In this document: piece after piece, positions 1 through 64,000 of the stretch
Position numbering within the stretch: position 1 is the stretch's first letter
How the letters are laid out: each line of letters begins with the position of its first letter
Assembly: GCA_035638075.1 (NCBI GenBank)
Contig: DASRAU010000021.1
Location: 73,230-137,229, forward strand
Length of the DNA stretch: 64,000 nucleotides
DNA from: Verrucomicrobiia bacterium
GTDB lineage: Bacteria > Acidobacteriota > Polarisedimenticolia > Gp22-AA2
Reading direction: 5' to 3'
Position numbers and translations under genes: made by a program
The notes under the pieces: model-generated
Database searches by the model: none
Seen by the model: only the letters and a program-made list of their open reading frames with translations
What the model was told of the DNA's origin: nothing

Positions 1-1
1 G

Positions 2-1737
<1,736 letters not shown>

Positions 1738-1741
<4 letters not shown>

Positions 1742-2523
1742 TCCTTGCGGCCGCGGCGCGGCCGCTGGTCCTCGCGCACCGCGGCTCCCGCCGGCGCGCC
1801 CCCGAGAACACCCTTCCGGCTTTCGAGCTGGCGCTCGACGAGGGAGCCGACGGGATCGAATTCGACGTGCGGCTCAGCGCCGACGGCGTTCCGATCCTGC
1901 TGCACGACCCGACCCTCGATCGCACCACCAGCGGCCGCGGCCACGTCGCCGCTCAGACGCTCGACGCGCTGCGGCGGCTCGACGCCGGCACCTGGCTCGG
2001 TGCGTCGCATCGCGGCGCGCGCATCCCGACGCTCGGTGAGGCGCTCGACTTCTGCCAGGACCGCGCCGTCCTCAACATCGAGCTCAAGATCGACTCGGGA
2101 CGCGGCCTCGCCGCCCGCCGTCGCGCCATCGCCGAGGCCCCCCGCCTGGCCCAGGCCGTCGCCCGCGACCTCTCCCGCGCGCGCCGCCGCCCTCCCTCTC
2201 TCCTGATTTCGTCCTTCGAAGTCCGCGCCCTCGAAGCCGCCCGCGCCGTCCTCCCCGTCGCCGCGCTCGGCTGGCTCCGCTCCCGCACGATGCAGGGCCT
2301 GGCGAAGACGCACCGCCGTCTCCACCTCCGCGCCGTCAACCCCCACCTCCGCCTGTCGACCCCCCGCCGCCTCGCCTCCGCGAAGAAACTCGCCCTCGAG
2401 ATCTTCGTCTATCCCGTGAACGATCCCGCCGATCTCCTACGCCTGGCCTCATCCGGCGTCACCGCCGTCATCACCGACGACCCGCTCATCGCCATCGACA
2501 CCCTGAAACACCGAACCCCCTGA
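1738..2523 (+). CDS. Glycerophosphodiester phosphodiesterase (GDPD family)
   Basis: N-terminal HRG motif ([21 protein letters not shown]), [17 protein letters not shown], and the conserved C-terminal ITDDP. GTG start at 1738 overlaps the typA stop (GTGA). Confidence 0.8.
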
Positions 2524-2575
2524 TTCGCGCAACGCCCCCGCCCATGAAGTGACGACGAATCACGGGAGGCCACGG

Positions 2576-2630
2576 GCAGCGTGGCCGGACCCGTCCCCGG
2601 CGGGATCGATTCCTGTTCCCTCTGAGGCGG
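2576..2630. repeat. Copy 1 of a 55-nt conserved intergenic element (second copy at 62542-62596, 54/55 identical)
   Basis: Direct comparison of the two intergenic regions: gcagcgtggccggacccgtccccggcggg[a/g]tcgattcctgttccctctgaggcgg. Contains a GCCGG/CCGGC hairpin. Copy 1 is followed by a second hairpin (cctgttcc..ggaacagg). Confidence 0.6.
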
Positions 2631-2779
2631 TGGAACAGGAGATCGTTCTTGTCCGTGATCAGCGACCGCACACGCGGTACGAAAGATCCACCGTGACTTG
2701 ACGAATGTGCGGTGTTGTGATGAATTACCCCGCCGATCCCAACGACGTTCGGACGACACGAAACACAGGGGGTACGACT

Positions 2780-3067
2780 GTGGCCAAGAAGAAAGCGAAG
2801 CGCAAGGCGCCGAGACGCAGCAAGCCGGCCCGGAAGGCATCGTCCAAGAGGGCCAGCCCCCGTGCCAAGAGCACCAGGAAGGCCGCGAAGAAGACGGCTC
2901 CGCGGCACAAGTCGTCTGCGGCGCAAACCGCACCCAAAAAGGCGCCCGCGCGGCCGGCTTCGCCCAAGCCCGTGACGCCGATGCCGAGTTCGTCATTCGA
3001 GTCGGACCGTCCCTCCGGTGGCGGGGCGCCGACCTACGGCATGGGCTGGGATTCCGAGGAAGAGTAG
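2780..3067 (+). CDS. Small Lys/Arg/Ala/Pro-rich basic protein with acidic C-terminal tail (histone H1-like / AlgP-like)
   Basis: GTG start preceded by AGGGGG 8 nt upstream. The first ~70 aa are almost entirely K/R/A/P/S (AKKKAKRKAPRRSKPARKASSKRASPRAKSTRKAAKK) and the tail is GMGWDSEEE. Start chosen over the upstream ATG 2705, which lacks an RBS. Confidence 0.55.
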   Translation: MAKKKAKRKAPRRSKPARKASSKRASPRAKSTRKAAKKTAPRHKSSAAQTAPKKAPARPASPKPVTPMPSSSFESDRPSGGGAPTYGMGWDSEEE

Positions 3068-3228
3068 CCCGCCCGCACGCCGGGCGGCCGAAGTGATCGA
3101 GGGCCGTCTCCCGCCCGCAAAGAGGCGTGGGACGGCCCTTTTGCTGTCCACGGGTGGTTGACGCCCCTCCGTTCCCGCTTATATTGGGGCCATGTCGGAA
3201 ACGGACCGCCACCGTCGCGCGAGGGGAG

Positions 3229-3732
3229 ATGCCCGCTCTCGAACCACCCTCCAATCCCGAGGACGCCTTCAAGCGGGGGTTGGCTTGCCTCGAGCGCCGC
3301 TCGTACCAGGAGGCGGCCTCCTGTTTCCAGGCGTCGATCGACCTCGACCGTCCGAACCAGAAAACCTCCAACATGAAGTACCTGTCGTTCCTGGGGCTGG
3401 CGCTGAACCTCGCGCAGGTCCGCTCGGACGAGGGGCTCAAGATGTGCGAGCAGGCGGCGAAGCGGGAGTTCTTCGACCCCGACGTCTTCTGCAATCTCGG
3501 CATCGTGTACCTGCGGCACCGGCAGAGGGGCCCGGCCTTCGCCGCGTTCCATCGCGGCCTGGCGCTGCGGCCGAGACACCGGCGGATCCAGGAGGAGCTC
3601 GATCGCTACGACCGCCGCTCCGCCCCGGTCTTCTCGTTCCTCGCCCGCGAGCACACGCTGAACGTCCTGGGCGGCCGGCTGCGCAGCCGGTGGCGCGCCC
3701 TGCTTGGACGTCTCTCTCCCAACGAAGCCTGA
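3229..3732 (+). CDS. Small TPR-repeat protein
   Basis: TPR-like helices (AFKRGLACLERRSYQEAASCFQASIDLD; FCNLGIVYLRHRQRGPAFAAFHRGLAL). Start ambiguous between 3127 and 3229. Confidence 0.5.
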   Translation: MPALEPPSNPEDAFKRGLACLERRSYQEAASCFQASIDLDRPNQKTSNMKYLSFLGLALNLAQVRSDEGLKMCEQAAKREFFDPDVFCNLGIVYLRHRQRGPAFAAFHRGLALRPRHRRIQEELDRYDRRSAPVFSFLAREHTLNVLGGRLRSRWRALLGRLSPNEA

Positions 3733-5297
3733 GGGGACTCGTCGCCCTCCTGTCGATCGCCGCTCTCGGCGGCGGGCCGGCGTCCGTCCGGGCGCAGGCG
3801 GATGCGCCGCAGGATGAGACCCGCCGCCCGCGCGAGTTTCGACAGGTGGAGGGCTCATCGCTCCTGGCCCGGGGACTCCTGCTCGTGGATCGCTGGAGCG
3901 CCGCCGACCATGACGAGGCCCGCCGCCTCCTGCGCCGGGCGCTCAGGGCGGATCCCGGTCTCGCCGCGGCGCGCGCCGGGCTGGCCCGCTCCGACCTGTA
4001 CCTGTACGCCTCCGGCATCGACGAGCGCCAGGAACGGATCGACGAAGCCCTGGCGGAAACGGAGCGCGCCGTCGCCCTCGCCCCGGACGATCCGGCCATC
4101 CGATCGGTCAGGGCGCTCGCGCTGGCGGCGGCCGACCGCACCACCCCGGCGCTCGCCGAGGCGGAGAGAGCCGACGCCCTGGGGCCGGGCCGGGCGGACG
4201 GACCGCTGGCGCTGTGCATCGTGCAGCGGCTGCGGCGATCCCTCGACGCCTCGCTGACCGCCTGCCGGCGGGCGGCCGATGTCGCCCCCGACTCGCCGCG
4301 CGTCCTCATGGCGCTGGCGGAGACGCTGCGCGAGATCGGGGCTTACGACGGCGCCATGAATCTCTACGGCCAGGCCGCGGACCTCGAGCACGACTCGCCG
4401 CTGCCGCAGCTCGGGGGGGCGGCGACGCTGGCGCGCAGCGGCGCGAACACCATCGCGTCCCGCAGCTACCAGGGCATCCTCGATCACCACCCCGAGGTGA
4501 AGCTGCGCGCCCTCGAAGGAGCGGCGGGGAACCGTGTCGCCGCCGCCGATTACGAAACCGCGCTCGAGTACTACCAGCGGGCGGAGCTGCCGGAGAACGG
4601 CTCGCTCTGGACGCTCCTCAGCCTCTACGGCAAGGGCTACGCGCTCCTGAAGCTCGATCGCGGCGCCGAGGCGGAGTACTTCCTGAGCCTCGTCACGACG
4701 CGCGTCCCGGTCGATTACGACGGCCCGGCGCGCGGCCGCGAGGTCCTGTTCCTGTCCTACGACGGGCTCGTGGACTGGTACGCCGGGAGGAACCGCCCCG
4801 ACCGCGTCGAGGCGCTGCTGCGCGAGGCGGCGGCGCGGCCGCTGGCGCCGACGCGCATGGCCCGGCGGCTCGGCGACCTGCTGCACGAGCGCGGTCGCGA
4901 TGCCGAGGCGGCGGGTCTTCTCGAGCAGGCGATCCTCAGGACGGATCCCCTCGAGGACCGGCTGAGCCTGGTCGACTCGGCCGTGGCGCTGGCCCGCCTG
5001 CGCTCGTCGGAGGGCAGGAAATCGATTCCCGACAAATCCCCGGCCGGCAAGGCGCTCGACGCCGTGGCGGGGCTCCTGGATGCGAAGACACCGGCCGCCG
5101 CCTGCTATCGCATGGCGCGTGCCTACGGCCTGGCGCGCGACGCCGATTCGAGCCTGTCATTTCTCGGACGTTCGCGCGACGGCGGGTACCTTCCCGCTGA
5201 CCAGGTCGCGACCGACCCGGCGTTCGCATTCCTGCGCCAGCGCCCGGAATTCCAGCGCTTCCTCGGGAGCGACCCCGGAACCGACGTCCGCGACTGA
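3690..5297 (+). CDS. Secreted TPR-repeat protein with signal peptide
   Basis: GTG start gives the signal peptide MARPAWTSLSQRSLRGLVALLSIAALGGGPASVRAQA. Multiple TPR-like repeats follow through the C-terminus. Overlaps the upstream TPR gene by about 43 nt in another frame; no in-frame ATG is nearby, so the start is uncertain. Confidence 0.55.
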   Translation: MARPAWTSLSQRSLRGLVALLSIAALGGGPASVRAQADAPQDETRRPREFRQVEGSSLLARGLLLVDRWSAADHDEARRLLRRALRADPGLAAARAGLARSDLYLYASGIDERQERIDEALAETERAVALAPDDPAIRSVRALALAAADRTTPALAEAERADALGPGRADGPLALCIVQRLRRSLDASLTACRRAADVAPDSPRVLMALAETLREIGAYDGAMNLYGQAADLEHDSPLPQLGGAATLARSGANTIASRSYQGILDHHPEVKLRALEGAAGNRVAAADYETALEYYQRAELPENGSLWTLLSLYGKGYALLKLDRGAEAEYFLSLVTTRVPVDYDGPARGREVLFLSYDGLVDWYAGRNRPDRVEALLREAAARPLAPTRMARRLGDLLHERGRDAEAAGLLEQAILRTDPLEDRLSLVDSAVALARLRSSEGRKSIPDKSPAGKALDAVAGLLDAKTPAAACYRMARAYGLARDADSSLSFLGRSRDGGYLPADQVATDPAFAFLRQRPEFQRFLGSDPGTDVRD

Positions 5298-5539
5298 CAC
5301 CGCCTGTCGCGATCGCCCTTCCCTGTCGGCCGGCGGCGACAACGGCTGTCGGCGCGGCTTTCGTAACCTGTCCAGTCCCCGGACTCCGGGCCTTCCCGCG
5401 AACCCCGCGCCGGACGACGGTTGCGCGACTTGCGGCCGATGACGGAATCGTCCTTCAACCCCCTGACGTGGTACCGGGCTTGCTCTTCCGAGGGGCGCGG
5501 GCGGCGGCGGTTCGGGCCAGCCCCGGAGGTGAAGCGGCC

Positions 5540-6037
5540 ATGAAGAAGACGGTTCTCACGTTCGCGGGTGCAGCGTTCCTGGTGTCAGCCATGCTGGCGA
5601 CTCCGGCGCACGCCCAGGCGGTCAGGAACAAGTCCTGCACCGACGCCGCCACGGGCGTCACCTGGGACTGCGACTTCGCGTTGAAGAGCGCAACGCCCGG
5701 GACGCCGGTCAGCTTCTCAATCAATTACTCGTGCAAGAGCGACGTGTGCGGCCCGGTCCTTTCGTTCGGGCAGGGCGACCCCGGCTTCACGCCGGAGTAC
5801 GCGAGCGGCCACCTGGTGGGCGGCAGCCGTCTGCCCAACGGGCTCGAGCTGACGTTCGCCTTCGACTCCCTGAAGGAGTCGGGCGTCAGCGGCAACGCCC
5901 ACGCCGAGGCCCACTTCGTCATGAACGTCATGACGACGGACGCCTCGGGCGGGCCGGTGATGGTGGCCTGCCCCGTGGACGTGAAGCTGAGCGAGTTCGC
6001 GAACAAGAGCGAGGTCGCGGCCGCGAAGAAGAAGTAA
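5540..6037 (+). CDS. Small secreted Cys-containing hypothetical protein
   Basis: RBS GGAGGTGA upstream of ATG. Signal peptide MKKTVLTFAGAAFLVSAMLATPAHAQA. Lys-rich C-terminus. Confidence 0.55.
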   Translation: MKKTVLTFAGAAFLVSAMLATPAHAQAVRNKSCTDAATGVTWDCDFALKSATPGTPVSFSINYSCKSDVCGPVLSFGQGDPGFTPEYASGHLVGGSRLPNGLELTFAFDSLKESGVSGNAHAEAHFVMNVMTTDASGGPVMVACPVDVKLSEFANKSEVAAAKKK

Positions 6038-6067
6038 CGATCGCGCCTTTCGGGCGCTGAAAGACAA

Positions 6068-6128
6068 CGAGCCCGGTGCACGCAGGTCCGAAGGAATTCG
6101 GGCTGGTGCGCCGGGCTCGTGGCTTTTC
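6068..6128 (+). terminator. Putative intrinsic terminator (long imperfect hairpin, then UGGCUUUUCG)
   Basis: cgagcccggtgca ... tgcgccgggctcg forms a ~13-bp stem with one mismatch and a nested ccgaa/ttcgg hairpin in the loop, followed by ggcttttcg. It lies 30 nt after the stop of the 5540-6037 gene. Confidence 0.35.
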
Positions 6129-6173
6129 GTGCGGGCACCGGGGACCGATTGCGGCCGGCCCGGGCCTCTCAGT

Positions 6174-6965
6174 TCAGCGGGGCAGGACGACCTTGGCGTT
6201 CTGCTCCAGCGGAACCTGCAGGACGTCCTCGACCTTGATGCGGGCTTCGCGGCCCTTGGTCGTGCCGGCGACCGCGGTGCCGATCGCCGCGCCGACCGCA
6301 GCGCCGCCGCCGGTGCTCTTGCCGAGCGCCTTGCCGAGGAGGGCGCCGCCGACGGCGCTGCCGCCGATGATCGCGCCCTTCTTGGCCGCGCTGCCCTCCG
6401 CCGCCTTGGTGTAGCCGGCGGAGATGGCCGACTTGTGACCGCCCGGCGCCACGACGCTCGTGAACTGCAGCGACAGCGCGCCGCCGGTCTCCTTGAAACC
6501 CTTCGAGGCCGACTTCACGTCGCTGACGGTGCCGTGCACCTGGCTTCCCTCGGGGAACGCGACGCGATCGCCGACGGTGATCGACTGCTTCAGCGTGGCC
6601 ACCACCTGATCGCCGACCTGGGCGGTCTCGGAGGTGAGCTCGGCCGGAAACGCCAGCGCGAGCTGGGTGCCGGCCGGAACCGTCACCGTCACGGAATTCG
6701 GAACGGCCGGCGCCGGGGCGGCGGCATGGTGCTCCTCGGGGATGGCGCTCGTGTGCGAACGGCTTGGGGCGGGCGCCGCCGGAGGCGGAGCCACGGGTGC
6801 AGCCGCCTGCTCCTGGGCGGGCGGCGGCGGTGCCGGCTGCTCCGCGGGCGGCGGAGCCTGTTGAGCGGTCTGATCGGCCGGCGGCTGGGCGCTCTGACCA
6901 CATCCCACGACGCCACACAGCATCACGCACGCGATCAGCAAGGCGACAGGCGTGAATCGATTCAT
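6174..6965 (-). CDS. Lipoprotein with Pro/Ala/Gln-rich linker and C-terminal glycine-zipper domain
   Basis: Lipobox LIACVMLCGVVGC. A PPPAEQPAPPPPAQ low-complexity linker. C-terminal GAIIGGSAVGGALLGKALGKSTGGGAAVGAAIGTAVAG glycine zipper. Confidence 0.7.
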   Translation of the reverse strand: MNRFTPVALLIACVMLCGVVGCGQSAQPPADQTAQQAPPPAEQPAPPPPAQEQAAAPVAPPPAAPAPSRSHTSAIPEEHHAAAPAPAVPNSVTVTVPAGTQLALAFPAELTSETAQVGDQVVATLKQSITVGDRVAFPEGSQVHGTVSDVKSASKGFKETGGALSLQFTSVVAPGGHKSAISAGYTKAAEGSAAKKGAIIGGSAVGGALLGKALGKSTGGGAAVGAAIGTAVAGTTKGREARIKVEDVLQVPLEQNAKVVLPR

Positions 6966-7419
6966 GGAAAAAGTCCCTCCTCAATGAGTCCGACGGGCTC
7001 TATATAGCCGCTCGATCTCCGCCCGTCAAATCCTCTCTGCCTGCTTCGGTTTTCCGGATCTCCATCCAAGATCCGGTTGATTGGATGTCGTCAGCCTCTC
7101 TCGAAGCCCACGAATACCGGGATACACCCTACCGAAACATACGGATCGTGCGGTTTTTGCCTCATATCGTTGAGCCGATTTCGCTTGGCAATCAACTTGC
7201 TCTTGGCGGCCCCCGGGTGGGGCCGCATTCCGAATTCCCGCCCGCCTCAACACCTCAAAGATTCATCGCAAGTCGTCAGAAGTCGCAGGTCGCGCTCGAC
7301 CGCCTCGCCGGGTCACTCGTCCCCGGCGGACGCGGCCCCCGGTGGCCCGGGGACCCATCAGGGAGACGGGGGGCCTCATGCGTCTTTCTTTCAAACTAGT
7401 CTGGGGAGGAGCACCGGGA

Positions 7420-8835
7420 ATGAGAAAGGTCATCTTCAGTGCGCTCCTGCTCGCGGGCGTGGCGGCGGTTTTCGCGCCGGTCGTCTTCGCGCAGGAAGAG
7501 AAGCCCTTCACCATCCACGGCGAGGTTCGCACGCGGATGGAGTACACGAACAACGGCAACGATTTCACGGACTCCGGCACGGACCCGGGCCTGGGCTCCA
7601 ATGACGACCAGGCCAGCTACTGGCCGTACCGCATCCGGATCGCGGCCGAGGGCCACTTCACCAAGAACGTCAGCGCCTGGATCGAGCTGCAGAACGCGGG
7701 CGTTTTCGGCGGCGACTTCACGGGCCCGGTGAAGAACGGCAACGTGTTCGGCTTCGCGGCCGATTCCGGCGTCAGCCTGTACCAGGGGAACCTGACCCTG
7801 GACAAGCTCTGGAGCGATCACTTCAGCCTGACCTTCGGCCGGACCGAGCTGGTGAAGGGCAACGAGCTGCACCTCGGTGACCTCGACTTCTACGCCGGGA
7901 TCGTCCACGACGGCGTGATCGCCAACTGGGACCTGAAGAAGGTGGACATCACCGGCTGGTACACCCGTCCGGTCGAGGGCAGCGCCTTCCACCCCGACAA
8001 CTCGATTCCGCCTTCCGCGGTGCTCGTCACCGGGACCCCGGCGACGGATTACTTCTGGGGCGCCTACGTGACCTGGGACATCGCCAAGGAGCAGGGGCTC
8101 GACCTCTACTTCATGGAGAACCGGAATCGCGCCTTCGGTGTCGATACCCCGACCACGGTCGACATGGTGGGCGCCCGCTGGTTCCATGACAACGTCACGA
8201 AGAACGGCGCGGTCTGGAACGCCGAGGTGGCCCAGCAGTTCGGGCAGATCAGCGACCTCTCCACGCCGGGCGTGTTCGAGGCCGGCGCCGATCTCTCCGG
8301 CACGGTCATCGAGGCGATGTTCGGCTGGAACTTCAAGGCCGGGAACATCATCCACCGGCCGTACGGGAAGTTCGAGTCGGCGAGCGGCAACAAGACCCCG
8401 TCCGGCGGCGGTCTCGACGACAAGGACGAGGGCTTCCGTCCGTTCTTCACCGACTTCCACAACCGTCTCGGTCACGGCGACTGGTTCGCGCTGACCGGCG
8501 GCAACCCGTCGTTCGCCGGCGCCGGTCTCGCGGGCGCGGGCGGCGGCGGCATCCAGGCGTTCGCCCTCGGCTACACCGGCTGGACGGGCCGTCACTCGTG
8601 GGGCGCGGAGTTCTGGGACTACTCGCTGGACCAGGACACCGACCTCGGCCCGGTCGACGGCACCACGAGCGACCTGGGCACGGCCATCGACCTGTTCTAC
8701 GGCTTCAACTACACGAAGAACGTCACCTTCGAGGCTTCGTGGTCGCAGTTCTCGCCGGACGACGCCCTGACCGGCGCCGCCGGTCCGGACGACTCGGCGA
8801 TGCGGCTCTACGGCCAGGCGCGCCTCCGCTTCTAA
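7420..8835 (+). CDS. Outer-membrane beta-barrel protein (porin / alginate-export-like)
   Basis: RBS GGGGAGGAG. Signal peptide MRKVIFSALLLAGVAAVFAPVVFAQ. Alternating amphipathic beta-strand pattern. C-terminal ...YGQARLRF ending in aromatic F. Confidence 0.65.
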   Translation: MRKVIFSALLLAGVAAVFAPVVFAQEEKPFTIHGEVRTRMEYTNNGNDFTDSGTDPGLGSNDDQASYWPYRIRIAAEGHFTKNVSAWIELQNAGVFGGDFTGPVKNGNVFGFAADSGVSLYQGNLTLDKLWSDHFSLTFGRTELVKGNELHLGDLDFYAGIVHDGVIANWDLKKVDITGWYTRPVEGSAFHPDNSIPPSAVLVTGTPATDYFWGAYVTWDIAKEQGLDLYFMENRNRAFGVDTPTTVDMVGARWFHDNVTKNGAVWNAEVAQQFGQISDLSTPGVFEAGADLSGTVIEAMFGWNFKAGNIIHRPYGKFESASGNKTPSGGGLDDKDEGFRPFFTDFHNRLGHGDWFALTGGNPSFAGAGLAGAGGGGIQAFALGYTGWTGRHSWGAEFWDYSLDQDTDLGPVDGTTSDLGTAIDLFYGFNYTKNVTFEASWSQFSPDDALTGAAGPDDSAMRLYGQARLRF

Positions 8836-8858
8836 GCGCGGCTGTTCGGCATTTCCCG

Positions 8859-8890
8859 ACCCCCGCGGGGCTTCCCCGCGGGGGTTTTTT
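8859..8890 (+). terminator. Rho-independent terminator (acccccgcgggg-cttc-cccgcggggg + TTTTTT)
   Basis: Perfect 10-11 bp GC stem, 4-nt loop and a T6 tract, 24 nt after the porin stop. The T-tract contains the aroA stop codon on the opposite strand. Confidence 0.85.
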
Positions 8891-10181
8891 ATTGTCCGGT
8901 GAGCCTGGCGAAGTCGTCCCAGAACCCGGGATACGACTTGGCGACGCAGGCGGGGTCGAGCACCGTCGTGCCCGGCACGCGCAGCCCCGCGACGGCGAAG
9001 GCCATGGCCATGCGGTGATCGCCGCGCGGGTCGATGGCGCCGCCGTGGAGCGGCCGCGCCCGGATGGTCAGGCCGTCTTCCGCGGTCTCCGCGTGCCCAC
9101 CGAGCGCGCCGATGCCGGCCACGAGGGCCTCGATGCGATCGCTCTCCTTGAACCTCAAGTGAGGCACGCCATGGATGCGGGTCGGTCCATCGGCGAAGAG
9201 CGCCAGCACCGCCACCGTCGGAGCGAGGTCCGGCATGCCGGCGAGATCCGCGTCCACGGCGCGGAGGCGATCGGGGCCTTCCACCGTGATGCTTCCGCCC
9301 GTCTCCACGCGGCAACCCATGCGGCGCAGAAGCTCGAGGATCCCCGCGTCTCCCTGGCGCGAATCCGCGTCGAGCCCTTCGACCTCGACACGCCCCGGGA
9401 CGATCGCCGCCGCCGCGAAAAGATAAGAGGCGGACGACCAGTCGCCTTCGATCACGATGTCCGTCGCGCGATAGGACCGTCCCGGCGCCACGGAGAACCG
9501 CTCGGCGGTCCTGCCGACCTCGACCCCGAAGCGGCGCATCACGCTTGCGGTCAGCTCGACATACGGTCGCGACACCAGCGCTCCTTCGATGCCGACGTCG
9601 ATCCCCTGCTCCAGGCGGGGCGCGGCCATGAGGAGGGCCGAGATGAACTGGCTGCTGCGCGCGCCCGACAGGGAGATGGCGCCGCCGCGCGGCCGGCCGC
9701 CACCGACGCGGATCGGCGGGCAGCCGTTGCCGCGCACCGATTCCGCCTCCATCCCGAGCCCGCGGAGCGCGCCGAGCAGATCCTCGATGGGCCTCTGCCG
9801 CATGCGGGGGCCGCCGTCGAGGAGGCGCGGATCGGGCTCGACCGCCAGGCGGGCCGCCAGGAAGCGCATGGCGGTGCCGGCGTTGCCGAGCATCAAGGCC
9901 ATCCCTGCGCCCCGCCCGGCCTCTCCCCCGGCCACTTCGAGAGCGGCCGCGTCCTCGACGCACGCGACGATGCGCGTGCCGCAGGCCGCGAGCGCGTCGC
10001 GCAGGAGCAGCCCGTCCTCGCCGAGCAGCGGCCGGACGAGACGCGACTTTCCCGGGCACAGCGATGCGATGAGGAGGGCCCGCTGGGTGACGCTCTTGGA
10101 GGGCGGTGCCGTCAGGCGCGCCCGCACCGTGCGGACGGCGCCGATCTCGCGCCTCACGATTCCGTCACCGTGATGCATCAT
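8889..10181 (-). CDS. aroA: 3-phosphoshikimate 1-carboxyvinyltransferase (EPSP synthase)
   Basis: Conserved EPSPS blocks (PPSKSVTQRALLIASL; LGNAGTAMRFL; RPIEDLLGALRGLG; KESDRIEAL; DHRMAMAFAVAGL). Confidence 0.9.
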   Translation of the reverse strand: MMHHGDGIVRREIGAVRTVRARLTAPPSKSVTQRALLIASLCPGKSRLVRPLLGEDGLLLRDALAACGTRIVACVEDAAALEVAGGEAGRGAGMALMLGNAGTAMRFLAARLAVEPDPRLLDGGPRMRQRPIEDLLGALRGLGMEAESVRGNGCPPIRVGGGRPRGGAISLSGARSSQFISALLMAAPRLEQGIDVGIEGALVSRPYVELTASVMRRFGVEVGRTAERFSVAPGRSYRATDIVIEGDWSSASYLFAAAAIVPGRVEVEGLDADSRQGDAGILELLRRMGCRVETGGSITVEGPDRLRAVDADLAGMPDLAPTVAVLALFADGPTRIHGVPHLRFKESDRIEALVAGIGALGGHAETAEDGLTIRARPLHGGAIDPRGDHRMAMAFAVAGLRVPGTTVLDPACVAKSYPGFWDDFARLTGQ

Positions 10182-10209
10182 GTCTTGACGATGGGGCCCC
10201 GGCGTTCCT

Positions 10210-11808
10210 ATGTTGGAAATGCCGGCATGTTCCGGACCGGCCTGGTGCCCCCGCTTGCGTCACGCTTTCGTCCTCGCGCTCGCCCTGCTTCCGGCCGCTT
10301 CCGCCGCTCTTGCCGGCGCGCCGCCGGCGCCGAAGGGCTGGCCGGAAGGGGTCCAGAGTCCCGACGACCGCGGCTTCGCGATCGTGCTGACGAGCCCGGT
10401 CGATCCGTGGCTGCACGGGAAACAGACCCTCCGCGTCGAGACGATGATCCCACGAGACGACACCGTGGATCAGGTCGATTTCTTCGTGGACCGGCACCTG
10501 GTCTTCGTGGACACCGACGAGCCGTACAGCACGACCTTCGAGTTCGGCCCCGAGATCCGCCGCCACACGATCGAGGTGAAGGCGCTGACGCACGAGGGCC
10601 GGCGCGCCCGCGTGTCGTTCGTGTCGCGATCGGCGGACCTCGCGGAGAACGCGCCGGGGCGCGTCGTCACCTTCGCGGCGATGGTGCGCGACACCGCCGG
10701 GCAGCCGGTGGATCGCCTCGACGTGAGCGATTTCTCGCTCACCGAAGGGACGGCGCCGCAGGGCATCGTGCACTTCCTCGCGGGACCGGCGCCGACGTCG
10801 ATCGCGGTCGTCGTCGATCCGGCGGTGGCGGACGCGGCGCGCGAGCCGATGGTCCGCTTCCTGCGCCAGCTCCCGCCCCACCAGGCGCTGGCCGTGTTCG
10901 GACCGGGCGGATCCTCAGGTCCCGCGGCGCCGGGTGGCGCCGCCAACGGCGAGACCGACGCGGCTCTGCGCCGGAAAGAGACATCCGCGGAGCCCGCGAA
11001 GGAAGGTGGGAAGCCTTGGCTCGTGGTCCCGCGCGCCGAGCCGTCGCCTTTCACCTATGACGTCGCATCCATCCTGGCCGCGTTCGACACGCCCGCCGCG
11101 CCCGCACCTGATGTCGTCCCGGCGGAGAGTCACGCGGCCAACCACCGATCGGCGGGCACGCCACCGGTCCCGTCGTGGTCCGAGCTGGCGGCACGTGCCT
11201 CCGCCGCCCTGGCCCAGCGACCGGGCCCCCGCCTGCTGCTCGTGATCGCGCCCGTGGCGCCTTTCGGTGACGAGCCGCTCGGACCGCCTTTGCCGGCGGC
11301 GTTCCTGGAAACGAAGAACGGCGCGAAAGCCTCGGCCGTCCCCGCCGTGCCGGCCGGCGCGAAGACGCCGCCCGTGGACATCGACCCCCTGACCGCGGCC
11401 ATCGAAGCCGTGCGCAGGAGCGGCGCATCGCTGCGCATTCTCGCCCTGCCGGCCCCGCCCGAGCGGCCCTGGAGCGATGCGAAGAAGACGGAGCGGGCGC
11501 TCTCGGAGGCGGCCGCCGACACCGGCGGCGACTACGACACGGCTTTCGATGCGACGGCGATCGCCCGGGCCCTCGATGCCGTGACCGAGACCCTGCGCCA
11601 CCAGTACATCGTGTCGTACGTCCGCGCGCCCGGTGAGCACGGGGGCTTCAAGCCACTCGAGCTGGAAGTCCGCGGCCGGGATCGGTCGGTCGAAGCGCCC
11701 CGCTCGGTCTTCCTCGGAGAGGAGACACCACCGCCTCCGAACAAGTCCACCGCGACGGCGAACAAAACCACCGCGACGACGCAGGCGCCGGCGGCACCGA
11801 AACCGTAA
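10210..11808 (+). CDS. Secreted protein with VWFA-related acidobacterial-type domain
   Basis: Signal peptide. Motif GQPVDRLDVSDFSLTEGTAPQGIVHF matches the G.PV.GL...DF.l.EDG..Q.I..F signature of the Acidobacteria-specific VWFA-related domain family. Thr/Ala/Pro-rich C-terminal tail. Confidence 0.55.
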   Translation: MLEMPACSGPAWCPRLRHAFVLALALLPAASAALAGAPPAPKGWPEGVQSPDDRGFAIVLTSPVDPWLHGKQTLRVETMIPRDDTVDQVDFFVDRHLVFVDTDEPYSTTFEFGPEIRRHTIEVKALTHEGRRARVSFVSRSADLAENAPGRVVTFAAMVRDTAGQPVDRLDVSDFSLTEGTAPQGIVHFLAGPAPTSIAVVVDPAVADAAREPMVRFLRQLPPHQALAVFGPGGSSGPAAPGGAANGETDAALRRKETSAEPAKEGGKPWLVVPRAEPSPFTYDVASILAAFDTPAAPAPDVVPAESHAANHRSAGTPPVPSWSELAARASAALAQRPGPRLLLVIAPVAPFGDEPLGPPLPAAFLETKNGAKASAVPAVPAGAKTPPVDIDPLTAAIEAVRRSGASLRILALPAPPERPWSDAKKTERALSEAAADTGGDYDTAFDATAIARALDAVTETLRHQYIVSYVRAPGEHGGFKPLELEVRGRDRSVEAPRSVFLGEETPPPPNKSTATANKTTATTQAPAAPKP

Positions 11809-12171
11809 CAGCCGAACCGATGGGGTTGGGGCGACCGCGGCGCCGCGGCGCTACCGGGGCGACTGGGGAGCCGGTTCCCCGTCCCCGTCACTGCCCGGGA
11901 GCGGGCGCCGCACGACGACCGGGGGGTCGGAGTCCTTCTCGCCACCCGACCAGTTGATCGATCGGCATTCGGCGAGCAGCTCGCAGCGGACGCACTCCTT
12001 CATCTTGTGGAGGGTGGAAATGACGGTTCCGAAACAATCCTTGGCGATCCGCGGCAAAGAGCCCTCCGGCGGCACCGCGACCAGCGTCGCGGACGATCGG
12101 CAGCGTGGAGATAATCTATTGGCCCGGCGACGGCTGTCAACCTCGGAAATCGCGCGGTATACTCGCCGCGT

Positions 12172-13191
12172 TTGCTGTGGAAAACGCTTCAACTCCCGCG
12201 CCCGCGCCTGATCCTCGCGGTCTGGCTGTCGGCGTTGCCGGCGGCGTGGGGCGTCGTGCATGCGGCGGAAGAAACCTCACCGCGGGCTCTCATGCGCTAC
12301 GGGGTCGAGGCCGCCCGCGGCGGCTTGTGGCGCGAGGCGCTGGCCCGATGGGAGCGAGCCGTGCAGACGGACGCCGAGAATCCGCGTCTCCGGAACAACC
12401 TCGCGGTCGCCTACGAGGCCGCGGGCCGCATGGCCGACGCCGGACGCGCGTACGCCGAAGCCCGTAAGCAATTCCCCGAATCCAAGGAGGTGCGCGACAA
12501 CCAGGAGTCCTTCCTGGCGCTCCATCCCGAACTCAAGGAGGACATCCCCGGTCCCGTGCCGCCGGCCACCAAGCACAAGGGCAAGGTGACGCGAGTCACA
12601 CTCTTCGTCCCCACGCCCGAGCACATCGACATGACGGGGATCCGGCACGTCCTGGTGACCAGGATGGTCATCGACGAGGAGCCGGACGAGCTCGACCTCA
12701 GCAAGGAGCTGGTCGGGGTGCTGCGGCGCGACTGGCGCAACCGCACCACGCTCGACATGCTCGACGTCGACCCGCCGGCCCTGCCGGAGCAGCCGATCCG
12801 CGACCTGCTCGCCAACACCGGCTTCTGGCGCAAGCTCGCCGAGCGCTACGACGCGGATCTCGTGGTCTCGGGCGAGGCGGGCTTCAAGACCGCCGACCGC
12901 TCGGGCTACGTGTCGGTGGACGAGATCTCGCCGATGACCGGGCAGCGCGTGCGCCGCACCCGCTTCGTCACCCGCGAAGCGTTCCTGCTCGACCTGCACC
13001 TCTTCTTCCTCAAGGGAGACACGGGGGAGCTGCTGTACGAGGACCATTTCAGCGGCGAGCACACGTACGACGGCGCCGGGTTCGATCGGCTGTCGGGGCT
13101 CTTCATGCTGTACGACGAGATGTCCGGCGACATCCGCGGCATCGTTTCCCCCGGGGTGCGGTCCCTGCCGCGCTCCCTGTTCGAGGAATGA
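12172..13191 (+). CDS. Secreted hypothetical protein with N-terminal TPR-like region
   Basis: Signal peptide MLWKTLQLPRPRLILAVWLSALPAAWGVVHAA. A TATACT -10-like hexamer lies about 20 nt upstream. The stop overlaps the start of the next gene (ATGA). Confidence 0.5.
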   Translation: MLWKTLQLPRPRLILAVWLSALPAAWGVVHAAEETSPRALMRYGVEAARGGLWREALARWERAVQTDAENPRLRNNLAVAYEAAGRMADAGRAYAEARKQFPESKEVRDNQESFLALHPELKEDIPGPVPPATKHKGKVTRVTLFVPTPEHIDMTGIRHVLVTRMVIDEEPDELDLSKELVGVLRRDWRNRTTLDMLDVDPPALPEQPIRDLLANTGFWRKLAERYDADLVVSGEAGFKTADRSGYVSVDEISPMTGQRVRRTRFVTREAFLLDLHLFFLKGDTGELLYEDHFSGEHTYDGAGFDRLSGLFMLYDEMSGDIRGIVSPGVRSLPRSLFEE

Positions 13192-16100
13192 TCCGGCCCG
13201 GGCGCGCCCTGGGTGTCGCCGTGGCGGCGGCGCTCCTCCTCCTGCTCCTGCCGGCGCAGGCGCACGCTTTCGGCAAGAACAAGATCGTCTACCAGGACTT
13301 CAAGTGGAGCATCTACAAGGCGCCCCACTTCGACGTCTACTACTACCCGGAGGAGGCGCCGATGCTCGAGCAGGTCGTCTCCTTCGCCGAGTCGCAGTAC
13401 ACGCGCCTGTCGCAGATCCTCGACCACGAGATCAAGTTCCGCATCAACCTGATCGTCTACCGCACCCACGCCGAGTTCGAGCAGACCAACATCTCGCTCG
13501 GCTTCATCCCGCAGTACGTGGCGGCATTCTCCGAGCCGCTCGCCGACCGGATGGTGGTGCCCCTCGATCTCCCCCCGGACGAGCTGTACGCGCTGTTCGG
13601 GCACGAGCTGACGCACGTCTTCCAGTTCAGCCTGCTGTACCAGGAGTCGGTGTCGCGCGCCTTCCGCAGCAACGCGCCGGGCTGGGTCATGGAGGGGATG
13701 GCGTCCTACATGGCGCAGGACGAATCCTCGCTCGACCTGATGATCATCCGCGACGCGGTGATCTACGGCCTCATCCCGCCGATCCACCGGGTGCAGGTCA
13801 CCAACTTCCTGACCTACCGCTTCGGCCACGCCGCCTTCGCCTTCATCGAGGAGAAATACGGCCAGGAGGGGCTGCGCACCTTCATCGCCGAGTTCCGCAA
13901 GAGCCTCCTGACCAACAACATCGAGAAGCCGATCCAGGACGCCTTCGGCATCGACGGCGACGAGTTCGACCGGCAGTTCAAGAAATATTTACAAAAGAAG
14001 TACCTGCCGATCCTGCTGGAGAAGAAGGAGCCGCAGGACTACGGCCACGAGATCGCCAAGAAAGACCCGCGCGAGGCGGACGTCGTCAACTTCAGCCCCG
14101 CGCTGTCGCCCTCCGGCGATCTGATCGCGGTTTTCACGACGCGGTGGCGCGATCTCGACGCCTGCATCCTGTCGGCGCGCGACGGCAAGGTGTGGCGCCC
14201 GCTCACCAAGGGGTTCACCAACAAGTACGAGGACCTGGTCTACGGCGCCTTCCAGGGGAAGAAGGACCTGACGTGGTCGCCCGACGGCGACATGGTGGCG
14301 ATGTTCGCGCGCAAGGAGAACGAGCGGGTCCTCCTGATCCACAGCGCGGTGGACGGGAACCTCAAGCAGGTCGTGTCGATCCCCGGGATCGACGACGAGC
14401 TCTCCCCCTCCTGGTCGCCGGACAAGAACGTCATCGCGTTCGAGGGGGTGAAGGACGGGGTCACCGACATCTTCACGTACAACCTGCACACCAAGGCGAT
14501 CCAGAACCTGACGCAGGACACGTTCTTCGACAGCAACCCCGCCTGGTCGCACGACGGCAAGCAGGTCCTCTACAACCGGCGCATCGGTCCCGCGACCAAG
14601 GTCTTCATGGTGGACGCGAACGACCCGACGCGGAAGGTGCAGCTGACCTTCGGCGAGAGCGACGACCTGATGCCCACCTTCTCGCGCGACGGGAAGACGG
14701 TCTACTACACGAGCGACGTGGACGGCGGCATCTACAACCTGCACGCGCTGAGCCTCGAGTCCGGCGACATCCGGCGGCTGACGAGCCTCGCCGGCGGCGC
14801 CTTCACCCCGCAGGAGCTGCCCGACGAAGGCGGGAAGACGTCGCTCGCCTTCTCCGCCTATGCCGAGGGGCGGCTCAAGATCTACCGCATGCAGCCCGGC
14901 GAGCCTGAAGGCGTGAAGCTGGCGGCCGACCAGTCCCAGGAGCCGGCCGATCTGCAGCCGTTCGAGCCGCCTTTGCGGCTGTCGCTCGACGAGGCGGCCA
15001 AGAAGCCGTACGACAAGATCCACTTCCACCTCGAGAACGCCCCGAGCGTGCTCGTCGGCGTCGCCGACGACGGGACGCTCCTCGGCAACGCCACGGTGCT
15101 GCTGTCGGATCTGCTCGGCGATCGCCGCATGGTGTTCGATTTCCAGTCGGTCTCGACCTTCTCGAACTTCTTCTACCAGTACCTGAATGTGCGGAAGCGC
15201 ATGCAGTGGGGGGCGTTCATCCGCGACTACCGCGACTACTACATCGCGCAGTCGGTCAGCACCAATGCCATCGCCCGGACGAACGAATCGTTCAGCACGA
15301 CGGCGGTGGGGGGCACGGTCGCCTGGCCGTTCAACCGCTACTACCGCATCTCCGGGAGCGCCGGCTACACCATGCGCTCGTACACCCGCCCGGTCCTGCA
15401 GCTCGACGGGACCATCTCGTACCCGTCGACCGACGAGAAGTTCCCGTTCGTCGGCTGGGCGCTCGACGGCGACACGACGCGGTACCAGGAGTTCGGCCCG
15501 TACCACGGGCAGCGCTACCGACTGTCGCAGTACTACGCCCCGACGGTGCAAATCTCGTCCGGTGACCAGAGCGTGACGGCCTCGACGCTCAACACCGAGC
15601 TCGACTACCGCATCTACCGGAAGGTGACGGCGCGGTCCCTGTTCGCCATCCGGCTGGCGGCCTATGTCAGCAACGGCGAGGCGTACAACATCTACTCGAC
15701 GGGCGGTCTCAACTACCTGCGCGGCTACGATTTCAGGGACTTCTACGGCAACCGGGTCGCCTACACCAACATCGAGTTCCGTTTCCCGCTCGTGGACGCG
15801 CTCGTCTTCCCCGTCGGCATCCTGCGGGACATCCGCGGCTTCGCCTTCCTCGATGTCGCGGCCGCCTGGTTCCAGGGGGACCTGTTCACCCATCCGGATT
15901 CGACGCCCTACCTCACCGATATGGCGGACCCGAAGCACCTCTACGCCCTGGACCAGAACAACAACGTCATCCCGAAGACCTTCCACTTCTGGGATTCGGA
16001 GAACGACAAGCTGGGAGACGGGCGCGGCGCCTATGGATTCGGCTTCAACGTCTTCCTGGGGCCGTTCCAGCTCACCTGGTCGTACGCGCACCAGCTCGAG

Positions 16101-16229
16101 AACACCATGGAAGTGTGCGACACCTCGGGAGACGGCGTCTGCGACCCGAAGACGGACGTGCGCCGCATCGACGACCCGTTCCACAAGTCGGGATCCGTCG
16201 GCCAGTTCTACATCGCCATCGACTTCTAG
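13188..16229 (+). CDS. Large outer-membrane fusion protein: N-terminal gluzincin-like (HEXXH) domain, TolB-like PD40 beta-propeller, C-terminal Omp85/surface-antigen (D15) beta-barrel
   Basis: Signal peptide. HELTHVFQ...WVMEGMASY (HExxH + downstream E). Repeated PD40 motifs (SPDGDMVAMF, SWSPDKNVIAF, AWSHDGKQVLY, TFSRDGKTVYYTSD). Omp85-type C-terminus (GGLNYLRGYDFRDFYGNRVAYTNIEFRFPL ... GQFYIAIDF). Confidence 0.7.
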   Translation: MIRPGRALGVAVAAALLLLLLPAQAHAFGKNKIVYQDFKWSIYKAPHFDVYYYPEEAPMLEQVVSFAESQYTRLSQILDHEIKFRINLIVYRTHAEFEQTNISLGFIPQYVAAFSEPLADRMVVPLDLPPDELYALFGHELTHVFQFSLLYQESVSRAFRSNAPGWVMEGMASYMAQDESSLDLMIIRDAVIYGLIPPIHRVQVTNFLTYRFGHAAFAFIEEKYGQEGLRTFIAEFRKSLLTNNIEKPIQDAFGIDGDEFDRQFKKYLQKKYLPILLEKKEPQDYGHEIAKKDPREADVVNFSPALSPSGDLIAVFTTRWRDLDACILSARDGKVWRPLTKGFTNKYEDLVYGAFQGKKDLTWSPDGDMVAMFARKENERVLLIHSAVDGNLKQVVSIPGIDDELSPSWSPDKNVIAFEGVKDGVTDIFTYNLHTKAIQNLTQDTFFDSNPAWSHDGKQVLYNRRIGPATKVFMVDANDPTRKVQLTFGESDDLMPTFSRDGKTVYYTSDVDGGIYNLHALSLESGDIRRLTSLAGGAFTPQELPDEGGKTSLAFSAYAEGRLKIYRMQPGEPEGVKLAADQSQEPADLQPFEPPLRLSLDEAAKKPYDKIHFHLENAPSVLVGVADDGTLLGNATVLLSDLLGDRRMVFDFQSVSTFSNFFYQYLNVRKRMQWGAFIRDYRDYYIAQSVSTNAIARTNESFSTTAVGGTVAWPFNRYYRISGSAGYTMRSYTRPVLQLDGTISYPSTDEKFPFVGWALDGDTTRYQEFGPYHGQRYRLSQYYAPTVQISSGDQSVTASTLNTELDYRIYRKVTARSLFAIRLAAYVSNGEAYNIYSTGGLNYLRGYDFRDFYGNRVAYTNIEFRFPLVDALVFPVGILRDIRGFAFLDVAAAWFQGDLFTHPDSTPYLTDMADPKHLYALDQNNNVIPKTFHFWDSENDKLGDGRGAYGFGFNVFLGPFQLTWSYAHQLENTMEVCDTSGDGVCDPKTDVRRIDDPFHKSGSVGQFYIAIDF

Positions 16230-17128
16230 CTAGCCGGGCTGCGCCGAGGCGCGTCCAAGCGACAGCGCCGCCGCGGCGAGCGCGAGCAGGAGACCCAGGA
16301 GAGGCAGAATCGCCAGGACGTCGGCGGGCGGAAACCGTCCGGCCGCGAGCGCCAGGAGCGGGTTCTCCCGGTAGGGATTCGATCGCACCAGCATCCACCA
16401 GGTGAGCCGCAGGCCCGCGAGCGCGAGCAGGCCCCCGGCGAGCCCCTGTGTCGCCGCGCCGAGCAGGAACGGCGCCCGGATGAACGAGGCGGTCGCGCCG
16501 ACGAGCTTCATGATCTCGATCTCCTCGCGGCGCGCCAGGACCGTGAGCCGCACGACGGCGCCGACCGTCACCATCACCGCCATCACCAGGAGCGCGCCGA
16601 GACCGTAGCCGCCGTTGCGGAAGAAGTCGAGGAGCGCCGTCAGCCGCTCGAACCAGCCGCGGTCGAAGCGGACTTCGTCCACGCCGGGACCGACCTTGTA
16701 CGCCTTCGCCAGCCGCTCCGCCTCCTCGGCTCCCTGGTGCGCCGGCCGCAGCACCACCTCGAACGAGGCCGGGAAGAGGTTCTCGCCGAGCCCGGCCGAG
16801 ATCCCCGACAGGCGCGGGAAGCGGCCCTCGAAGCGCCGGCGCGCTTCTTCCGCCGGCACCAGCCGCGCCTCCGCGACGGCGTCGTCCGACACCAGTCCCA
16901 TGCGCACGGCTTCGATCTCTTCGCGGGTCGCGTCGGGGCGCATGTAGACCTGCATCTGCAATTCCTTCCCGAGCGTCGCCGTGGCGAGCCGCACGTTCCA
17001 GGCGATGAGGACGAACATCCCCAGGACGTACAGCGACACCGCCATCGACAGGGTCGCCAGGAGTGTCAGGGCCGGGTGCCGCGTCAGCCCGTCGCGCGCC
17101 TCCTTCAGGATCGGCAGGAGGATCGCCG

Positions 17129-17132
<4 letters not shown>
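16230..17132 (-). CDS. ftsX: Cell-division ABC transporter permease FtsX
   Basis: Four TM segments with a large periplasmic loop, typical FtsX layout. 4-nt overlap with ftsE. Confidence 0.8.
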
Positions 17133-17794
<662 letters not shown>

Positions 17795-17849
17795 CGCGGC
17801 GGCCGCCGCGCGGAGCCGCATTCCGCCCGGTGCGCGGCGCGGGCCCCGC

Positions 17850-19316
17850 TCACGAGTCGAGTCGTTCCTTCAGGAGCCGGTTCACGACGGACGGGTTCGC
17901 CTTGCCTCCGGTCGCCTTCATGATCTGGCCGACCAGGAACCCGAGCACGCCGGTCTTGCCGCCTTTGTACGACGCGACCTGCCCCGGATTCGCCGCGAGG
18001 ACCGCGTCCACGGCAGCGGCGATGGCGCCTTCGTCGGAGACCTGCGTCAGGCCGCGCGCCTTCACGAGCTCCGCCGGGTCGGCGCCGCTCGTCCAGATCT
18101 CCTCGAACAGCTCCTTGGCGATCTTGCCGGAGACAGCACCGCTCTCCACCAGCTTCACGAGCGCGCCCAGCCGCTCGGGCGGGAGCGGCGCCGCCTCGAT
18201 GCCGCTCTCCCCTCCCTTCAGCTTGCGCAGCACCTCGGTCAGGACCCACGACGCCGCGGTCTTCGGCGCCCCCGATGCCTTCGCGGCCGCCTCGAAGTAA
18301 TCGCCCAGCGCCCTGTCGCTCGTCAGCACGCGGGCGTCCTGATCCTTGATCCCGAGCGGGCCGACGTAGCGCGCGCGCCGATCCCACGGCAGCTCCGGAA
18401 GGTCGTTCCGGATCGCCTCGACCCACTCCGGGGCGACGACGAGCGGCGGCAGGTCCGGCTCGGGGAAGTAGCGGTAGTCGTGCGCCTCCTCCTTCGAGCG
18501 CATGGAGTGGGTGCGATCCTCCCTGGGATCGTAGAGGCGCGTCTCCTGCACGATGGTGCCGCCGCCGTCGAGCACCGCCGCCTGGCGGACGATCTCGTGC
18601 TCGATGCCGAACTGGACGAACTTGAACGAGTTGAGGTTCTTCAGCTCGACCTTGACGCCGAACTTCGTCTGCCCCTTCGGCCGCAGGGACACGTTGGCGT
18701 CGCAGCGCAGCGACCCCTCCTCCATATTGCCGTCGGTGACGCCGATCCAGACGAGGGCATTGCGGAGCGTCGAGAAGTAGGCGTGCGCTTCCTGCGGCGA
18801 TCGCAGGTCCGCCTCGGAGACGATCTCGATGAGCGGCATGCCGGAGCGGTTGAAGTCCACGTACGAGCGCGTGGCGGAGTCGTGGAACCCCTCGTGCAGG
18901 AGCTTCCCGGCGTCCTCCTCCATGTGGATGCGCGTCAGCCGCACCTTCTTGGGCCCGCCGGGCGTGTCGATCTCCAGCCAGCCGCCGGTCATGAGAGGCC
19001 GGTCGAACATCGAGATCTGGTAGCCCTTCGGCAGGTCCGGGTAGAAGTAGTTCTTGCGCGCGAAGATCGAACGCTCCTGAATGTCGCAGTGGAGCGCCAG
19101 CCCGGCCCGCACCGCGAACTCGACCGATTTCCGGTTGAGCACCGGCAAAACCCCCGGCATGCCGAGGCAGACCGGGCAGACCTGGGTGTTCGGCGGCGCG
19201 CCGAACTTCGTCGGGCAGCCGCAGAAAATCTTCGAGGCGGTGAGGAGCTGGCAGTGGACTTCCAGCCCGATCACCGGTTCCCAGCGTTCCAGGGGATTGG
19301 CGTGGGGGTTCGACAT
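17850..19316 (-). CDS. gatB: Asp-tRNA(Asn)/Glu-tRNA(Gln) amidotransferase subunit B
   Basis: WEPVIGLEVHCQL, CGCP...CPVCLGMPG zinc site, and the full-length GatB pattern including the C-terminal YqeY-like tail. Confidence 0.9.
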   Translation of the reverse strand: MSNPHANPLERWEPVIGLEVHCQLLTASKIFCGCPTKFGAPPNTQVCPVCLGMPGVLPVLNRKSVEFAVRAGLALHCDIQERSIFARKNYFYPDLPKGYQISMFDRPLMTGGWLEIDTPGGPKKVRLTRIHMEEDAGKLLHEGFHDSATRSYVDFNRSGMPLIEIVSEADLRSPQEAHAYFSTLRNALVWIGVTDGNMEEGSLRCDANVSLRPKGQTKFGVKVELKNLNSFKFVQFGIEHEIVRQAAVLDGGGTIVQETRLYDPREDRTHSMRSKEEAHDYRYFPEPDLPPLVVAPEWVEAIRNDLPELPWDRRARYVGPLGIKDQDARVLTSDRALGDYFEAAAKASGAPKTAASWVLTEVLRKLKGGESGIEAAPLPPERLGALVKLVESGAVSGKIAKELFEEIWTSGADPAELVKARGLTQVSDEGAIAAAVDAVLAANPGQVASYKGGKTGVLGFLVGQIMKATGGKANPSVVNRLLKERLDS

Positions 19317-19404
19317 GCTGACCCGGTCGGAGCCGGGGCGGCATCGTAGCAGAAAATGCTAGAGTACCGGCCGCCGGACGCGTCGCTCCGGCCGGGAGAA
19401 CAGC

Positions 19405-20430
19405 GTGGCCAGCGTGCGCGTCGCGATTCTCGGCGCCGGCAATCTGGGAACGGCGCTCGGCATCGTCCTGACCGGCGGCACCCCCGGCATCCGCGCCGGG
19501 CGCAACCGGCACGTCGTCGTCTGGACCATCGAGGGCGACGTCGCCGAAGAGATCCGCACCCGCCGGCAGAACCGCAAGTACCTCCCCGACGTCGAGCTGC
19601 CGCGCGGCCTCCAGGTCACCATGGACCTGAAGGAAGCGCTCTCCGGTGCCGACGTGGTGATCTTCGCCCTCCCATCGAAGGTGGTGAAGGAAGTCGCGCG
19701 GCAGGTGGCGGCGATCTACGGCGCATCCGCACCGGTGCCGAAGCCGGCCCTGGTCAGCGCTTCGAAGGGTCTCGAGCCCGAGACCGACCGGCGCATGAGC
19801 CAGGTGATCGCCGCCGAGCTGCCGGCGGCGCTCGGGATCCCGGTGATGGCGATCTCGGGCCCGTCGATCGCGCACGAGCTGAGCCGGGGCGTGGTCACCG
19901 CGGTCACCCTCGCCTACAGCGACCCGCGCCCGGCCCGCGCCGTGCGCCGGCAGATCCAGACGCCCATCCTGCGCTTCGACATCAGCCGCGACATCGCCGG
20001 CGTCGAGCTGGGAGGGGTGCTGAAGAACGCCTACACGCTTCTCTTCGGGCTGTGCGACGGGCTCGGCCTGGGACTCAACACCAAGGCGGCCCTCCTGACG
20101 CGCGCCCTCCCCGAGATGACCCGTCTCGGGGTCGCCCTCGGCGGCCGGCGCGCCACGTTCCTGTCGCTGCCCGGGCTCGGCGATCTCATCGGCACGGGGC
20201 TCAGCCACCACAGCCGCAATCGCCGCATGGGCGAGGAGCTCATCCGCCGCGCCTCGCACGAGGAGGCCCTCGCGTCGATCCCCGGGGTGGTGGAAGGAGT
20301 CGGCTCGCTCGCCCTGGCCCGCGCGCTCGCCGCCAAGCGCAAGATGAAGCTCCCCATCCTCGAGGGGCTGGCCGCCATCCTCGACCGGAAGGCCGACCCT
20401 CTCGCCACGATCACCAAGCTGGCGGGGTGA
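19405..20430 (+). CDS. gpsA: NAD(P)H-dependent glycerol-3-phosphate dehydrogenase
   Basis: GTG start. Rossmann motif VAILGAGNLGTALG, then GVLKNAYTLLFGLCDGLGLGLNTKAALLTRAL. Confidence 0.85.
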   Translation: MASVRVAILGAGNLGTALGIVLTGGTPGIRAGRNRHVVVWTIEGDVAEEIRTRRQNRKYLPDVELPRGLQVTMDLKEALSGADVVIFALPSKVVKEVARQVAAIYGASAPVPKPALVSASKGLEPETDRRMSQVIAAELPAALGIPVMAISGPSIAHELSRGVVTAVTLAYSDPRPARAVRRQIQTPILRFDISRDIAGVELGGVLKNAYTLLFGLCDGLGLGLNTKAALLTRALPEMTRLGVALGGRRATFLSLPGLGDLIGTGLSHHSRNRRMGEELIRRASHEEALASIPGVVEGVGSLALARALAAKRKMKLPILEGLAAILDRKADPLATITKLAG

Positions 20431-20480
20431 GGTCGTCCCGTGAGACGATCGGCCCTCGCGCCCATTCCGGAGACGATGAC

Positions 20481-22967
20481 ATGAAGGGACCCGCCGATCT
20501 GACCCGGCCATGGCTTCTGGCCGCGCTTCTCCTGCTTCCCGGCGTCACGATGGCGCAGTCTCCCGCCCCGCCGCCGGCTGCGCATGGTGCCGCTCCCGCC
20601 GCGCCCACCGCCCCGACCGGTCCGACCGAGAACGTCCTGGTCACGGCCTCCCCCATCACGACGCAGGCCGACATGGAATCGATCTTCGACCAGATCTACA
20701 CGGTCCCTCTCGACACCGAGAAGCCGTATGCGATCGCCGGGCTGACGATCAAGCGGGACACCATGGAAATCGCCCTGACGCGCGGCACGCTGTGGCTGGC
20801 GAAGCCGATCGCCGGGCAGGTCACCGGGGCCTACTTCACCGGCACCGCGACCATGCGCCTGAGCATCCCGAGCGCCATCGACCGCAAGCGCCTCGAGGAG
20901 GCCATTGGCCGGCCGACCATCGACATGCCGATCAGCGAAGTCGTGCTGCGCTTCGACGACGGCAGCGAGAAGGAGATCCTGGCGGCGGCCAAGCCGGCCG
21001 CCGGGGTGCCGCCTCCCGGGACCACCTGGAACGACAGGCTCAAGGTGGACGCCTTGTCGGATGAGGCCACCCCGATGGATTTCCTCCACACGTGGATCAA
21101 CAACCTCAAGTACACGACGCTCTTCACGGCCGATTTTCCCGGGTCGGACGGCAAGACCTGGTTCCGCTACGTCCACAACGGCGGGCACCGCATCGAGGAC
21201 GCTCTCTACAAGGAGGAGTTCCTCGGGGCGGGGGGCAAGCGCCTCGACCGCATCCTGGCGCACTTCCACCGGCCCGAGGACTACGACGCCAAGGGGAACT
21301 ACGACCTGATGCCCGAATCGGACGCCAAGGAAGCCGCGCTCGTCCGCAACGTCGAGATGACCGTGTCGATCCCCAACACCAAGGCGGTGGCGATCGACGC
21401 GAAGCTCACCGTCGAGGCGCTGCGCGACAACCTGCGCGCCGTCCGCTTCGACTTCATCAACAACCTGGACGACTCGGGTCTCTGGGACGCCAAGGGGCGG
21501 CTCGTGACCGACGGCTTCGTCGGGGACGGTTCCGGCAACGCGCTCCCCTACCTGCACCGCTGGCACGAGCTGATCGTGCTGCTGCCGAAACCCCTGGCGA
21601 AGGGCGAGCGGACCGTCGTGAGCGTGAAGGCGAACGAGGACACCATCATCCAGCTCACCGAGAAGTCCTACGTCATCTACACCACCTACCCGTGGTTCCC
21701 GCAGATCGGCGAGCTGGGAGGGCGCTACACCATCGACTGGACGGTCAAGATCGCCAAGCCCATGGTCGCCGCCGGCACCGGCGACGTGGTGAAGGAATGG
21801 CAGGAGGGCGACCTCAACTGCGCCCGGTGGAAGAGCGACGTCCCGGTGCAGTTCGCCTCGTTCATCTTCGGGTCGTTCAAGGTCGCGCAGGGGACGTACA
21901 AGCGCGAGGCGCCCCTCACCGGCGAGATCCCGATCCGCGTCTACACCATCCTCGGAGGCGACCAGCATTCCAAGGCGAACCCCGACGCGGTCATCTACAA
22001 CATCGGCCAGGGGATCAAGATGTACGAGACCATCTACGGTCCCTTCCCCTACGGGCAGCTCGACGTCGCCGAGATGGCGAAGTACCAGGGCTTCGCCCAG
22101 GCGCCGGCCGGCGTGCTCCTCATCAGCAGCGTGGCCGTCGGCGGGACGGCGCTGGCCGACCAGGACGGCGAGGTCTACGCCGTCAACATCGAAGAGCAGG
22201 GCGGGCTCGGAAAGGTCGGCGGCGGCGGCACCGGCGACCAGTTCGTCTTCCACGAGCTGGCGCACCAGTGGTGGGGCCACAACGTCTCCTGGGTCGGGGC
22301 CGAGGACCAGTGGATGAGCGAGGCGCTCGCGGAATACAGCGCCGGCATGATGGTGGACGCCATCGATCCGAAGCGCTTCGATCTGATGCGCAAAGGGTGG
22401 CGGAAGGAGGCGATCAACGGCGATCCCTTTGGAACGCTCGCCACCGCCAACACCTCCGAGACGCCGGAGCACCCGGGGGAGCGCTTCCGTCTCGTCTACT
22501 GCAAGGGCCCGTACGTCATCCACATGCTGCGCACCTGGATGGGCTGGGACAAGTTCTCGCAGTACGTGACCGCGGTGCAGACCAAGTACAAGGGGCAGAG
22601 CATCAACAATGACACCCTGGCGCGCGAGGCGGGCAAGATCATGGGCTACAGCATGTTCCCCTTCTTCGATCAGTGGGTGCGCGACCGCGGCGTCCCGAAG
22701 GTGCACTACACCTGGACCGCCGCCCCCGACCCCGAGGGGAAGCAGGTCGTCACCATCAAGCTGCGGCAGGAGGACAAGGACAACCCGAAGATCCTCATGC
22801 TGCCGATCGCGCTCGACTTCGGCAAGAAGGACCCGACGATCGTGCAGAAGCCGCTGCTGAAGGCCGAGGGGGAGATCCAGCTGCGCGTCCCGGAGAAGCC
22901 GAAGGGGGTTTCGCTCGATCCCTCGGAAACGCAGCTCGCCTTCTTCGTCGACGACGCGAAGAAGTAG
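20481..22967 (+). CDS. Secreted M1-family zinc metallopeptidase (aminopeptidase N-like)
   Basis: Signal peptide. Gluzincin motif HELAHQWWG with E 19 residues later (SEALAEYS), i.e. HExxH-x18-E. Confidence 0.75.
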   Translation: MKGPADLTRPWLLAALLLLPGVTMAQSPAPPPAAHGAAPAAPTAPTGPTENVLVTASPITTQADMESIFDQIYTVPLDTEKPYAIAGLTIKRDTMEIALTRGTLWLAKPIAGQVTGAYFTGTATMRLSIPSAIDRKRLEEAIGRPTIDMPISEVVLRFDDGSEKEILAAAKPAAGVPPPGTTWNDRLKVDALSDEATPMDFLHTWINNLKYTTLFTADFPGSDGKTWFRYVHNGGHRIEDALYKEEFLGAGGKRLDRILAHFHRPEDYDAKGNYDLMPESDAKEAALVRNVEMTVSIPNTKAVAIDAKLTVEALRDNLRAVRFDFINNLDDSGLWDAKGRLVTDGFVGDGSGNALPYLHRWHELIVLLPKPLAKGERTVVSVKANEDTIIQLTEKSYVIYTTYPWFPQIGELGGRYTIDWTVKIAKPMVAAGTGDVVKEWQEGDLNCARWKSDVPVQFASFIFGSFKVAQGTYKREAPLTGEIPIRVYTILGGDQHSKANPDAVIYNIGQGIKMYETIYGPFPYGQLDVAEMAKYQGFAQAPAGVLLISSVAVGGTALADQDGEVYAVNIEEQGGLGKVGGGGTGDQFVFHELAHQWWGHNVSWVGAEDQWMSEALAEYSAGMMVDAIDPKRFDLMRKGWRKEAINGDPFGTLATANTSETPEHPGERFRLVYCKGPYVIHMLRTWMGWDKFSQYVTAVQTKYKGQSINNDTLAREAGKIMGYSMFPFFDQWVRDRGVPKVHYTWTAAPDPEGKQVVTIKLRQEDKDNPKILMLPIALDFGKKDPTIVQKPLLKAEGEIQLRVPEKPKGVSLDPSETQLAFFVDDAKK

Positions 22968-23006
22968 CCCGCCGACGCCGCGCGGTCCTCGGACAGCCCA
23001 CGATCC

Positions 23007-23840
23007 ATGAGGATCATCGCCGCCATCGTCGTGGCCGCGATCGTGCTGTTCCTCCTCCTGAGGATCGGCGTGCGGATGCTCGAGCCGCGCCTGGCGTTCT
23101 TTCCGGTCCGGGAGATTGCGACGACCCCGGCCGCGATCGGCCTGCACCACGAAACGCTCGTCGCCGTCACCTCCGACGGCCTGCGCCTGAACGGATGGTA
23201 CGTGCCGCCGACGACGGGAGCGCCCGCCTGGACGATCCTCGTCTTCCACGGCAACGCCGAGAACATCGGCTCGGGTCTTGCGCTCGTGGAACGGGCTCAC
23301 GCGGCCGGCTTCGGCGTGGCGCTCGCGGAATACCGCGGCTACGCCGGCAACCCCGGTTCTCCTTCCGAGGAGGGGATCGCGCTCGACGGCGAGGCCTTCT
23401 GGCGCGTGCTGACCTCCCGCCCGGGCATCGATCCCGCGCGCGTCGCCGTGTGGGGCCGTTCGATCGGAACCTCGGTGGCGGTCCGCCTGGCCGCGGCCGG
23501 GCATGGGGGCGCCCTGGTGCTCGAATCCCCTTTCCGGTCGGCGCGCACGCTCCTGCGCGACGCCGGTGCGTGGTTTCTCTCGACGCTTTCCGTCTTCGGA
23601 CGCTACCGCTTCGACCAGGAATCGCGCATCGGAGAGGTGCGCGTCCCGCTCCTCATCGTGCACGGCACGTCCGACGAAGTGGTCCCCTTCTCGCACGGCC
23701 GGAGGTTGTACGAGGTCGCCCGGGCGCCGAAGGTGTTCGTCGCCATCCCGGGCGGGGGCCACAACGATCTCTGGGCCCGGCACGCCACGGAGGTCTGGAC
23801 CGCGGCGGAGACCTTTCTCAGGAAGCCGCCGCCGTCCTGA
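23007..23840 (+). CDS. Alpha/beta hydrolase (membrane-anchored, S9/Bem46-like)
   Basis: N-terminal TM helix. Nucleophile elbow GRSIGTSVA. C-terminal ...HGTSDEVVPF...GGGHNDL acid/His region. Confidence 0.7.
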   Translation: MRIIAAIVVAAIVLFLLLRIGVRMLEPRLAFFPVREIATTPAAIGLHHETLVAVTSDGLRLNGWYVPPTTGAPAWTILVFHGNAENIGSGLALVERAHAAGFGVALAEYRGYAGNPGSPSEEGIALDGEAFWRVLTSRPGIDPARVAVWGRSIGTSVAVRLAAAGHGGALVLESPFRSARTLLRDAGAWFLSTLSVFGRYRFDQESRIGEVRVPLLIVHGTSDEVVPFSHGRRLYEVARAPKVFVAIPGGGHNDLWARHATEVWTAAETFLRKPPPS

Positions 23841-23882
23841 GGCCCGGGCCGGGTCGTCGGGGCTTGGAGCGACCGGGCCTCG

Positions 23883-26597
23883 TCAGGCTCCCGGAGCCCG
23901 CCCGCCAGACAGCCGCGCCAGGCCCTCGACGGCGGCGCGCGTCTCGGGGTGATTCTCGCCGAGCGTGACGCGCAGGTGATCGAGGGCGGAGCGGTACGAG
24001 GCGCGCGCCCCCGCCGCATCCCCCGTCGCCGCCTCGATGGAGGCGATGCGCGCTTCCGACAACCCGATGAGATAGGACGGCGTCCCGGGCTCGACGAAGG
24101 TCGCGGCGATCTCCCTGGCGTGCGCGGCGGTCTTCGCGGCGGCCGGGAGATCGCCGCTCTCCTGTTCCGCCCGCGCCAGCTCCTGGAGCGCGAAGACGCG
24201 CAGGCTCAGGTGGCTGTTGCGCTTCTCGAACGTGTCCACCACCCCGGCCAGAAGCGGCCGCGCCGCCGCGACGTCGTGCCGCGCCAGGGCGAGGCGCCCG
24301 CGGTAGTACGCAAGCTGCACCTGCCGGAAGGCGTTCGGGTTCGGGCCGGTGAGGAGCGGTCCGCGTCCCGCTGTCTCGAGCTGGGTCGAGGCGCGCGCGA
24401 ACTCGCCGCGACGCGTGTACAGGTCGGCGAGCTCGAGCAGGGCGTCTGTCTCGATGAGCGGGAACTGCCGCGCCCGCGCCACGCGGATGGTCTCCTGGTA
24501 CAGGGGCTCCGCTTCGTCGTAGCGCGCCAGCTGCAGCAGCACGCCGGCGTGGTTGAAGGTGACCGAGGGCGCGATCCCGTCCGCCCCCTCCACGGCGCGA
24601 CGCAGCTCGACGGCCTTCCGGCAGAGCGGCTCGGCCCGGCTGAGGTTCCCCTCGTAGTGCACGAGCGACCAGTTGTTGTACGTGTCGGCCGCGAGGGTCG
24701 TGCGTTCCCTCCCGGCGCGCGCCAGCCCCTCGGCGATCTCGGTGTACTCGGCGTCCGCCTTCGCCATCTGGTGCGACAGGTAGAAGCCATACGCCAGGAG
24801 CGCCTTCGCCTCGATGACCCGGACCGGAGGAGGCGGCTCGAGCCGGGACAGGAGCGCGAGCGCCGCCTCGCCGTCACGCAGCATCGGCGCGGGGTCCTCG
24901 ATCATGTAGCCGGTCGCGCCGCGGCCGAGAAGACACTCCGCCCGCTGCAGGGTGTTCTCGGGACGATCGGGGAGCAGGGCGAGGGCTTTCTCGATGAGCG
25001 GAGCCGCCCCGTCGACGTCGCCGGCCCCGAGCTTGGCGTTTCCCAGCGGACAGAGGGCCTGCGCCTGCAGGATCGGGTCGCCGGTGCGGGCGGCGATGGC
25101 GGCCGCCTCCTCGAGCACCTGCACCGACTGGTCGTAGCGCTCCGAGTCGTAGTACTGGCGGCCTATCGCCACGAGCAGCTCGGCGCGCAGCGGATCGTCG
25201 GCCGGATACTGCCTGTCGATCACCGCCTTCCCCTGTTCGAGCAGGTCGCCGACCGCCGGCTTGGCGCCGACCGGCTGGGCGGCGCTCAGGAGGAAGCCCA
25301 TGAAGTCGCGGGCGGCGTTGGCGCGCGCCAGCTGCGCCCGCGCCGCGTCCCGCTGCCGGCGCGCCTCCCGCGCCTGCCAGGCGATCGCCGCGGTCAGCAC
25401 GACGGCTCCCGTCGCGGCGAGAACGGCGAGGGCGACGCCGGTCCGGTGGCGGCGCACGAACTTGGCGGCGCGCTCGGCCGCGGAGACGGCGCGCGCGCTC
25501 ACCGGTTCGTGGTTCAGGTAACGTCGCACGTCGTCGGCGAACGCGGCGACCGACGCGTAGCGCTCCTCCGGCCGCTTGCGCAACGCCTTCGCCACGACGT
25601 TGTCGAGATCGCCGCGCAGCACGGCGCGGCGGGACGGATCCGCCACCTCCGACATCAGCGGTGGCTCGACCTCGACGATGGCCCGGATGCGATCGACGGG
25701 TGTCGTGGACGACGCCTCGAGCGGCAGCCGGCCCGCCAGGAGCTCGTAGAGCAGCGCCCCGAGGCCGTAGACGTCCGTGGCGGTCGTGACGTCCCCGCCC
25801 GTCACCTGCTCGGGGGCGGCGTAACCGGGGGTCAGGCCGGCTCCCCCCTCCCGGGTCGCGGTGACGTCGGAGTCCGGCCCGGGCTCGATCAGCTTGGCGA
25901 CGCCGAAGTCGAGCAGCCGCACCTTCCCGTCGGCGTCCACCAGGACGTTCTGCGGCTTGATGTCGCGGTGCACGATGAGGTTGCCGTGAGCGTGCGCCAC
26001 CGCTTCGAGCACCTCGAGGAAGAGCCGCAGGCGCTGCGCCACGTCCAGGCCGTGCGCGGCGCAGTAGCGATCGATCGGCTCGCCGTCGACGTGCTCGAGG
26101 ACGATGTAGGGCTGGCCGAGCGGCGACAGGCCGGCGTCGTGCAGCCGCGCGATCCCCGGATGCCGCAGCCGCGCCAGGATGCTCCCCTCGCGGCGGAAGC
26201 GCCGCTCCCCTTCGTGGCCGATGAGGCTGGCGTTGAGGAGCTTCACGGCGGCGGTCCCCTTGAAGCGGCCGTCGCTGCGATCGGCGAGCCAGACGCTCCC
26301 CATGCCCCCCTGGCCGAGCGGGGCGCGCAGCGTGTACGAGCCGACGACGAGCCCGGCGAGCGACGGCGCCGCGGCGGGCACGACCGGCGCGCTGCGCTCG
26401 AGGAACCCTTCCCGCTCGAGCACGCCGTGATCCCTGAGCAGCGCCTCGATCTCGGCCGCCAGCTTCGGGTCGCCCGCCCGCAGGGACAGAAGCCACGCGG
26501 ATCGCTCCGCCGGCTCCATCTCGAGCGCCCGATCCAGGTGCGGGCTGAGGAGGCTCCAGTGGTCGGTCGCGCCGGAGCCGGGGTCGTCGCTGTTCAC
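23883..26597 (-). CDS. Ser/Thr protein kinase with C-terminal TM segment and TPR-repeat domain
   Basis: Kinase subdomains (LGQGGMGSVWLA, AVKLL, HRDIKPQNVLVD, DFGVAKL, APEQ). A TM segment after the kinase, then a long TPR-like region. GTG start 4 nt downstream of the sigma-factor stop. Confidence 0.85.
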   Translation of the reverse strand: MNSDDPGSGATDHWSLLSPHLDRALEMEPAERSAWLLSLRAGDPKLAAEIEALLRDHGVLEREGFLERSAPVVPAAAPSLAGLVVGSYTLRAPLGQGGMGSVWLADRSDGRFKGTAAVKLLNASLIGHEGERRFRREGSILARLRHPGIARLHDAGLSPLGQPYIVLEHVDGEPIDRYCAAHGLDVAQRLRLFLEVLEAVAHAHGNLIVHRDIKPQNVLVDADGKVRLLDFGVAKLIEPGPDSDVTATREGGAGLTPGYAAPEQVTGGDVTTATDVYGLGALLYELLAGRLPLEASSTTPVDRIRAIVEVEPPLMSEVADPSRRAVLRGDLDNVVAKALRKRPEERYASVAAFADDVRRYLNHEPVSARAVSAAERAAKFVRRHRTGVALAVLAATGAVVLTAAIAWQAREARRQRDAARAQLARANAARDFMGFLLSAAQPVGAKPAVGDLLEQGKAVIDRQYPADDPLRAELLVAIGRQYYDSERYDQSVQVLEEAAAIAARTGDPILQAQALCPLGNAKLGAGDVDGAAPLIEKALALLPDRPENTLQRAECLLGRGATGYMIEDPAPMLRDGEAALALLSRLEPPPPVRVIEAKALLAYGFYLSHQMAKADAEYTEIAEGLARAGRERTTLAADTYNNWSLVHYEGNLSRAEPLCRKAVELRRAVEGADGIAPSVTFNHAGVLLQLARYDEAEPLYQETIRVARARQFPLIETDALLELADLYTRRGEFARASTQLETAGRGPLLTGPNPNAFRQVQLAYYRGRLALARHDVAAARPLLAGVVDTFEKRNSHLSLRVFALQELARAEQESGDLPAAAKTAAHAREIAATFVEPGTPSYLIGLSEARIASIEAATGDAAGARASYRSALDHLRVTLGENHPETRAAVEGLARLSGGRAPGA

Positions 26598-26601
26598 GTC
26601 G

Positions 26602-27168
26602 TCAGGCGGGAAGGGTCCCGCCGATGGCGGAATGGAGGTAGATGCGGGCCTTCTCCCACTGCCGCTGCACGGTGCGCTCGCTCTGTCCCCACATCTCGCC
26701 GATCTCGGAGAAGGTGAACCCGCAGAAAAACTTCAGATCGACCACCTGCGCCAGCTTCGGCTCGACGGCGGAGAGCCGCTCGAGCGCCTCGCCGACCCGC
26801 ACGAGATCAGGCTCCGCCTCCACCGCGGCGGCGAGCGCCTCGTCGAGCGGCGTCATGTCGATCTCGCCGCCGCGCTTCTCCGCGTGCCGGTCGCGCGCGT
26901 GGTTCAGGATGAGCCCGCGCATGGCGCGCGCGGCATACGCCATGAAGCGGGCCCGGTCGGGGAACTCGGTCCCCTCCCGTCCCGCCATGGCGAGATAGGC
27001 CTCGTGCAAAAGCGTCGTGGTGCCGAGCGTCGGCGCCCCGGAGTTGCGCGCCAGCTGCGCCCGGGCCAGCCGGTGCAGCTCGGTGTAGAGCAGTGCGAAC
27101 AGGGCGGACGCCGCCGTCCCGTCCCCCCTGTCTGCGTTTTCGATGAGCGAAGCGACCGATGAATCCAT
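26602..27168 (-). CDS. ECF-type RNA polymerase sigma factor (TIGR02999-like, kinase-associated)
   Basis: Sigma-70 region 2 (LLHEAYLAM...FMAYAARAMRGLILNHARDRHAEKRGG) and region 4 (VVDLKFFCGFTFSEIGEMWGQSERTVQRQWEKAR). Positioned immediately upstream of the Ser/Thr kinase. Confidence 0.8.
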   Translation of the reverse strand: MDSSVASLIENADRGDGTAASALFALLYTELHRLARAQLARNSGAPTLGTTTLLHEAYLAMAGREGTEFPDRARFMAYAARAMRGLILNHARDRHAEKRGGEIDMTPLDEALAAAVEAEPDLVRVGEALERLSAVEPKLAQVVDLKFFCGFTFSEIGEMWGQSERTVQRQWEKARIYLHSAIGGTLPA

Positions 27169-27341
27169 GACCCCGTGCGGTCAGGGTACCACGCAACGTG
27201 AACCCGAGAATGTGGTGAACGCGGCGGAGGGCGGGGGATCGAGGCTCGTCCGGCGGCGGACACGGCCTGCGGCCAGGCCCCCTGTTTCCTCAAGAATAGC
27301 GGGGGTTTCCCGCCGGCACGGGGTTTGGTCTGGGCGCCCTC

Positions 27342-28502
27342 ATGCAATGGCCGGGGACGCCGATCGAGCACCTGTCGAGGTTTCAACCTGCTTTCTGCCC
27401 CAGGCGGGGGTGTCCCGAGCACGTTCGTCTGGCTCCCGGTTTCCGCTTCGAGCGCCATGGCTTCTACAGCACTCGGAGGCGGTGGCGAATCCCGAGGTTC
27501 CGCTGTGTCGCGTGCCGCGCTTCCTTCTCGAGGCAGTCATTCGCCGTGTCCTACTACAGCAAGCGGCCGGAGCTGCTCATTCCGATTGCCGCGGGACTCG
27601 TGGGCGGGTCGGCGCACCGGCAAATCGCCCGCACGCTCGGCTGCGCGCCGTCGACGGTGACGCGAAACGCGGCGCGGCTGGGACGACATGCCGTCCTGCT
27701 GATGGCGCTGACCCGGCGTGAGCTCCCCGGATCGTCGAATGAAGCGTTCGTGTTCGACCATTTCGAGACCTTCGAGTTCACGCAGGATTATCAATTCGGC
27801 GTGGGGACGCTCGTCGGCTCGAAATCGTGGTTCGTGTACGACCTCGACCCCGCACCACACGTGCGCACCGGGCATGTGAGTCCAGCGCAACGTCGCCGAC
27901 TGGATCTGCGGCCACGACGGCCCGGACGCGGAGGCTATCTCGGCTCGAGCAGGAGGGTCTTCCAACGCTTGCGGGACGTGACTTTGCCGGGGACGACCAT
28001 CACCGTCATCGGAGACGGTCACAAGGCCTATGCGCGGGCCCTGCATGACTCGTCCCTGGAGCGGGACATCATTCTCGAGAGCTATCCGAACCCGCCACGG
28101 GGCCCGAAAGGGTCACCGCGAAGCGAAGCGGCGCGACTCCGCGACGAGAAGCTTTTCCCGGTGGATCTGCTGCACAAGATTCTGCGGCACTCGCTGGCGC
28201 ACCAGCGTCGCGAGACCATCGCGTTCGGCCGCCGGCTCAACGCGGTGATGGAACAGATGTTCCTGACCGCCGTGTGGCGCAACTTCGTCAAGAAGAGAAG
28301 CGAGCGGGTGTCGCGGAGCGGCACCCCGGCCATGCGCCTCGGCCTGACGCGCGAACGCTGGCCCTGGTCCCGAGTCTTCTCACGGAGAATCTTCCCGGCG
28401 CGCACGCCCACTCCTTCGACCTGGGCGGAGCTGTATCGGCGCCTCTGGACCAGCCCTCTCTACGAGAACAACACCCGGCACGAGCTGAGACTCGCCTTCT
28501 AG
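27342..28502 (+). CDS. IS1-like DDE transposase (N-terminal zinc ribbon + HTH + catalytic core); possibly degenerate
   Basis: CPRRGCP...RFRCVACRASFS zinc ribbon. HTH AAGLVGGSAHRQIARTLGCAPSTVTRNAARLG resembles IS1 InsA. TITVIGDGHKAY (DG-x-x-x-Y) and ILRHSLAHQRRETIAFGRRLNA resemble the IS1 InsB core. No terminal inverted repeats could be defined by eye. Confidence 0.5.
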   Translation: MQWPGTPIEHLSRFQPAFCPRRGCPEHVRLAPGFRFERHGFYSTRRRWRIPRFRCVACRASFSRQSFAVSYYSKRPELLIPIAAGLVGGSAHRQIARTLGCAPSTVTRNAARLGRHAVLLMALTRRELPGSSNEAFVFDHFETFEFTQDYQFGVGTLVGSKSWFVYDLDPAPHVRTGHVSPAQRRRLDLRPRRPGRGGYLGSSRRVFQRLRDVTLPGTTITVIGDGHKAYARALHDSSLERDIILESYPNPPRGPKGSPRSEAARLRDEKLFPVDLLHKILRHSLAHQRRETIAFGRRLNAVMEQMFLTAVWRNFVKKRSERVSRSGTPAMRLGLTRERWPWSRVFSRRIFPARTPTPSTWAELYRRLWTSPLYENNTRHELRLAF

Positions 28503-28539
28503 ATGAGGTCCGGACAACTGTTTCGCCGCCCGCAGGCCA

Positions 28540-31500
28540 TCAACCGGCCATCCCCAATCTCGGCGGCACGTTGACGGGCCTCCAGACCTTCAGGTAGAGC
28601 AGCGGCAGTACCAGCAGGTTGAGGAGGGTGGACGACACCAGCCCCCCGACGATCACCACCGCCATCGGATGCTCGATCTCCTGCCCGGCGCGGGCCCCGC
28701 CGACGACCAGGGGGACGAGGGCGAGACCGGTCACGAGCGCGGTCATCAGGACCGGGGCGAGCCGGTCGAGACAGCCGGCGAGCACGAGATCCCGCCCGGG
28801 CGCCATCCCCTCGACCGTCTCGAGGCGGCGGAAGCGCGACACCAGCATCAATCCGTTGCGCACCGAGAGGCCGAACAGGGTGACGAACCCGACGAGCGAG
28901 CCGATGGACAGGCGCCCTCCCGAAAGCGCCGCGGCGGCGACCCCTCCGACCAGCGCCAGGGGCACGTTGGCGAGCATCACGAGCGCCAGGCGCGACGAAC
29001 CCGACTCGAGCAGGAGCACCAGGAAGACCCCGGCGCCGGCGCAGAGGGAGAACAGGAGCAGCTCGCGGCGCGTCTCGCGCTCGACCTCGTACTCCCCGCC
29101 CCAGGCGCGTACGTAGCCTTCCGGGAGGGGCCGCGACTCGACGCGGCGGCGGGCCTCCTCGACGAATCCGCCGATGTCCCGCCCCTCGACCGAGGCGGCG
29201 ACGATCGCCTGCCGCGTCCCCCCTTCGCGCTCGATGGCGGCCGGCTCGCTGCCGATGCTCACCCGCGCCAGCGAGGCCAGCGGCACGCGGCCTCCGTCGG
29301 GGGTGTCGATGGCGAGCGCTTCGATCGCCGACACGTCTCCCGGCGGCCCTTCGCCGGCGCGCACCCAGATGTCGAAGACCCGCTGTCCTTCGAAGACCTG
29401 CCCGGCCCGCACCCCCCACAGCGCGATCGTCACCGCCCGGCGCAGTCCTTCCATGGTCAGCCCGTGCCGCGCCGCCGCCGCCCGATCGAAGGCGATGTTC
29501 ACCTGCGGGATGAAGGCCTGGCGCTCCGCCTGCACCTGCGCCGCCCCCGGCACCGCGGCGAGAGTCGCCGCGTCCCGCTCCGCCTCCGAGCGCAGCACCT
29601 CGAGGTCGGGGCCGGCGAGCCGCAGCACCACCGGCGCCCGCACGCCGGTGATCACCTCCTCCATCCGCTCCCGCAGGAATTGCCTGACGGTGAAGACGAA
29701 CCCGGGGACTTTCTCGAGCCGCCGGCGCACCGCCCTTAGCACCGCGTCGTAGCGGCCGAGGGACGGGTCGAGCGCCAGGAGCAGCTCGCCGTTCTCCGGC
29801 CCCCAGGTGTCTTCCCCCAGCTCGGCGCGCCCCGCCTTGAGCGCCGTCGAGCGCACCCCCGGTACCGTGCGCAGGTTGCCCTCGAGCTCGCGCCCCGCCG
29901 CGACCGAGCGCTCGAGCGCGGTGCCGTACGGGGCGATGAGGTGGACGATGAGGTCCGCCTCCTGGAAATCGGGAAGGAGTTCGACGCCGAAGCGCGGGAC
30001 GAGCAGCGCCGCCGCGGCCACGAGGGCGCCTGTGGCCGCGATCGCCGGCCACGGGCGATGGAGCAGCGGCCGCAGCGCCGCCGCGTAGCCGCGCTTGAGC
30101 GCGTGCAGGAGCGGGCTGCCGCTCCGCGCGGCGCTCTTGTCCGTCAGCAGGAACGACGCCAGGGCCGGGGTCACGGTCACGGCCACGAGGAGCGATGCGA
30201 GCGTGGCGAGGACATAGGCGGCGCCGAGCGGCGCGAACAGGCTCCCCTGCAGCCCGCTCAGGAAGAACAGCGGCGTGACCGCGATCACCACGATGCCGGT
30301 GGCGTGCACGATGGCGCCGCGCACCTCGACCGACGCGGAGAGCAGCACGCCCTGGCGCGGCTCGTCCGTGCCGCGCGTCTGCCGCTCGCGCAGCCGCCGC
30401 AGGATGTTCTCGACGTCGATGATGGCGTCGTCGACCACTTCTCCCAGGGCGATCGCCAGCCCGCCGAGGGTCATCGTGTTGAGCGTCGCCCCCGCGCCCC
30501 GCAGCACGGCGATCGCCGCGAGCAGCGACAGCGGGATGGCGGCCAGGCTGATCGCGGTCGTGCGCAGGTCGAAGAGGAACAGGAACAGCACGATGGTCAC
30601 GAGCAGGGCGCCGGTGAGAAGCGCGTGCCGCAGGTTCCGGATGGCCCGCTCGACGAAGGTGGCCTGCCGGAAAAGATGCGGCGTGAGGGTCACCTGGGGG
30701 GGGAGGGCGCGGCGGATCTCCTCGATCGCCGTCTCCAGTGCCCGGGTCGCTTCGAGGGTGTTGGCGCGCGGCGCCTTGTCGATCTCGAGGATGACGCCGG
30801 GCGTCCCGTTCACCGTGGCGTCGCCGACCTTGTACTCCGCGCCTGCGCGGATGGTGGCGACCTGGTCGAGCCGCACCGGGACGCCGTCCCGAAACGCGAC
30901 GAGCGCGGCGCGCAGGTCGTCGATTGACGCGATGCGTCCCTCGGCGCGGATCGGCAGCGACTGCTCCCCCGTCTCGACGAACCCCGCCGCCGCCAGGGCG
31001 GTGCTGTCCGACGCGGCGGCGACCGCCTGGTCGAGCGACAGGCCGAAGGCGCGCAGCGAAGCGGGAGACAGGAGCACCTGGTCCTGCCTCACCCCCCCGC
31101 CGAAGACGGTGACACGGGCCACGCCGGGTACCGCCAGGAAGCGCGGCTTCAGCGTCCAGTCGGCGAGCGCGCGCAGCTCGAGCGCGTCGAACCCGGCCGC
31201 CCCGGTCAGCCCCACGTCGAGCAGGGTGCTCGACGCCGAGACCGTCGGGGTGATCGCCGGTGGCTCGACGCCGGCCGGCAGCTGGCGCGCCGCGATCGCC
31301 AGCCGCTCGGCGACCGCCTGCCGCGCCTCGGGCACCGAGACGGCGTCGGAGAAAATACAGGTCAGCGCCGAGATCCCGGCCGCCGATGTCGAGCGCATGG
31401 TCCGCAGCCCCGGCGCCCCGTTGATGGCGTGCTCGAGCGGGATGCTGACGAGGGATTCGACCTCGGCCGCCGAGAAGCCGGGGGCCTCGGTCTGGATCGA

Positions 31501-31641
31501 CACCTCGGTCGGAGCGAACTCGGGGAAGACGTCGATGGGCGCCGTCGCCGCCAGGCGCACGCCCGGCAGCAGGAGAATCAGCGCCGCGGCCACGACGATG
31601 CCGCGGTGCGTGAGCGAAAACCCGACGATCCGGGCGAGCAC
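28540..31641 (-). CDS. czcA: Heavy-metal efflux RND transporter, CzcA/CusA family
   Basis: N-terminus MLARIVGFSLTHRGIVVAAALILLL matches the CzcA start. 12-TM RND architecture with two large periplasmic loops over ~1030 aa. Confidence 0.85.
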   Translation of the reverse strand: MLARIVGFSLTHRGIVVAAALILLLPGVRLAATAPIDVFPEFAPTEVSIQTEAPGFSAAEVESLVSIPLEHAINGAPGLRTMRSTSAAGISALTCIFSDAVSVPEARQAVAERLAIAARQLPAGVEPPAITPTVSASSTLLDVGLTGAAGFDALELRALADWTLKPRFLAVPGVARVTVFGGGVRQDQVLLSPASLRAFGLSLDQAVAAASDSTALAAAGFVETGEQSLPIRAEGRIASIDDLRAALVAFRDGVPVRLDQVATIRAGAEYKVGDATVNGTPGVILEIDKAPRANTLEATRALETAIEEIRRALPPQVTLTPHLFRQATFVERAIRNLRHALLTGALLVTIVLFLFLFDLRTTAISLAAIPLSLLAAIAVLRGAGATLNTMTLGGLAIALGEVVDDAIIDVENILRRLRERQTRGTDEPRQGVLLSASVEVRGAIVHATGIVVIAVTPLFFLSGLQGSLFAPLGAAYVLATLASLLVAVTVTPALASFLLTDKSAARSGSPLLHALKRGYAAALRPLLHRPWPAIAATGALVAAAALLVPRFGVELLPDFQEADLIVHLIAPYGTALERSVAAGRELEGNLRTVPGVRSTALKAGRAELGEDTWGPENGELLLALDPSLGRYDAVLRAVRRRLEKVPGFVFTVRQFLRERMEEVITGVRAPVVLRLAGPDLEVLRSEAERDAATLAAVPGAAQVQAERQAFIPQVNIAFDRAAAARHGLTMEGLRRAVTIALWGVRAGQVFEGQRVFDIWVRAGEGPPGDVSAIEALAIDTPDGGRVPLASLARVSIGSEPAAIEREGGTRQAIVAASVEGRDIGGFVEEARRRVESRPLPEGYVRAWGGEYEVERETRRELLLFSLCAGAGVFLVLLLESGSSRLALVMLANVPLALVGGVAAAALSGGRLSIGSLVGFVTLFGLSVRNGLMLVSRFRRLETVEGMAPGRDLVLAGCLDRLAPVLMTALVTGLALVPLVVGGARAGQEIEHPMAVVIVGGLVSSTLLNLLVLPLLYLKVWRPVNVPPRLGMAG

Positions 31642-31652
31642 GGCCGAGGCTC

Positions 31653-32648
31653 CTAGGAGCCGCCGGCATCACCGCCGGCCGGCTCTTCGTCGTCGTCCCC
31701 GGCGAGCCCCTGCCGGGCCTTGAGCCACTCCCCCCAGAGGCGGCTGGCGCCGCGCACCACGACCGACTCGCCCGGCTGGAGGCCGGAGAGGATTTCGCTC
31801 CGTCCGGCCGCCTCGGCCCCGACCGTCACGTCGGCACGCTCGTAGCCGCCGGGGCGGCGCACGAACAGGACGCGTCCCGCCTCGGCGTACAGCAGGGCCG
31901 CCGTCGGGACGCTGAGGGCCTCGCGCTTCGCCACTTCGATGGTCGCCGTGCCGAGGCTCTGCGGGCGCAGGACGCGGCGCGGGTCCTCGACGGCGATCCG
32001 CCCGGTGAGGGTGCGCGTCTGCGGCTTGACGAAGCGGGCGAGGGAGACGACGCGCCCGCGGAAGCGGGCGTCGGGGAGCGACTCGACCGTGATCCAGGCG
32101 GTGTTCCCGGCGCTCACGGCGCTGGCGTGCGCCTCGTCGATCTCGGCCAGCGCCCAGATGGCGGCCTGGCCGCGCGCCGGAGAGTTCCCCGGTCCCAGGC
32201 CGAGGCGATCGAGCGCCGCTTCCGCCCGCTGGCGATCCACCCGCGCCTGCGCCGCCTCCGCCTCGGCCGCCTGCACCGCCTTGGCAGCCACCACCTCGCG
32301 CGCCAGAAGCCCACGGAGCCGCTGCAGCTCGGCGTCGGTGCGAACCTCGCGCGCCTTCGCCGCCTCAAAGTCGAGCCGCGCTTCGATCTCCTCGGGGGTG
32401 TCGGGGGTCGGAGAGAGGCGGCACGGAACCGTCACGCCGACCGCGAACGGTCCGGGCTGCACCACTTCGGTCTCGATCCCGGCGGCCTGCTCGGCCTCGG
32501 GAGTCAAAAGGACGAGCCGCGGCCCCTTCGCACCCTTGTCGTCCGCGGCCTCGTGGTGCTCGTTGTCGCTCTGCGACTCGCGCCGGCAGGCCGGCGTGAT
32601 CGCCGCGACCGCGAGAAAGACCAGGAGGGCCGCGGGCCGGAGCCTCAT
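31653..32648 (-). CDS. czcB: Efflux RND periplasmic adaptor (membrane fusion protein), CzcB-like
   Basis: Lipoprotein-type signal (LLVFLAVAAITPAC). Coiled-coil region then beta-barrel/MP domains (RVVSLARFVKPQTRTLTGRIAV). ATGA overlap with czcC. Confidence 0.75.
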   Translation of the reverse strand: MRLRPAALLVFLAVAAITPACRRESQSDNEHHEAADDKGAKGPRLVLLTPEAEQAAGIETEVVQPGPFAVGVTVPCRLSPTPDTPEEIEARLDFEAAKAREVRTDAELQRLRGLLAREVVAAKAVQAAEAEAAQARVDRQRAEAALDRLGLGPGNSPARGQAAIWALAEIDEAHASAVSAGNTAWITVESLPDARFRGRVVSLARFVKPQTRTLTGRIAVEDPRRVLRPQSLGTATIEVAKREALSVPTAALLYAEAGRVLFVRRPGGYERADVTVGAEAAGRSEILSGLQPGESVVVRGASRLWGEWLKARQGLAGDDDEEPAGGDAGGS

Positions 32649-33904
32649 CGCTCCTCCGTGCGGGCGTCGCCGCCGAGGGCGCGGGTGAGCCGGGCCGCCT
32701 GCAGCGCGGCCTCGAGACGGGCGCGCAACGACTCCTCGCGCAGCGCCAGGACGGTGCGCCTGGCGTCGAGATAGTCGAGCAGGCCCGTCTCGCCCGCCTG
32801 GTACGCCTGGCGCGCCAGGTCGAGCATGGTCTCGGCGTCCTTCAGGAGATCCCCGGTGAGGAGCGTCTGCTGATCGCGCGCCGCCCGGAAGCGGTGCCAG
32901 GTCTCGGCGACGGTGCGCGTCGCCTGCAGCCGCTCCGCCTCCACGTCCGACTTCGCCGCGTCGCGCGCCGCCTCGGCCGCGGCGATGCCCCCCTGGTTGC
33001 GATCCCACAGCGGCAGGCGCACGGCGAGCCCGAGCCCCACGTACGACTGCCCTTCTTCGCGTCCCAGCGTCGGGCCCAGGGCGAACTCCGGGCGGCGCTC
33101 GGCGCGGGCGCGCTCGGCGCCATGGGCGGCCGCTTCCGCCCGGTGCGCCGCGGCGGCGAGGCGCGGCTCCGACGCGAGCGCTCTCGCCACGAGATCGTCG
33201 AGCGCCTCTTCCGCCGTGGTGTCCCCCGGCGGGGCGACGAAGCGGGCCGGAGCGTCAGCCGGACGACCGAGGAGCAGGTTCAAGGACGCCGTCTCGGCCC
33301 CGAGGTCGCCCCGCGCCCGGGCGGCCTGCGCCTCCGCCCGGCTGGACTCGATCGCCGCCCGGCGCGCCTCGAAGGGCGGCGCGTCGCCGGCCGCGACCCG
33401 CGCCTCCGCCCCCTGCCGCAGCTCCTGCGCCGCCTGCAGGTCCTCTTCCTTCACCCCGGCGATGGCCGCCGCGAAGGCGGCGCGCATCCAGGCGCTGCGA
33501 ATCTCCAGGAGGAGATCGCAGCGGACCTGCTCGCGCGTCCGCTCCGCCGCGGCGAGGCGCTCCTGAGCCTCGGCGCGCGCCGCGTCACGCAGCTTTCCCC
33601 ACGGCAGCGGCTGCCGCAGCGACAGGACCGTCTCCTTCGGCCCGTCGCCGTTGGTGAACCGGGTCCCGTCGAGGACCAGGTCGGGATTGGGATAGAGACC
33701 GACCTGCTCGAGGCGTCCCTGCGCCTCGCGCACCTGCGCCTCGGCGGCGAGAAGCGACGGGCTGGCCGCCTCCCCCAGCCGTTCCGCGTCGGCGAGGGTC
33801 AGCGGTGCGTCGGGCTCAGGGGCCGCGATCGCCGGCGAGGCGACGACGAGCGCGAGAAGGAAGGCAGCGGACCAGCCGGCCCCTGAAGGCCGGCTCCGGA
33901 TCAC
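32645..33904 (-). CDS. czcC: Outer-membrane efflux protein (TolC/CzcC family)
   Basis: GTG start gives the signal peptide MIRSRPSGAGWSAAFLLALVVASPAIA. Two OEP repeats with the characteristic Ala/Glu/Arg-rich coiled coils. Confidence 0.75.
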   Translation of the reverse strand: MIRSRPSGAGWSAAFLLALVVASPAIAAPEPDAPLTLADAERLGEAASPSLLAAEAQVREAQGRLEQVGLYPNPDLVLDGTRFTNGDGPKETVLSLRQPLPWGKLRDAARAEAQERLAAAERTREQVRCDLLLEIRSAWMRAAFAAAIAGVKEEDLQAAQELRQGAEARVAAGDAPPFEARRAAIESSRAEAQAARARGDLGAETASLNLLLGRPADAPARFVAPPGDTTAEEALDDLVARALASEPRLAAAAHRAEAAAHGAERARAERRPEFALGPTLGREEGQSYVGLGLAVRLPLWDRNQGGIAAAEAARDAAKSDVEAERLQATRTVAETWHRFRAARDQQTLLTGDLLKDAETMLDLARQAYQAGETGLLDYLDARRTVLALREESLRARLEAALQAARLTRALGGDARTEER

Positions 33905-34650
33905 GATGCGGCGCGACGCGCGTGCCCGCCCAGGGCGCCGCGCTTCTTGAGAGCGCGCGCGGTCGCGTAGCCGAGCAGGGCGAGCCCCCAGACGCCCGCG
34001 AGCAGCACGACGCGCGCCTTGAAGGCCTCGGGCTCGAGCTGGAGGCGCGACTCCAGCGTCACGATGAGCACGAGCATCGTCACCCACGCGAAGGTGGAGC
34101 CGTACTCCTTGCGCACCACCTTGGCCCAGTCGAAGGAGAGCCCTTCGAAGGTGCGCCCGAGACCGCGCAGGTCCGGCAGGAAGCGCGGCACCCGGCGCAG
34201 GTAGTCCTCGTAGGCCGCGCCGAAGCGGCCGGCGAGGAACGCCTCCTCGGCCAGCGTGATGGCGAGGTAGGCGAAGACGAAGAAGCCGATGCCGAGACCG
34301 ACCACCCACGGCGAGCCGTGCACCAGGAACAGCCCCGCCAGGATGAGGACGTTGCCGACATACAGCGGGTTGCGGCAGTGTGCGAAGAGCCCGTCGGTCA
34401 CGAGATCGTCGGCGTGGATGCGGCGGTTCTGGCCGCCCCGCTTGATGTAGGCGAAGCCGATGACCGCCACCCGCAGCCCCTGCCCCAGGACGAGGAGCAG
34501 CAGGCCGAGCGCGTCGCCGTCATCGGGACCGCCGGCCCGCGGCCACGGCCGCGGGGCGAACCCGAAGACGAGCAGCACCTGCACCGCCGGGAAGAGGATC
34601 TCCCGCCAGCGGAAGAAGAAGTTCCCGGCCGGAACCAGGAGGCGCTTCAC
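33901..34650 (-). CDS. Integral-membrane SAM-dependent methyltransferase of the ICMT/PEMT family
   Basis: C-terminal ICMT signature LVTDGLFAHCRNPLYVGNVLILAG...EEAFLAGRFGAAYEDYLRRVPRFLP and several TM helices. GTG start overlaps the cmoA stop. The start is tentative. Confidence 0.6.
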   Translation of the reverse strand: MKRLLVPAGNFFFRWREILFPAVQVLLVFGFAPRPWPRAGGPDDGDALGLLLLVLGQGLRVAVIGFAYIKRGGQNRRIHADDLVTDGLFAHCRNPLYVGNVLILAGLFLVHGSPWVVGLGIGFFVFAYLAITLAEEAFLAGRFGAAYEDYLRRVPRFLPDLRGLGRTFEGLSFDWAKVVRKEYGSTFAWVTMLVLIVTLESRLQLEPEAFKARVVLLAGVWGLALLGYATARALKKRGALGGHARRAAS

Positions 34651-35501
34651 GTCGACGCCACGATGCCGCAGAAGTTGTACCACTTGAAGAAGGTGTCGGC
34701 CTGCGAGAAGCCGCAGCGCGCCAGGAGCTCCCGGTTCTCGTCGAGACGGTAGGGGATGAGGACGTTCTCCAGCGCCTCGCGCTTCTGCGCGATCTCGAGG
34801 CGCGTGTAGCCGTTGCGCTCCTTCAGGCCGTAGTAGTGGTCGATCCACAGGCGGTTGAAGAGGGGCGTGTCCCCCAGCACCTTCTCGACCATGATGAGAC
34901 AGCCGCCGTCCACGAGCCCGCGCCGCACGTCGTGCAGCAGGCGCTCGCGCTGCAGCGGCCGGACGAACTGCAGCGTCAGGACCAGGAGCGCGACCGACAC
35001 CCCCTCGAGCGGCAGGCTCTTGTTCAGGTCGGCGCACAAAAGCTCGACCGGGCGGCGCACCTTGCGCTCGGCGAGCTTGGTCCGCGCCTTCGCCAGCATC
35101 TCCTCCGACGAGTCGACCCCGATGAAACGCAGATCGAGATCGGCGGGCAGCAGGCGGTCGAGCGCCACGATCGAGGTCGCGGTGGAGCAGCCGAGATCGA
35201 CGACGGCGGTGCCGGGCCGCGCGAAATCGCACGCCAGCTCGGCGACCATCTCCTGGATCACCCGGTAGTGCGGCACCGAGCGGTCCAGCATGTCGTCGAA
35301 GACCGCGGCGGTGTCGCGCCCGAAATCGAAGTCCTCGATCTTGCCGCGCTTCTCCGCGAACACCTGGTCGCGGGCGACTTCGGGCGACATCGCCTCGCGC
35401 ACCACCTGGTCGCGCGCGGGCGCCGGGACGCGCTGGGTGGGATCCGCCAGGGCGGTCTCGCGCTCGAGTGCCGGGCGGGGGGGACGGGAGTGTGTGTCCA
35501 T
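34647..35501 (-). CDS. cmoA: Carboxy-S-adenosyl-L-methionine synthase (CmoA-like)
   Basis: Collinear with E. coli CmoA end to end: FDFGRDTAAVFDDMLDRSVPHYRVIQEMV (cf. [29 protein letters not shown]), VVDLGCSTATS, and the C-terminal NGYTRLEIAQKREALENVLIPYRLDEN...FFKWYNFCGIVA block. RBS GAGGTGA before ATG 35501. Alternative start at 35390. Confidence 0.75.
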   Translation of the reverse strand: MDTHSRPPRPALERETALADPTQRVPAPARDQVVREAMSPEVARDQVFAEKRGKIEDFDFGRDTAAVFDDMLDRSVPHYRVIQEMVAELACDFARPGTAVVDLGCSTATSIVALDRLLPADLDLRFIGVDSSEEMLAKARTKLAERKVRRPVELLCADLNKSLPLEGVSVALLVLTLQFVRPLQRERLLHDVRRGLVDGGCLIMVEKVLGDTPLFNRLWIDHYYGLKERNGYTRLEIAQKREALENVLIPYRLDENRELLARCGFSQADTFFKWYNFCGIVAST

Positions 35502-35506
35502 GCGGC

Positions 35507-36631
35507 TCACCTCGTGTGAAGGGTCTTCGTCGCGGTCGTGGCGAGGCCCAGCCCCTCCACCAGGGCGGAGTAGGCGGGCAGATCGAGCTGCTGGAAGCCG
35601 TCGGAGAGGGCCCGGTCGGGAGCGTCGTGCACCTCCACCATGATCCCGTCGGCCCCGGCCGCGAGCGAGGCGCGGCCGCAGGGCAGGACGATGTCGCGCC
35701 GCCCCAGCGCGTGGCTCAGGTCGACGATCACCGGGAGCGAAGTCTCGAGCTTGAGGATCGGGATGGCCGAGATGTCGAGGGTGTTGCGCGTCGCCCGCTC
35801 GAAGGTGCGGATGCCGCGCTCGCACAGGATCACCCGGTCGTTGCCGTGCGACAGGATGTACTCCGCCGACAGCAGCAGCTCCTCGAGCGTGGCGCTGAAG
35901 GCGCGCTTGAGCAGGACCGGCTTGCCGATCTTCCCCAGCGCCTTGAGCAGCTCGGTGTTGTACATGTTGCGCGCCCCGACCTGGAGCATGTCGCAGTACT
36001 CGGCCACCAGCGGCAGGGTGGCGACGTCGAGGACCTCGGTGACCGTCGCCAGCCCGTGCCTGCGTCCGACCCGCTGCATCAGCCGCAGCCCCTCCTCGCG
36101 CAGCCCCTGGAAAGAGTAGGGGTTGGTGCGCGGCTTGAAGGCGCCGCCGCGCAGGAGGGTCGGCACCGGCATCGAGGCCAGGTGCGCCGCCACCCGCTCC
36201 ATCTGCTCCTCATCCTCGACGGCACAGGGGCCCGCGAACATCACCGGCTTGCCTCCGCCGATGGCCACGTTCCCCACCAGGAGACCCCCGGGCCCGACCA
36301 GCCCGCGCTGCCGCACCTTGAGGGCGTCCCGGCGCGTCTTCTCCTGCACGCCGAGGGAGGTCCGGAAGATCGCCTTGAACACCTCGCCGATCTCGAACGG
36401 GCCGAAAGCGCCGCTCGGGCGCGACTGCAGCGCCTGCAGCATCTCGTCCTCACGCCCGGGATCGTGCCCGTCGAGCCCCTGCGCCTGCTTCAGGCGCGCG
36501 ATCGCCACCACGACGTCGGCCCGCTCCTTGAGCAGGTCGAGCAGCTTGTCGTTGAGACGGTCGATCTCGGCGCGCAGCCCCTTGAGGTCGCGATCTCCTC
36601 CCTTCACGTTGCCTCCCTTCGTCCGGCTCAC
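35507..36631 (-). CDS. Bifunctional chorismate mutase (AroQ) / 3-deoxy-7-phosphoheptulonate synthase (type I-beta, AroA(G)-like)
   Basis: N-terminal AroQ domain (LKGLRAEIDRLNDKLLDLLKERADVVVAIARLK...DPGREDEML) fused to a KDO8PS-like DAHP synthase (PVMFAGPCAVEDEEQ...LLRGGAFKPRTNPYSFQGL...GADGIMVEVH). Confidence 0.85.
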   Translation of the reverse strand: MSRTKGGNVKGGDRDLKGLRAEIDRLNDKLLDLLKERADVVVAIARLKQAQGLDGHDPGREDEMLQALQSRPSGAFGPFEIGEVFKAIFRTSLGVQEKTRRDALKVRQRGLVGPGGLLVGNVAIGGGKPVMFAGPCAVEDEEQMERVAAHLASMPVPTLLRGGAFKPRTNPYSFQGLREEGLRLMQRVGRRHGLATVTEVLDVATLPLVAEYCDMLQVGARNMYNTELLKALGKIGKPVLLKRAFSATLEELLLSAEYILSHGNDRVILCERGIRTFERATRNTLDISAIPILKLETSLPVIVDLSHALGRRDIVLPCGRASLAAGADGIMVEVHDAPDRALSDGFQQLDLPAYSALVEGLGLATTATKTLHTR

Positions 36632-38160
36632 GCCGACACCACGCGCGGACCGCTGACCTGGATGGACAGCACCCGATCGGGACCGAGGCTCGGCTCGACC
36701 CGGTAGCCCAGGGTGGAGCAGAGCGAACGGACGAGCGTCAGCCCCAGACCGGCATGCTGGCCGCCTCCGCCGCGCGCCTCGTCCTTGCGCCAGAAGCGAT
36801 CGAACAGCCGTCCGACGTCCTCCTGGCGCAGCGCGGGGGCCGGGTTCGACACCGACAGGCGGAAGCCGGGCTCCTCGACGCTGACGGCGCAGGCGACCGC
36901 CGATCCCTGCGGCGCGTACTCGATGGCGTTGCCGAGCAGGTTCTGCAGGATGAGCCGCAGCATGCCGACGTCGGTCACGAGCACCCCCTGGCCGCGCGCC
37001 TGCAGATCGAGCGACAGGCCGCGCTCCGCGGCGCGCGCCTTCAGGCGCTCCCAGACGCCGCGCGTCAGGTCCTCGAGCACCGCCTCCTCCGGATTGAGCG
37101 TGTCCGCCCCGGCCTCGGAGCGCGCCAAGGCGAGCAGGTTGGCGATGAGCCCTTCCATCTGCCCGGCGACGTGCTCGACGTCGCCGAAGAAGGCGCGGAT
37201 CGCCTCGGTGTCCCCCGGCCAGCGGGCCGCCACCTCGGCGAGGTTCCGGAGCTCGGCCACCGGCGTGCGCAGCTCGTGCGCCACGTTGCTCGAGAAGAGA
37301 CGCTCGCGCTCGAGCGCCTGCTTGAGACGTTCGAGGAGATCGTCGACGCGGCAGGCCAGCGGCGTCACCTCCACCGGCAGCCCGGCCGTGCCGACGCGGC
37401 TGTCGAGGTTGCCCGGCTCGAGCGCCGCCACCCGGTCGGCCAGCCGCTCGATCGGCGCGACCGTCGAGGAGACCGCCCAGCGGACGACGACGATGAGACC
37501 CGCGACGAAGGCGATGGCGGCGCCGCCCAGGACCGCGCGCACCCGGCCGATCGCCATGCGGAGATCGACGACGTCGCGCGCCAGCGCCAGCGTCATGGTC
37601 GTCCTGAGGCTCGCGGGCAGCGACGCCGCGTCGACATAGTGCTCCTCGCCCCGGGCGTCGCGCACGACATAGCGCGGCTCGAATTCGAGCAGGATGTACC
37701 GCCCTTCGCGTCCGTCGGGCAGGCGCCGGTTGTAGAGGCGCGGCATGGCGCCGTCTCCACCGTGGCGCTTCAGGTGCTCCCCTTCGCCGAGGGAGGGGGA
37801 CGTCCGCCAGCTGGCGCCGCGCCCGTCCCAGACCTCGTAGTACTCGGGGTTGCGGGCGCGCTGGAACTCCGGCAGGGCGCTGCCGACGGCCTCGAACTCC
37901 AGCTCCTCGCCGTTGCGCTCCGTGAGGGTGGCGATGACCCGCGCCTGTTCCGCCAGGTCGGCGTCGAAATCGCGCCGCAGCCGCGACTCCAGGACGAGGT
38001 CCGCCATGAGCCCCAGGCCCAGGGCGAGCGCCGCCGCCCCGCCGCCGGTCAGGAGTCCGAGCCGGCGCCGCAGCGACCAGTCGCCCGGGCGCGCCGGCTT
38101 ACTCGACGACATAGCCGTGGCCGCGGCGTGTCTGGATGATTCCGGGGCTCTCGGGGACAC
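36628..38160 (-). CDS. Heavy-metal sensor histidine kinase (CusS/CzcS family)
   Basis: Two TM helices flank a periplasmic domain carrying the YYEVWDGRG motif typical of heavy-metal sensor kinases. HisKA box SSNVAHELRTPVAEL. HATPase_c (NLLGNAIEYAP...GLGLTLVRSL). Start could instead be 38112. Confidence 0.8.
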   Translation of the reverse strand: MSPRAPESSRHAAATAMSSSKPARPGDWSLRRRLGLLTGGGAAALALGLGLMADLVLESRLRRDFDADLAEQARVIATLTERNGEELEFEAVGSALPEFQRARNPEYYEVWDGRGASWRTSPSLGEGEHLKRHGGDGAMPRLYNRRLPDGREGRYILLEFEPRYVVRDARGEEHYVDAASLPASLRTTMTLALARDVVDLRMAIGRVRAVLGGAAIAFVAGLIVVVRWAVSSTVAPIERLADRVAALEPGNLDSRVGTAGLPVEVTPLACRVDDLLERLKQALERERLFSSNVAHELRTPVAELRNLAEVAARWPGDTEAIRAFFGDVEHVAGQMEGLIANLLALARSEAGADTLNPEEAVLEDLTRGVWERLKARAAERGLSLDLQARGQGVLVTDVGMLRLILQNLLGNAIEYAPQGSAVACAVSVEEPGFRLSVSNPAPALRQEDVGRLFDRFWRKDEARGGGGQHAGLGLTLVRSLCSTLGYRVEPSLGPDRVLSIQVSGPRVVSA

Positions 38161-38767
38161 TCTGCAGCTTCTTGCGCAGGCCGCTGACGAGCACCTCGAC
38201 GATGTTGCTGGTGACGTCGCTCGTGCCGTGGTACAGGCGGTCGAGGATCTGCTCCTGGGAGGTGACCCGGCCGCGGCGCAGGACGAGCAGCTCGAGCACG
38301 GCGTACTCGCTCGGCGTCAGGTGCAGCGGCTCGCCGTCGCGGAAGGCGCGCTTCGCCGCCGTGTCCACGGCGACGGGACCGCACAGGATGCGGTTCTCCT
38401 CGCGGGCATGGGCGCGCCGCAGCAGCGCCTGCAGCCGGGCGCACAGCTCGTCGAAGGAGAACGGCTTGACGAGGTAGTCGTCGGCGCCGCTCTCGAGTCC
38501 ACGGACGCGATCCTCCACCCGGTCCCGGGCGGACAGGATCAGCACCTGCGCCGTCGACCCCTGACCCCGGGCCCGGCGCAGGACCTCGAGGCCGGGAAGC
38601 CCCGGGAGCATGAGGTCGAGGACGACGGCATCCGGCTCGCGCTCGCGCAGCAGGGTGAGCCCCTCCTCGCCGTTCGAGGCGGTCTCCACCTCCCACCCGA
38701 GCTGCTCCAGCCCGTGCCGCAGCGAACGGCGCAGCCGTTCGGAATCCTCGATCACCAGGACGCGCAT
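38099..38767 (-). CDS. OmpR-family response regulator (heavy-metal CusR/CzcR-like)
   Basis: Receiver (MRVLVIEDSERL..DAVVLDLMLPG..KPF) plus winged-helix output (LTPSEYAVLELLVLRRGRVTSQEQILDRLY...TRRGHGY). Confidence 0.85.
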   Translation of the reverse strand: MRVLVIEDSERLRRSLRHGLEQLGWEVETASNGEEGLTLLREREPDAVVLDLMLPGLPGLEVLRRARGQGSTAQVLILSARDRVEDRVRGLESGADDYLVKPFSFDELCARLQALLRRAHAREENRILCGPVAVDTAAKRAFRDGEPLHLTPSEYAVLELLVLRRGRVTSQEQILDRLYHGTSDVTSNIVEVLVSGLRKKLQSVPESPGIIQTRRGHGYVVE

Positions 38768-38806
38768 GGACACCCCCGCGGACCACCGAGACTAGCACCG
38801 GCACAT

Positions 38807-38826
38807 GAAGATTCCATGAAATCTTC
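38807..38826. promoter_or_regulatory. Near-perfect 20-bp inverted repeat (gaagattCcatgAaatcttc) in the upstream region of the czcR-like operon; candidate operator
   Basis: Palindrome arms gaagatt/aatcttc sit 40-60 nt upstream of the regulator start codon, in the only AT-rich stretch nearby. Confidence 0.3.
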
Positions 38827-38886
38827 CTGTACGGGCAAGTTTCTTAAGACTAAGTGAAGACCGGTTTCAGGGGAAATCATGTCCCG

Positions 38887-38904
38887 CCGTCCGGTTCCGG
38901 ACGG
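38887..38904 (-). terminator. Possible terminator hairpin (ccgtccgg-tt-ccggacgg) just after the saccharopine-dehydrogenase-like gene
   Basis: 8-bp perfect inverted repeat 6 nt beyond the stop codon. Weak U-tract (GAUUU) on the minus-strand transcript. Confidence 0.25.
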
Positions 38905-38909
38905 TGGGG

Positions 38910-40091
38910 TCAGGCGGCCGGGTAGGGTTCGGCGACGCTGGTGGTGGTGCGGGCGCCGCGCTCCTCGAGCTCGCGGAAGAACCGGGCCGCGTCGACCGCC
39001 CGCTCCGGGGGCAGGACTCCTTTTTCCTTGACCTGGCCCTGCGCCAGCCAGCGGGCGACGATGGCCGGGGGGGATCCGACGAGCAGGGTGCCGCCGGAGA
39101 TGCCCCACTCCTTGTGCGGCCAGCAGGTGGTCTCGACCCGGCCGACGGCCGGCTTGCCGCCGCGCTCGCCGCGCACCTCGGTGACGATGTCCTTGAAGCC
39201 GAGGCTCTTCGTCCGCTCGATCTGCGGCGAGCGCTTCAGGACCTCGACGAGGACGTCGATCGGCCGCACGCTCCCGCCGCGCACCGCCACCGGGTCCTTC
39301 GACGCGAGCCCGAGCTGCGCCAGGAACTGCAGCTGCCGCAGCGCCTTCTCGGAGTAGCCGAAGAAGGAGATCTTGAAGAAGCAGTCCTTGATGCCCTTCG
39401 AAGCGTAGGTCAGCGGGAGGGTCGCCACCTCGGAGTGCAGCGACAGGTGCACCTTCGAGACGCCGATCGGCTCCTGGAAGCGGTACAGCTCCTCCTCGCC
39501 GAGGGCCGGGGTCTCCGCGAAAGCGCCGTCACGGAAGACCATCGGCGGCTGGGTGATCTCGTCGAAGATCGTCTGGATCGAGTAGGCCCAGGCGAGCGAA
39601 TCGCCCTGGTCGGGCGTGGCGCCGTTGTAGATGCGGATCGACTCGACACGGTCGAAGGAGTCCGCCAGGACGCGCGCCTGCACGTTGGCGATGCCGGGGC
39701 ACGAACCGAGGCCGAGGATCGCGACGATGCCGGCGCTCCTGAACTTCGCATCCAGCTCGAGCTGCTTGCGCGTCGTGTGGAAGAGCCCCCCGAGATCGAC
39801 GTACGGCACGCGCGCGTCGAGGCAGGCCTCCATGATCGGCAGGTTGAAGTAGTACTGCACCGAGTTGATGACCGCCCCGGCCCCGGTCAGGAGCTTCACG
39901 AGAGCCACGTGGTCGGTGACGTCGATCTTCACAGCGCTGACGCCGGGCCGGCCGAACGACGCGGCCGCCTTCTGCGCCCCCTCGAGGTCGAGGTCGGCGA
40001 GGACCAGCTCCTTCACATTGCGGTCGGAGGCCAGGTCGCGGCCGATGGCGCGGCCGATGATGCCGGCTCCTCCGAGGACGACGATGCGCAT
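38910..40091 (-). CDS. Saccharopine dehydrogenase-like NAD(P)-binding oxidoreductase
   Basis: Rossmann start MRIVVLGGAGIIGRAIGRDLA and the full-length saccharopine-dehydrogenase domain pattern. Confidence 0.75.
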   Translation of the reverse strand: MRIVVLGGAGIIGRAIGRDLASDRNVKELVLADLDLEGAQKAAASFGRPGVSAVKIDVTDHVALVKLLTGAGAVINSVQYYFNLPIMEACLDARVPYVDLGGLFHTTRKQLELDAKFRSAGIVAILGLGSCPGIANVQARVLADSFDRVESIRIYNGATPDQGDSLAWAYSIQTIFDEITQPPMVFRDGAFAETPALGEEELYRFQEPIGVSKVHLSLHSEVATLPLTYASKGIKDCFFKISFFGYSEKALRQLQFLAQLGLASKDPVAVRGGSVRPIDVLVEVLKRSPQIERTKSLGFKDIVTEVRGERGGKPAVGRVETTCWPHKEWGISGGTLLVGSPPAIVARWLAQGQVKEKGVLPPERAVDAARFFRELEERGARTTTSVAEPYPAA

Positions 40092-40228
40092 GGACGGCGG
40101 ATGCTACCGCGCCGTCGCGCGGCCGGTCAATCACGCCCCGGCGGCCAATCACTCCGGAGCATGAAACAGGTTGCAGGCCGGTTCGATTGGGCGTAAGAGA
40201 CTCGGCGATTCTCGAGGAGGCTGCCGTC

Positions 40229-43200
40229 ATGTCGCTCCCTCGTTCGATGCGCCTGTCTCCGGGTCGCCGGCTCGTTGTTGCGACGGCGGTCCTGTTTCTC
40301 GCCACGACGGCGGCGCCGCGCGCGGATTACGTGAACTTCGAAGCTCCGCACGTCCACCCGATCGCGCTCACGCCCGCGGGGACGCGCCTGCTCGCGGTGA
40401 ACACCCCCGATGCCACCCTCGAAGTCTTCGACGTGGCCGCCGATGGATCCCTGACCCCGCACGCCCCCATTCCGGTCGGGCTCGAGCCGATCACCGTGCA
40501 CGCGCGCACCGAGACCGAGGCGTGGGTCGTCAACTACCTCTCCGACACCGTCAGCATCGTCGACCTCGCCCAGGGTTTCGTCGTGCGCACCATCGCGGTC
40601 GGCGACGAGCCGACCGACGTGGTCTTCGCCGCAGGCAAGGCGTTCGTCTCCGTCTCACAGGAGGATGCCGTCAAGGTCTGGAGCCTCGCGGCCCTCGATC
40701 AGCCTCCGCAACAGATCGACGTGTTCAACTTGAGAACGCAGGCGCTCGCGGTGTCCAACGACGGCACCAGGGTGTATGCGGTGGCGCGGGACTCGGGGAA
40801 CCAGACCACCGTCGTCAACGGCGGGCTGGTCCGAAACTTGATGCCGTGGGGCCTGCCGTCCGGCCGGGTCGGCATCAACTTTCCCCGTTGCAGTGGGGCG
40901 CACCCGACCTACCCGCCGCTGCCGCCCGGAGTCGTGCGCAACCCGGCGCTCACCGATCCATCCGACGGCATTCCCAAGGTCTCCGTCCTCGCGAAGTGGG
41001 ACGACGGAACGGCGAGCTGGCGCGACGACGCGTTCCAGAACTGGAACCCTTGCCTCGCCATTCGTTTGCCGGATCACGACCTGTTCGTCATCAATCCGGG
41101 CGACGCGGTCGCGCCGGCATCCATCGCCGCCCAGGTCGATCACCTCGGCACGACCCTGTTCGACGTCTCGGTCAATCCCGGCAACGGCCGGATCTACGTT
41201 CCGAACACCGAGGCGTTGAACTTCACGCGCTTCGAGCCGCGGCTGCGCGGCCACGTGGTCGACAACCGCGTGTCCATCGTGGATCCCTCGGCCGGCAATG
41301 CGGTGATCATCGTCGATCTGAACGCGCACATCGATCGCGGCAGCGATCCGGCGACCAACCTGATGGAGCGCCTGGCGAGCGTGTCGCAGCCCGGCATGAC
41401 CGTCTGGAGCGCCGACGGCTCCGCCGGCTACATGACCGCCATCGGTTCGCGCAAGGTCTTCCGGGTGAACGGCGCGTGCACGTCCCCCGGGTGCATCTTC
41501 GGACCGAACCGCGCCGCCCCCGACGCCGTGACGGTCGGCGAGGGGCCGACGGGCGCGGCCCTGCTCGAGAGCGCCAATCGCCTGTACGTCCTGAATCGGT
41601 TCGCCAACACGATCGCGGTCGTGGACACTGCGTCATTCGCCAGGATCGGAGAGAGCCCGCTGCACGACCCGAGTTCCCCGACGATCCGCTACGGGCGGCG
41701 CTTCCTCTATGACGGGATCATTTCCTCGGCGCACGGCGATGCCGCCTGCTCCTCATGTCATCTCTTCGGCGACAAGGACGCGATGGCGTGGGACCTGGGG
41801 GACCCGGCCGGCGCGCTCGTCCCGTACCACACGCCCGGGGACAACGTCCGGTTCGTCAAGTTGGACGGGGCCAGCCCGCCGAACATGGTCGAGTGCGACC
41901 CCCAGCCTCCGGGGATGGGCTGCTCGAACCACGCCGGCTTCGATCCCCAGAAGGGGCCGATGGTCACGCAGACGCTGCGGGGCATGGTCGAGCCCATGCA
42001 CTGGCGCGGCGACCGCGCGACGATGAACGCCTTCAATGCCACCTTCGTGAACCTGATGGGGACGGCGGACGTCGGTCCGATCAACGGCCAGCCGGCGGGA
42101 CTGAGTGCGGAGGACATGGAGCTGTTCCGCCGGTTCGCCCTGGGGATGATCCTGCCGCCCAATCCATATCGAGGCGCGGACGATTCCATGCCCAATACCC
42201 TGGTGCCGATCCCGAAACACCCGGGGACCGGGAATCCGACCGCCGGCATGACCAATTTCCTGACCACCGCGCACGAGCTGAGCCTCCGGTGCGTCCAGTG
42301 CCATAGCTCCCCCTCCGGGACGAGCGGCGGAAAGCCCGAGGGGATCAACCCCGGCGATCCGCCCGACGCGGCCGCGGCGTTGATCAACGGCTCGACTCCT
42401 TTGACGAAATCGATTCACAACGACTTGAAGATTCCCCACCTGCGCAACCTTTACACGAAGGCCGGCCCTTTCTTCGGGCTCTCCACTGCACCGAGGGACA
42501 ACAAGTACGGCTTCGGCACTGGACACGACGGCGCGGTCGCCGACGTGCTGTCCTTTCTCACCCTGGCGGGCTTCAACTTTAGCGACCAAGCCCTGAAGGA
42601 CATGGCCGCCTTCATGATGTATTTCCCGGGCGATGTGAAGCCCTCGGTGGGACAGAACCTGACGCTTCCGGCGGGGGCGCCGCCCACCGGGAACGCCGCA
42701 GCAGAGGCACTGCTGGCGACGTTGCTCCAGTCTGGCAATCTCGCCGATTCGAACCGCCACTGCGAGCTGACCGTCGCGGCCCGCTCCGGCGGGCGCGAGC
42801 GCACCTGGCACCTTGACGGCGGCATCGCCTCGGGCGGGCTGTTTGTCTCCGACGTCGCGGGCGAGGTGCCGGTCGCGACCGCCGATCTCCGCGCCAACGC
42901 CGAGGGGCCGCTGACCTTCCTCTGCGCGACGATCGGCTCGGGGGTCCGGCTCGGCGGCGATCGCGACCTCGACACGCACCTGAACGGCGAGGACTGCGCC
43001 CCGGGCGATGCGGGGTCGTTCGCCCCCGTTCCCGAGACCGACGATCTCGCCATGACGGCATCGCCGTTCACGAGCCTTGCCTGGAGCGATCAGGCCGGCG
43101 CGTCGGGAGCGGGGATTGTCTACGACGTGGCCTCGGGGAATCTCGATGATCTGCGGACGGGCGGAACGGTCTTCGCGACCGCGTGTCTCGCCGGCGGCCT

Positions 43201-43345
43201 GCCCGCGGCCGCGTACGACGACATCCGCCCCGATCCAGCACAGGGCACCGCGTACTTCTATCTCGTGCGCGGGCGGAATGCCTGCGGCGCTGCGACGTTC
43301 GGAATGGACGGCGGGGCCGACGCGCTGGCCTGCAGCGGACCCTGA
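40229..43345 (+). CDS. Secreted fusion protein: YVTN-type beta-propeller + di-haem cytochrome c peroxidase-like domain, Cys-rich C-terminus
   Basis: RBS GAGGAGG. Signal peptide MSLPRSMRLSPGRRLVVATAVLFLATTAAPRA. Propeller-like repeats in the first ~480 aa. Two CxxCH haem motifs (CSSCH, CVQCH). MHWRGDRATMNAFNATF resembles the CCP W-D-G-R-A box. Confidence 0.65.
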   Translation: MSLPRSMRLSPGRRLVVATAVLFLATTAAPRADYVNFEAPHVHPIALTPAGTRLLAVNTPDATLEVFDVAADGSLTPHAPIPVGLEPITVHARTETEAWVVNYLSDTVSIVDLAQGFVVRTIAVGDEPTDVVFAAGKAFVSVSQEDAVKVWSLAALDQPPQQIDVFNLRTQALAVSNDGTRVYAVARDSGNQTTVVNGGLVRNLMPWGLPSGRVGINFPRCSGAHPTYPPLPPGVVRNPALTDPSDGIPKVSVLAKWDDGTASWRDDAFQNWNPCLAIRLPDHDLFVINPGDAVAPASIAAQVDHLGTTLFDVSVNPGNGRIYVPNTEALNFTRFEPRLRGHVVDNRVSIVDPSAGNAVIIVDLNAHIDRGSDPATNLMERLASVSQPGMTVWSADGSAGYMTAIGSRKVFRVNGACTSPGCIFGPNRAAPDAVTVGEGPTGAALLESANRLYVLNRFANTIAVVDTASFARIGESPLHDPSSPTIRYGRRFLYDGIISSAHGDAACSSCHLFGDKDAMAWDLGDPAGALVPYHTPGDNVRFVKLDGASPPNMVECDPQPPGMGCSNHAGFDPQKGPMVTQTLRGMVEPMHWRGDRATMNAFNATFVNLMGTADVGPINGQPAGLSAEDMELFRRFALGMILPPNPYRGADDSMPNTLVPIPKHPGTGNPTAGMTNFLTTAHELSLRCVQCHSSPSGTSGGKPEGINPGDPPDAAAALINGSTPLTKSIHNDLKIPHLRNLYTKAGPFFGLSTAPRDNKYGFGTGHDGAVADVLSFLTLAGFNFSDQALKDMAAFMMYFPGDVKPSVGQNLTLPAGAPPTGNAAAEALLATLLQSGNLADSNRHCELTVAARSGGRERTWHLDGGIASGGLFVSDVAGEVPVATADLRANAEGPLTFLCATIGSGVRLGGDRDLDTHLNGEDCAPGDAGSFAPVPETDDLAMTASPFTSLAWSDQAGASGAGIVYDVASGNLDDLRTGGTVFATACLAGGLPAAAYDDIRPDPAQGTAYFYLVRGRNACGAATFGMDGGADALACSGP

Positions 43346-43367
43346 AGCGGAACGGCGCCGCCGCTGC

Positions 43368-46133
43368 TCAGGCTTCGGCGAAGCGCAGGTCGAAGATCGA
43401 GCGGCCGGCCAGCGCGGCCCGCGCGGCGTATCCGGCGAGCCCGGCGATGAGCAGGACGGCGAGGATCCCCGGACGCGAGTACCACGCCGACCAGTCGAGC
43501 GTCAGGCCGAAGGCGTCGAGGAGATTGTTCGCCACGACGCAGGCGCACAGGGCCAGCAGACCGTGACGCAGCGCGACGAGGATCAGGATCCCCGTGATCA
43601 CGGCGGTCGGCACGAGGGCGATCGCCCCGATTCCGTTCCACGCCTGGAGGGCGTAGACCGTCCAGCCCACGAGCCAGATGGCCAGTCCCGCGAACAACAC
43701 GCGCCGCAGGAGGAAGCGGGCCATCACCAGGACGACCAGGACCACGAGCGCCTGTTCGACCCCGCCGATGATCGCCTCGCCGGCCGGCGGCACCCAGTGG
43801 CGCAGGCCCATCAGGGCATCCAGCTCGAAGATCTCCGGCATCGACGCCGGGCGGCCGAGCCAGGCGGGGAGGTTGGCGGAGACGCGTTCGAGAAGGAACT
43901 GCAGGCAGCCGAACGAGACCCCCACGAGCACGTCGCGGCCCACCAGCGGATCGGAGGTGCGTCCCGAGAGCAGGCGCGTCCACGAGACGATCCGGTCGGG
44001 CCAGTGGCGCCGCACGAACGGCTCGATGGCGATGTAGAGCAGCCAGGCCTGTCCGCCGTTGTAGAGACCGGCGGCCACCAGCCGGACGAGCAGCTCCCAC
44101 TCGTCGAGCAGGACGGCGACGTGATGGGCGGCGCACAGGCCGCGCCCCACCGACACGAGCACGATGAACGCCGCCAGCCGGAACGCCCCGCGCCGATCGC
44201 CGCGCCCCGCCAGGAGATTGCGCCGCGCCATGACGCCGCAGCCGACGAGGGCCAGGATGATGAAGGACAGGATGATGCGCTGCCCCATCGCCTCGGCCTC
44301 CCCCATCTGGAACGGCGTCGCGCGCAGCGGACGGGTCCAGGACCAGACGAGATTGAAGGCCACGGGACGGCCGCGGTAGGACGCGGCCTCCACGCGCACC
44401 GGCAGGTCGGGCGAGCCCGGCGTCGTCCCCTCCCAGGCCGCCCGGGTGTCGGCGTACTCGGGGGGCACCCATTTCGGGTCCACCGGCTTGAACTCCGGCA
44501 GGTTCAGCCCCGCCGCGGCGAAGATCGGCCCCCAGTCGGTTTCGGGCGCCGCTCCCGGCTCGGGATCGTTCTGCGGCGGCACGACATCGAGCTTCCACAA
44601 CCGCCCCTCCGCGGTCAGGACGATCTGCACCATGCCGGGCCGCAGCGGCGCCGGATCCGTCTCCGAGATGCGCCCGCGCATGTTCCCCGGCTGCAGCAGG
44701 GAGGGGCTCTGCCTGTAATAGAAGTAGAGCGCCGGGGGAATCGATCGGGACAGGACGCTCCAGCGCTGCGGCGAGCGCTCCCGCGCCGCGATGTCCTCGA
44801 GGTAGGTGCGGTGCCAGCCGAAGCTCGCGTGGCTGTCGACCGCCGGCTCGGTGTAGCCGAGCGTCCCGAGGATTTCGACCGCCCGGTCATGGAGCACCTC
44901 GGGCGGCTTCGGAGGACGCGCCAGGTCGGTGATCGTCTGGGTCACACTCGCGGCGGCGAACAGCGTGACCGCGACCGCCGCGAGGCAGGCGCCGACGAAG
45001 GCCGGTCTCAGCCCGCCGACCTCGCCCGCCGCGGCGACCATCTCGGGCGAGGGCGTCTCGCCTGCGGCCAGCGCCATCGCCATCGGGTCGCCGCCCGGAA
45101 GCGACGCGGCGACGGCGAGCGCGCTCGCCGGGCGCAGGCGCGGGTCCTCCTCCATGCAGCGCTGGATCGCCCGCTCCACCGCCGGGTCGAGCCCCTCGAC
45201 GAGCGACGACGGCGAGGCAGGCCCGGTCTGGCGCGAGCGGTTCAGCTCGTCCATCGTGTCGCCGCGGAAGGCGCGACGCCCGGTGTACAGCTCGTAGAGC
45301 ACGAGACCGAGGGAGAACAGATCGGCCTTCGGGCCGACATCGCTCCCCTGGATCTGCTCCGGCGCCATGTAGGCGGGCGTGCCGGCGCGCGGCGCGTCCT
45401 CGCCGGCGTCGGCAAGGCTCGCGAGCCCGAAATCGGTGATGCGCGCACGGCCGCGGCCGTCGATCATGATGTTGCCCGGCTTCAGGTCGCGGTGGACCAC
45501 GCCGCGGTCGTGCGCCGCCGCCAGGCCGGCGCAGATCTGCCGCCCCACCTCGGTCGCCTTGTCGGACGGCAGCCGACCGATGCGGCGCAGGAGGGCGGAG
45601 AGATCCTCGCCGTCGACGTACTCCATCGACAGGAACGCCTGCCCCTCCCATTCGCCGATGTCGTAGACGCGCACGACGTTGGCGTGCGACACCTGGCGGG
45701 CGAGGCGCACCTCGTTGTGGAACCGCGCCAGCCGTCCCGCGTCGCGGCTCAGCTCGGGCGGAAGGAACTTGAGGGCCACCGTCTGCTCGAGCTTCAGATC
45801 GTCGGCGCGGTACACCTCCCCCATCCCGCCGCGCCCGAGCATCCCGAGGACGCGGTAGCGGCCGAGCAGCAGGGTCCCCGGAACGAAGCGGCCGTGGTCG
45901 AGGGAATCGGACGACGTCAGGGAGCGATGCTTCGTCTTGGGTCGCGGCGTCCCGCCGGGGATCGCGTCCCGCACCGTCTCGGTCCCCGGGGTCCCGGGGT
46001 CCCCTTGGTGCAGCGTGCGGGTGGCTGTGGGGCCCGGCGCCTCGAGCACGCTGCCGCATCCGGGACAGAAGCGCGACGGGGCGGCGACCGCCTCGCCGCA
46101 GGATGAGCAGGTGCGCGAGACGGTGTCGGGCAT
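43368..46133 (-). CDS. Ser/Thr protein kinase with N-terminal zinc ribbon, extracytoplasmic domain and C-terminal polytopic membrane domain
   Basis: CSSCGEAVAAPSRFCPGCG zinc ribbon. Kinase motifs (LGRGGMGEVYRA, ALKFL, HRDLKPGNIMID, DFGLASL, APEQ). One TM, a ~300-aa region, then 6-7 predicted TM helices at the C-terminus. Confidence 0.8.
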   Translation of the reverse strand: MPDTVSRTCSSCGEAVAAPSRFCPGCGSVLEAPGPTATRTLHQGDPGTPGTETVRDAIPGGTPRPKTKHRSLTSSDSLDHGRFVPGTLLLGRYRVLGMLGRGGMGEVYRADDLKLEQTVALKFLPPELSRDAGRLARFHNEVRLARQVSHANVVRVYDIGEWEGQAFLSMEYVDGEDLSALLRRIGRLPSDKATEVGRQICAGLAAAHDRGVVHRDLKPGNIMIDGRGRARITDFGLASLADAGEDAPRAGTPAYMAPEQIQGSDVGPKADLFSLGLVLYELYTGRRAFRGDTMDELNRSRQTGPASPSSLVEGLDPAVERAIQRCMEEDPRLRPASALAVAASLPGGDPMAMALAAGETPSPEMVAAAGEVGGLRPAFVGACLAAVAVTLFAAASVTQTITDLARPPKPPEVLHDRAVEILGTLGYTEPAVDSHASFGWHRTYLEDIAARERSPQRWSVLSRSIPPALYFYYRQSPSLLQPGNMRGRISETDPAPLRPGMVQIVLTAEGRLWKLDVVPPQNDPEPGAAPETDWGPIFAAAGLNLPEFKPVDPKWVPPEYADTRAAWEGTTPGSPDLPVRVEAASYRGRPVAFNLVWSWTRPLRATPFQMGEAEAMGQRIILSFIILALVGCGVMARRNLLAGRGDRRGAFRLAAFIVLVSVGRGLCAAHHVAVLLDEWELLVRLVAAGLYNGGQAWLLYIAIEPFVRRHWPDRIVSWTRLLSGRTSDPLVGRDVLVGVSFGCLQFLLERVSANLPAWLGRPASMPEIFELDALMGLRHWVPPAGEAIIGGVEQALVVLVVLVMARFLLRRVLFAGLAIWLVGWTVYALQAWNGIGAIALVPTAVITGILILVALRHGLLALCACVVANNLLDAFGLTLDWSAWYSRPGILAVLLIAGLAGYAARAALAGRSIFDLRFAEA

Positions 46134-46138
46134 CGCTC

Positions 46139-47896
46139 CTAGCCCACCAGATCGGGCCCGAAGCCGCGGGTCTCGTACGCGAGGTTGCTGACCTTCGTCA
46201 GGTTGCCGTCCTGGTTCTTCGCCACCCGGCGCAGCAGCCACCGGATGCGGCGCCAGGCGGCGTTGCCGAAGGTGCGGGTCATCAGGATGTCGCGGCGCGC
46301 CGCTTCGACCCCTTCTTTCTTGATCCGGGTGTCGGCGCGCGACAGGCAGGCGATCAGGGCGTAGAGATCGCCCGCCGCCTCGCTGAGCCGCTCGTGCAGG
46401 TACTCCCGCTCGATGAAACCCTTGCGGTGCGTCCGGAGCGCCGCCTCGGCGGTGGCCGACAGCACCTCGGCGTAGTGGGCGGCGCGCGCCGCCGTTTTCG
46501 CCAGGGCGGGGTCGATGTCCGGGAATCCCTGGTCGGTGAGCGCCATGCGCGCCTTGCGCAGGGCGAACTCCGACAGCACGCCGATCTGCCCGATCGGGTG
46601 CTGCAGCGCCGCGCCGACCTTCTTGAGCTCTTCGCCGAGGTTCTGCACCGCCGACAGCGCCACGAACAGGCGCAGGATCTCGTTCGTCCCCTCGAAGATC
46701 ATGTTGATCCGGCAGTCGCGCAGCGCCCGCTCGTACGGGTACTCGCGGATGAAGCCGTTGCCGCCGGCGATCTGCACCGCATGGTTGACCACCCGCCAGG
46801 CGTTCTCCGAGGAGAACACCTTGCACAGCGCGGATTCGATCGACGCGTCGATGGACTTGTCCGAGGCGAGCGACGTGGTCAGGTAGACCATGCTCTCGGC
46901 GGCGTAGGTGCCGGTCACCATCTCGGCGATCTTGCCGCGGATCATCTCGAACTCGGCGATCGGCCGGCCGAACTGGCGCCGGTCGAGGGCGTAGGCGATC
47001 GCCTGGTCGGTCATCTCCTTGGCGATGCCGACCGACCCGGCGGCGAGCGAGATGCGCCCGTCGTTGAGGATCTCCATGGCGTACTTGAAGCCGCGACCCG
47101 GCTCGCCGAGCAGGTTCCCCTCGGGCACCGGCACGTCCTGCAGGTTCAGATCCGTGGTCGAGGAGCCCTTGAGCCCGAGCTTGTCCTCTTCCTTGCCGGT
47201 CGAGACGCCGGGGAGATCGCGGGTCACGACGAAGGCGCTGATCCTGTCGGCGCCGTTCACGGAGGTGCGCGCGAAAACGGTGAACAGGCCCGCGTGCCCG
47301 CCGTTGGTGATGAAGCGCTTGCCGCCGGAGAGCCGCCACACCTTCTTCGTGCCGTCCCACACGGCGCGGGTGGTGAGCGACGCCGCGTCCGATCCGGAGC
47401 CCGGCTCGGTCAGGGCATAGGCCGCAAGGAGATCGCCGCGCGCCACCGCCGGCAGCCACCTCTTCTTCTGCTCCTCGCTGCCGTAGAGGACGATGCCCTT
47501 GCTGCCGATGCCGAGGTGGGCGCCCACGATGGTCGCGGTGGTGGCGCAGTGCCGGCAGATCTCCTCCATGAGGCGGCAGTACGAGGTGAGCGGCAGGCCG
47601 GAGCCGCCGTACGCCTCCGGGATGGTCATCCCGAAGAAGCCCATCTCCTTGAGCTCGCCGACCTGCTTCTCGGGGAATGCGCCGCGCTTGTCGATGCCGG
47701 CGCCGTCGAGGTGGTCGTTCGCCCAGCCGCGGAAGGTCTCGAGCAGGAGGCCCAGCGTCTCGCGCCCCTCCTCGTCCTGCTGCGGATAGGGGAAGAGCAG
47801 GTCCGCATCGAGACGGCCGGCGAACAGCGACTTCATGAACGAGCGGCGCGCCGCGGCCGGTGCGGTCGCCGCGGAGGTTGCGGGACGGGAAGCCAT
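46139..47896 (-). CDS. Acyl-CoA dehydrogenase with C-terminal extension
   Basis: ACAD N, middle and C domains (YALTEPGSGSDAASL, GGKRFITNGGHA, IAGGNGFIREYPYERALRDCRINMIFEGTNEI), then a ~150-aa tail. Confidence 0.85.
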   Translation of the reverse strand: MASRPATSAATAPAAARRSFMKSLFAGRLDADLLFPYPQQDEEGRETLGLLLETFRGWANDHLDGAGIDKRGAFPEKQVGELKEMGFFGMTIPEAYGGSGLPLTSYCRLMEEICRHCATTATIVGAHLGIGSKGIVLYGSEEQKKRWLPAVARGDLLAAYALTEPGSGSDAASLTTRAVWDGTKKVWRLSGGKRFITNGGHAGLFTVFARTSVNGADRISAFVVTRDLPGVSTGKEEDKLGLKGSSTTDLNLQDVPVPEGNLLGEPGRGFKYAMEILNDGRISLAAGSVGIAKEMTDQAIAYALDRRQFGRPIAEFEMIRGKIAEMVTGTYAAESMVYLTTSLASDKSIDASIESALCKVFSSENAWRVVNHAVQIAGGNGFIREYPYERALRDCRINMIFEGTNEILRLFVALSAVQNLGEELKKVGAALQHPIGQIGVLSEFALRKARMALTDQGFPDIDPALAKTAARAAHYAEVLSATAEAALRTHRKGFIEREYLHERLSEAAGDLYALIACLSRADTRIKKEGVEAARRDILMTRTFGNAAWRRIRWLLRRVAKNQDGNLTKVSNLAYETRGFGPDLVG

Positions 47897-47901
47897 GGTC
47901 G

Positions 47902-50139
47902 TTACTCCACGAAGAAGCCTCGCCCCGATCGGGCGAGGTCGAGCAGCGACCGGGCGGGCTGGAAGCGGGTGCCGAGCCGCCCGGCGAGGAGCTCGAGGCT
48001 CTGGATGACGGTCGGGAGCCCGAGGGTGTCGGCGTGCCGCAGGAGGCCGCCGCGGAACGGCGGGAAGCCGGCGCCGAGGACCATGGCGAGATCGACCGCC
48101 GCCGGGTCGCGCACCAGGTTCGCTTCGAGGCAGCGGGTCGCCTCGTTGATCATCGGCAGCACCAGCCGCGACTCGATGGCGCCCGCCGCGACCCCGCCGC
48201 CGCCCGAGCGCCCGGCCGGCCGCAGCGCGGCCGCTTCCGAGTTCACGTCGCGCGGCGCTCCGGGCGCCGGCGCGTCCGCTTCGTCCCCCGGCGCGCCGTA
48301 GAGGTAGAAACCGCGGCCGCTCTTGCGGCCGAGCCAGCCCTTCTCCTTCATCGCGGTCAGGATCGCCGTCTTCGGCGCGCGGTCGGGGAATGCCTCGGTC
48401 AGAACGCCGGCGACATGCGCCGCCACGTCGAGGCCGATCTGGTCGAGCAGCGCGAACGGCCCCATCGGCATCCCGAACTCGACGAGGGCGCGGTCGATCT
48501 CGTCCACGCGCCCGCCTTCCTCGAACGCCAGCAGCGCCTCGCCGAGGTAGGTCATGAGGATGCGGTTCACGAGGAACCCGGGGGCGTCGCCGACGACGAC
48601 CGGCGTCTTGCCGATGCGACGCGTCAGGTCCACCACCGTCGCCACCGTCTCGTCGGAGGTCTGCGGCCCGCGGATCACCTCGACCAGCGGCATCTTGTGC
48701 ACCGGGTTGAAGAAGTGCATGCCGATGACCTGGTCGGGGCGGCGCGCCGGCGCGGCGATCGAGGCGATCGGCAGCGACGAAGTATTGGTGGCGAAGATGA
48801 AGCCTTCCGGGGCGGCCGCCTCGAGATCGTGCAGCACCTGGTGCTTGACCCGCAGCGACTCGACGACCGCCTCGACCACCACGGTGACGCGGCGGAAGCC
48901 GCTGTATTCGAGGGTGGGCAGGATGCGATCGAGGCGGCGATCGCGTTCGGATCGCGTGATGCGGCGCTTCACGAGCTCGGCTTCCTCGAGGCGGTGCGCC
49001 ACGGCGACGCCCTTCGACAGCGCCTGCGCGTCGATGTCCTTGAGCCGCACCGGGAAGCCCGAGCGCGCCAGGGCGCGCGCGATGCCGCCGCCCATCACGC
49101 CGGCGCCGACGACCGCGGTCGCATCGATGGGACGAGGGCGGCTGGCGACGGCCGGATCGCGCCGCGCTTCCTGCTGCAGCGAGAACAGGGCGACGAGCCC
49201 TCTGGCCGTCGGCCCGACCGCGAGGTGGCCGACCGACTCCGCCTCGAACGCGAAGCCCTCGTCCCGGCCCGCCACCAGGCCGTGGATGACCGCCTCGAGC
49301 GCCAGGTACGGCGCCGGGTAGTGCCGTTCGTCGACGCGGGCGCGCAGCCGCTGCCGCGCCACGCGCGCGGTCATCGCCAGGGACGCCCGCCGCCACGGAT
49401 TGACGCGAGCGAGCGGACCGTCGGAGAGGCGGCTCCGCGGCCGGCGCGCGCCTTCGTTCGCCTCCTCGATCAGCCGCTCGGCGGCGGCGACCAGGATCTC
49501 CGGCGGCGCGAGATCGTCCACGAGCCCCGTCGCGCGCGCCCGGCGCGCGTCGAGCGAGCGGCCGTTGAGGATGATGTCGAGCGCGGGCGCGAGCCCGAGG
49601 AGGCGCGGCAGCCGCTGCGTCCCGCCCCAGCCGGGCAGGATGCCGAGCTTCACCTCCGGCAGGCCGATCTCGACGCGCGGCGTGTCGGCGGCGACGCGGT
49701 AGTGGCAGGCGAGCGCCAGCTCGGTCCCGCCGCCGAGGCACGGCCCGCCGATGGCGGCGACGACCGGGAACGGCAACGCCTCGAGCGTGGCGAACAGCCG
49801 CTGGCCGCGCCGCGAGGCCGCCTCGGCGTCCTGGAACGACCGCAGCGCGCGGATCTCGCGCACGTCGGCCCCGGCGATGAATTGATCGGGACGGGCGCTG
49901 CGCACCACGAGCCCGCGCAACCGCTGCCCCGCCGCCTGCGCCAGGATGATTTCCAGGAGCGAGACGACGCCGGAGCCGAGGATGTTCACCTTCCCCGGCG
50001 GCGGCTCGAAGACGAGGTGGGCGATGCCGCCCTCGTGGGTCTCCAGGCGCACCGGCGGCTGGAGCGGCGGCGCGGCGAGCGGCAGGTCCTCCTGCGCCGC
50101 CGGCACGATCGACAACGGCTGCATGCGCCCGTCGCTCAT
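47902..50139 (-). CDS. fadB: Multifunctional fatty-acid oxidation protein (enoyl-CoA hydratase / 3-hydroxyacyl-CoA dehydrogenase, FadB/FadJ-like)
   Basis: N-terminal crotonase fold and central 3HCDH Rossmann motif (VVGAGVMGGGIARALA). Start taken at MSDGRMQ, which overlaps the thiolase stop (ATGA). Confidence 0.8.
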   Translation of the reverse strand: MSDGRMQPLSIVPAAQEDLPLAAPPLQPPVRLETHEGGIAHLVFEPPPGKVNILGSGVVSLLEIILAQAAGQRLRGLVVRSARPDQFIAGADVREIRALRSFQDAEAASRRGQRLFATLEALPFPVVAAIGGPCLGGGTELALACHYRVAADTPRVEIGLPEVKLGILPGWGGTQRLPRLLGLAPALDIILNGRSLDARRARATGLVDDLAPPEILVAAAERLIEEANEGARRPRSRLSDGPLARVNPWRRASLAMTARVARQRLRARVDERHYPAPYLALEAVIHGLVAGRDEGFAFEAESVGHLAVGPTARGLVALFSLQQEARRDPAVASRPRPIDATAVVGAGVMGGGIARALARSGFPVRLKDIDAQALSKGVAVAHRLEEAELVKRRITRSERDRRLDRILPTLEYSGFRRVTVVVEAVVESLRVKHQVLHDLEAAAPEGFIFATNTSSLPIASIAAPARRPDQVIGMHFFNPVHKMPLVEVIRGPQTSDETVATVVDLTRRIGKTPVVVGDAPGFLVNRILMTYLGEALLAFEEGGRVDEIDRALVEFGMPMGPFALLDQIGLDVAAHVAGVLTEAFPDRAPKTAILTAMKEKGWLGRKSGRGFYLYGAPGDEADAPAPGAPRDVNSEAAALRPAGRSGGGGVAAGAIESRLVLPMINEATRCLEANLVRDPAAVDLAMVLGAGFPPFRGGLLRHADTLGLPTVIQSLELLAGRLGTRFQPARSLLDLARSGRGFFVE

Positions 50140-51421
50140 GAGCGCTCCACGACGAGCGCGGCCCCCTGGCCGCCTCCGATGCACAGGGCCGCGAGGCCGA
50201 GCGACAGGTCGCGCCGCGCCATCTCCTTGAGCAGGGTCAGGGCCAGCCGCACGCCGGAGCAGCCGACCGGGTGCCCGAGGGCAATCGCCCCGCCGTTGAC
50301 GTTGAGGATCTCCGGATCGATCGACCCGAGCGCGCCGTTGAGGCCGAGCTGGTCGCGGCCGAACGCCTCGGAGGCGCAGGCCCGCTGCACCGCCAGCACC
50401 TGCGCGGCGAAGGCTTCGTTGATCTCCACGAGCTGCATGTCGGAGAGGCGCAGCCCGGCGCGCTGCAGCGCCAGGCGCGCGGCGTAGACCGGCCCCAGCC
50501 CCATGACCTCGGGATCGAGGCCGGCGAACGCGAAAGCGCGGATGCGCCCGAGATACGGCGTCCCGAGCGCGCGCGCCTTCTCCTCGGACGCCACCACGAC
50601 AGCCGCCGCGCCGTCGGTGAGCATGCAGGAGTTCCCCGCGGTGACCGTCCCCCAGCGGCGGTCGAACACCGGCTTCAGTTTCCCGAGCGCCTCGAGCGAC
50701 TGGTCCTCGCGCGGCCCGACGTCGTCGAGCAGCGGCGCCTGCTTCGGCGGCGGGAAGTACGGCAGGATCTCCTCGCGCAGGCGCGCCCGGCCGGCCACGG
50801 CGCGACGGTGGCTCTCGAGCGCGTAGGCGTCCTGCTCGGCGCGGCCGATGCCGAAGCGGCGCGCCAGCACCTCCGCCGTCTCACCCATGTTGAGCCCGCT
50901 CCACGCGTCGCGCAGCCCGACCTCGAGCGCCGACCGGGGCGTCAGATCCGATCGGCTGAAGCCGAGGAGCGCCCCGGCGCGCGCCATCACCGAGCGCGCC
51001 TTCCGGAGCCCCATGACGCGCCGCGTGAACCCCTGGTTCAGCTGGAACGGGATGCGCGACATCGACTCCACGCCGCCCGCGAGGACGACGTCGGAAAGCC
51101 CCGACTCGATGCGCTCCCAGGCGGTGGCGATGGCCTCGATCCCCGATCCGCAGTTGCGGTTGACGGTGACGGCCGGGACCGATTTCGGCACGCCGGCGCG
51201 CAGCGCCGCGACGCGCGCCAGCGTCGTGGTGTCCGCCGGCTGCGCGATGTTGCCGACCACGACCTCGTCCACCTCGCGGGGGTCGAGGTCGACGCGCGCC
51301 ATCGACTCGGCCATGGCCGCCCGCTGCAGCTCGTCTGCGGGCACGTCCTCGAGCACACCCCACGCCTTGCAGAAAGGGGTCCTGACACCGTCGAGGATCA
51401 CCACGCCGCGGCGCGGTGCGA

Positions 51422-51425
<4 letters not shown>
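50136..51425 (-). CDS. fadA: Acetyl-CoA C-acyltransferase (thiolase, FadA-like)
   Basis: Thiolase active-site regions (NRNCGSGIEAI; NGGAIALGHPVGCSGVRL) over ~430 aa. Confidence 0.85.
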
Positions 51426-52882
<1,457 letters not shown>

Positions 52883-52928
52883 GGGAGATTCGCCGCGCCG
52901 GCAAGCGTTGCGCGCGGACGACGATGAT

Positions 52929-52963
52929 AACAAAAAGCGGGGCCCGGAAAGTCCGGGCCCCGC
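52929..52963 (-). terminator. Rho-independent terminator for the receiver-HtrA gene (GCGGGGCCCGG-loop-CCGGGCCCCGC followed by UUUUUGUU on the minus-strand transcript)
   Basis: 11-bp perfect GC stem with 5-nt loop. The plus strand shows aacaaaaa immediately 5' of the stem, i.e. a U-tract 3' of the hairpin on the minus strand. It lies 58 nt beyond the HtrA stop. Confidence 0.75.
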
Positions 52964-53020
52964 ATCCGATCAACTCCGTGGTTCTCGGCAGAGGCCCCGG
53001 CGCCGGCCGGGGCCGCCCGA

Positions 53021-55156
53021 TCAGTCTTCCTTCGGGACGCGCAGCGTGACGTAGCGCGAGATCGGGTCGCCGCCGGTCCGCTGCGGCGGGTTGATGATGT
53101 AGAGCACCAGCAGGCTGTTCGGCTTCGCCTTGCGGATCTCCTTGCGGTACTCGGAGAGGCTCGACACCGGGACCCGGTTGACCTCGACCACCACGTCGCC
53201 GTTGTTGAGCTGCTTCTCCCAGGCCTCCGAGACGCGCGACACGTGCGTGATCACCACGCCCTTGGTGTCGCGCGGCAGCCCGATCTCCTGCAGGATCGAC
53301 GGGGTCAGCTCCTCGACGGTGATGCCCAGCTTGGTCTCGTTCTCCTCCACGCCGGGACCCTGCTCGCCTTCGCCCTGGCCGGATTTCTCGCCGCCGGAGC
53401 CCGAGGGACGATCGCCCAGGTTGGCGGAGAGGTTGACGGGCTTGCCGTCGCGCAGCACCGAGATCTTCACCTTCGAGCCCGGGGCGCTCGCCGAGATCAG
53501 CCGCACCACCTCATCCGAGGAGGTGACCGGCTTGCCATCGATGGCGGTGATGATGTCGCCGCGCTTCAGGCCCGCCTGGTCCGCGGCCTGTCCCGGCGTG
53601 ACCGACTGCACCAGGGCTCCCTGGTCGTCCTTGAGCCCCCAGGCCTCGGCCATGTCCGGGCTGATCTCGCCGACCGTGATCCCGAGGTAGCCGCGCGTCA
53701 CCTTGCCCTTGGTGCGCAGCTGGGTCATGACCTCCTGTGCGATGCTGGCCGGGACCGCGAAGCCGATCCCCTGGCCGACGCTGCTGATGGCGGTGTTCAC
53801 GCCGACCACCTGGCCCGACACGTTGACCAGCGGTCCGCCCGAATTCCCGAAGTTGATCGCCGCGTCGGTCTGGATGAACGAGTCGAGCGAGAAATCGCGC
53901 GACAGGCCGCCGAGCTTGCGCCCCTTGGCGCTGACCACGCCCACCGTGACGGTGTGCTCGTACTGCAGCGGGTTGCCGACGGCGATGACCCAGTCGCCGA
54001 TGCGCAGCGTGTCGGAGTTCCCGAACCCCAGGTACGGGAGCTTCTTGGCCACCTCGATCTTGATGAGGGCGATGTCGGTGCTCGGGTCGGTGCCGACGAC
54101 GTCGGCGTTGTAGTCGTGCCGGTCGTCGGTCAGGTTCACCTTGATGCGCGAGGCGCCCTCGACGACGTGGTAGTTGGTCAGGATGTAGCCGTCGTCGCTG
54201 ATCAGGAACCCGGACCCGCCGCTCGTCTCGATGTCCGGCTCGTCCTGCTGGTCGGGAGCCTGCGGACCGCGCCGGTGCGGATTGGGGGTCTGCGGCCCTC
54301 CCGGGCCCTGCGGACCCTGCGGCCCGAAGAAGAACTCGAACGGATCGCCGCGGAAGAGCGGCTGCTTGCTCTTGCTGCGGTCCGAGACCTCGGTGGCGGT
54401 GATGCTGACGACGGCCGGGTTCACCCGCTCGGCGATGTCGGCGAACGAGCCGGGGACGGCGCCGGTGGAGCCGGCATTCATCTGGGCCACCGCCGCCGCG
54501 TGCATCGGCCGGCCGGCGTCGAGGCCGGCCTCGGCCGCGCGGCCCGGCAGGGTCAGGTTCAGCCCGCCCGCCAGCACCATCCCGAAGACGACCGAGCCGA
54601 GCGCGATGAGCGCCAGCGTGACGAAACGACCCTGCTTCTGCATGGATTGTGGCTCCTTGATCCCGCCCGGAATTCCGCCCGCCGAAGGAACGTCAGTATA
54701 GGACCCGCCGAAAGGCGTGGTCAAGAAAGGCGCGTCCTGCGCCCCGGCGCGCCGCTGGTCCGGGGCGCCCTCGGTCGCGAGCAACCGCTCGACGGTGCCG
54801 AGCAGGCGCGCCGGATCCACCGGCTTGTCGATGACCGCCTCGATCCCGAGACGCGCCGCGCGCTCCCGCAGGGCGGAGTCGGCGAAGGCCGTGATGAGCA
54901 GCGCGCGTCCGGAGAACTTCGCAGCCCCCTCCCGCAGCCGGTCGATCAGGTCGAGACCGCACAGTCCGGGCATCTGCTGATCGAGGATGAGGAGGTCGGC
55001 GTTGCGCAGCACCGCGGGGTCCTCGATGGCCTCGCACGACGCCGCCTGCAGCACGATCCGGTGCCCCAGCTTCCCGAGCAGCCGGCCATACGTCGCCAGG
55101 GCGGCGGGGTCGTCCTCGATCACGACGATGGTCTTGGGGCCGGAGCTGGAGGTCAT
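53021..55156 (-). CDS. Single ORF encoding a CheY-like receiver domain, ~40-aa linker, TM helix and DegP/HtrA-type serine protease with two PDZ domains
   Basis: Receiver residues (IVVIEDD, LLILDQQMPG, LLITAF, IDKPV). No stop codon before SMQKQGRFVTLALIALGSVVFGMVLAGG (TM). Trypsin-like triad (NYHVVEG, DIALIKI, GNSGGPLV). PDZ1 and PDZ2. An internal AAGGAG sits 9 nt before M172. Confidence 0.65.
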   Translation of the reverse strand: MTSSSGPKTIVVIEDDPAALATYGRLLGKLGHRIVLQAASCEAIEDPAVLRNADLLILDQQMPGLCGLDLIDRLREGAAKFSGRALLITAFADSALRERAARLGIEAVIDKPVDPARLLGTVERLLATEGAPDQRRAGAQDAPFLTTPFGGSYTDVPSAGGIPGGIKEPQSMQKQGRFVTLALIALGSVVFGMVLAGGLNLTLPGRAAEAGLDAGRPMHAAAVAQMNAGSTGAVPGSFADIAERVNPAVVSITATEVSDRSKSKQPLFRGDPFEFFFGPQGPQGPGGPQTPNPHRRGPQAPDQQDEPDIETSGGSGFLISDDGYILTNYHVVEGASRIKVNLTDDRHDYNADVVGTDPSTDIALIKIEVAKKLPYLGFGNSDTLRIGDWVIAVGNPLQYEHTVTVGVVSAKGRKLGGLSRDFSLDSFIQTDAAINFGNSGGPLVNVSGQVVGVNTAISSVGQGIGFAVPASIAQEVMTQLRTKGKVTRGYLGITVGEISPDMAEAWGLKDDQGALVQSVTPGQAADQAGLKRGDIITAIDGKPVTSSDEVVRLISASAPGSKVKISVLRDGKPVNLSANLGDRPSGSGGEKSGQGEGEQGPGVEENETKLGITVEELTPSILQEIGLPRDTKGVVITHVSRVSEAWEKQLNNGDVVVEVNRVPVSSLSEYRKEIRKAKPNSLLVLYIINPPQRTGGDPISRYVTLRVPKED

Positions 55157-55171
55157 CGCCGGCGGAAAACA

Positions 55172-55186
55172 GCAAGCGTTGTGCCA
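55172..55186 (-). promoter_or_regulatory. Perfect sigma-54 (-24/-12) promoter consensus TGGCAC-N5-TTGC reading toward the receiver-HtrA gene
   Basis: The plus strand reads gcaa-gcgtt-gtgcca, which is TGGCACaacgcTTGC on the minus strand. It lies 16-30 nt upstream of the ATG at 55156 and just downstream of an NtrC-type activator gene. Confidence 0.5.
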
Positions 55187-55341
55187 CGGTCAGGAGCGCG
55201 CGATTCCTTAGGAGGACGGGCGTCCTCCTCGCCCCGGCGGGGTCCCCGACTGTCCCTCCACGTCACCGACCCGCGCCAATTTGACGCCGGGTCCGCGCCC
55301 GTCGGGTCCGACCCGACCCGGTCCGGGCCCGGGACGCCGGC

Positions 55342-60265
<4,924 letters not shown>

Positions 60266-60389
60266 AGAGCGCCCTCCGCGCGCCGAGAGGATGGGGAATC
60301 GAAGCGTTCACGATAGCACAGCCGCCGGAGGCGGCCGCGCGGCGCGGTGTCCCCTCCGCGCAGCACCGCACCGGCGCGGCTTCCCGTCG

Positions 60390-60419
60390 TTGACAGCCCA
60401 AAAAAGGACGTGCTAGCAT
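60390..60419 (+). promoter_or_regulatory. Sigma-70-like promoter (TTGACA - 18 nt - TAGCAT) upstream of the OmpA-family gene
   Basis: The -35 hexamer matches 6/6 and the -10 hexamer matches 4/6 with 18-nt spacing. It lies about 110 nt upstream of the start codon. Confidence 0.4.
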
Positions 60420-60527
60420 CCGCCGCTTTTTCGATGCCAGAGACGCCTTTACCTCCGCCGCCGACACGGGCCGTCGTCCCCGCCGGTCGGCGGCGTTCTG
60501 TTAGCCGCGAATCGAGGACTTCGGCGC

Positions 60528-62354
60528 ATGGTTCCTGACGCAACGCGATCGGGCAGCCGGATCGCACTCCGCGCACTCGCCCTGGCGTCGTCGTTCGTTT
60601 TCGCAGTCGCCGCCGCCTCGCCGCTGCACGCCGAAGAGCGCAAGCACTCCTGGGAAGTCGGCGGCTTCGGCGGCGCCACCATCTTCGGCCACGAGCTCGA
60701 GCTCAGCAACGAGTTCGACTACGGTCTGCGCGCGGGCTGGTACCTCGCGCCAACCTACGAGCTGGAGTTGCAGTACTACAAGACCGACTCCGCGACGATT
60801 CAGGGTGAGGACAGCACTCTGATCACCGACAAATCGGTGACCGCCGCCCACCCGGACCTCACCTGGGATGCCACCGCGTACACCCTCCGCTTCATCATCA
60901 ACCCGCGCAACGATCGCCGCCGCTTCAAGCCGTATGCGCAATTCGGCGCCGGCCAGATGAACTGGAGTCCCAGCCCGTCCCTGACCAAGGCGGAGACCGG
61001 GGACACCGACGCGTGGATCGTCTCCCTCGGCGCCGGTGCGCACTACCGCTTCGGCGCCTACACGCAGTTCCGCGTCGAGTTCGAGGACCTGTACGCGGTC
61101 GCCGAGGTCACCAACAACTTCCACCTCAACTTCGGGCTGTCCTGGGTCTTCGGCGGCGGCAAGCCGGCCGACAGCGATGGCGACGGGGTCCTCGATCTGA
61201 AGGACCGCTGCCCCGACACGCCGAAAGGCGCCCTCGTGGACAAGCACGACGGCTGCCCGTGGGACATTGACCGCGACGGGGTGATGGAAGGCGTGGACCA
61301 GTGCGCCGCCACCCCGGCGGGCTGGCCCGTGGACGATAAGGGCTGCCCGCTCGACTCCGACGGCGACGCGGTTCCGGACGGCCTCGACAAGTGCCCCGAC
61401 ACCGTCAAGGCGGCGGTCGTGGACGCCAACGGTTGCCCCGCCGACGCCGACAAGGACGGCATCTTTGACGGCCTGGATCGCTGCCCCGGCACGCCGCAGG
61501 GCGCCATCGTCGACCCGGCCGACAGCCCGACGGCGGGCTGCCCGCACGACGCCGACAACGACGGCATCTTCGACGGCCTCGACCAGTGCCCGCTCACCCC
61601 GGTCGGCGCCCTCGCCGACGAGAAGGGCTGCCCGAAGGACAGCGACGGTGACAAGGTCCTCGACGGGCTCGACCAGTGCCCCGACTCGGCCAAGGGATCG
61701 AAGATCGACAAGGAAGGCTGCCCGCGCGTGCGGCTCGACAAGACCGAGCCGCAGCTCGTCCCGAACGTCAAGTTCCACGGCATGGAGCTGTACCCGGGCA
61801 GCGACGCGTGGCTGCAGCTGCTCGTCGAGGCGGCGAACTACTGGAGCGACGTCGTCTTCGAGGTCGGCGTGTACACCGACAACGAGGGCGGCATCGCCGC
61901 GAACCGCGCCGCGGCCCAGCGCCGCGCCGAGGTCCTGCGCGCCTGGCTCGTCAACCAGGGCATCCCGGATCGCCGCTTCGTCGTCAAGGCCTACGGCCCG
62001 GTCAACTTCGTCGCCGACAACAGCACCGAGGAAGGCCGCGACAAGAACCGCCGCATCGAGGTCAAGCGCCTGTCCGGCGACGTCCGCAAGCATCCGAAGC
62101 CCGAGCCCGAGCCCGAGGCCCCGCCGCAGCCCCCGCCCGCCGCCGCCGAGCCACCGCCGTCGACGCCGCCCGCTGCGACTCCGCCCACGACTCCGCCCGC
62201 GGACACGCCGCCGCCTCCGCCTCCCTCCGGCGGCGACGCAAAGCCCCCTGCCGCGGATCCCGCCCCTGCTCCGGCCCCCGGCGGCGATGCTCCCGCCAAC
62301 CCTCCAGCGACGCCCCCGACCACCGACCCCGCCAAGCCCCCCTCCAGCCGCTAG
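60528..62354 (+). CDS. OmpA-family outer-membrane protein: N-terminal beta-barrel, seven thrombospondin type-3 (TSP3) Ca-binding repeats, OmpA/MotB peptidoglycan-binding domain, Pro-rich C-terminal tail
   Basis: Signal peptide. Beta-barrel strands with aromatic ends. Repeats D-x-D-x-D-G-x-x-D-x-x-D-x-CP (DSDGDGVLDLKDRCPDTPKG ...). OmpA box NRRIEVKRL. Tail PEPEPEAPPQPPPAAAEPPPSTPP. Confidence 0.8.
   Translation: MVPDATRSGSRIALRALALASSFVFAVAAASPLHAEERKHSWEVGGFGGATIFGHELELSNEFDYGLRAGWYLAPTYELELQYYKTDSATIQGEDSTLITDKSVTAAHPDLTWDATAYTLRFIINPRNDRRRFKPYAQFGAGQMNWSPSPSLTKAETGDTDAWIVSLGAGAHYRFGAYTQFRVEFEDLYAVAEVTNNFHLNFGLSWVFGGGKPADSDGDGVLDLKDRCPDTPKGALVDKHDGCPWDIDRDGVMEGVDQCAATPAGWPVDDKGCPLDSDGDAVPDGLDKCPDTVKAAVVDANGCPADADKDGIFDGLDRCPGTPQGAIVDPADSPTAGCPHDADNDGIFDGLDQCPLTPVGALADEKGCPKDSDGDKVLDGLDQCPDSAKGSKIDKEGCPRVRLDKTEPQLVPNVKFHGMELYPGSDAWLQLLVEAANYWSDVVFEVGVYTDNEGGIAANRAAAQRRAEVLRAWLVNQGIPDRRFVVKAYGPVNFVADNSTEEGRDKNRRIEVKRLSGDVRKHPKPEPEPEAPPQPPPAAAEPPPSTPPAATPPTTPPADTPPPPPPSGGDAKPPAADPAPAPAPGGDAPANPPATPPTTDPAKPPSSR
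61170..61730 (+). repeat. Intragenic tandem repeats encoding seven TSP3 motifs
   Basis: Recurrent gacggcgac...ggcctcgac...tgccccgacac units seen in the DNA and in the translation. Confidence 0.6.
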
Positions 62355-62541
62355 CAACGACTCTCTCGACCAACACTCGCTCCGATTGAACGCTCGGGAT
62401 ACGAGTGCGCCGATTCGTGACGCCGATAGTTGGCAATAGGGATGGTCGTGACGAGCACGGCCATGAATACGAGCGGCGGTTGGCGGGTGAGAGGGAACCG
62501 GAACGACCCACGGGGTCGTTCCATATCAGGGGAGGGCTCGC

Positions 62542-62596
62542 GCAGCGTGGCCGGACCCGTCCCCGGCGGGGTCGATTCCTGTTCCCTCTGAGGCGG
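62542..62596. repeat. Copy 2 of the 55-nt conserved intergenic element (see 2576-2630)
   Basis: 54/55 nt identical to copy 1, same orientation. It lies 86 nt upstream of the oligopeptidase B start. Confidence 0.6.
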
Positions 62597-62681
62597 CGGC
62601 TGAGGAGCGCTCTGGGCGCGGCCCGAAGGCTGGGCCGAGGATCGTAGTAGGATGCCGAATCCATACCTTGAGGAGAGAGCC

Positions 62682-64000
62682 ATGATCCGTCGAGTCACGA
62701 TGCCGCTTGCGGCGACTTTCCTGCTGGCCGCCGCTCCCGCCCTCGCCGCCGACGCGACCCGCGAGGTCGAGCCGAAGCCGCCGGTGGCGGCGAAGAAGCC
62801 GCACGACGTCGTGTCGCCGAACGGCACGCGGAACGACGTCTACTACTGGCTGCGCGACGACACCCGCTCGAAGCCGGACGTCCTCGACTACCTCAAGGAC
62901 GAGAATGCCTACTACGCCGCCGAGAGCGCCGCGTACAAGGACCTGACCGACAAGCTGGCGAAGGAGATCACCGGGCGGCTCAAGCAGGACGACAGCAGCG
63001 TCCCGGCGAAGTGGAAGGACTACATCTATTACCAGCGCTACGAGCCCGGCAAGGAGTATCCGATCCAGGCGCGGCACGCGGTCGGCTCCGACAAGGAGCA
63101 GGTCCTCGTCGACGGCAACAAGCAGGCGGAGGGGAAGGCGTTCTACGCTCTCGGCCGCCGCGCCATCAGCCCGAACCAGATGCTGGCCGCCTACCTCGAG
63201 GACACGACCGGCCGCCGCCAGTACACCCTGAAGGTGCGGGAGATCGCGACCGGCAAGGACCGGCCCGAGAGCATCAAGGGGCTCAGCCCGGTCGCTGTCT
63301 GGGCCAACGACAACAAGACGATCTTCTACGTCGAGAACGATCCGACGACGCTCCTGTCGACGCGCGTCAAGCGGCACGTGCTCGGGACCGACCCGAAGAC
63401 CGACACGCTGGTCTACGAGGAGAAGGATCACACCTATTACCTCGGGATCGGCAAGTCGGGAGACGACAAGTTCGTCATCATCCATCTGCACACCACCACG
63501 GCCGACGAGATGCTGTTCATCGACGCCGCCGAGCCGACCGCGGCGCCGAAGCCGCTCGCGAAGCGCACGAAGGATCTCCTCTACGGCGCCGACCACATCG
63601 CCGGCCGCTGGATCATCCGCACCAACCTGAACGCGCCCAACTACAAGGTGATGGCGGTCGCCGACCGTGACGTGACCGGCGGCACCGACAAGTGGAGCGA
63701 CGTCCTGCCGTACGACAAGGACGTCTTCATCGAGGACTTCGCGCTGTTCCGTGACTACCTCGTCATCAATGAACGCAGCGAGGGCCTGCTGCGCCTGCGC
63801 GTGCGTCCGTGGGCCGACCTCGCCAAATCGACCGTCATCCGCTCCGACGAGCCGGCGTACGCCGAGGAGATCGACGTCAACCTCGAGCAGGACACCGATC
63901 TCCTGCGCTACACGCACGACTCGCTGGTCACGCCGACGCGCACGTACGAAACCAACATGAAGACGGGGGAGCGCAAGCTCCTGAAGGAGCAGCCGGTCCT
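62682..64000 (+). CDS. ptrB: Oligopeptidase B / S9A prolyl-oligopeptidase-family protease, 3'-truncated by the window edge
   Basis: RBS GAGGAG. Signal peptide. Collinear with E. coli PtrB N-terminal propeller region (DVYYWLRDDTRSKPDVLDYLKDENAYY ... LVYEEKDHTYYLGIGKS ... TNMKTGERKLLKEQPV). Confidence 0.8.
   Translation, partial: MIRRVTMPLAATFLLAAAPALAADATREVEPKPPVAAKKPHDVVSPNGTRNDVYYWLRDDTRSKPDVLDYLKDENAYYAAESAAYKDLTDKLAKEITGRLKQDDSSVPAKWKDYIYYQRYEPGKEYPIQARHAVGSDKEQVLVDGNKQAEGKAFYALGRRAISPNQMLAAYLEDTTGRRQYTLKVREIATGKDRPESIKGLSPVAVWANDNKTIFYVENDPTTLLSTRVKRHVLGTDPKTDTLVYEEKDHTYYLGIGKSGDDKFVIIHLHTTTADEMLFIDAAEPTAAPKPLAKRTKDLLYGADHIAGRWIIRTNLNAPNYKVMAVADRDVTGGTDKWSDVLPYDKDVFIEDFALFRDYLVINERSEGLLRLRVRPWADLAKSTVIRSDEPAYAEEIDVNLEQDTDLLRYTHDSLVTPTRTYETNMKTGERKLLKEQPV

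Follow-up and report, generated by a model that had tools for sequence, protein, structure and literature searches.

Repeats of the bcr1, ERIC and BOX families are characterized by a non-conserved distribution, RNA-level compensatory changes, modularity and links to rearrangements (PMC3184786). bcr1, of about 155 bp, occurs in the Bacillus cereus group; it is intergenic, patchy between relatives and folded into several stems with compensatory changes, and its stability is lost over time (PMC3184786). ERIC (IRU), an imperfect intergenic palindrome of about 127 bp in Enterobacteriaceae, is patchy at orthologous sites and conserved between species; it often lies 3' of genes and, transcribed together with them, can change what becomes of the mRNA (PMC3184786). 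Correia (NEMIS) elements of Neisseria are MITE-like, 100–160 bp in length, with long terminal inverted repeats and co-transcribed hairpins (PMC3184786). REP/REPIN repeats with RAYT and TIR repeats with TIRYT are palindromic, intergenic and folded on one strand; an Acidobacteria-specific TIRYT group exists (PMC3733652). BOX of Streptococcus pneumoniae is modular, with a variable number of modules. Longer and shorter variants of ERIC, arising by internal insertions and deletions, are said to have been reported by Wilson and Sharp in 2006.

The window is the whole stretch of DNA analysed, 64 kb in length. Carries the 55-mer GCAGCGTGGCCGGACCCGTCCCCGGCGGGATCGATTCCTGTTCCCTCTGAGGCGG at 2576–2630 and 62542–62596, on the same strand, identical at 54 of 55 positions (sole mismatch A2605 against G62571). 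Chance expectation for such a match is none, and none occurs in dinucleotide-preserving shuffles (n = 100), so that the earlier note's report of two copies in one orientation is borne out. With a probability of about 0.72, the 55-mer belongs to a palindromic repeat, dispersed and non-coding, of the MITE/ERIC/bcr1-like kind, of which it forms the conserved 3' part and which is selfish or neutral DNA, not a local gene switch. The repeat is a new, lineage-restricted family of an already known sort of element; no such repeat was found catalogued for this metagenome-only class of Acidobacteria in a literature search. It adds a well-defined, covariation-supported repeat family for an Acidobacteria class known from metagenomes, and reveals no new regulatory mechanism.

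Resembles bcr1 in being non-coding and intergenic, in its patchy distribution, in a multi-stem fold with compensatory changes and in the loss of stability of its copies. Differs from bcr1 in the absence of any sequence relationship and in the host phylum; bcr1 has 5-bp flanking direct repeats and known transcription. Shares with ERIC the imperfect intergenic palindrome, the variant forms of differing length, the patchy occurrence at orthologous sites and the conservation between species, a likeness drawn by description; differs in larger size, two internal hairpins within the outer stem, GC-richness, host lineage and the absence of a visible TA duplication. Modular, with a variable number of modules, as in BOX, but modules are lost here by deletion and do not vary as tandem boxB units, and the two are unrelated in sequence. 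With Correia elements it shares long terminal inverted repeats and the occurrence of both full and internally deleted forms; the TA duplication, IHF and promoter features of Correia elements are not seen here.

Architecture and fold of the full element

The full element has a structured core of about 186 nt, or about 215–240 nt with its outer termini. An outer stem, P1 (about 30 bp), encloses two hairpins, P2 and P3, with a purine-rich linker ending in GGGGAGG between them. Measured against full-length copies, the 55-mer corresponds to the 3' strand of P3, the joiner and the right arm (3' strand of P1), and is thus a fragment of an element of about 186 nt, not a unit as first described. Three copies (L004, L008 and L013; L numbers denote related loci) have about 180–186 nt in common at 87–91% identity, with unrelated flanks (all-against-all BLAST); a fourth full-length copy is present in L016. 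The right arm pairs with the left arm, GAGAGGGAACAGGAACGACYTCGCCGGGG, in full-length copies. The GCCGG/CCGGC stem-loop that had been singled out within the 55-mer finds no support as the relevant structure: in full copies those bases pair with the left arm about 120 nt upstream.

The L008 element folds at −92.8 kcal/mol (z = −5.1); a short form in L011 makes a near-perfect hairpin of −67.7 kcal/mol (z = −6.1). RNAalifold on four sequences predicts 68 pairs, with compensatory change in 8. Of the cells in seven aligned copies, 93.7% pair. Pairs changed on both sides number 13, against 4.9 ± 1.6 in shuffles (0/500 reach 13) and 0–4 in slid-partner controls, in a test that comprises only seven sequences in an alignment fitted to the model. 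Compensatory changes are present in P1, P2 and P3. In L016 three P1 pairs co-vary (GAGAAAACGGGAA with TTCCCGTTTTCTC). The P3 stem is kept with differing sequences, GGTCTCG/CGAGACC, GGGCTCG/CGAGCCC and GGCCACG/CGTGGCC, and helix 6 (P3) has two pairs with changes on both sides. On the plus strand G.U cells number 35 and A.C cells 6; the consensus fold energy is −107 kcal/mol for the plus strand versus −90 kcal/mol for the minus strand. The G.U excess and the stronger plus-strand fold together indicate that folding of the plus strand is what is preserved. Preservation could be at the level of RNA or of single-stranded DNA. A transcript of the plus strand would fold into a long hairpin, with a possible effect on mRNA processing.

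Neither the unpaired GGGGAGG linker nor the right arm varies between copies. Species with no more than 84–91% identity in coding DNA have one and the same right arm; in part this is an ascertainment effect of searching with an exact 22-mer, and it may also reflect selection. A covariance model built from four full copies finds every known copy and, in 222 kb, no other convincing match.

The two copies in the window

Similarity of the two copies reaches past the 55-mer: positions 2559–2641 and 62525–62607 are identical at 74 of 83 sites (89%), and copy 2 has an additional upstream module, 62480–62509, that is part of the same element. The sequence outside the 55-mer, earlier described as unrelated, is therefore in part repeat. 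No further copy and no solo module beyond the two was found in the 64-kb window with nhmmer --max and the covariance model. A covariance-model match at 32697–32800 (E = 0.044) lies in coding DNA, is an ordinary GC-rich hairpin and was rejected as a copy. By Pfam, copy 1 is flanked by GDPD and by a Lys-rich 95-aa gene without Pfam assignment, and copy 2 by an OmpA-family porin and an S9 oligopeptidase. The positions of the parts, the anatomy of the full element and the contexts of the family are given in Table 1.

Table 1. Parts of the two window copies, of the full element and of its genomic settings.
Feature	Position in window	Strand	Description
Copy 1, 5'-truncated element	2559..2652	+	linker end ATCACGGGAGG, P3, right arm and right terminus remain
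P3 of copy 1	2568..2586	+	GGCCACG-GGCAG-CGTGGCC, perfect 7-bp stem
Right arm of copy 1 (3' strand of P1)	2595..2627	+	CCCCGGCGGGATCGATTCCTGTTCCCTCTGAGG; core of 55-mer
"Extra hairpin" of the earlier note, cctgttcc ... ggaacagg	2612..2639	+	right arm with right-terminal segment GGAACAGGAGATCGTTC
Left arm of copy 2 (5' strand of P1)	62480..62509	+	GGCGGGTGAGAGGGAACCGGAACGACCC; HMM positions 3–32 (nhmmer)
Filler of copy 2 in place of P2	62510..62533	+	partial right-arm-like GGGGTCGTTCC and junction ATATCAGGGGAGG
P3 of copy 2	62534..62552	+	GGGCTCG-CGCAG-CGTGGCC, 2 mismatched pairs
Right arm and right terminus of copy 2	62561..62606	+	CCCCGGCGGGGTCGATTCCTGTTCCCTCTGAGG and CGGCGGCTGAGGA
Switch interval	62551..62596	.	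base-by-base comparison with L001 and L011
Full element, left arm			GGCGGGTGAGAGGGAACAGGAACGACYTCGCCGGGG; 5' strand of P1
Full element, hairpin P2			lower stem, then CCCCTTCGCGCG, loop, GGCGCGAAGGG
Full element, purine linker			ends in GAGAGGGGAGG
Full element, hairpin P3			7–8 bp
Full element, joiner			CCGGACCCGT
Full element, right arm			CCCCGGCGGGGTCGATTCCTGTTCCCTCTGAGG; 3' strand of P1
Full element, tail			CGGYGRCTGAGG
Context 1			GDPD / Lys-rich gene
Context 2			OmpA / M16 peptidase
Context 3			DUF4136 / oligopeptidase B
Context 4			downstream of MutS (L004)
Context 5			adjoining Rieske gene (L013)
Context 6			adjoining large outer-membrane receptor-like gene (L012)
Context 7			downstream of cupredoxin gene (L007)
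Context 8			L005/L009/L010 site

Copy 1 matches HMM positions 109–183 only (nhmmer). Relative to the ortholog in L008, about 150 nt are deleted, comprising the left arm, P2 and most of the linker; the same site is full in L016. Its right-terminal segment resembles a left arm, and comparable right-terminal ...CGTTC(C) segments are present in L012, L013 and L009. Copy 2 is matched by the covariance model at 62480–62606 (89 bits, E about 1e-19), and blastn-short with a left-arm query also matches its left arm. The GGGGTCGTTCC part of its filler pairs locally with the left arm; the ATATCAGGGGAGG junction is common to copy 1. Its P3 is a hybrid, with the 5' arm of one subtype and the 3' arm of another, and the same hybrid is found in the independent contig L001. 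The 5' boundary ATCA(C/G)GGGAGG is private to the two window copies; other copies read GAGAGGGGAGG. The two window copies have no RNA fold in common; the fold of copy 2 is weaker than those of its own shuffles. The real fold is visible only in full-length relatives, since the window copies are without the parts for the consensus fold.

From the private boundary and the hybrid P3 we infer sequence exchange between copies in this genome. The element would have entered intergenic sites in an ancestor and been dispensable where present. Long palindromes usually shrink by internal deletion. Internal deletions would then whittle the element down, both window copies being such remnants. The near-identity of these copies, the private ATCA-GGGAGG boundary and the hybrid P3 would best be accounted for by ectopic recombination or gene conversion among copies; alternatively, near-identity might come from re-insertion of a truncated subtype.

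An open reading frame is intact in both window copies, with an SD-like GGGAGG, 11 nt, GTG and 14 codons to TGA (2582–2626, MAGPVPGGIDSCSL), and with a conservative Ile/Val as the single difference. That it is a small protein gene is next to impossible. L004 has GAG for GTG and a 1-nt insertion; L008, L012 and L016 also have GAG at the start, and L008 a further indel near the stop. The candidate is refuted by these homologs, without start codon and shifted in frame.

The window was searched for known RNAs. No match to Rfam was found in the window at gathering thresholds; at E up to 10 around copy 1 only chance-level matches occur, and at E up to 1 for five loci including full-length copies nothing meaningful. 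ARAGORN finds no tRNA or tmRNA in the window. A tRNA T-arm or att site is rejected as well: the GGTCGATTCC stretch is without a T-arm partner (by inspection), no tRNA is present, and housekeeping genes lie between the copies. With these genes, and flat GC between the copies, the earlier rejection of attL/attR holds.

Genomic contexts, orthologous sites and the synteny switch

A degenerate 30-mer search returned one GTDB genome contig, L004, from a Candidatus Polarisedimenticolia MAG (Acidobacteriota), and an exact 22-mer from the core returned nine JGI metagenome contigs. Exact-protein look-ups yielded near-identical contigs, and GDPD, oligopeptidase B and OmpA homologs yielded orthologous loci in progressively more distant relatives. 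L002 is 100% identical to window 1–7067, L003 99.1% identical to the window, and L001 identical to window 57528–62596. The repeat occurs in at least eight distinct intergenic contexts with unrelated flanks (all-against-all BLAST, ENA contigs included), two of its copies being in the window. As far as these sequences indicate, it is confined to one sub-lineage of uncultured soil Candidatus Polarisedimenticolia. No match to the element was found in phage, plasmid or viral contigs. The option of a REP-like repeat family, one of several offered at first, was essentially right in that a dispersed intergenic repeat is present at eight or more sites in related genomes.

Of the eight sites, four lie between convergent genes, one between co-directional and one between divergent genes; for the remaining two, L004 and L007, no downstream gene was recovered. 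An orientation bias relative to the upstream gene (5/6 upstream genes of known strand share the strand of the element) was considered and dropped, because convergent sites (4/8) are uninformative by symmetry. Both window copies lie upstream of plus-strand genes and have an ATCGAT-centred partial palindrome in the core, as might be expected of DNA bound by a transcription factor, sigma factor or nucleoid protein, or of a 5' leader regulating downstream genes. Such a role, also put forward in the earlier note, is highly improbable, since the element stands in co-directional, convergent and divergent regions and is lost or truncated at orthologous sites. The downstream gene is different or convergent in other copies, the Lys-rich gene keeps its own promoter-like box regardless of element presence, and the oligopeptidase B gene is without the element in L020 and L021. 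No promoter-like or intrinsic-terminator signal (GC-rich stem with U tract) was found at either window copy or at full-length copies.

Presence and absence differ between close relatives at three orthologous sites. At the GDPD/Lys-rich site L008 and L016 have the full element, and the window and L003 a truncated one; L014/L015, nested in the clade by BipA identity, are without it, as are the outgroups L017 and L019. At the OpdB site it is present in L011, reduced to its two termini in L020 (protein 95% identical), and wholly missing in L021. At the OmpA/M16 site the form in L001 is intermediate; in L025 nothing but GGGTGAGAGGG|GGTGACTGAGG remains, as left by deletion of the hairpin between short GAGG repeats; in L026 a left arm and a right terminus are present without the 55-mer. 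Intact copies are not retained across relatives at any of the three sites followed. An old gain with later losses is the best reading of these differences; gain followed by erosion is as expected for an unstable palindrome without local function. The earlier note had looked to further copies and to close relatives for a decision on function; further copies are found, and in close relatives the element is absent or decayed.

The covariation in all helices, including internal P2 and P3, the preponderance of G.U over A.C pairs with the better plus-strand energy, the invariant linker and right arm, and the position of several copies just 3' of a gene on the same strand could also reflect a functional structured RNA with its fold under selection and the 55-mer as its conserved 3' strand: a stabiliser or processing element of the 3' UTR, a small RNA present in many copies or a guide-like RNA belonging to a mobile system. 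This reading is unlikely. Erosion at every orthologous site argues against it, none of the three retaining intact copies and close relatives showing scars or nothing. Both window copies are without the parts needed for the consensus fold and have no fold in common, the element has neither promoter-like nor terminator-like signal nor any Rfam family match even at E = 1–10, and its orientation relative to genes is uninformative at convergent sites. Covariation of this kind is described for mobile repeats such as bcr1 (PMC3184786).

A box, GTGACTTGACGAATGTGCGGTGTTGTGATGAATTACC, lies upstream of the Lys-rich 95-aa gene (window 2693–2732, plus strand). It is kept in every relative examined, with or without the repeat element, and is probably the promoter of that gene; a simple sigma-70 scan did not call it. 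In L008 the element of the GDPD site is nested in a locus-specific inverted repeat, CTCGTTCGCACCACGCGCGCGAAGGTGTGAC / GTGACACCAATCGCGCGCGCGGTGCGAAAGA (L008 2536–2566 / 2787–2817). The flank duplex has an energy of −66.5 kcal/mol, and a remnant of its right half is seen in the window at about 2656–2688. As a part of the family this outer inverted repeat was rejected, being locus-specific and found nowhere else in fetched DNA. The nesting suggests either that the element inserted into a palindrome already in place or that the palindrome grew outwards.

A break of synteny lies inside copy 2. The window equals L001 base for base up to 62596, where L001 runs on into a convergent M16 peptidase gene; from 62551 onward the window equals L011 save one downstream mismatch, and in L011 a divergent DUF4136 gene precedes. 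The order OmpA|M16 is found in 3/3 relatives checked (L001, L025, L026) and DUF4136|OpdB in 4/4 checkable relatives (L011, L020, L021/L022). OmpA is adjacent to oligopeptidase B in the window only, and the switch falls within 46 nt common to both elements. It would represent either a real recombination (deletion between two direct copies) or a chimeric assembly join. To the left of the switch the window is 100% identical to ERZ27256645 contigs, and ERZ27256645 holds the OmpA|M16 junction. On that ground a chimeric join is judged more likely than a real deletion between direct copies, by roughly 2:1. The gene distances given earlier are right within 1 nt, save that "86 nt before oligopeptidase B" is suspect, since the switch lies inside copy 2.

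The OmpA-oligopeptidase B adjacency in this 64-kb sequence is not to be trusted. The repeat is a point of contig mis-joining or of real rearrangement in MAGs of this lineage, and in practice it matters as a hotspot of recombination or mis-assembly. The covariance model could flag such junctions and serve for a census of the family. Window 1–7067 is 100% identical to the ERZ27256645 contig k141_4398491 (98,106 nt), from its position 73,500. This contig would end at about window 24,600, and the OmpA-bearing contig starts at about window 53,021; by these limits the window would belong to another assembly, of greater contiguity, made from a near-identical population.

Mobility and class membership

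The element is short and non-coding, about 186–240 nt, and indels between copies break every reading frame. Terminal inverted repeats are present: arms of about 30 nt pair, and both arms changed together in L016. The flanks of six two-armed copies and two scar sites carry a family-wide GGCGG-TGAG direct repeat and no locus-specific duplication. As the ends of the element carry this repeat, the "scars" of L020 and L025 need not be empty sites and could have arisen by deletion. About 270 kb of fetched sequence yielded neither a transposase nor a parent element with the same ends; a candidate mobilising gene would be bounded by GGCGGGTGAGAGGGAACAGGAACGAC ... GTCGATTCCTGTTCCCTCTGAGGCGG. The repeat would presumably be moved by a transposase acting in trans. 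By its properties it is MITE-like, and a putative MITE in the strict sense. A simple MITE model of the DDE type does not require one-strand folding; the compensatory changes of P2 and P3 and the G.U excess show that one-strand folding matters, and count against it.

The element might be a mobile, strand-specifically folded nucleic acid with an activity of its own, either as an RNA of about 190 nt, with invariant GGGGAGG joiner and 3' strand, that guides a dedicated protein or is processed by it, or as the single-stranded DNA substrate of a Polarisedimenticolia-specific HUH-type transposase, with the 55-mer as the recognition strand; this is quite unlikely. Decidedly unlikely is a REPIN/RAYT-like or TIRYT-like origin, in which an HUH/Y1 transposase recognises one-strand hairpins and moves the element as single-stranded DNA. 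This would explain the strand-asymmetric folding signal and the compensatory change in internal hairpins, and a group of RAYT-like transposases peculiar to Acidobacteria, with long inverted repeats on either side, is described together with a Koribacter versatilis repeat family (PMC3733652). The present element is palindromic, intergenic and folded on one strand like REP/REPIN-RAYT and TIR-TIRYT repeats, but no Y1 or other associated transposase gene is seen in any fetched locus and the GGGGWSAS motif known for TIRYT inverted repeats is matched at 7/8 positions only (GGGGTCGA, GGGGACGG; by eye). The unit, at about 186 nt, is far longer than a REP or REPIN palindrome of 20–40 nt tagged GTAG or CGTC. 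Neither tag is conserved; the left-boundary tetranucleotide varies by copy (GTAG, GTTG, GTCG, GTTC).

Three further features of the window were recorded. A near-perfect hairpin of about 22 bp followed by TTTT, AAAGACAACGAGCCCGGTGCACGCAGGTCCGAAGGAATTCGGGCTGGTGCGCCGGGCTCGTGGCTTTTCG, lies in a convergent intergenic region at about 6060–6135 (plus strand). The hairpin is also present in L014 (8715–8840), L016 (6780–6930), L017 (14140–14310) and L019 (6645–6805), with stem and loop essentially identical in relatives whose GDPD coding DNA is about 76–88% identical to the window. Conserved far beyond the need of a plain terminator, it is a candidate 3'-UTR or small-RNA element, and may be either. Positions 51884–52411 and 55744–56271 are minus-strand paralogs about 3.9 kb apart, with blocks of 70–85% identity; by comparison with L026 they are identified as sigma-54-dependent response regulators, a case of ordinary paralogy. 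Internal direct repeats are present at 61251–61695 (plus strand) in the OmpA-family gene, which bears thrombospondin type 3 repeats.

Follow-up and report, generated by a model that had tools for sequence, protein, structure and literature searches.

A predicted stress-regulated operon for envelope carboxymethylation that encodes a CmoA homologue beside an LmtA-like membrane enzyme

We analysed a 64-kb stretch of DNA (the window) and found an operon which we read, with a probability of about 0.55, as a system of stress-regulated envelope remodelling with a self-contained carboxymethylation core. The chorismate mutase (CM) domain of a bifunctional CM/DAHP synthase (CM/DAHPS) would raise the local concentration of prephenate, a CmoA homologue would convert prephenate and SAM to carboxy-SAM (Cx-SAM), and a translationally coupled, LmtA-like enzyme of the ICMT fold would use Cx-SAM instead of SAM for carboxymethyl transfer on the cytoplasmic side of the inner membrane. 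The acceptor would be the head group of an anionic membrane lipid, the likeliest being, by analogy with LmtA, a phosphate on either lipid A or Kdo2-lipid A. An OmpR-type two-component system would drive the operon, probably via a tandem direct repeat beside a -10 element and probably in response to envelope stress, such as a periplasmic cation, and an RND efflux pump would be carried on the same transcript as an accessory. No description of a CmoA/membrane-enzyme system of this type was found in the searchable literature.

Gene order and the region upstream of the regulator gene

Eight co-directional genes, most of them overlapping the next by 4 nt, are tightly packed on the minus strand between 38767 and 28540 (Table 1), and all eight are probably carried on one transcript. 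The first-pass annotation had described nine genes arranged head-to-tail, every junction being a 4-nt ATGA/GTGA overlap or a 5-nt gap; the tight minus-strand string is real, but the count is eight and the description of the junctions fits five of them. GTGA overlaps were found between the histidine kinase (HK) and CM/DAHPS genes, between the CmoA and ICMT-like genes, and between the ICMT-like gene and that of the outer-membrane efflux protein (OEP), which itself overlaps the adaptor gene by ATGA. The start of CmoA is ambiguous, and its junction with CM/DAHPS is a GTGA overlap with the GTG start listed in Table 1 or a 5-nt gap with an ATG start (34647-35501). The two remaining junctions differ, with a 14-nt overlap between the response regulator (RR) and HK genes (about 20 nt in relatives) and an 11-nt gap between the adaptor and permease genes.

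Table 1. Features of the operon, in the order of transcription
Feature	Coordinates	Strand	Domains or basis
Likely autoregulated promoter	38789..38821	-	Direct repeat + -10-like element
OmpR/PhoB-family response regulator, 222 aa	38099..38767	-	Response_reg + Trans_reg_C
Membrane sensor histidine kinase, 494 aa, periplasmic sensor domain	36628..38112	-	HAMP, HisKA, HATPase_c
Bifunctional chorismate mutase/DAHP synthase, 374 aa	35507..36631	-	CM_2 + DAHP_synth_1
CmoA-type carboxy-S-adenosyl-L-methionine synthase, 284-287 aa	34647..35510	-	TIGR00740
PEMT/ICMT-superfamily integral-membrane enzyme, LmtA-like, 249 aa	33901..34650	-	PF04191
TolC/CzcC-like outer-membrane efflux protein, 419 aa	32645..33904	-	PF02321 OEP
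RND periplasmic adaptor (membrane-fusion protein), 331 aa	31653..32648	-	HlyD_D23
RND permease, 1033 aa	28540..31641	-	ACR_tran

A tandem direct repeat precedes the regulator gene on the minus strand. Its copies, TTTCATG (38821-38815) and CTTCATG (38810-38804), are spaced 11 bp centre to centre, and a -10-like TAGTCT is located downstream of them at 38794-38789. The direct-repeat pattern has one occurrence in the 64 kb, where 0.05 would be expected. We predict that the repeat is bound by the OmpR-type regulator and that this region is likely an autoregulated promoter. A 20-bp palindrome at 38807-38826, which overlaps the promoter region and is self-complementary at 18 of its 20 positions, had been put forward as the operator; it is unique in the window and had 0 matches among shuffles. 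Alignment with the relatives L087 and L090 showed that YTYCAK-N5-CTTCAK and GTGCTAGTCT are kept while the arms of the palindrome are not, so that the 11-bp-spaced repeat and TAGTCT are conserved and the reading of the palindrome as the operator is not supported.

The CmoA homologue, its prephenate supply and its membrane partner

The CmoA homologue looks like a genuine Cx-SAM synthase. Its score against TIGR00740 (207.7 bits) is above the cut-off of 193.3, and Tyr39, Asp62, Gly64, Phe137, Glu164 and Arg199 are invariant in all 71 of the CmoA sequences compared; Arg199 forms a salt bridge to the Cx-SAM carboxylate (PMC3663124). Comparison with the E. coli CmoA/CmoB pathway of tRNA cmo5U synthesis showed a like use of prephenate and SAM, with conserved cofactor residues, and a synthase gene translationally coupled to that of the enzyme consuming Cx-SAM, which here is predicted. 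Unlike in E. coli, the synthase shares only 34% identity with E. coli CmoA (4GEK, E = 1.4e-40), the module has a dedicated chorismate mutase, the partner is an integral-membrane enzyme of the ICMT fold whereas CmoB is soluble and Rossmann-fold, and the acceptor is presumably a lipid instead of tRNA.

In 78 of 80 related loci, a CmoA homologue was found directly upstream of a PEMT/ICMT-like gene and in the same orientation. These 80 are the best of at least 590 species matches and so a top-ranked rather than a random sample of the family. Loci with the pair span at least 13 phylum-level groups, and a 4-nt overlap of the two genes was seen in 26 of the 71 loci where the junction could be measured. 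A search for CmoB at E < 1e-3 across the window and 85 loci found none. The first-pass annotation had proposed that prephenate is converted to Cx-SAM for a membrane enzyme without cmoB, and had named synteny, the Cx-SAM-specific residues of CmoA and the TIGR00740 and PF04191 profiles as the places where this would be seen. The pairing, the residues (all retained, Arg199 included) and the synteny and fusions of chorismate mutase strongly support it, and the two proteins match their respective profiles.

The CM/DAHPS protein, in which CM_2 covers residues 19-97 and DAHP_synth_1 residues 121-352, scored 439 bits against NF009239 (cut-off 279), and we propose that it supplies CmoA with prephenate. 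A CM-DAHPS gene lies 5' of CmoA in 27 related loci and a stand-alone CM_2 gene takes this place in L015, L020, L039, L062, L076 and L085, so that about one third of the loci have a chorismate mutase ahead of CmoA, either free-standing or joined to DAHP synthase. The membrane enzyme is fused to a CM_2 domain in at least five representative clusters of its family, and a permuted order, in which an ICMT-CM fusion is followed by CmoA, also exists. This synteny and these fusions support a pathway that would depend on prephenate.

Since tRNA modification is the only long-established role of CmoA (PMC3663124, PMC4482062), the homologue could instead feed ordinary cmo5U synthesis through a CmoB encoded elsewhere, the membrane protein being a plain SAM-dependent methyltransferase. 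We consider this very unlikely, because of the strict adjacency of the two genes across phyla, their often overlapping stop and start codons, and the fusions of the membrane enzyme to chorismate mutase, which would make no sense for a methyltransferase using SAM only. Moreover, CmoB is encoded within about 10 kb at none of the loci, whereas cmoA and cmoB overlap in E. coli.

The top Pfam match of the membrane enzyme is PEMT (PF04191; 47 bits, cut-off 25) and its top NCBIfam match is LmtA (TIGR04571), whose score of 83.8 bits is far under the cut-off of 325 and is a sign of relatedness, not of a common substrate. LmtA was the top match for each of the 19 family members tested (best E = 4.8e-35). 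The AF2 model (pLDDT 87) has Ma-ICMT (4A2N) as its closest PDB fold. Arg16, Arg71-Gly-Gly, in a loop modelled with low confidence, and Lys181 are invariant residues particular to the family, and the position of the invariant Arg60 corresponds, counting along the alignment, to residue 173 in the chain of beetle ICMT, an arginine that binds the substrate carboxylate in that enzyme, in line with an anionic acceptor. The family comprises 371 representative clusters at E <= 1e-30, within a superfamily of 26,608 at E <= 1e-3, and is well bounded. From its genomic context only, we infer that the enzyme takes Cx-SAM rather than SAM.

The two-component system and the RND pump

The response regulator scored best against the heavy-metal model TIGR01387 (192.5 bits, cut-off 279.2), with the PhoB, QseB and PmrA models nearly equal, while the kinase reached 185.2 bits against the heavy-metal model TIGR01386 (cut-off 292.55), with a weak 2CSK_N match in the domain search. 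The OEP matched PF02321 (E = 3.8e-46), the adaptor scored 95 bits against TIGR00999 (CzcB/NccB), well under the cut-off of 319, and the permease scored 794.7 bits against ACR_tran and 680.2 bits against TIGR00914 (CusA/CzcA; cut-off 701.45). The permease belongs to a distinct subfamily whose TM4 motif, ALGEVVDDAIIDVEN, is presumably neither CzcA-type nor CusA-type, and the same motif is present in module-adjacent RND genes of Acidobacteriota, Planctomycetota and Alphaproteobacteria.

Close relatives share a core made up of the two-component system together with CM/DAHPS, CmoA and the membrane enzyme: L089 and L090 keep these genes with no RND gene, L087 keeps them with czcBA only, and the OEP gene is missing from all three. 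The two-component system is therefore part of the CmoA module, with the pump as an addition to it. About 16 of the 80 loci have RR/HK genes close to the CmoA/ICMT pair, including some in other phyla without any pump, and full-length HK orthologues, sensor domain included (33-38% identity), adjoin the pair in four lineages (L009, L024, L076 and L085). The OEP, adaptor and RND genes form an accessory at the 3' end of the core module that varies among relatives, and one pump subfamily has been recruited repeatedly.

The operon had been read at first as a czcRS-czcCBA heavy-metal efflux module split by a trio of genes unexpected in it; three unrelated metabolic genes would then have been inserted into a heavy-metal resistance operon. 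As in CzcCBA/CusCBA with CzcRS/CusRS, there is a three-part arrangement of outer-membrane protein, adaptor and permease in a co-directional, tightly packed string, and the regulator, kinase and permease have heavy-metal families as their best matches, although all these scores are under the curated cut-offs. Unlike in those systems, the pump is dispensable in close relatives and the two-component system stays with CmoA/ICMT. Synteny thus contradicts an insertion of the trio into a czc operon, and we regard this reading as extremely improbable.

The acceptor and comparison with known systems

A carboxymethylated lipid A or other anionic envelope lipid is the product we favour, because LmtA, which methylates lipid A 1-phosphate (PMC4402001), is the nearest characterised relative of the membrane enzyme and because the pair is found inside arn-type lipid A modification operons in Planctomycetota. 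The two enzymes share a membrane ICMT-type architecture, aligned over residues 8-204, and an acceptor in the head group of an anionic lipid at the inner membrane is proposed here as for LmtA. LmtA catalyses methyl transfer from SAM, whereas carboxymethyl transfer from Cx-SAM is proposed here, and the present family differs in its near-constant pairing with CmoA and in having invariant residues of its own. In Ca. Brocadia (L071), the pair lies within an RR-HK-GT2-LAB_N-CmoA-ICMT-ArnT-ArnT-ArnB-ArnC-ArnA-like string, and GT2, LAB_N or ArnT-like genes adjoin it in L072, L024, L052 and L063; LPS/arn genes are not nearby in about 85% of the loci, nor in the window. No carboxymethylated lipid A is reported in the searchable literature. 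Carboxymethylation of a phosphate leaves the net negative charge no lower, so that no clear advantage against cations or cationic peptides follows from it.

The acceptor might instead be an amine. N-carboxymethylation of phosphatidylethanolamine, of a different aminolipid or of an amino sugar linked to undecaprenyl phosphate (for instance Und-P-Ara4N) would convert a cationic amine to a zwitterion that resembles glycine and chelates metals. Arn-pathway substrates are accessible at the cytoplasmic face of the membrane, the pair stands amid polyprenyl amino-sugar genes (DegT, GT2, LAB_N, PMT_2) in L071 and L072, and PF04191 is named for an N-methyltransferase. This family is broad, however, so that its name says little about the substrate, amino-sugar genes are missing at most loci, and the curated family nearest to every member tested is a phosphate O-methyltransferase; we hold an amine acceptor to be unlikely.

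A similarly low probability is given to a small-molecule acceptor, be it a thiol or sulfide as for MddA, a metalloid or a xenobiotic, with the pump exporting the product or the unmodified toxicant in an operon for detoxification and efflux. The orthologous RND subfamily (TM4 motif ALGEVVDDAIID[VT]EN) adjoins the module in three phyla, the two-component system has heavy-metal sensors as top profile matches, and the MddA methanethiol S-methyltransferase model was matched by 7 of the 19 family members. These matches are weak (best E = 3.6e-7) compared with those of LmtA, a pump is present in only about 10% of the loci and is absent from L089 and L090, the arn-type context points to lipid A, and ars, mer and tellurite genes were not found among the neighbours of the module in the loci surveyed. 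The recurrent tie to one RND subfamily could mean a soluble, exported product.

Regulation of the favoured lipid modification would resemble that of PmrAB/ParRS-type regulons, in which arn-type lipid A modification, and in some cases an RND pump as well, is under two-component control, as ParRS controls both arn and mexXY. Here too an OmpR-family system stands upstream of predicted envelope-modifying genes, an RND pump is co-recruited, and in L071, L072 and L024 arn-like genes belong to the operon of the module. Unlike in those regulons, the window contains no arn genes and the HK sensor domain has no recognised metal-binding motif, and we know of no PmrAB/ParRS-type regulon with carboxymethylation.

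A CmoA homologue beside a repurposed, carboxymethyl-transferring methyltransferase is also encoded in TglE/TglF (3-thiaglutamate), MccS/MccB-CTD (microcin C) and phage CmoA/CmoX (5-carboxymethylcytosine) (PMC10491745, PMC12783734). The acceptor enzymes of these systems have soluble class I or DNA C5 methyltransferase folds and act on peptides, nucleotides or DNA; unlike the present module, they have no membrane enzyme, no prephenate supply of their own and no control by a two-component system. The pairing of CmoA with an LmtA-like membrane enzyme is retained by hundreds of bacterial species and suggests that the cell envelope undergoes a carboxymethyl modification not yet described.

Operon layout, pump and promoter

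Domain searches upheld every gene call of the operon, which consists of eight co-directional genes on the minus strand of a window of about 70% G+C; the first-pass annotation had counted nine, while its own list also held eight. Its account of the junctions stands for five of the seven, four of them being ATGA or GTGA overlaps and the junction between the chorismate mutase/DAHP synthase (CM-DAHPS) and CmoA genes being, according to which start codon is used, a 5-nt gap or a GTGA overlap. However, the regulator and kinase genes overlap by 14 nt, and the adaptor and RND genes are separated by an 11-nt gap. The membrane protein is 100% identical to one encoded on a metagenome-assembled contig of 210 kb, and the nearest relatives carry the label Candidatus Polarisedimenticolia (Acidobacteriota). 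No tRNA gene and no Rfam family (gathering thresholds) was matched anywhere in the window (1-64000), a promoter consensus scan of the window gave zero sigma-70-type matches, and the matches of a terminator scan of the window fell within coding regions and were uninformative.

Features of the operon and its surroundings in the window
Feature	Coordinates	Strand	Description
Operon	38767-28540	minus	eight genes
Regulator		minus	Response_reg + Trans_reg_C
Kinase		minus	HAMP, HisKA, HATPase_c
CM-DAHPS		minus	CM_2 + DAHP_synth_1; NF009239 439 bits (cut-off 279)
CmoA	34647-35510	minus	TIGR00740 207.7 bits (cut-off 193.3)
Membrane enzyme	33901-34650	minus	PEMT/ICMT superfamily; PF04191 47 bits (cut-off 25)
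Pump genes		minus	OEP; RND adaptor; ACR_tran permease
TM4 region of the RND permease	30271-30651		ALGEVVDDAIID[V/T]EN
ORF of 386 aa	27342-28502	plus	between RND and ECF sigma genes; no Pfam match
ECF sigma factor	26602-27168	minus
Ser/Thr kinase	23883-26597	minus	904 aa, TPR repeats; after the ECF sigma factor
Conserved half-sites	38821-38815, 38810-38804		TTCAKG-type
Saccharopine-dehydrogenase-like gene	38910-40091
Probably secreted protein	40187-43345	plus	1052 aa; haem-binding motifs CSSCH + CVQCH

The operon had been read as a czc module split by three genes. Comparison with the homologous loci reverses that order: relatives keep the two-component system and the trio (CM-DAHPS, CmoA and the membrane enzyme) with a varying pump, so the two-component system and the trio are the conserved core and the pump is an accessory, variable 3' addition. 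The regulator, kinase, CM-DAHPS, CmoA and PEMT genes of locus L090, whose membrane enzyme is 64% identical to that of the window, are followed by unrelated genes, as are the kinase, CM-DAHPS, CmoA and PEMT genes of L089 (84%), the contig of which begins inside the kinase gene. Locus L087 (81%) carries the core plus only an adaptor and an RND gene, and all three pump genes are present in the window and in L001. In L089 the next genes after PEMT encode an ECF sigma factor and a Ser/Thr kinase; in the window these two lie beyond the pump and the 386-aa ORF. The 386-aa ORF, absent from L089 together with the pump, may be a remnant of the element that brought the pump in.

About 16 of the 80 loci have a regulator/kinase pair close to the module, and the kinases of four lineages are orthologues along the sensor domain too. 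The best matches of the kinase, the regulator and the RND protein were all heavy-metal families, and all three scored under the cut-offs: 185.2 bits against 292.55 for the kinase (TIGR01386), 192.5 against 279.2 for the regulator (TIGR01387) and 680.2 against 701.45 for the RND permease (CusA/CzcA, TIGR00914). For this reason we did not file them as CzcRS or CzcA. The regulator scored nearly as high with the PhoB, QseB and PmrA models as with TIGR01387. The TM4 sequence of the permease is ALGEVVDDAIIDVEN, and the motif ALGEVVDDAIID[V/T]EN is common to module-linked RND proteins of Acidobacteriota (L087), Planctomycetota (L009, L024) and Alphaproteobacteria (L026, L083), while more distant RND genes at other loci have a AIGLVIDDAVVMVEN-type motif. 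The former motif marks one specific RND subfamily, and its association with the module is not random. The order in L009 is two-component system, CmoA, ICMT, OEP, adaptor and RND, and the gammaproteobacterial loci L064 and L066 each have an RND gene downstream of CmoA-ICMT, L066 with an OEP gene as well.

Upstream of the regulator gene, the 20-bp palindrome proposed earlier as the operator is real (18 of 20 positions) and unique in the window, but its arms are not conserved in L087 and L090. What is conserved with these two loci instead is a pair of half-sites 11 bp apart, followed about 10 bp downstream by an invariant -10-like box, GTGCTAGTCT. The window has one copy of the direct-repeat pattern, the expected number being 0.05. 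A half-site repeat with a downstream box is a layout typical of OmpR/PhoB-type activators, and the conserved repeat is likely an autoregulatory site of the operon regulator. Further upstream, the gene for a 1052-aa, probably secreted protein, with two CxxCH motifs and a weak beta-propeller Pfam match, is transcribed away from the saccharopine-dehydrogenase-like gene.

The CmoA/membrane-enzyme pair and its probable prephenate supply

Searched with a profile of the membrane protein, at least 590 species-representative genomes gave relatives, and the 80 best were analysed as loci, with genes called by heuristics and the taxonomy labels of metagenome-assembled genomes (MAGs) taken as given. In the synteny check suggested by the first-pass annotation, a CmoA homologue, 45-66% identical to that of the window, lies immediately upstream on the same strand in 78 of these 80 best-scoring loci. 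One exception (L021) starts at a contig end, and in the other (L040) CmoA is genuinely absent. The latter (L040:8802-10696) is the sole assessable locus in which a CM-DAHPS gene is followed directly by the ICMT-like gene, and its CmoA may be encoded elsewhere or lost. A 4-nt overlap joins the two genes in 26 of the 71 loci where their spacing could be measured, and in most of the others the distance is no more than about 70 nt. An apparent CmoA-ICMT fusion (L019:9134-10726) was rejected and left uncounted, as the one-frame read-through occurs in a long-read MAG and its junction resembles a frameshift artefact.

Carriers of the pair belong to at least 13 phylum-level groups and include three classes of Acidobacteriota, Gemmatimonadota, Planctomycetota, Verrucomicrobiota, Bacteroidota, Nitrospirota, Alpha-, Gamma- and "Delta"-proteobacteria, Eisenbacteria, Hydrogenedentota, Armatimonadota, Binatota and Krumholzibacteriia. 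The pair is also present in Planctomycetales bacterium ZRK34 (L048; CP050848.1, 215421-236137), which, as a complete-genome record with no MAG label, is apparently a cultured isolate and would be practical for genetics and lipid analysis. In E. coli the cmoB gene overlaps cmoA. The E. coli CmoB sequence, as a tblastn query, matched neither the window nor any of 85 loci at E < 1e-3. The membrane-enzyme family is sharply bounded: a threshold of E <= 1e-30 gives 371 representative clusters, compared with 26,608 clusters of the superfamily when E <= 1e-3 is allowed.

The CmoA homologue scored above the curated equivalog cut-off of TIGR00740 and aligned end to end with the CmoA structures of E. coli and H. 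influenzae (E about 1e-40). It did not reach the E. coli-type model NF011995 (145.9 against 285) and therefore belongs to a divergent clade. In CmoA, the carboxylate on the bound cofactor is engaged by Arg199 through a salt bridge, and this residue sets the enzyme apart from ordinary methyltransferases, while Tyr39, Asp62, Gly64, Phe137 and Glu164 bind SAM (PMC3663124). The loss of carboxy-SAM (Cx-SAM) residues, which would have spoken against the pathway, was not observed: all six are kept in the window CmoA and in 71 of 71 ICMT-linked homologues, these being the sequences that could be extracted from the loci. The CmoA homologue thus looks catalytically competent.

The CM_2 match of the window CM-DAHPS covers profile positions 1-80 of 80, and that of DAHP_synth_1 covers 9-252 of 270. 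The gene before CmoA encodes a CM-DAHP synthase in 27 loci and a stand-alone CM_2 protein of about 110 aa in at least six more. In at least five representative clusters (P0169, P0172, P0192, P0193 and P0214) a C-terminal CM_2 domain is fused to the membrane domain itself. Two fusions were traced to contigs (L091:1197-3098 and L093:171-2079), and in both, with the order permuted, the next gene encodes a CmoA homologue, 46% identical and with the KREALENV motif kept. A FabA-like gene lies downstream in L091. Fusion of a membrane "methyltransferase" to a chorismate mutase is hard to explain unless the cofactor derives from prephenate. It also puts the enzyme's C-terminus on the cytoplasmic side, where the cofactor site would then lie as well. 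From the family, the residues and the synteny and fusions with chorismate mutase, the CmoA homologue very probably makes Cx-SAM from locally boosted prephenate.

The membrane enzyme and its acceptor

Of the two Pfam models suggested earlier for the membrane enzyme, PF04191 was matched above its cut-off and PF04140 was not (18.7 bits against 24). Its AF2 model (pLDDT 87.3, pTM 0.85) has the ICMT fold, and the top Foldseek match in the PDB is the archaeal Ma-ICMT (4A2N; probability 1.00, TM-score 0.41/0.51), this match being modest because of extra helices in the membrane enzyme. The C-terminal cofactor motif R-x-P-x-Y-x-G ... E-E-x2-L-x3-F-G-x2-Y-x2-Y aligns to Ma-ICMT and beetle ICMT. The invariant Arg60 aligns with residue 173 of the beetle ICMT chain (counted along the alignment), which we take to be an arginine binding the substrate carboxylate, and this position suggests an anionic acceptor. 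Other invariant residues are specific to the family (Arg16, Arg71-Gly72-Gly73 and Lys181, the Arg71-Gly72-Gly73 loop being modelled at low confidence), and we infer that they are candidates for contact with the extra carboxylate of Cx-SAM. Among the family members are a 442-aa protein (P0223) with a C-terminal OmpA-family, peptidoglycan-binding domain and a 507-aa protein (P0133) that seems to consist of two PEMT/ICMT domains in tandem.

The enzyme missed the cut-offs of ICMT proper (NF040696, 35.7 bits against 160) and of LmtA (TIGR04571, 83.8 against 325), and NCBIfam has no model for the family. LmtA, the Leptospira lipid A 1-phosphate O-methyltransferase (PMC4402001), was nonetheless the best curated match for 19 of the 19 family members tested (best E-value 4.8e-35), with ICMT proper and MddA well behind. 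LmtA is therefore the nearest curated family, but, as no curated cut-off was reached, the window enzyme belongs to a distinct family and is not an LmtA. Its near-obligate adjacency to CmoA, the fusions with chorismate mutase and the absence of CmoB nearby indicate that it probably consumes Cx-SAM.

An unbiased Pfam tally of 195 immediate neighbours showed no further dominant or universal partner family, and the acceptor should thus be a common cell component. An LptB-like ABC ATPase seen at 13 loci was dismissed as generic ABC similarity, its offsets and strands being scattered, and carboxymethylation of arsenic or another metalloid was set aside as no neighbouring genes supported it. In Ca. 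Brocadia carolinensis (L071:5437-18574, AYTS01000035.1) the pair lies within a string of twelve co-directional genes, in which a regulator, a kinase, a GT2 and a LAB_N gene precede CmoA and the ICMT-like gene, and two ArnT-like PMT_2 genes, an ArnB-like DegT aminotransferase, an ArnC-like GT2 and an ArnA-like formyltransferase/epimerase follow. This string is an arn-type lipid A modification operon. Genes for GT2, LAB_N or ArnT-like proteins also adjoin the pair in L072 (Planctomycetota), L024 (Phycisphaeraceae), L052 (Gammaproteobacteria) and L063, and none lies within the 64-kb window.

The fold, the closest family and the genomic context lead us to favour, by a modest margin over even odds, an envelope lipid head group as the acceptor. 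The narrower assignment to lipid A phosphate, based on the relatedness to LmtA, the conserved Arg60 and the arn context, is tentative and less likely than not. Its main weakness is chemical, since a carboxymethyl phosphodiester retains the net negative charge and the advantage of carboxymethylation is not evident. The carboxymethyl group might change cation selectivity or serve for attaching further decoration, the role that 5-carboxymethylcytosine has in phage DNA (PMC12783734). The type of two-component system and the association with pump and arn genes make a cation or other envelope stress a possible signal, a little short of even chances.

Possible Cx-SAM chemistry at the envelope

The Cx-SAM consumers reported in the literature searched are CmoB, TglF, MccB's C-terminal domain and phage CmoX (PMC10491745, PMC12783734). 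In that literature, which included few subscription journals, we found neither CmoA nor Cx-SAM connected to lipid A, to a dedicated chorismate mutase or to any enzyme of the ICMT, PEMT or LmtA type. A Cx-SAM synthase paired with a transferase is a known kind of system; what is new here is the enzyme class, together with an acceptor that is probably a lipid. The full reading, which like the whole analysis draws on comparative and predicted evidence and to which we give a probability of about 0.3, is that the family would be the first integral-membrane Cx-SAM-dependent carboxymethyltransferase, with a phosphate of lipid A, or a similar head group of an envelope lipid, as its acceptor. In that case hundreds of environmental Gram-negative species would carry a modification of LPS or lipid that forms a new class, under a PmrAB-like sensor switch and repeatedly teamed with one dedicated RND subfamily.

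Cx-SAM has so far been regarded as a cofactor for niche purposes, four of which are known: tRNA, phage DNA, one microcin and one amino acid derived from a RiPP. The hypothesis, if true, would extend its chemistry to membranes, across the breadth of species and phyla in which the family occurs, and under it the envelope should carry a modification not seen before, shifted in mass by +58.005 Da. It would give a function to very many genes annotated as "isoprenylcysteine carboxylmethyltransferase family protein" in bacteria without prenylated proteins, would account for the attachment of a chorismate mutase to a membrane enzyme, linking it to aromatic amino-acid metabolism, and would provide a natural membrane carboxymethyltransferase as a tool for bio-alkylation. 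The links to two-component systems, to arn-type operons and to a single RND subfamily suggest that bacteria of soils and sediments have a new branch in their envelope stress response.

Follow-up and report, generated by a model that had tools for sequence, protein, structure and literature searches.

The fused reading frame and its domains

One open reading frame encoding 711 amino acids (53021..55156) was found on the reverse strand of the window, which is the whole 64-kb stretch of DNA that was analysed; the parts of this frame, its expression signals and the two genes that flank it lie on the same strand. Translation of positions 53021–55156 began at an ATG and ran without an internal stop through a receiver (REC) domain, a tether, a transmembrane (TM) anchor, an HtrA protease domain and two PDZ domains (PDZ1 and PDZ2). 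The stop-free REC–TM–HtrA frame of the original prediction is thus present, and it is inherited across a clade. The same fusion was retrieved as 28 full-length protein clusters sharing 59–81% identity (ENA, JGI, NCBI and Logan), one identical to the window protein (P0001) and 27 further, and in nine DNA loci from independent assemblies of Ca. Polarisedimenticolia (Acidobacteriota). A MAG contig of another assembly (L001) was 98% identical to the window with the same open frame, which was also found in L081, L082, L002, L003, L007, L009 and L010. In the databases the fused proteins are named ‘Do family serine endopeptidase’ or ‘serine protease Do’.

Residues 10–122 (54791..55129) form a CheY-like receiver domain, matched by Pfam PF00072 (Response_reg) with an E value of 7e-16 and 58.8 bits against a cutoff of 30.2. 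In the AF2 model residues 5–129 adopt the (beta-alpha)5 fold, with five strands alternating with helices between residues 9 and 127, at a pLDDT of 81–95. The phosphorylation-site residues that had been recognized from the sequence are real and are correctly numbered D15 and D16, D59 (in LLILDQQMPG), T89 (in LLITAF) and K111 (in IDKPV); they were invariant in 52 orthologues (37 fused and 15 separate), position 89 being Thr or Ser. The aromatic switch position (K-3) is occupied by Val, Ile or Leu in the REC orthologues. Recent duplication from the receiver in one of the flanking NtrC-type regulators was ruled out as the source of REC, the identity being only 28–30%.

The trypsin-fold protease domain spans residues 314–453 (53798..54217; PF13365, Trypsin_2, E value 2e-34) and is followed by PDZ1 (residues 485–580) and PDZ2 (residues 611–678), both assigned with Pfam (53123..53704). 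Residues 237–688 passed the NCBIfam model TIGR02037 (Do family serine endopeptidase) with 448.3 bits against a cutoff of 416.2, and the catalytic triad H330, D361 and S439 was invariant in the 37 sequences of alignment A1, in agreement with the DegP-type protease with a His/Asp/Ser triad and two PDZ domains that had been described. The DegP, DegQ and DegS equivalog models scored far under their cutoffs, and the HtrA part is therefore assigned as a Do-family member and not as an orthologue of any of these three. A search of the PDB returned DegP, DegQ and MucD as the best solved relatives, matching residues 221–688, while chains of M. tuberculosis HtrA1 matched residues 308–578 only; none of the best 60 chains listed covered both REC and HtrA.

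The hydrophobic segment noted ahead of the protease corresponds to a TM signal-anchor at F178–L199 (54560..54625), with a predicted helix at residues 176–197. The helix is predicted to be oriented N-in, with Lys and Arg on its N-terminal side. Its conservation is high whether HtrA is fused or not, with A182, F191, G192, A196, G197, G198 and L199 invariant, and an AXA signal-peptide motif was not conserved in the HtrA alignment. In unfused relatives HtrA would have only about six cytoplasmic residues.

Expression signals and neighbouring genes

The tether (residues 129–171; 54644..54772) starts with a variable REC tail, and its remaining codons are those of the htrA promoter and 5'UTR. About 45 residues are predicted to be disordered here (pLDDT around 30 and no secondary structure in the AF2 model). 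The REC tail had 14 different lengths among fused orthologues, and synonymous and nonsynonymous changes were found alike along the tether, which shows no conservation at the protein level. GC3 fell from 0.95–1.0 to 0.60–0.70 in codons 141–171, which is exactly the promoter and 5'UTR stretch.

The predicted internal sigma70-type htrA promoter (54695..54724) has a −35 box TTGACC (54724..54719), an 18-nt spacer and a −10 box TATACT (54700..54695), with ten of 12 consensus positions matched; this was the only promoter-like site in 2.6 kb, where 0.1 were expected. Upstream of htrA, TTGAC and TATACT were the only invariant columns across 28 loci in which REC is fused, separate or absent, and the spacer in these loci was 17–18 nt. 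In the fused frame the boxes are read as Leu-Thr (TTG-ACC) and Tyr-Thr-Asp (TAT-ACT-GAC). Both other frames meet a TGA within the −35 or −10 box (54723..54721 and 54695..54693 in the window), as they do in the fused loci; outside the promoter boxes off-frame stops occurred in only about 3 of 18 frame-sequences of this 70% GC DNA.

A Shine–Dalgarno sequence AAGGAG (54658..54653), found where it had been predicted, is separated by a 9-nt spacer from the ATG of Met172 (54643..54641), the two together occupying 54641..54658. Met172 would be the start of a stand-alone 540-aa HtrA. The GAG of the Shine–Dalgarno sequence and the htrA ATG were nearly invariant in the 28 loci of alignment A3, and GGCGGGATCAAGGAG was almost invariant in 12 loci of the fused clade, at synonymous positions as well. 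The conserved ‘LT...YT’ and ‘GGIKE’ of the tether are what the −35 and −10 boxes and the ribosome-binding site encode when translated. Of the 40-residue linker in the original prediction, the separating stretch stands (about 45 residues, predicted to be disordered), but the conserved residues of a true protein linker are absent from it. A structure in the 5'UTR, such as an RNA thermometer, was considered as the cause of the conserved ‘PS...GGIKE’ and rejected, the consensus fold reaching only −4 kcal/mol and the single-sequence z-score being +1.0. The alternative that a stand-alone HtrA is also made is strongly supported: the sigma70-type promoter, the Shine–Dalgarno sequence and the Met172 ATG are kept in every related locus, and the internal start is probably used for plain HtrA as a second product of the locus.

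Upstream of REC lies a predicted sigma54 −24/−12 promoter, TGGCACaacgcTTGC (55172..55186), which is a perfect TGGCAC-N5-TTGC with GG at −24 and GC at −12 and the only perfect match in the 64-kb window. Such a promoter preceded REC in all 24 loci compared, 21 of them with a perfect site, and the REC ATG followed TTGC after 16–19 nt in most of these; in the window the distance is 16 nt, so that the REC leader would be very short. A conserved palindrome, GGCGTCAAATTGGCGC (55273..55288), which precedes the −24 box by some 95 nt, could be recognized in the window and in L001, L081, L082, L003, L009 and L010, and is a candidate UAS to which an NtrC-type activator may bind. A strong intrinsic terminator with a 12-bp stem (11 GC pairs) and a T tract follows htrA (52937..52963).

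The original prediction placed a sensor kinase next to the gene; none was found there. Both flanking genes encode NtrC-type sigma54 activators with REC, AAA+ and HTH_8 domains, one upstream in conserved synteny (55342..56700) and one downstream (51422..52933), the latter also being present 3' of htrA in Thermoanaerobaculia homologues. The nearest histidine kinase (58817–60307) lies beyond ligA.

Fused and separate relatives

Most relatives within Ca. Polarisedimenticolia carry a separate REC gene of 138–145 aa, whose own TGA precedes htrA by 47–105 nt. About 17 related loci were of this kind, with the REC stop 47–191 nt before the htrA ATG, and in L084 the stop lay 416 nt before it. The TGA of the separate gene was often the one inside the −35 box (T-TGA-C), at which ten of 17 unfused lineages stopped over nine tail lengths. 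The suggestion of ‘two genes whose separating stop was lost’ accordingly describes the evolutionary origin correctly. Consistent encoding of REC and HtrA as separate genes in orthologues had been named as grounds for rejecting the fusion; such separation holds in most of the class, but not in the window's clade, where all members are fused. This main fused clade was monophyletic (100% NJ bootstrap) and its 31 fused members out of 31 span about 35% amino-acid divergence.

At least 13 changes in the length of the REC tail have occurred within the main fused clade, and every one of them kept the frame. A value of (1/3)^13 for these changes was rejected as a test of selection since it is too strong, unfused lineages also keeping a preferred frame (10/17). 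Frame retention is weaker evidence than it appears for this reason and because off-frame stops are rare in 70% GC DNA; the rarity of such stops outside the promoter boxes likewise makes the absence of in-frame stops weak evidence. The argument for selection was therefore based on the length of the 5'UTR, which was contrasted between fused and unfused loci. The distance from the −10 box to the ATG was 51 nt in nine of nine fused loci and 17 codons in 36 of 37 fused proteins, whereas 16 unfused loci had 13 different lengths (19–67 nt), with close relatives differing too.

In L012, which is nested in a fused group, a 1-nt deletion in the 5'UTR has restored a separate REC ending in ATGA, overlapping the htrA ATG; the fusion is thus dispensable at least once. 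The branches on which unfused lineages interleave with the three fused groups are poorly supported, and there may have been one or two origins, or a single origin with several losses. Two apparent unfused members of the fused clade, P0010 (84% identity) and P0030 (72%), were rejected as truncations of about 530 aa at contig edges, the frame being open to the edge. The adjacency of REC and htrA is conserved across the class; outside it, REC was upstream of htrA in none of 123 homologous loci, which were mostly from Thermoanaerobaculia. A scan of metagenome contigs returned mostly distant HtrA genes of the Thermoanaerobaculia type and six useful loci.

Origin, products and known systems

The locus is probably a derived gene fusion in which the downstream gene has kept its own expression signals, and since these signals are retained it would probably make two products. 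In the ancestral arrangement, of which the two-gene state is still found in most Ca. Polarisedimenticolia, a sigma54-dependent gene with a short leader would have encoded a single-domain response regulator about 140 aa long. This gene would have lain directly upstream of htrA, with its 3' end running into the sigma70-type promoter of a gene for a membrane-anchored Do-family protease that had its own promoter, Shine–Dalgarno sequence, ATG and terminator. In the clade of the window REC appears to have shifted into the sole frame in which both promoter boxes are translated without a stop, and from there it would reach htrA in frame across the 51-nt 5'UTR.

Transcription from the sigma54 promoter, with one of the flanking NtrC-type regulators as activator, would then yield a 711-aa bitopic protein, predicted to have REC in the cytoplasm, the disordered tether, the TM anchor, and a periplasmic part made up of the protease and both PDZ domains. 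A 540-aa HtrA with the anchor only would arise from the internal promoter and from initiation at Met172, and HtrA trimers could mix long and short subunits. Two roles for REC seem likeliest. As a phospho-acceptor or sink tethered to the membrane, it may feed back on the kinase/NtrC pathway by which it is induced, or its phosphorylation-driven dimerization may cluster HtrA trimers and so alter their oligomeric state or activity.

It is rather unlikely, although several observations point that way, that the fusion reflects a neutral loss of the stop. By this account a frameshift placed REC in the only open frame and the long product is made but does nothing in its own right; the parts that work would be REC, now with a passenger attached, and chiefly the short HtrA from its own promoter, and the fused state would persist by inheritance and through the scarcity of stop codons in GC-rich DNA. 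The ancestral two-gene layout and the intact internal promoter and ribosome-binding site, owing to which the supply of HtrA is independent of the fusion, fit such a history. So do the loss of the fusion in L012 with both genes intact, the unconserved tether, the finding that tail indels are confined to in-frame changes in unfused lineages as well, and the low count of off-frame stops outside the promoter boxes. The fusion has, however, been kept in every member of a deeply diverged clade, and the 5'UTR segment is frozen in length in fused lineages only while being free to vary in unfused ones. Moreover, any frameshift would harmlessly restore a separate REC via a promoter-box TGA, yet only one such event was seen, and a folded 130-aa domain on the anchor of a membrane protein is unlikely to be selectively invisible.

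The phosphorylation-controlled periplasmic protease of the original prediction, that is, a response regulator with its output domain outside the cytoplasm, is considered unlikely. The state of REC would be passed through the single TM helix, for example by REC dimerization, to switch the proteolytic or the chaperone activity of HtrA. The architecture and the phospho-acceptor site are intact in all fused members, the adjacency of REC and htrA across the class is a hint of the Rosetta-stone type, the TM helix is unusually conserved, and fusions of REC to enzymes such as CheB are controlled by phosphorylation. Against this, the tether would be a poor transmitter of conformational signals, since it is disordered and comes in 14 lengths with no conserved sequence, and the few cytoplasmic residues of HtrA in unfused relatives imply that there was no pre-existing docking site for REC; a short HtrA lacking REC is also predicted to be made still. 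Quite improbable, too, is a transmembrane response regulator in which phosphorylation of REC, for example through dimers that cross-link HtrA trimers, would switch the periplasmic protease while the sigma54 and sigma70 promoters set the ratio of regulated to unregulated subunits.

An artefact of assembly or sequencing, or a pseudogene, with a stop or frameshift missed between REC and htrA in the window contig, might be suspected from the stops that are common in this interval in relatives and from the GC3 dip, but this caveat of the original prediction is extremely improbable and was effectively ruled out by 37 independent fused sequences: the same open frame recurs in independent loci, among them the 98% identical contig, and in the 28 protein clusters, both domains are intact and conserved, and the promoter and ribosome-binding site account for the dip.

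Whatever its function, the derived fusion is a clean and datable case of the origin of a fused gene, in which a shift by one frame let an upstream ORF read through a probably still-functional promoter, whose −35 and −10 boxes would stop translation in either of the remaining frames. What looks like a ‘linker’ is regulatory DNA and not protein sequence, which calls for caution in surveys of domain architecture and in gene calling. If the long form is made, it would represent a new class of two-component output, a receiver tethered to an extracytoplasmic protease, and would, as a natural Rosetta stone, connect protein quality control in the envelope with a single-domain response regulator under sigma54/NtrC control in the Acidobacteriota, a phylum with almost no experimental data on signalling. 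Should the transmembrane response-regulator reading be true, the protein would be the first among response regulators to carry an extracytoplasmic output domain.

The architecture had not been recognized as described, and no report of a REC–HtrA or Response_reg plus Trypsin_2 architecture was found in the literature, although its absence there is not proven; receiver domains are not mentioned in a 2008 survey of serine-protease architectures. The combination thus appears to be undescribed, yet built of ordinary parts. With DegP, DegQ and HtrA (Do-family, MEROPS S1C) the protein shares the trypsin-fold His-Asp-Ser protease followed by two PDZ domains. It differs from DegP and DegQ, which are released by cleavage of a signal peptide, in its predicted attachment to the inner membrane by a conserved N-terminal TM anchor and, in the clade of the window, in having a cytoplasmic receiver domain ahead of HtrA.

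Mycobacteria provide a precedent for the predicted topology as well as for the linkage of htrA to a two-component system in the genome. M. tuberculosis PepD (HtrA2) has a cytoplasmic domain (residues 1–101), one TM segment, a protease and one PDZ domain, Rv1223 has a 175-aa cytoplasmic domain, and pepD directly follows the genes of the MprAB two-component system, which regulates it (PMC3062566). This order of a cytoplasmic domain, a single TM segment, protease and PDZ matches that predicted for the window protein. The mycobacterial cytoplasmic domains are not receivers, however, and the response regulator there is a separate DNA-binding protein, whereas here the receiver is itself the cytoplasmic domain; in contrast to mprAB–pepD, control at the window locus appears to be exerted via sigma54 and NtrC-type activators. 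Brevibacillus HtrAw and the anchored HtrA of Bacillus have an N-terminal TM domain, a protease and a PDZ domain, and occur in long anchored and short forms (PMC5359297). The short form of HtrAw arises by autoprocessing, while that of the window protein is predicted to arise from an internal promoter and start codon.

Receivers are coupled to proteolysis in CpdR and RssB, and in CheB a receiver is joined to a hydrolase. These proteins and CheY have the same complete receiver as the window REC, with the D-D/D/T/K set, but act on cytoplasmic partners or domains, whereas the enzyme fused here would lie across the membrane. In CheA-L/CheA-S, ClpB and IF2 one ORF has a second in-frame start with its own ribosome-binding site, from which an N-terminally shorter protein is made. 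The internal start at the window locus differs in being the original start of a formerly separate gene, with its full promoter kept, and it is the long form that is new in evolution.

Domain structure of the fused reading frame

The open reading frame at 53021..55156 (−) comprises 711 codons from an ATG start with no internal stops, in a source genome with a GC content of about 70%. The in-frame receiver–transmembrane–HtrA (REC–TM–HtrA) fusion of the original prediction is confirmed, with Pfam assigning a receiver (Response_reg, residues 10–122), a protease (Trypsin_2, residues 314–453) and two PDZ domains (residues 485–580 and 611–678). Residues 237–688 matched the Do family model TIGR02037 in NCBIfam (448 bits; cutoff 416) and sequence matches in the PDB (DegP, DegQ, MucD, AlgW and DegS) were restricted to residues 221–688; as far as its HtrA part is concerned, the protein is a typical member of the Do family. 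The phosphorylation site of REC is complete (D15, D16, D59, T89 and K111) and is invariant, with Thr or Ser at position 89, in 37 fused proteins and 15 separate orthologues. The protease triad H330/D361/S439 is likewise invariant. The Shine–Dalgarno sequence AAGGAG (54658..54653 (−)) was found 9 nt 5′ of the Met172 ATG (54643..54641), as originally described.

In an AlphaFold2 model calculated from a 37-sequence alignment, REC is a confident (βα)5 domain (residues 5–129, pLDDT 81–95), residues 130–175 are without structure (pLDDT about 30) and the hydrophobic segment forms a helix (residues 176–197) that is followed by the protease and PDZ domains. Conservation of the TM anchor (54560–54625 (−), residues 178–199) is unusually high for a simple anchor: A182, F191, G192, A196, G197, G198 and L199 are invariant in fused and unfused orthologues, and the small-residue face may mediate helix–helix packing in the membrane. 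A Gln/Pro/Gly-rich low-complexity insert, GPQGPQGPGGPQTPNPHRRGPQAPDQQDEPD (54224–54385 (−), residues 258–311), separates the conserved GDPFEFFFGP motif from the protease core; it differs in length among lineages and has a pLDDT below 50.

Distribution of the fused and separate states

A search of 5.8 billion proteins returned the identical protein (cluster P0001) and 27 further full-length clusters (685–736 residues, 59–81% identity), all with Response_reg, Trypsin and PDZ domains and originating from ENA, JGI, NCBI and Logan assemblies. The named fused clusters are all labelled Candidatus Polarisedimenticolia (Acidobacteriota); the database label of the fused proteins is merely 'Do family serine endopeptidase'. 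One genome per GTDB species was scanned at the DNA level using the HtrA N-terminus only and, because this query contained no REC, the scan is unbiased with respect to fusion state. It yielded 24 Polarisedimenticolia loci, including one (L001) with 98% identity to the window and the same open frame. An assembly artefact is ruled out by this locus and by the 27 further fused clusters from several assembly sources. The record titles of L002, L003, L009 and L020 name Dongiaceae, Patescibacteria group, Candidatus Cryosericum and Candidatus Binatia, probably through mis-binning or mislabelling of MAG contigs; all four carry the syntenic Polarisedimenticolia locus.

Of the 24 loci, about 20 proved to have an orthologous receiver gene directly 5′ of htrA (130–195 bits) when searched with a receiver HMM built from the fused proteins; the gene lies within the conserved order LigA, NtrC-type regulator, REC, htrA, NtrC-type regulator, thiolase. 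When six metagenome loci and three contig look-ups were counted together with the 24 scan loci, REC was fused in nine (the window, L001, L002, L003, L007, L009, L010, L081 and L082) and separate in about 17, ending at its own TGA 47–191 nt 5′ of the htrA ATG (416 nt in L084); separate products are annotated with 138 and 145 residues. A few loci have lost REC or retain in-frame remnants. The receiver is wholly absent in L013, L019, L083 and L086, and degenerate in-frame remnants, LISAFPSEAIRDEAAPLGVAGLIGKPVEA, are present directly 5′ of htrA at L021:3721–3880 and L022:1353–1512, both lineages being of the gp22 AA3 type. REC has thus been lost several times, with htrA and its promoter retained.

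The original interpretation is supported in part. The pattern it took as the mark of an artefact, consistently separate orthologues, is seen in most of the class but not in the window's own clade, throughout which the fusion is inherited. Because most relatives have a separate REC, the ancestral state is two genes. A set of 123 more distant htrA loci, the majority from Thermoanaerobaculia, had no receiver 5′ of the gene. A receiver-like match was present on the htrA strand in 73 of 130 distant loci; in each of the 25 inspected the match was ∼900 nt downstream of the catalytic Ser codon. Many Thermoanaerobaculia-type loci (L023–L160) have an NtrC-type receiver-containing gene directly 3′ of htrA, and the pairing of htrA with such an activator therefore predates the small receiver gene.

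A predicted htrA promoter within the reading frame

The 160 nt 5′ of the htrA ATG were aligned for 28 loci (nine fused, ten with a separate REC and nine in which REC is remote, degenerate or missing). Only the columns of TTGAC and TATACT, 17–18 nt apart, are invariant; the Shine–Dalgarno GAG and the htrA ATG are almost invariant. On the basis of this conservation and a motif search, a σ70-type htrA promoter, TTGACC-18-TATACT (54724..54695 (−)), is predicted, which is the sole σ70-like site in 2.6 kb (0.1 expected from shuffles). Given the conserved promoter and ribosome-binding site, htrA is predicted to be still a complete transcription and translation unit from Met172, and a conserved terminator with a 12-bp GC-rich stem (52963..52937 (−)) lies 3′ of its stop. 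The only conserved residues of the supposed linker (residues ∼129–171) are not protein motifs but htrA DNA signals read as codons, LT-x6-YT being the −35 and −10 boxes and GGIKE the ribosome-binding stretch. The sequence GGCGGGATCAAGGAG is nearly invariant in the fused clade, synonymous positions included; the amino-acid sequence of the tether itself is unconstrained. GC3 is 0.95–1.0 in REC and HtrA and drops to 0.60–0.70 exactly at codons 141–171.

The TGA in TTGAC and the GA after the −10 box (TATAC-TGA) place stops in two of the three promoter frames. Of the three frames, only the one used by the fused clade is open throughout (TTG ACC ... TAT ACT GAC); an 18-nt spacer and a 51-nt 5′UTR hold it in register with htrA. 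In each of the nine fused loci, the window's included, both alternative frames run into a stop within the promoter: frame +1 at T-TGA-C, the TGA of which is at −80 counted from the htrA ATG, and frame +2 at the TGA of TATAC-TGA (−52) or earlier. The −35 TGA terminates the receiver frame in 10 of 17 unfused loci; relatives in which it serves as the REC stop include L020, L077, L085 and L163. In L012, which nests with the fused P0027–29 group, a 1-nt deletion shortens the 5′UTR to 50 nt, so that REC ends in an ATGA overlapping the htrA start.

In a neighbour-joining tree of the HtrA part the fused sequences form three groups: G1, with 31 sequences that include the window's and are all fused; G2, with three fused sequences and L012; and G3, with three fused sequences. 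Bootstrap support is 100% for each group, 82% for G1+G2 and 19% for all three together. The fusion may have arisen once or twice, or once with several later losses, and can be lost without apparent harm. The REC tail has 14 different lengths among fused sequences, so that no fewer than 13 indels must have occurred, every one of them in frame. As strong evidence of selection this is undercut by the unfused lineages, which also keep a preferred frame over nine tail lengths; the bias could stem from slippage that favours triplets in GC-rich coding DNA of period 3, or from selection acting on the fused and unfused states alike. The stretch between the −10 box and the ATG is 51 nt long in all nine fused loci (17 codons in 36 of 37 fused proteins), compared with 13 different lengths (19–67 nt) in 16 unfused loci, where close relatives differ too (44/43/49, 29/22, 19/23 and 24/25 nt). 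This contrast suggests that the segment is translated and the fused state maintained.

Putative regulation and function

A predicted σ54 promoter, the −24/−12 element TGGCACaacgcTTGC (55186..55172 (−)), lies 16 nt 5′ of the REC ATG and is the only perfect σ54 match in the 64-kb window. The element is conserved 5′ of REC in 24 of 24 loci (perfect in 21), in most of which the ATG is 16–19 nt past TTGC. This spacing implies a leader of a few nucleotides and hence an almost leaderless σ54-dependent mRNA, which would account for REC having no Shine–Dalgarno sequence 5′ of it. The conserved palindrome GGCGYCAAATTGGCGC (55288..55273 (−); also written GGCGTCAAATTGGCGC, 55273–55288 (−)), ∼95 nt 5′ of the −24 box, can be recognised in seven of eight aligned fused-clade loci and is a candidate target of a flanking NtrC-type activator.

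As no terminator was found between REC and htrA, σ54 transcripts would run through; translated from the REC ATG, they would give a 711-residue N-in bitopic protein. A 540-residue anchor-only HtrA would be made from the internal promoter and Shine–Dalgarno sequence, and the long and short forms may mix in trimers. Two roles of the tethered REC are favoured: as a membrane-localised phospho-acceptor it could provide feedback to the kinase/NtrC pathway that induces it, or its dimerisation could make HtrA trimers cluster. Conformational signalling straight from REC to HtrA across the membrane seems less likely than either, as the signal would have to pass through a disordered, length-variable tether and one TM helix.

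Mycobacterium tuberculosis PepD and Rv1223 have cytoplasmic N-terminal domains (residues 1–101 and 175 residues, respectively), and in mprAB–pepD an htrA is coupled genomically and in regulation to a two-component system (PMC3062566). The anchored HtrA of Brevibacillus has long and short forms, the short one arising by autoprocessing (PMC5359297). The fused protein would share the membrane anchor and cytoplasmic N-terminal domain with PepD and Rv1223; its novelty is a receiver as that domain. No description of a REC–HtrA architecture was found in the literature, and REC–TM–HtrA, a lineage-specific fusion that retains a predicted internal promoter, is probably undescribed. Its origin is unusually clear, yet it is confined to uncultured Acidobacteria; its interest is moderate, the link between phosphorylation and proteolysis being putative.

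The genes on both sides of REC–htrA encode REC–AAA+–HTH_8 σ54 activators, the receivers of which are only 28–30% identical to REC. The adjacent sensor kinase that had been posited is absent, the nearest histidine kinase (58817–60307) being set apart from these activators by ligA. The kinase frame overlaps the start of ligA (56757–58820) by 4 nt on the (−) strand and an NtrC-type regulator comes after LigA. This order of kinase, DNA ligase and activator is odd, and at least its ligA–NtrC part is conserved in L163 and L164.
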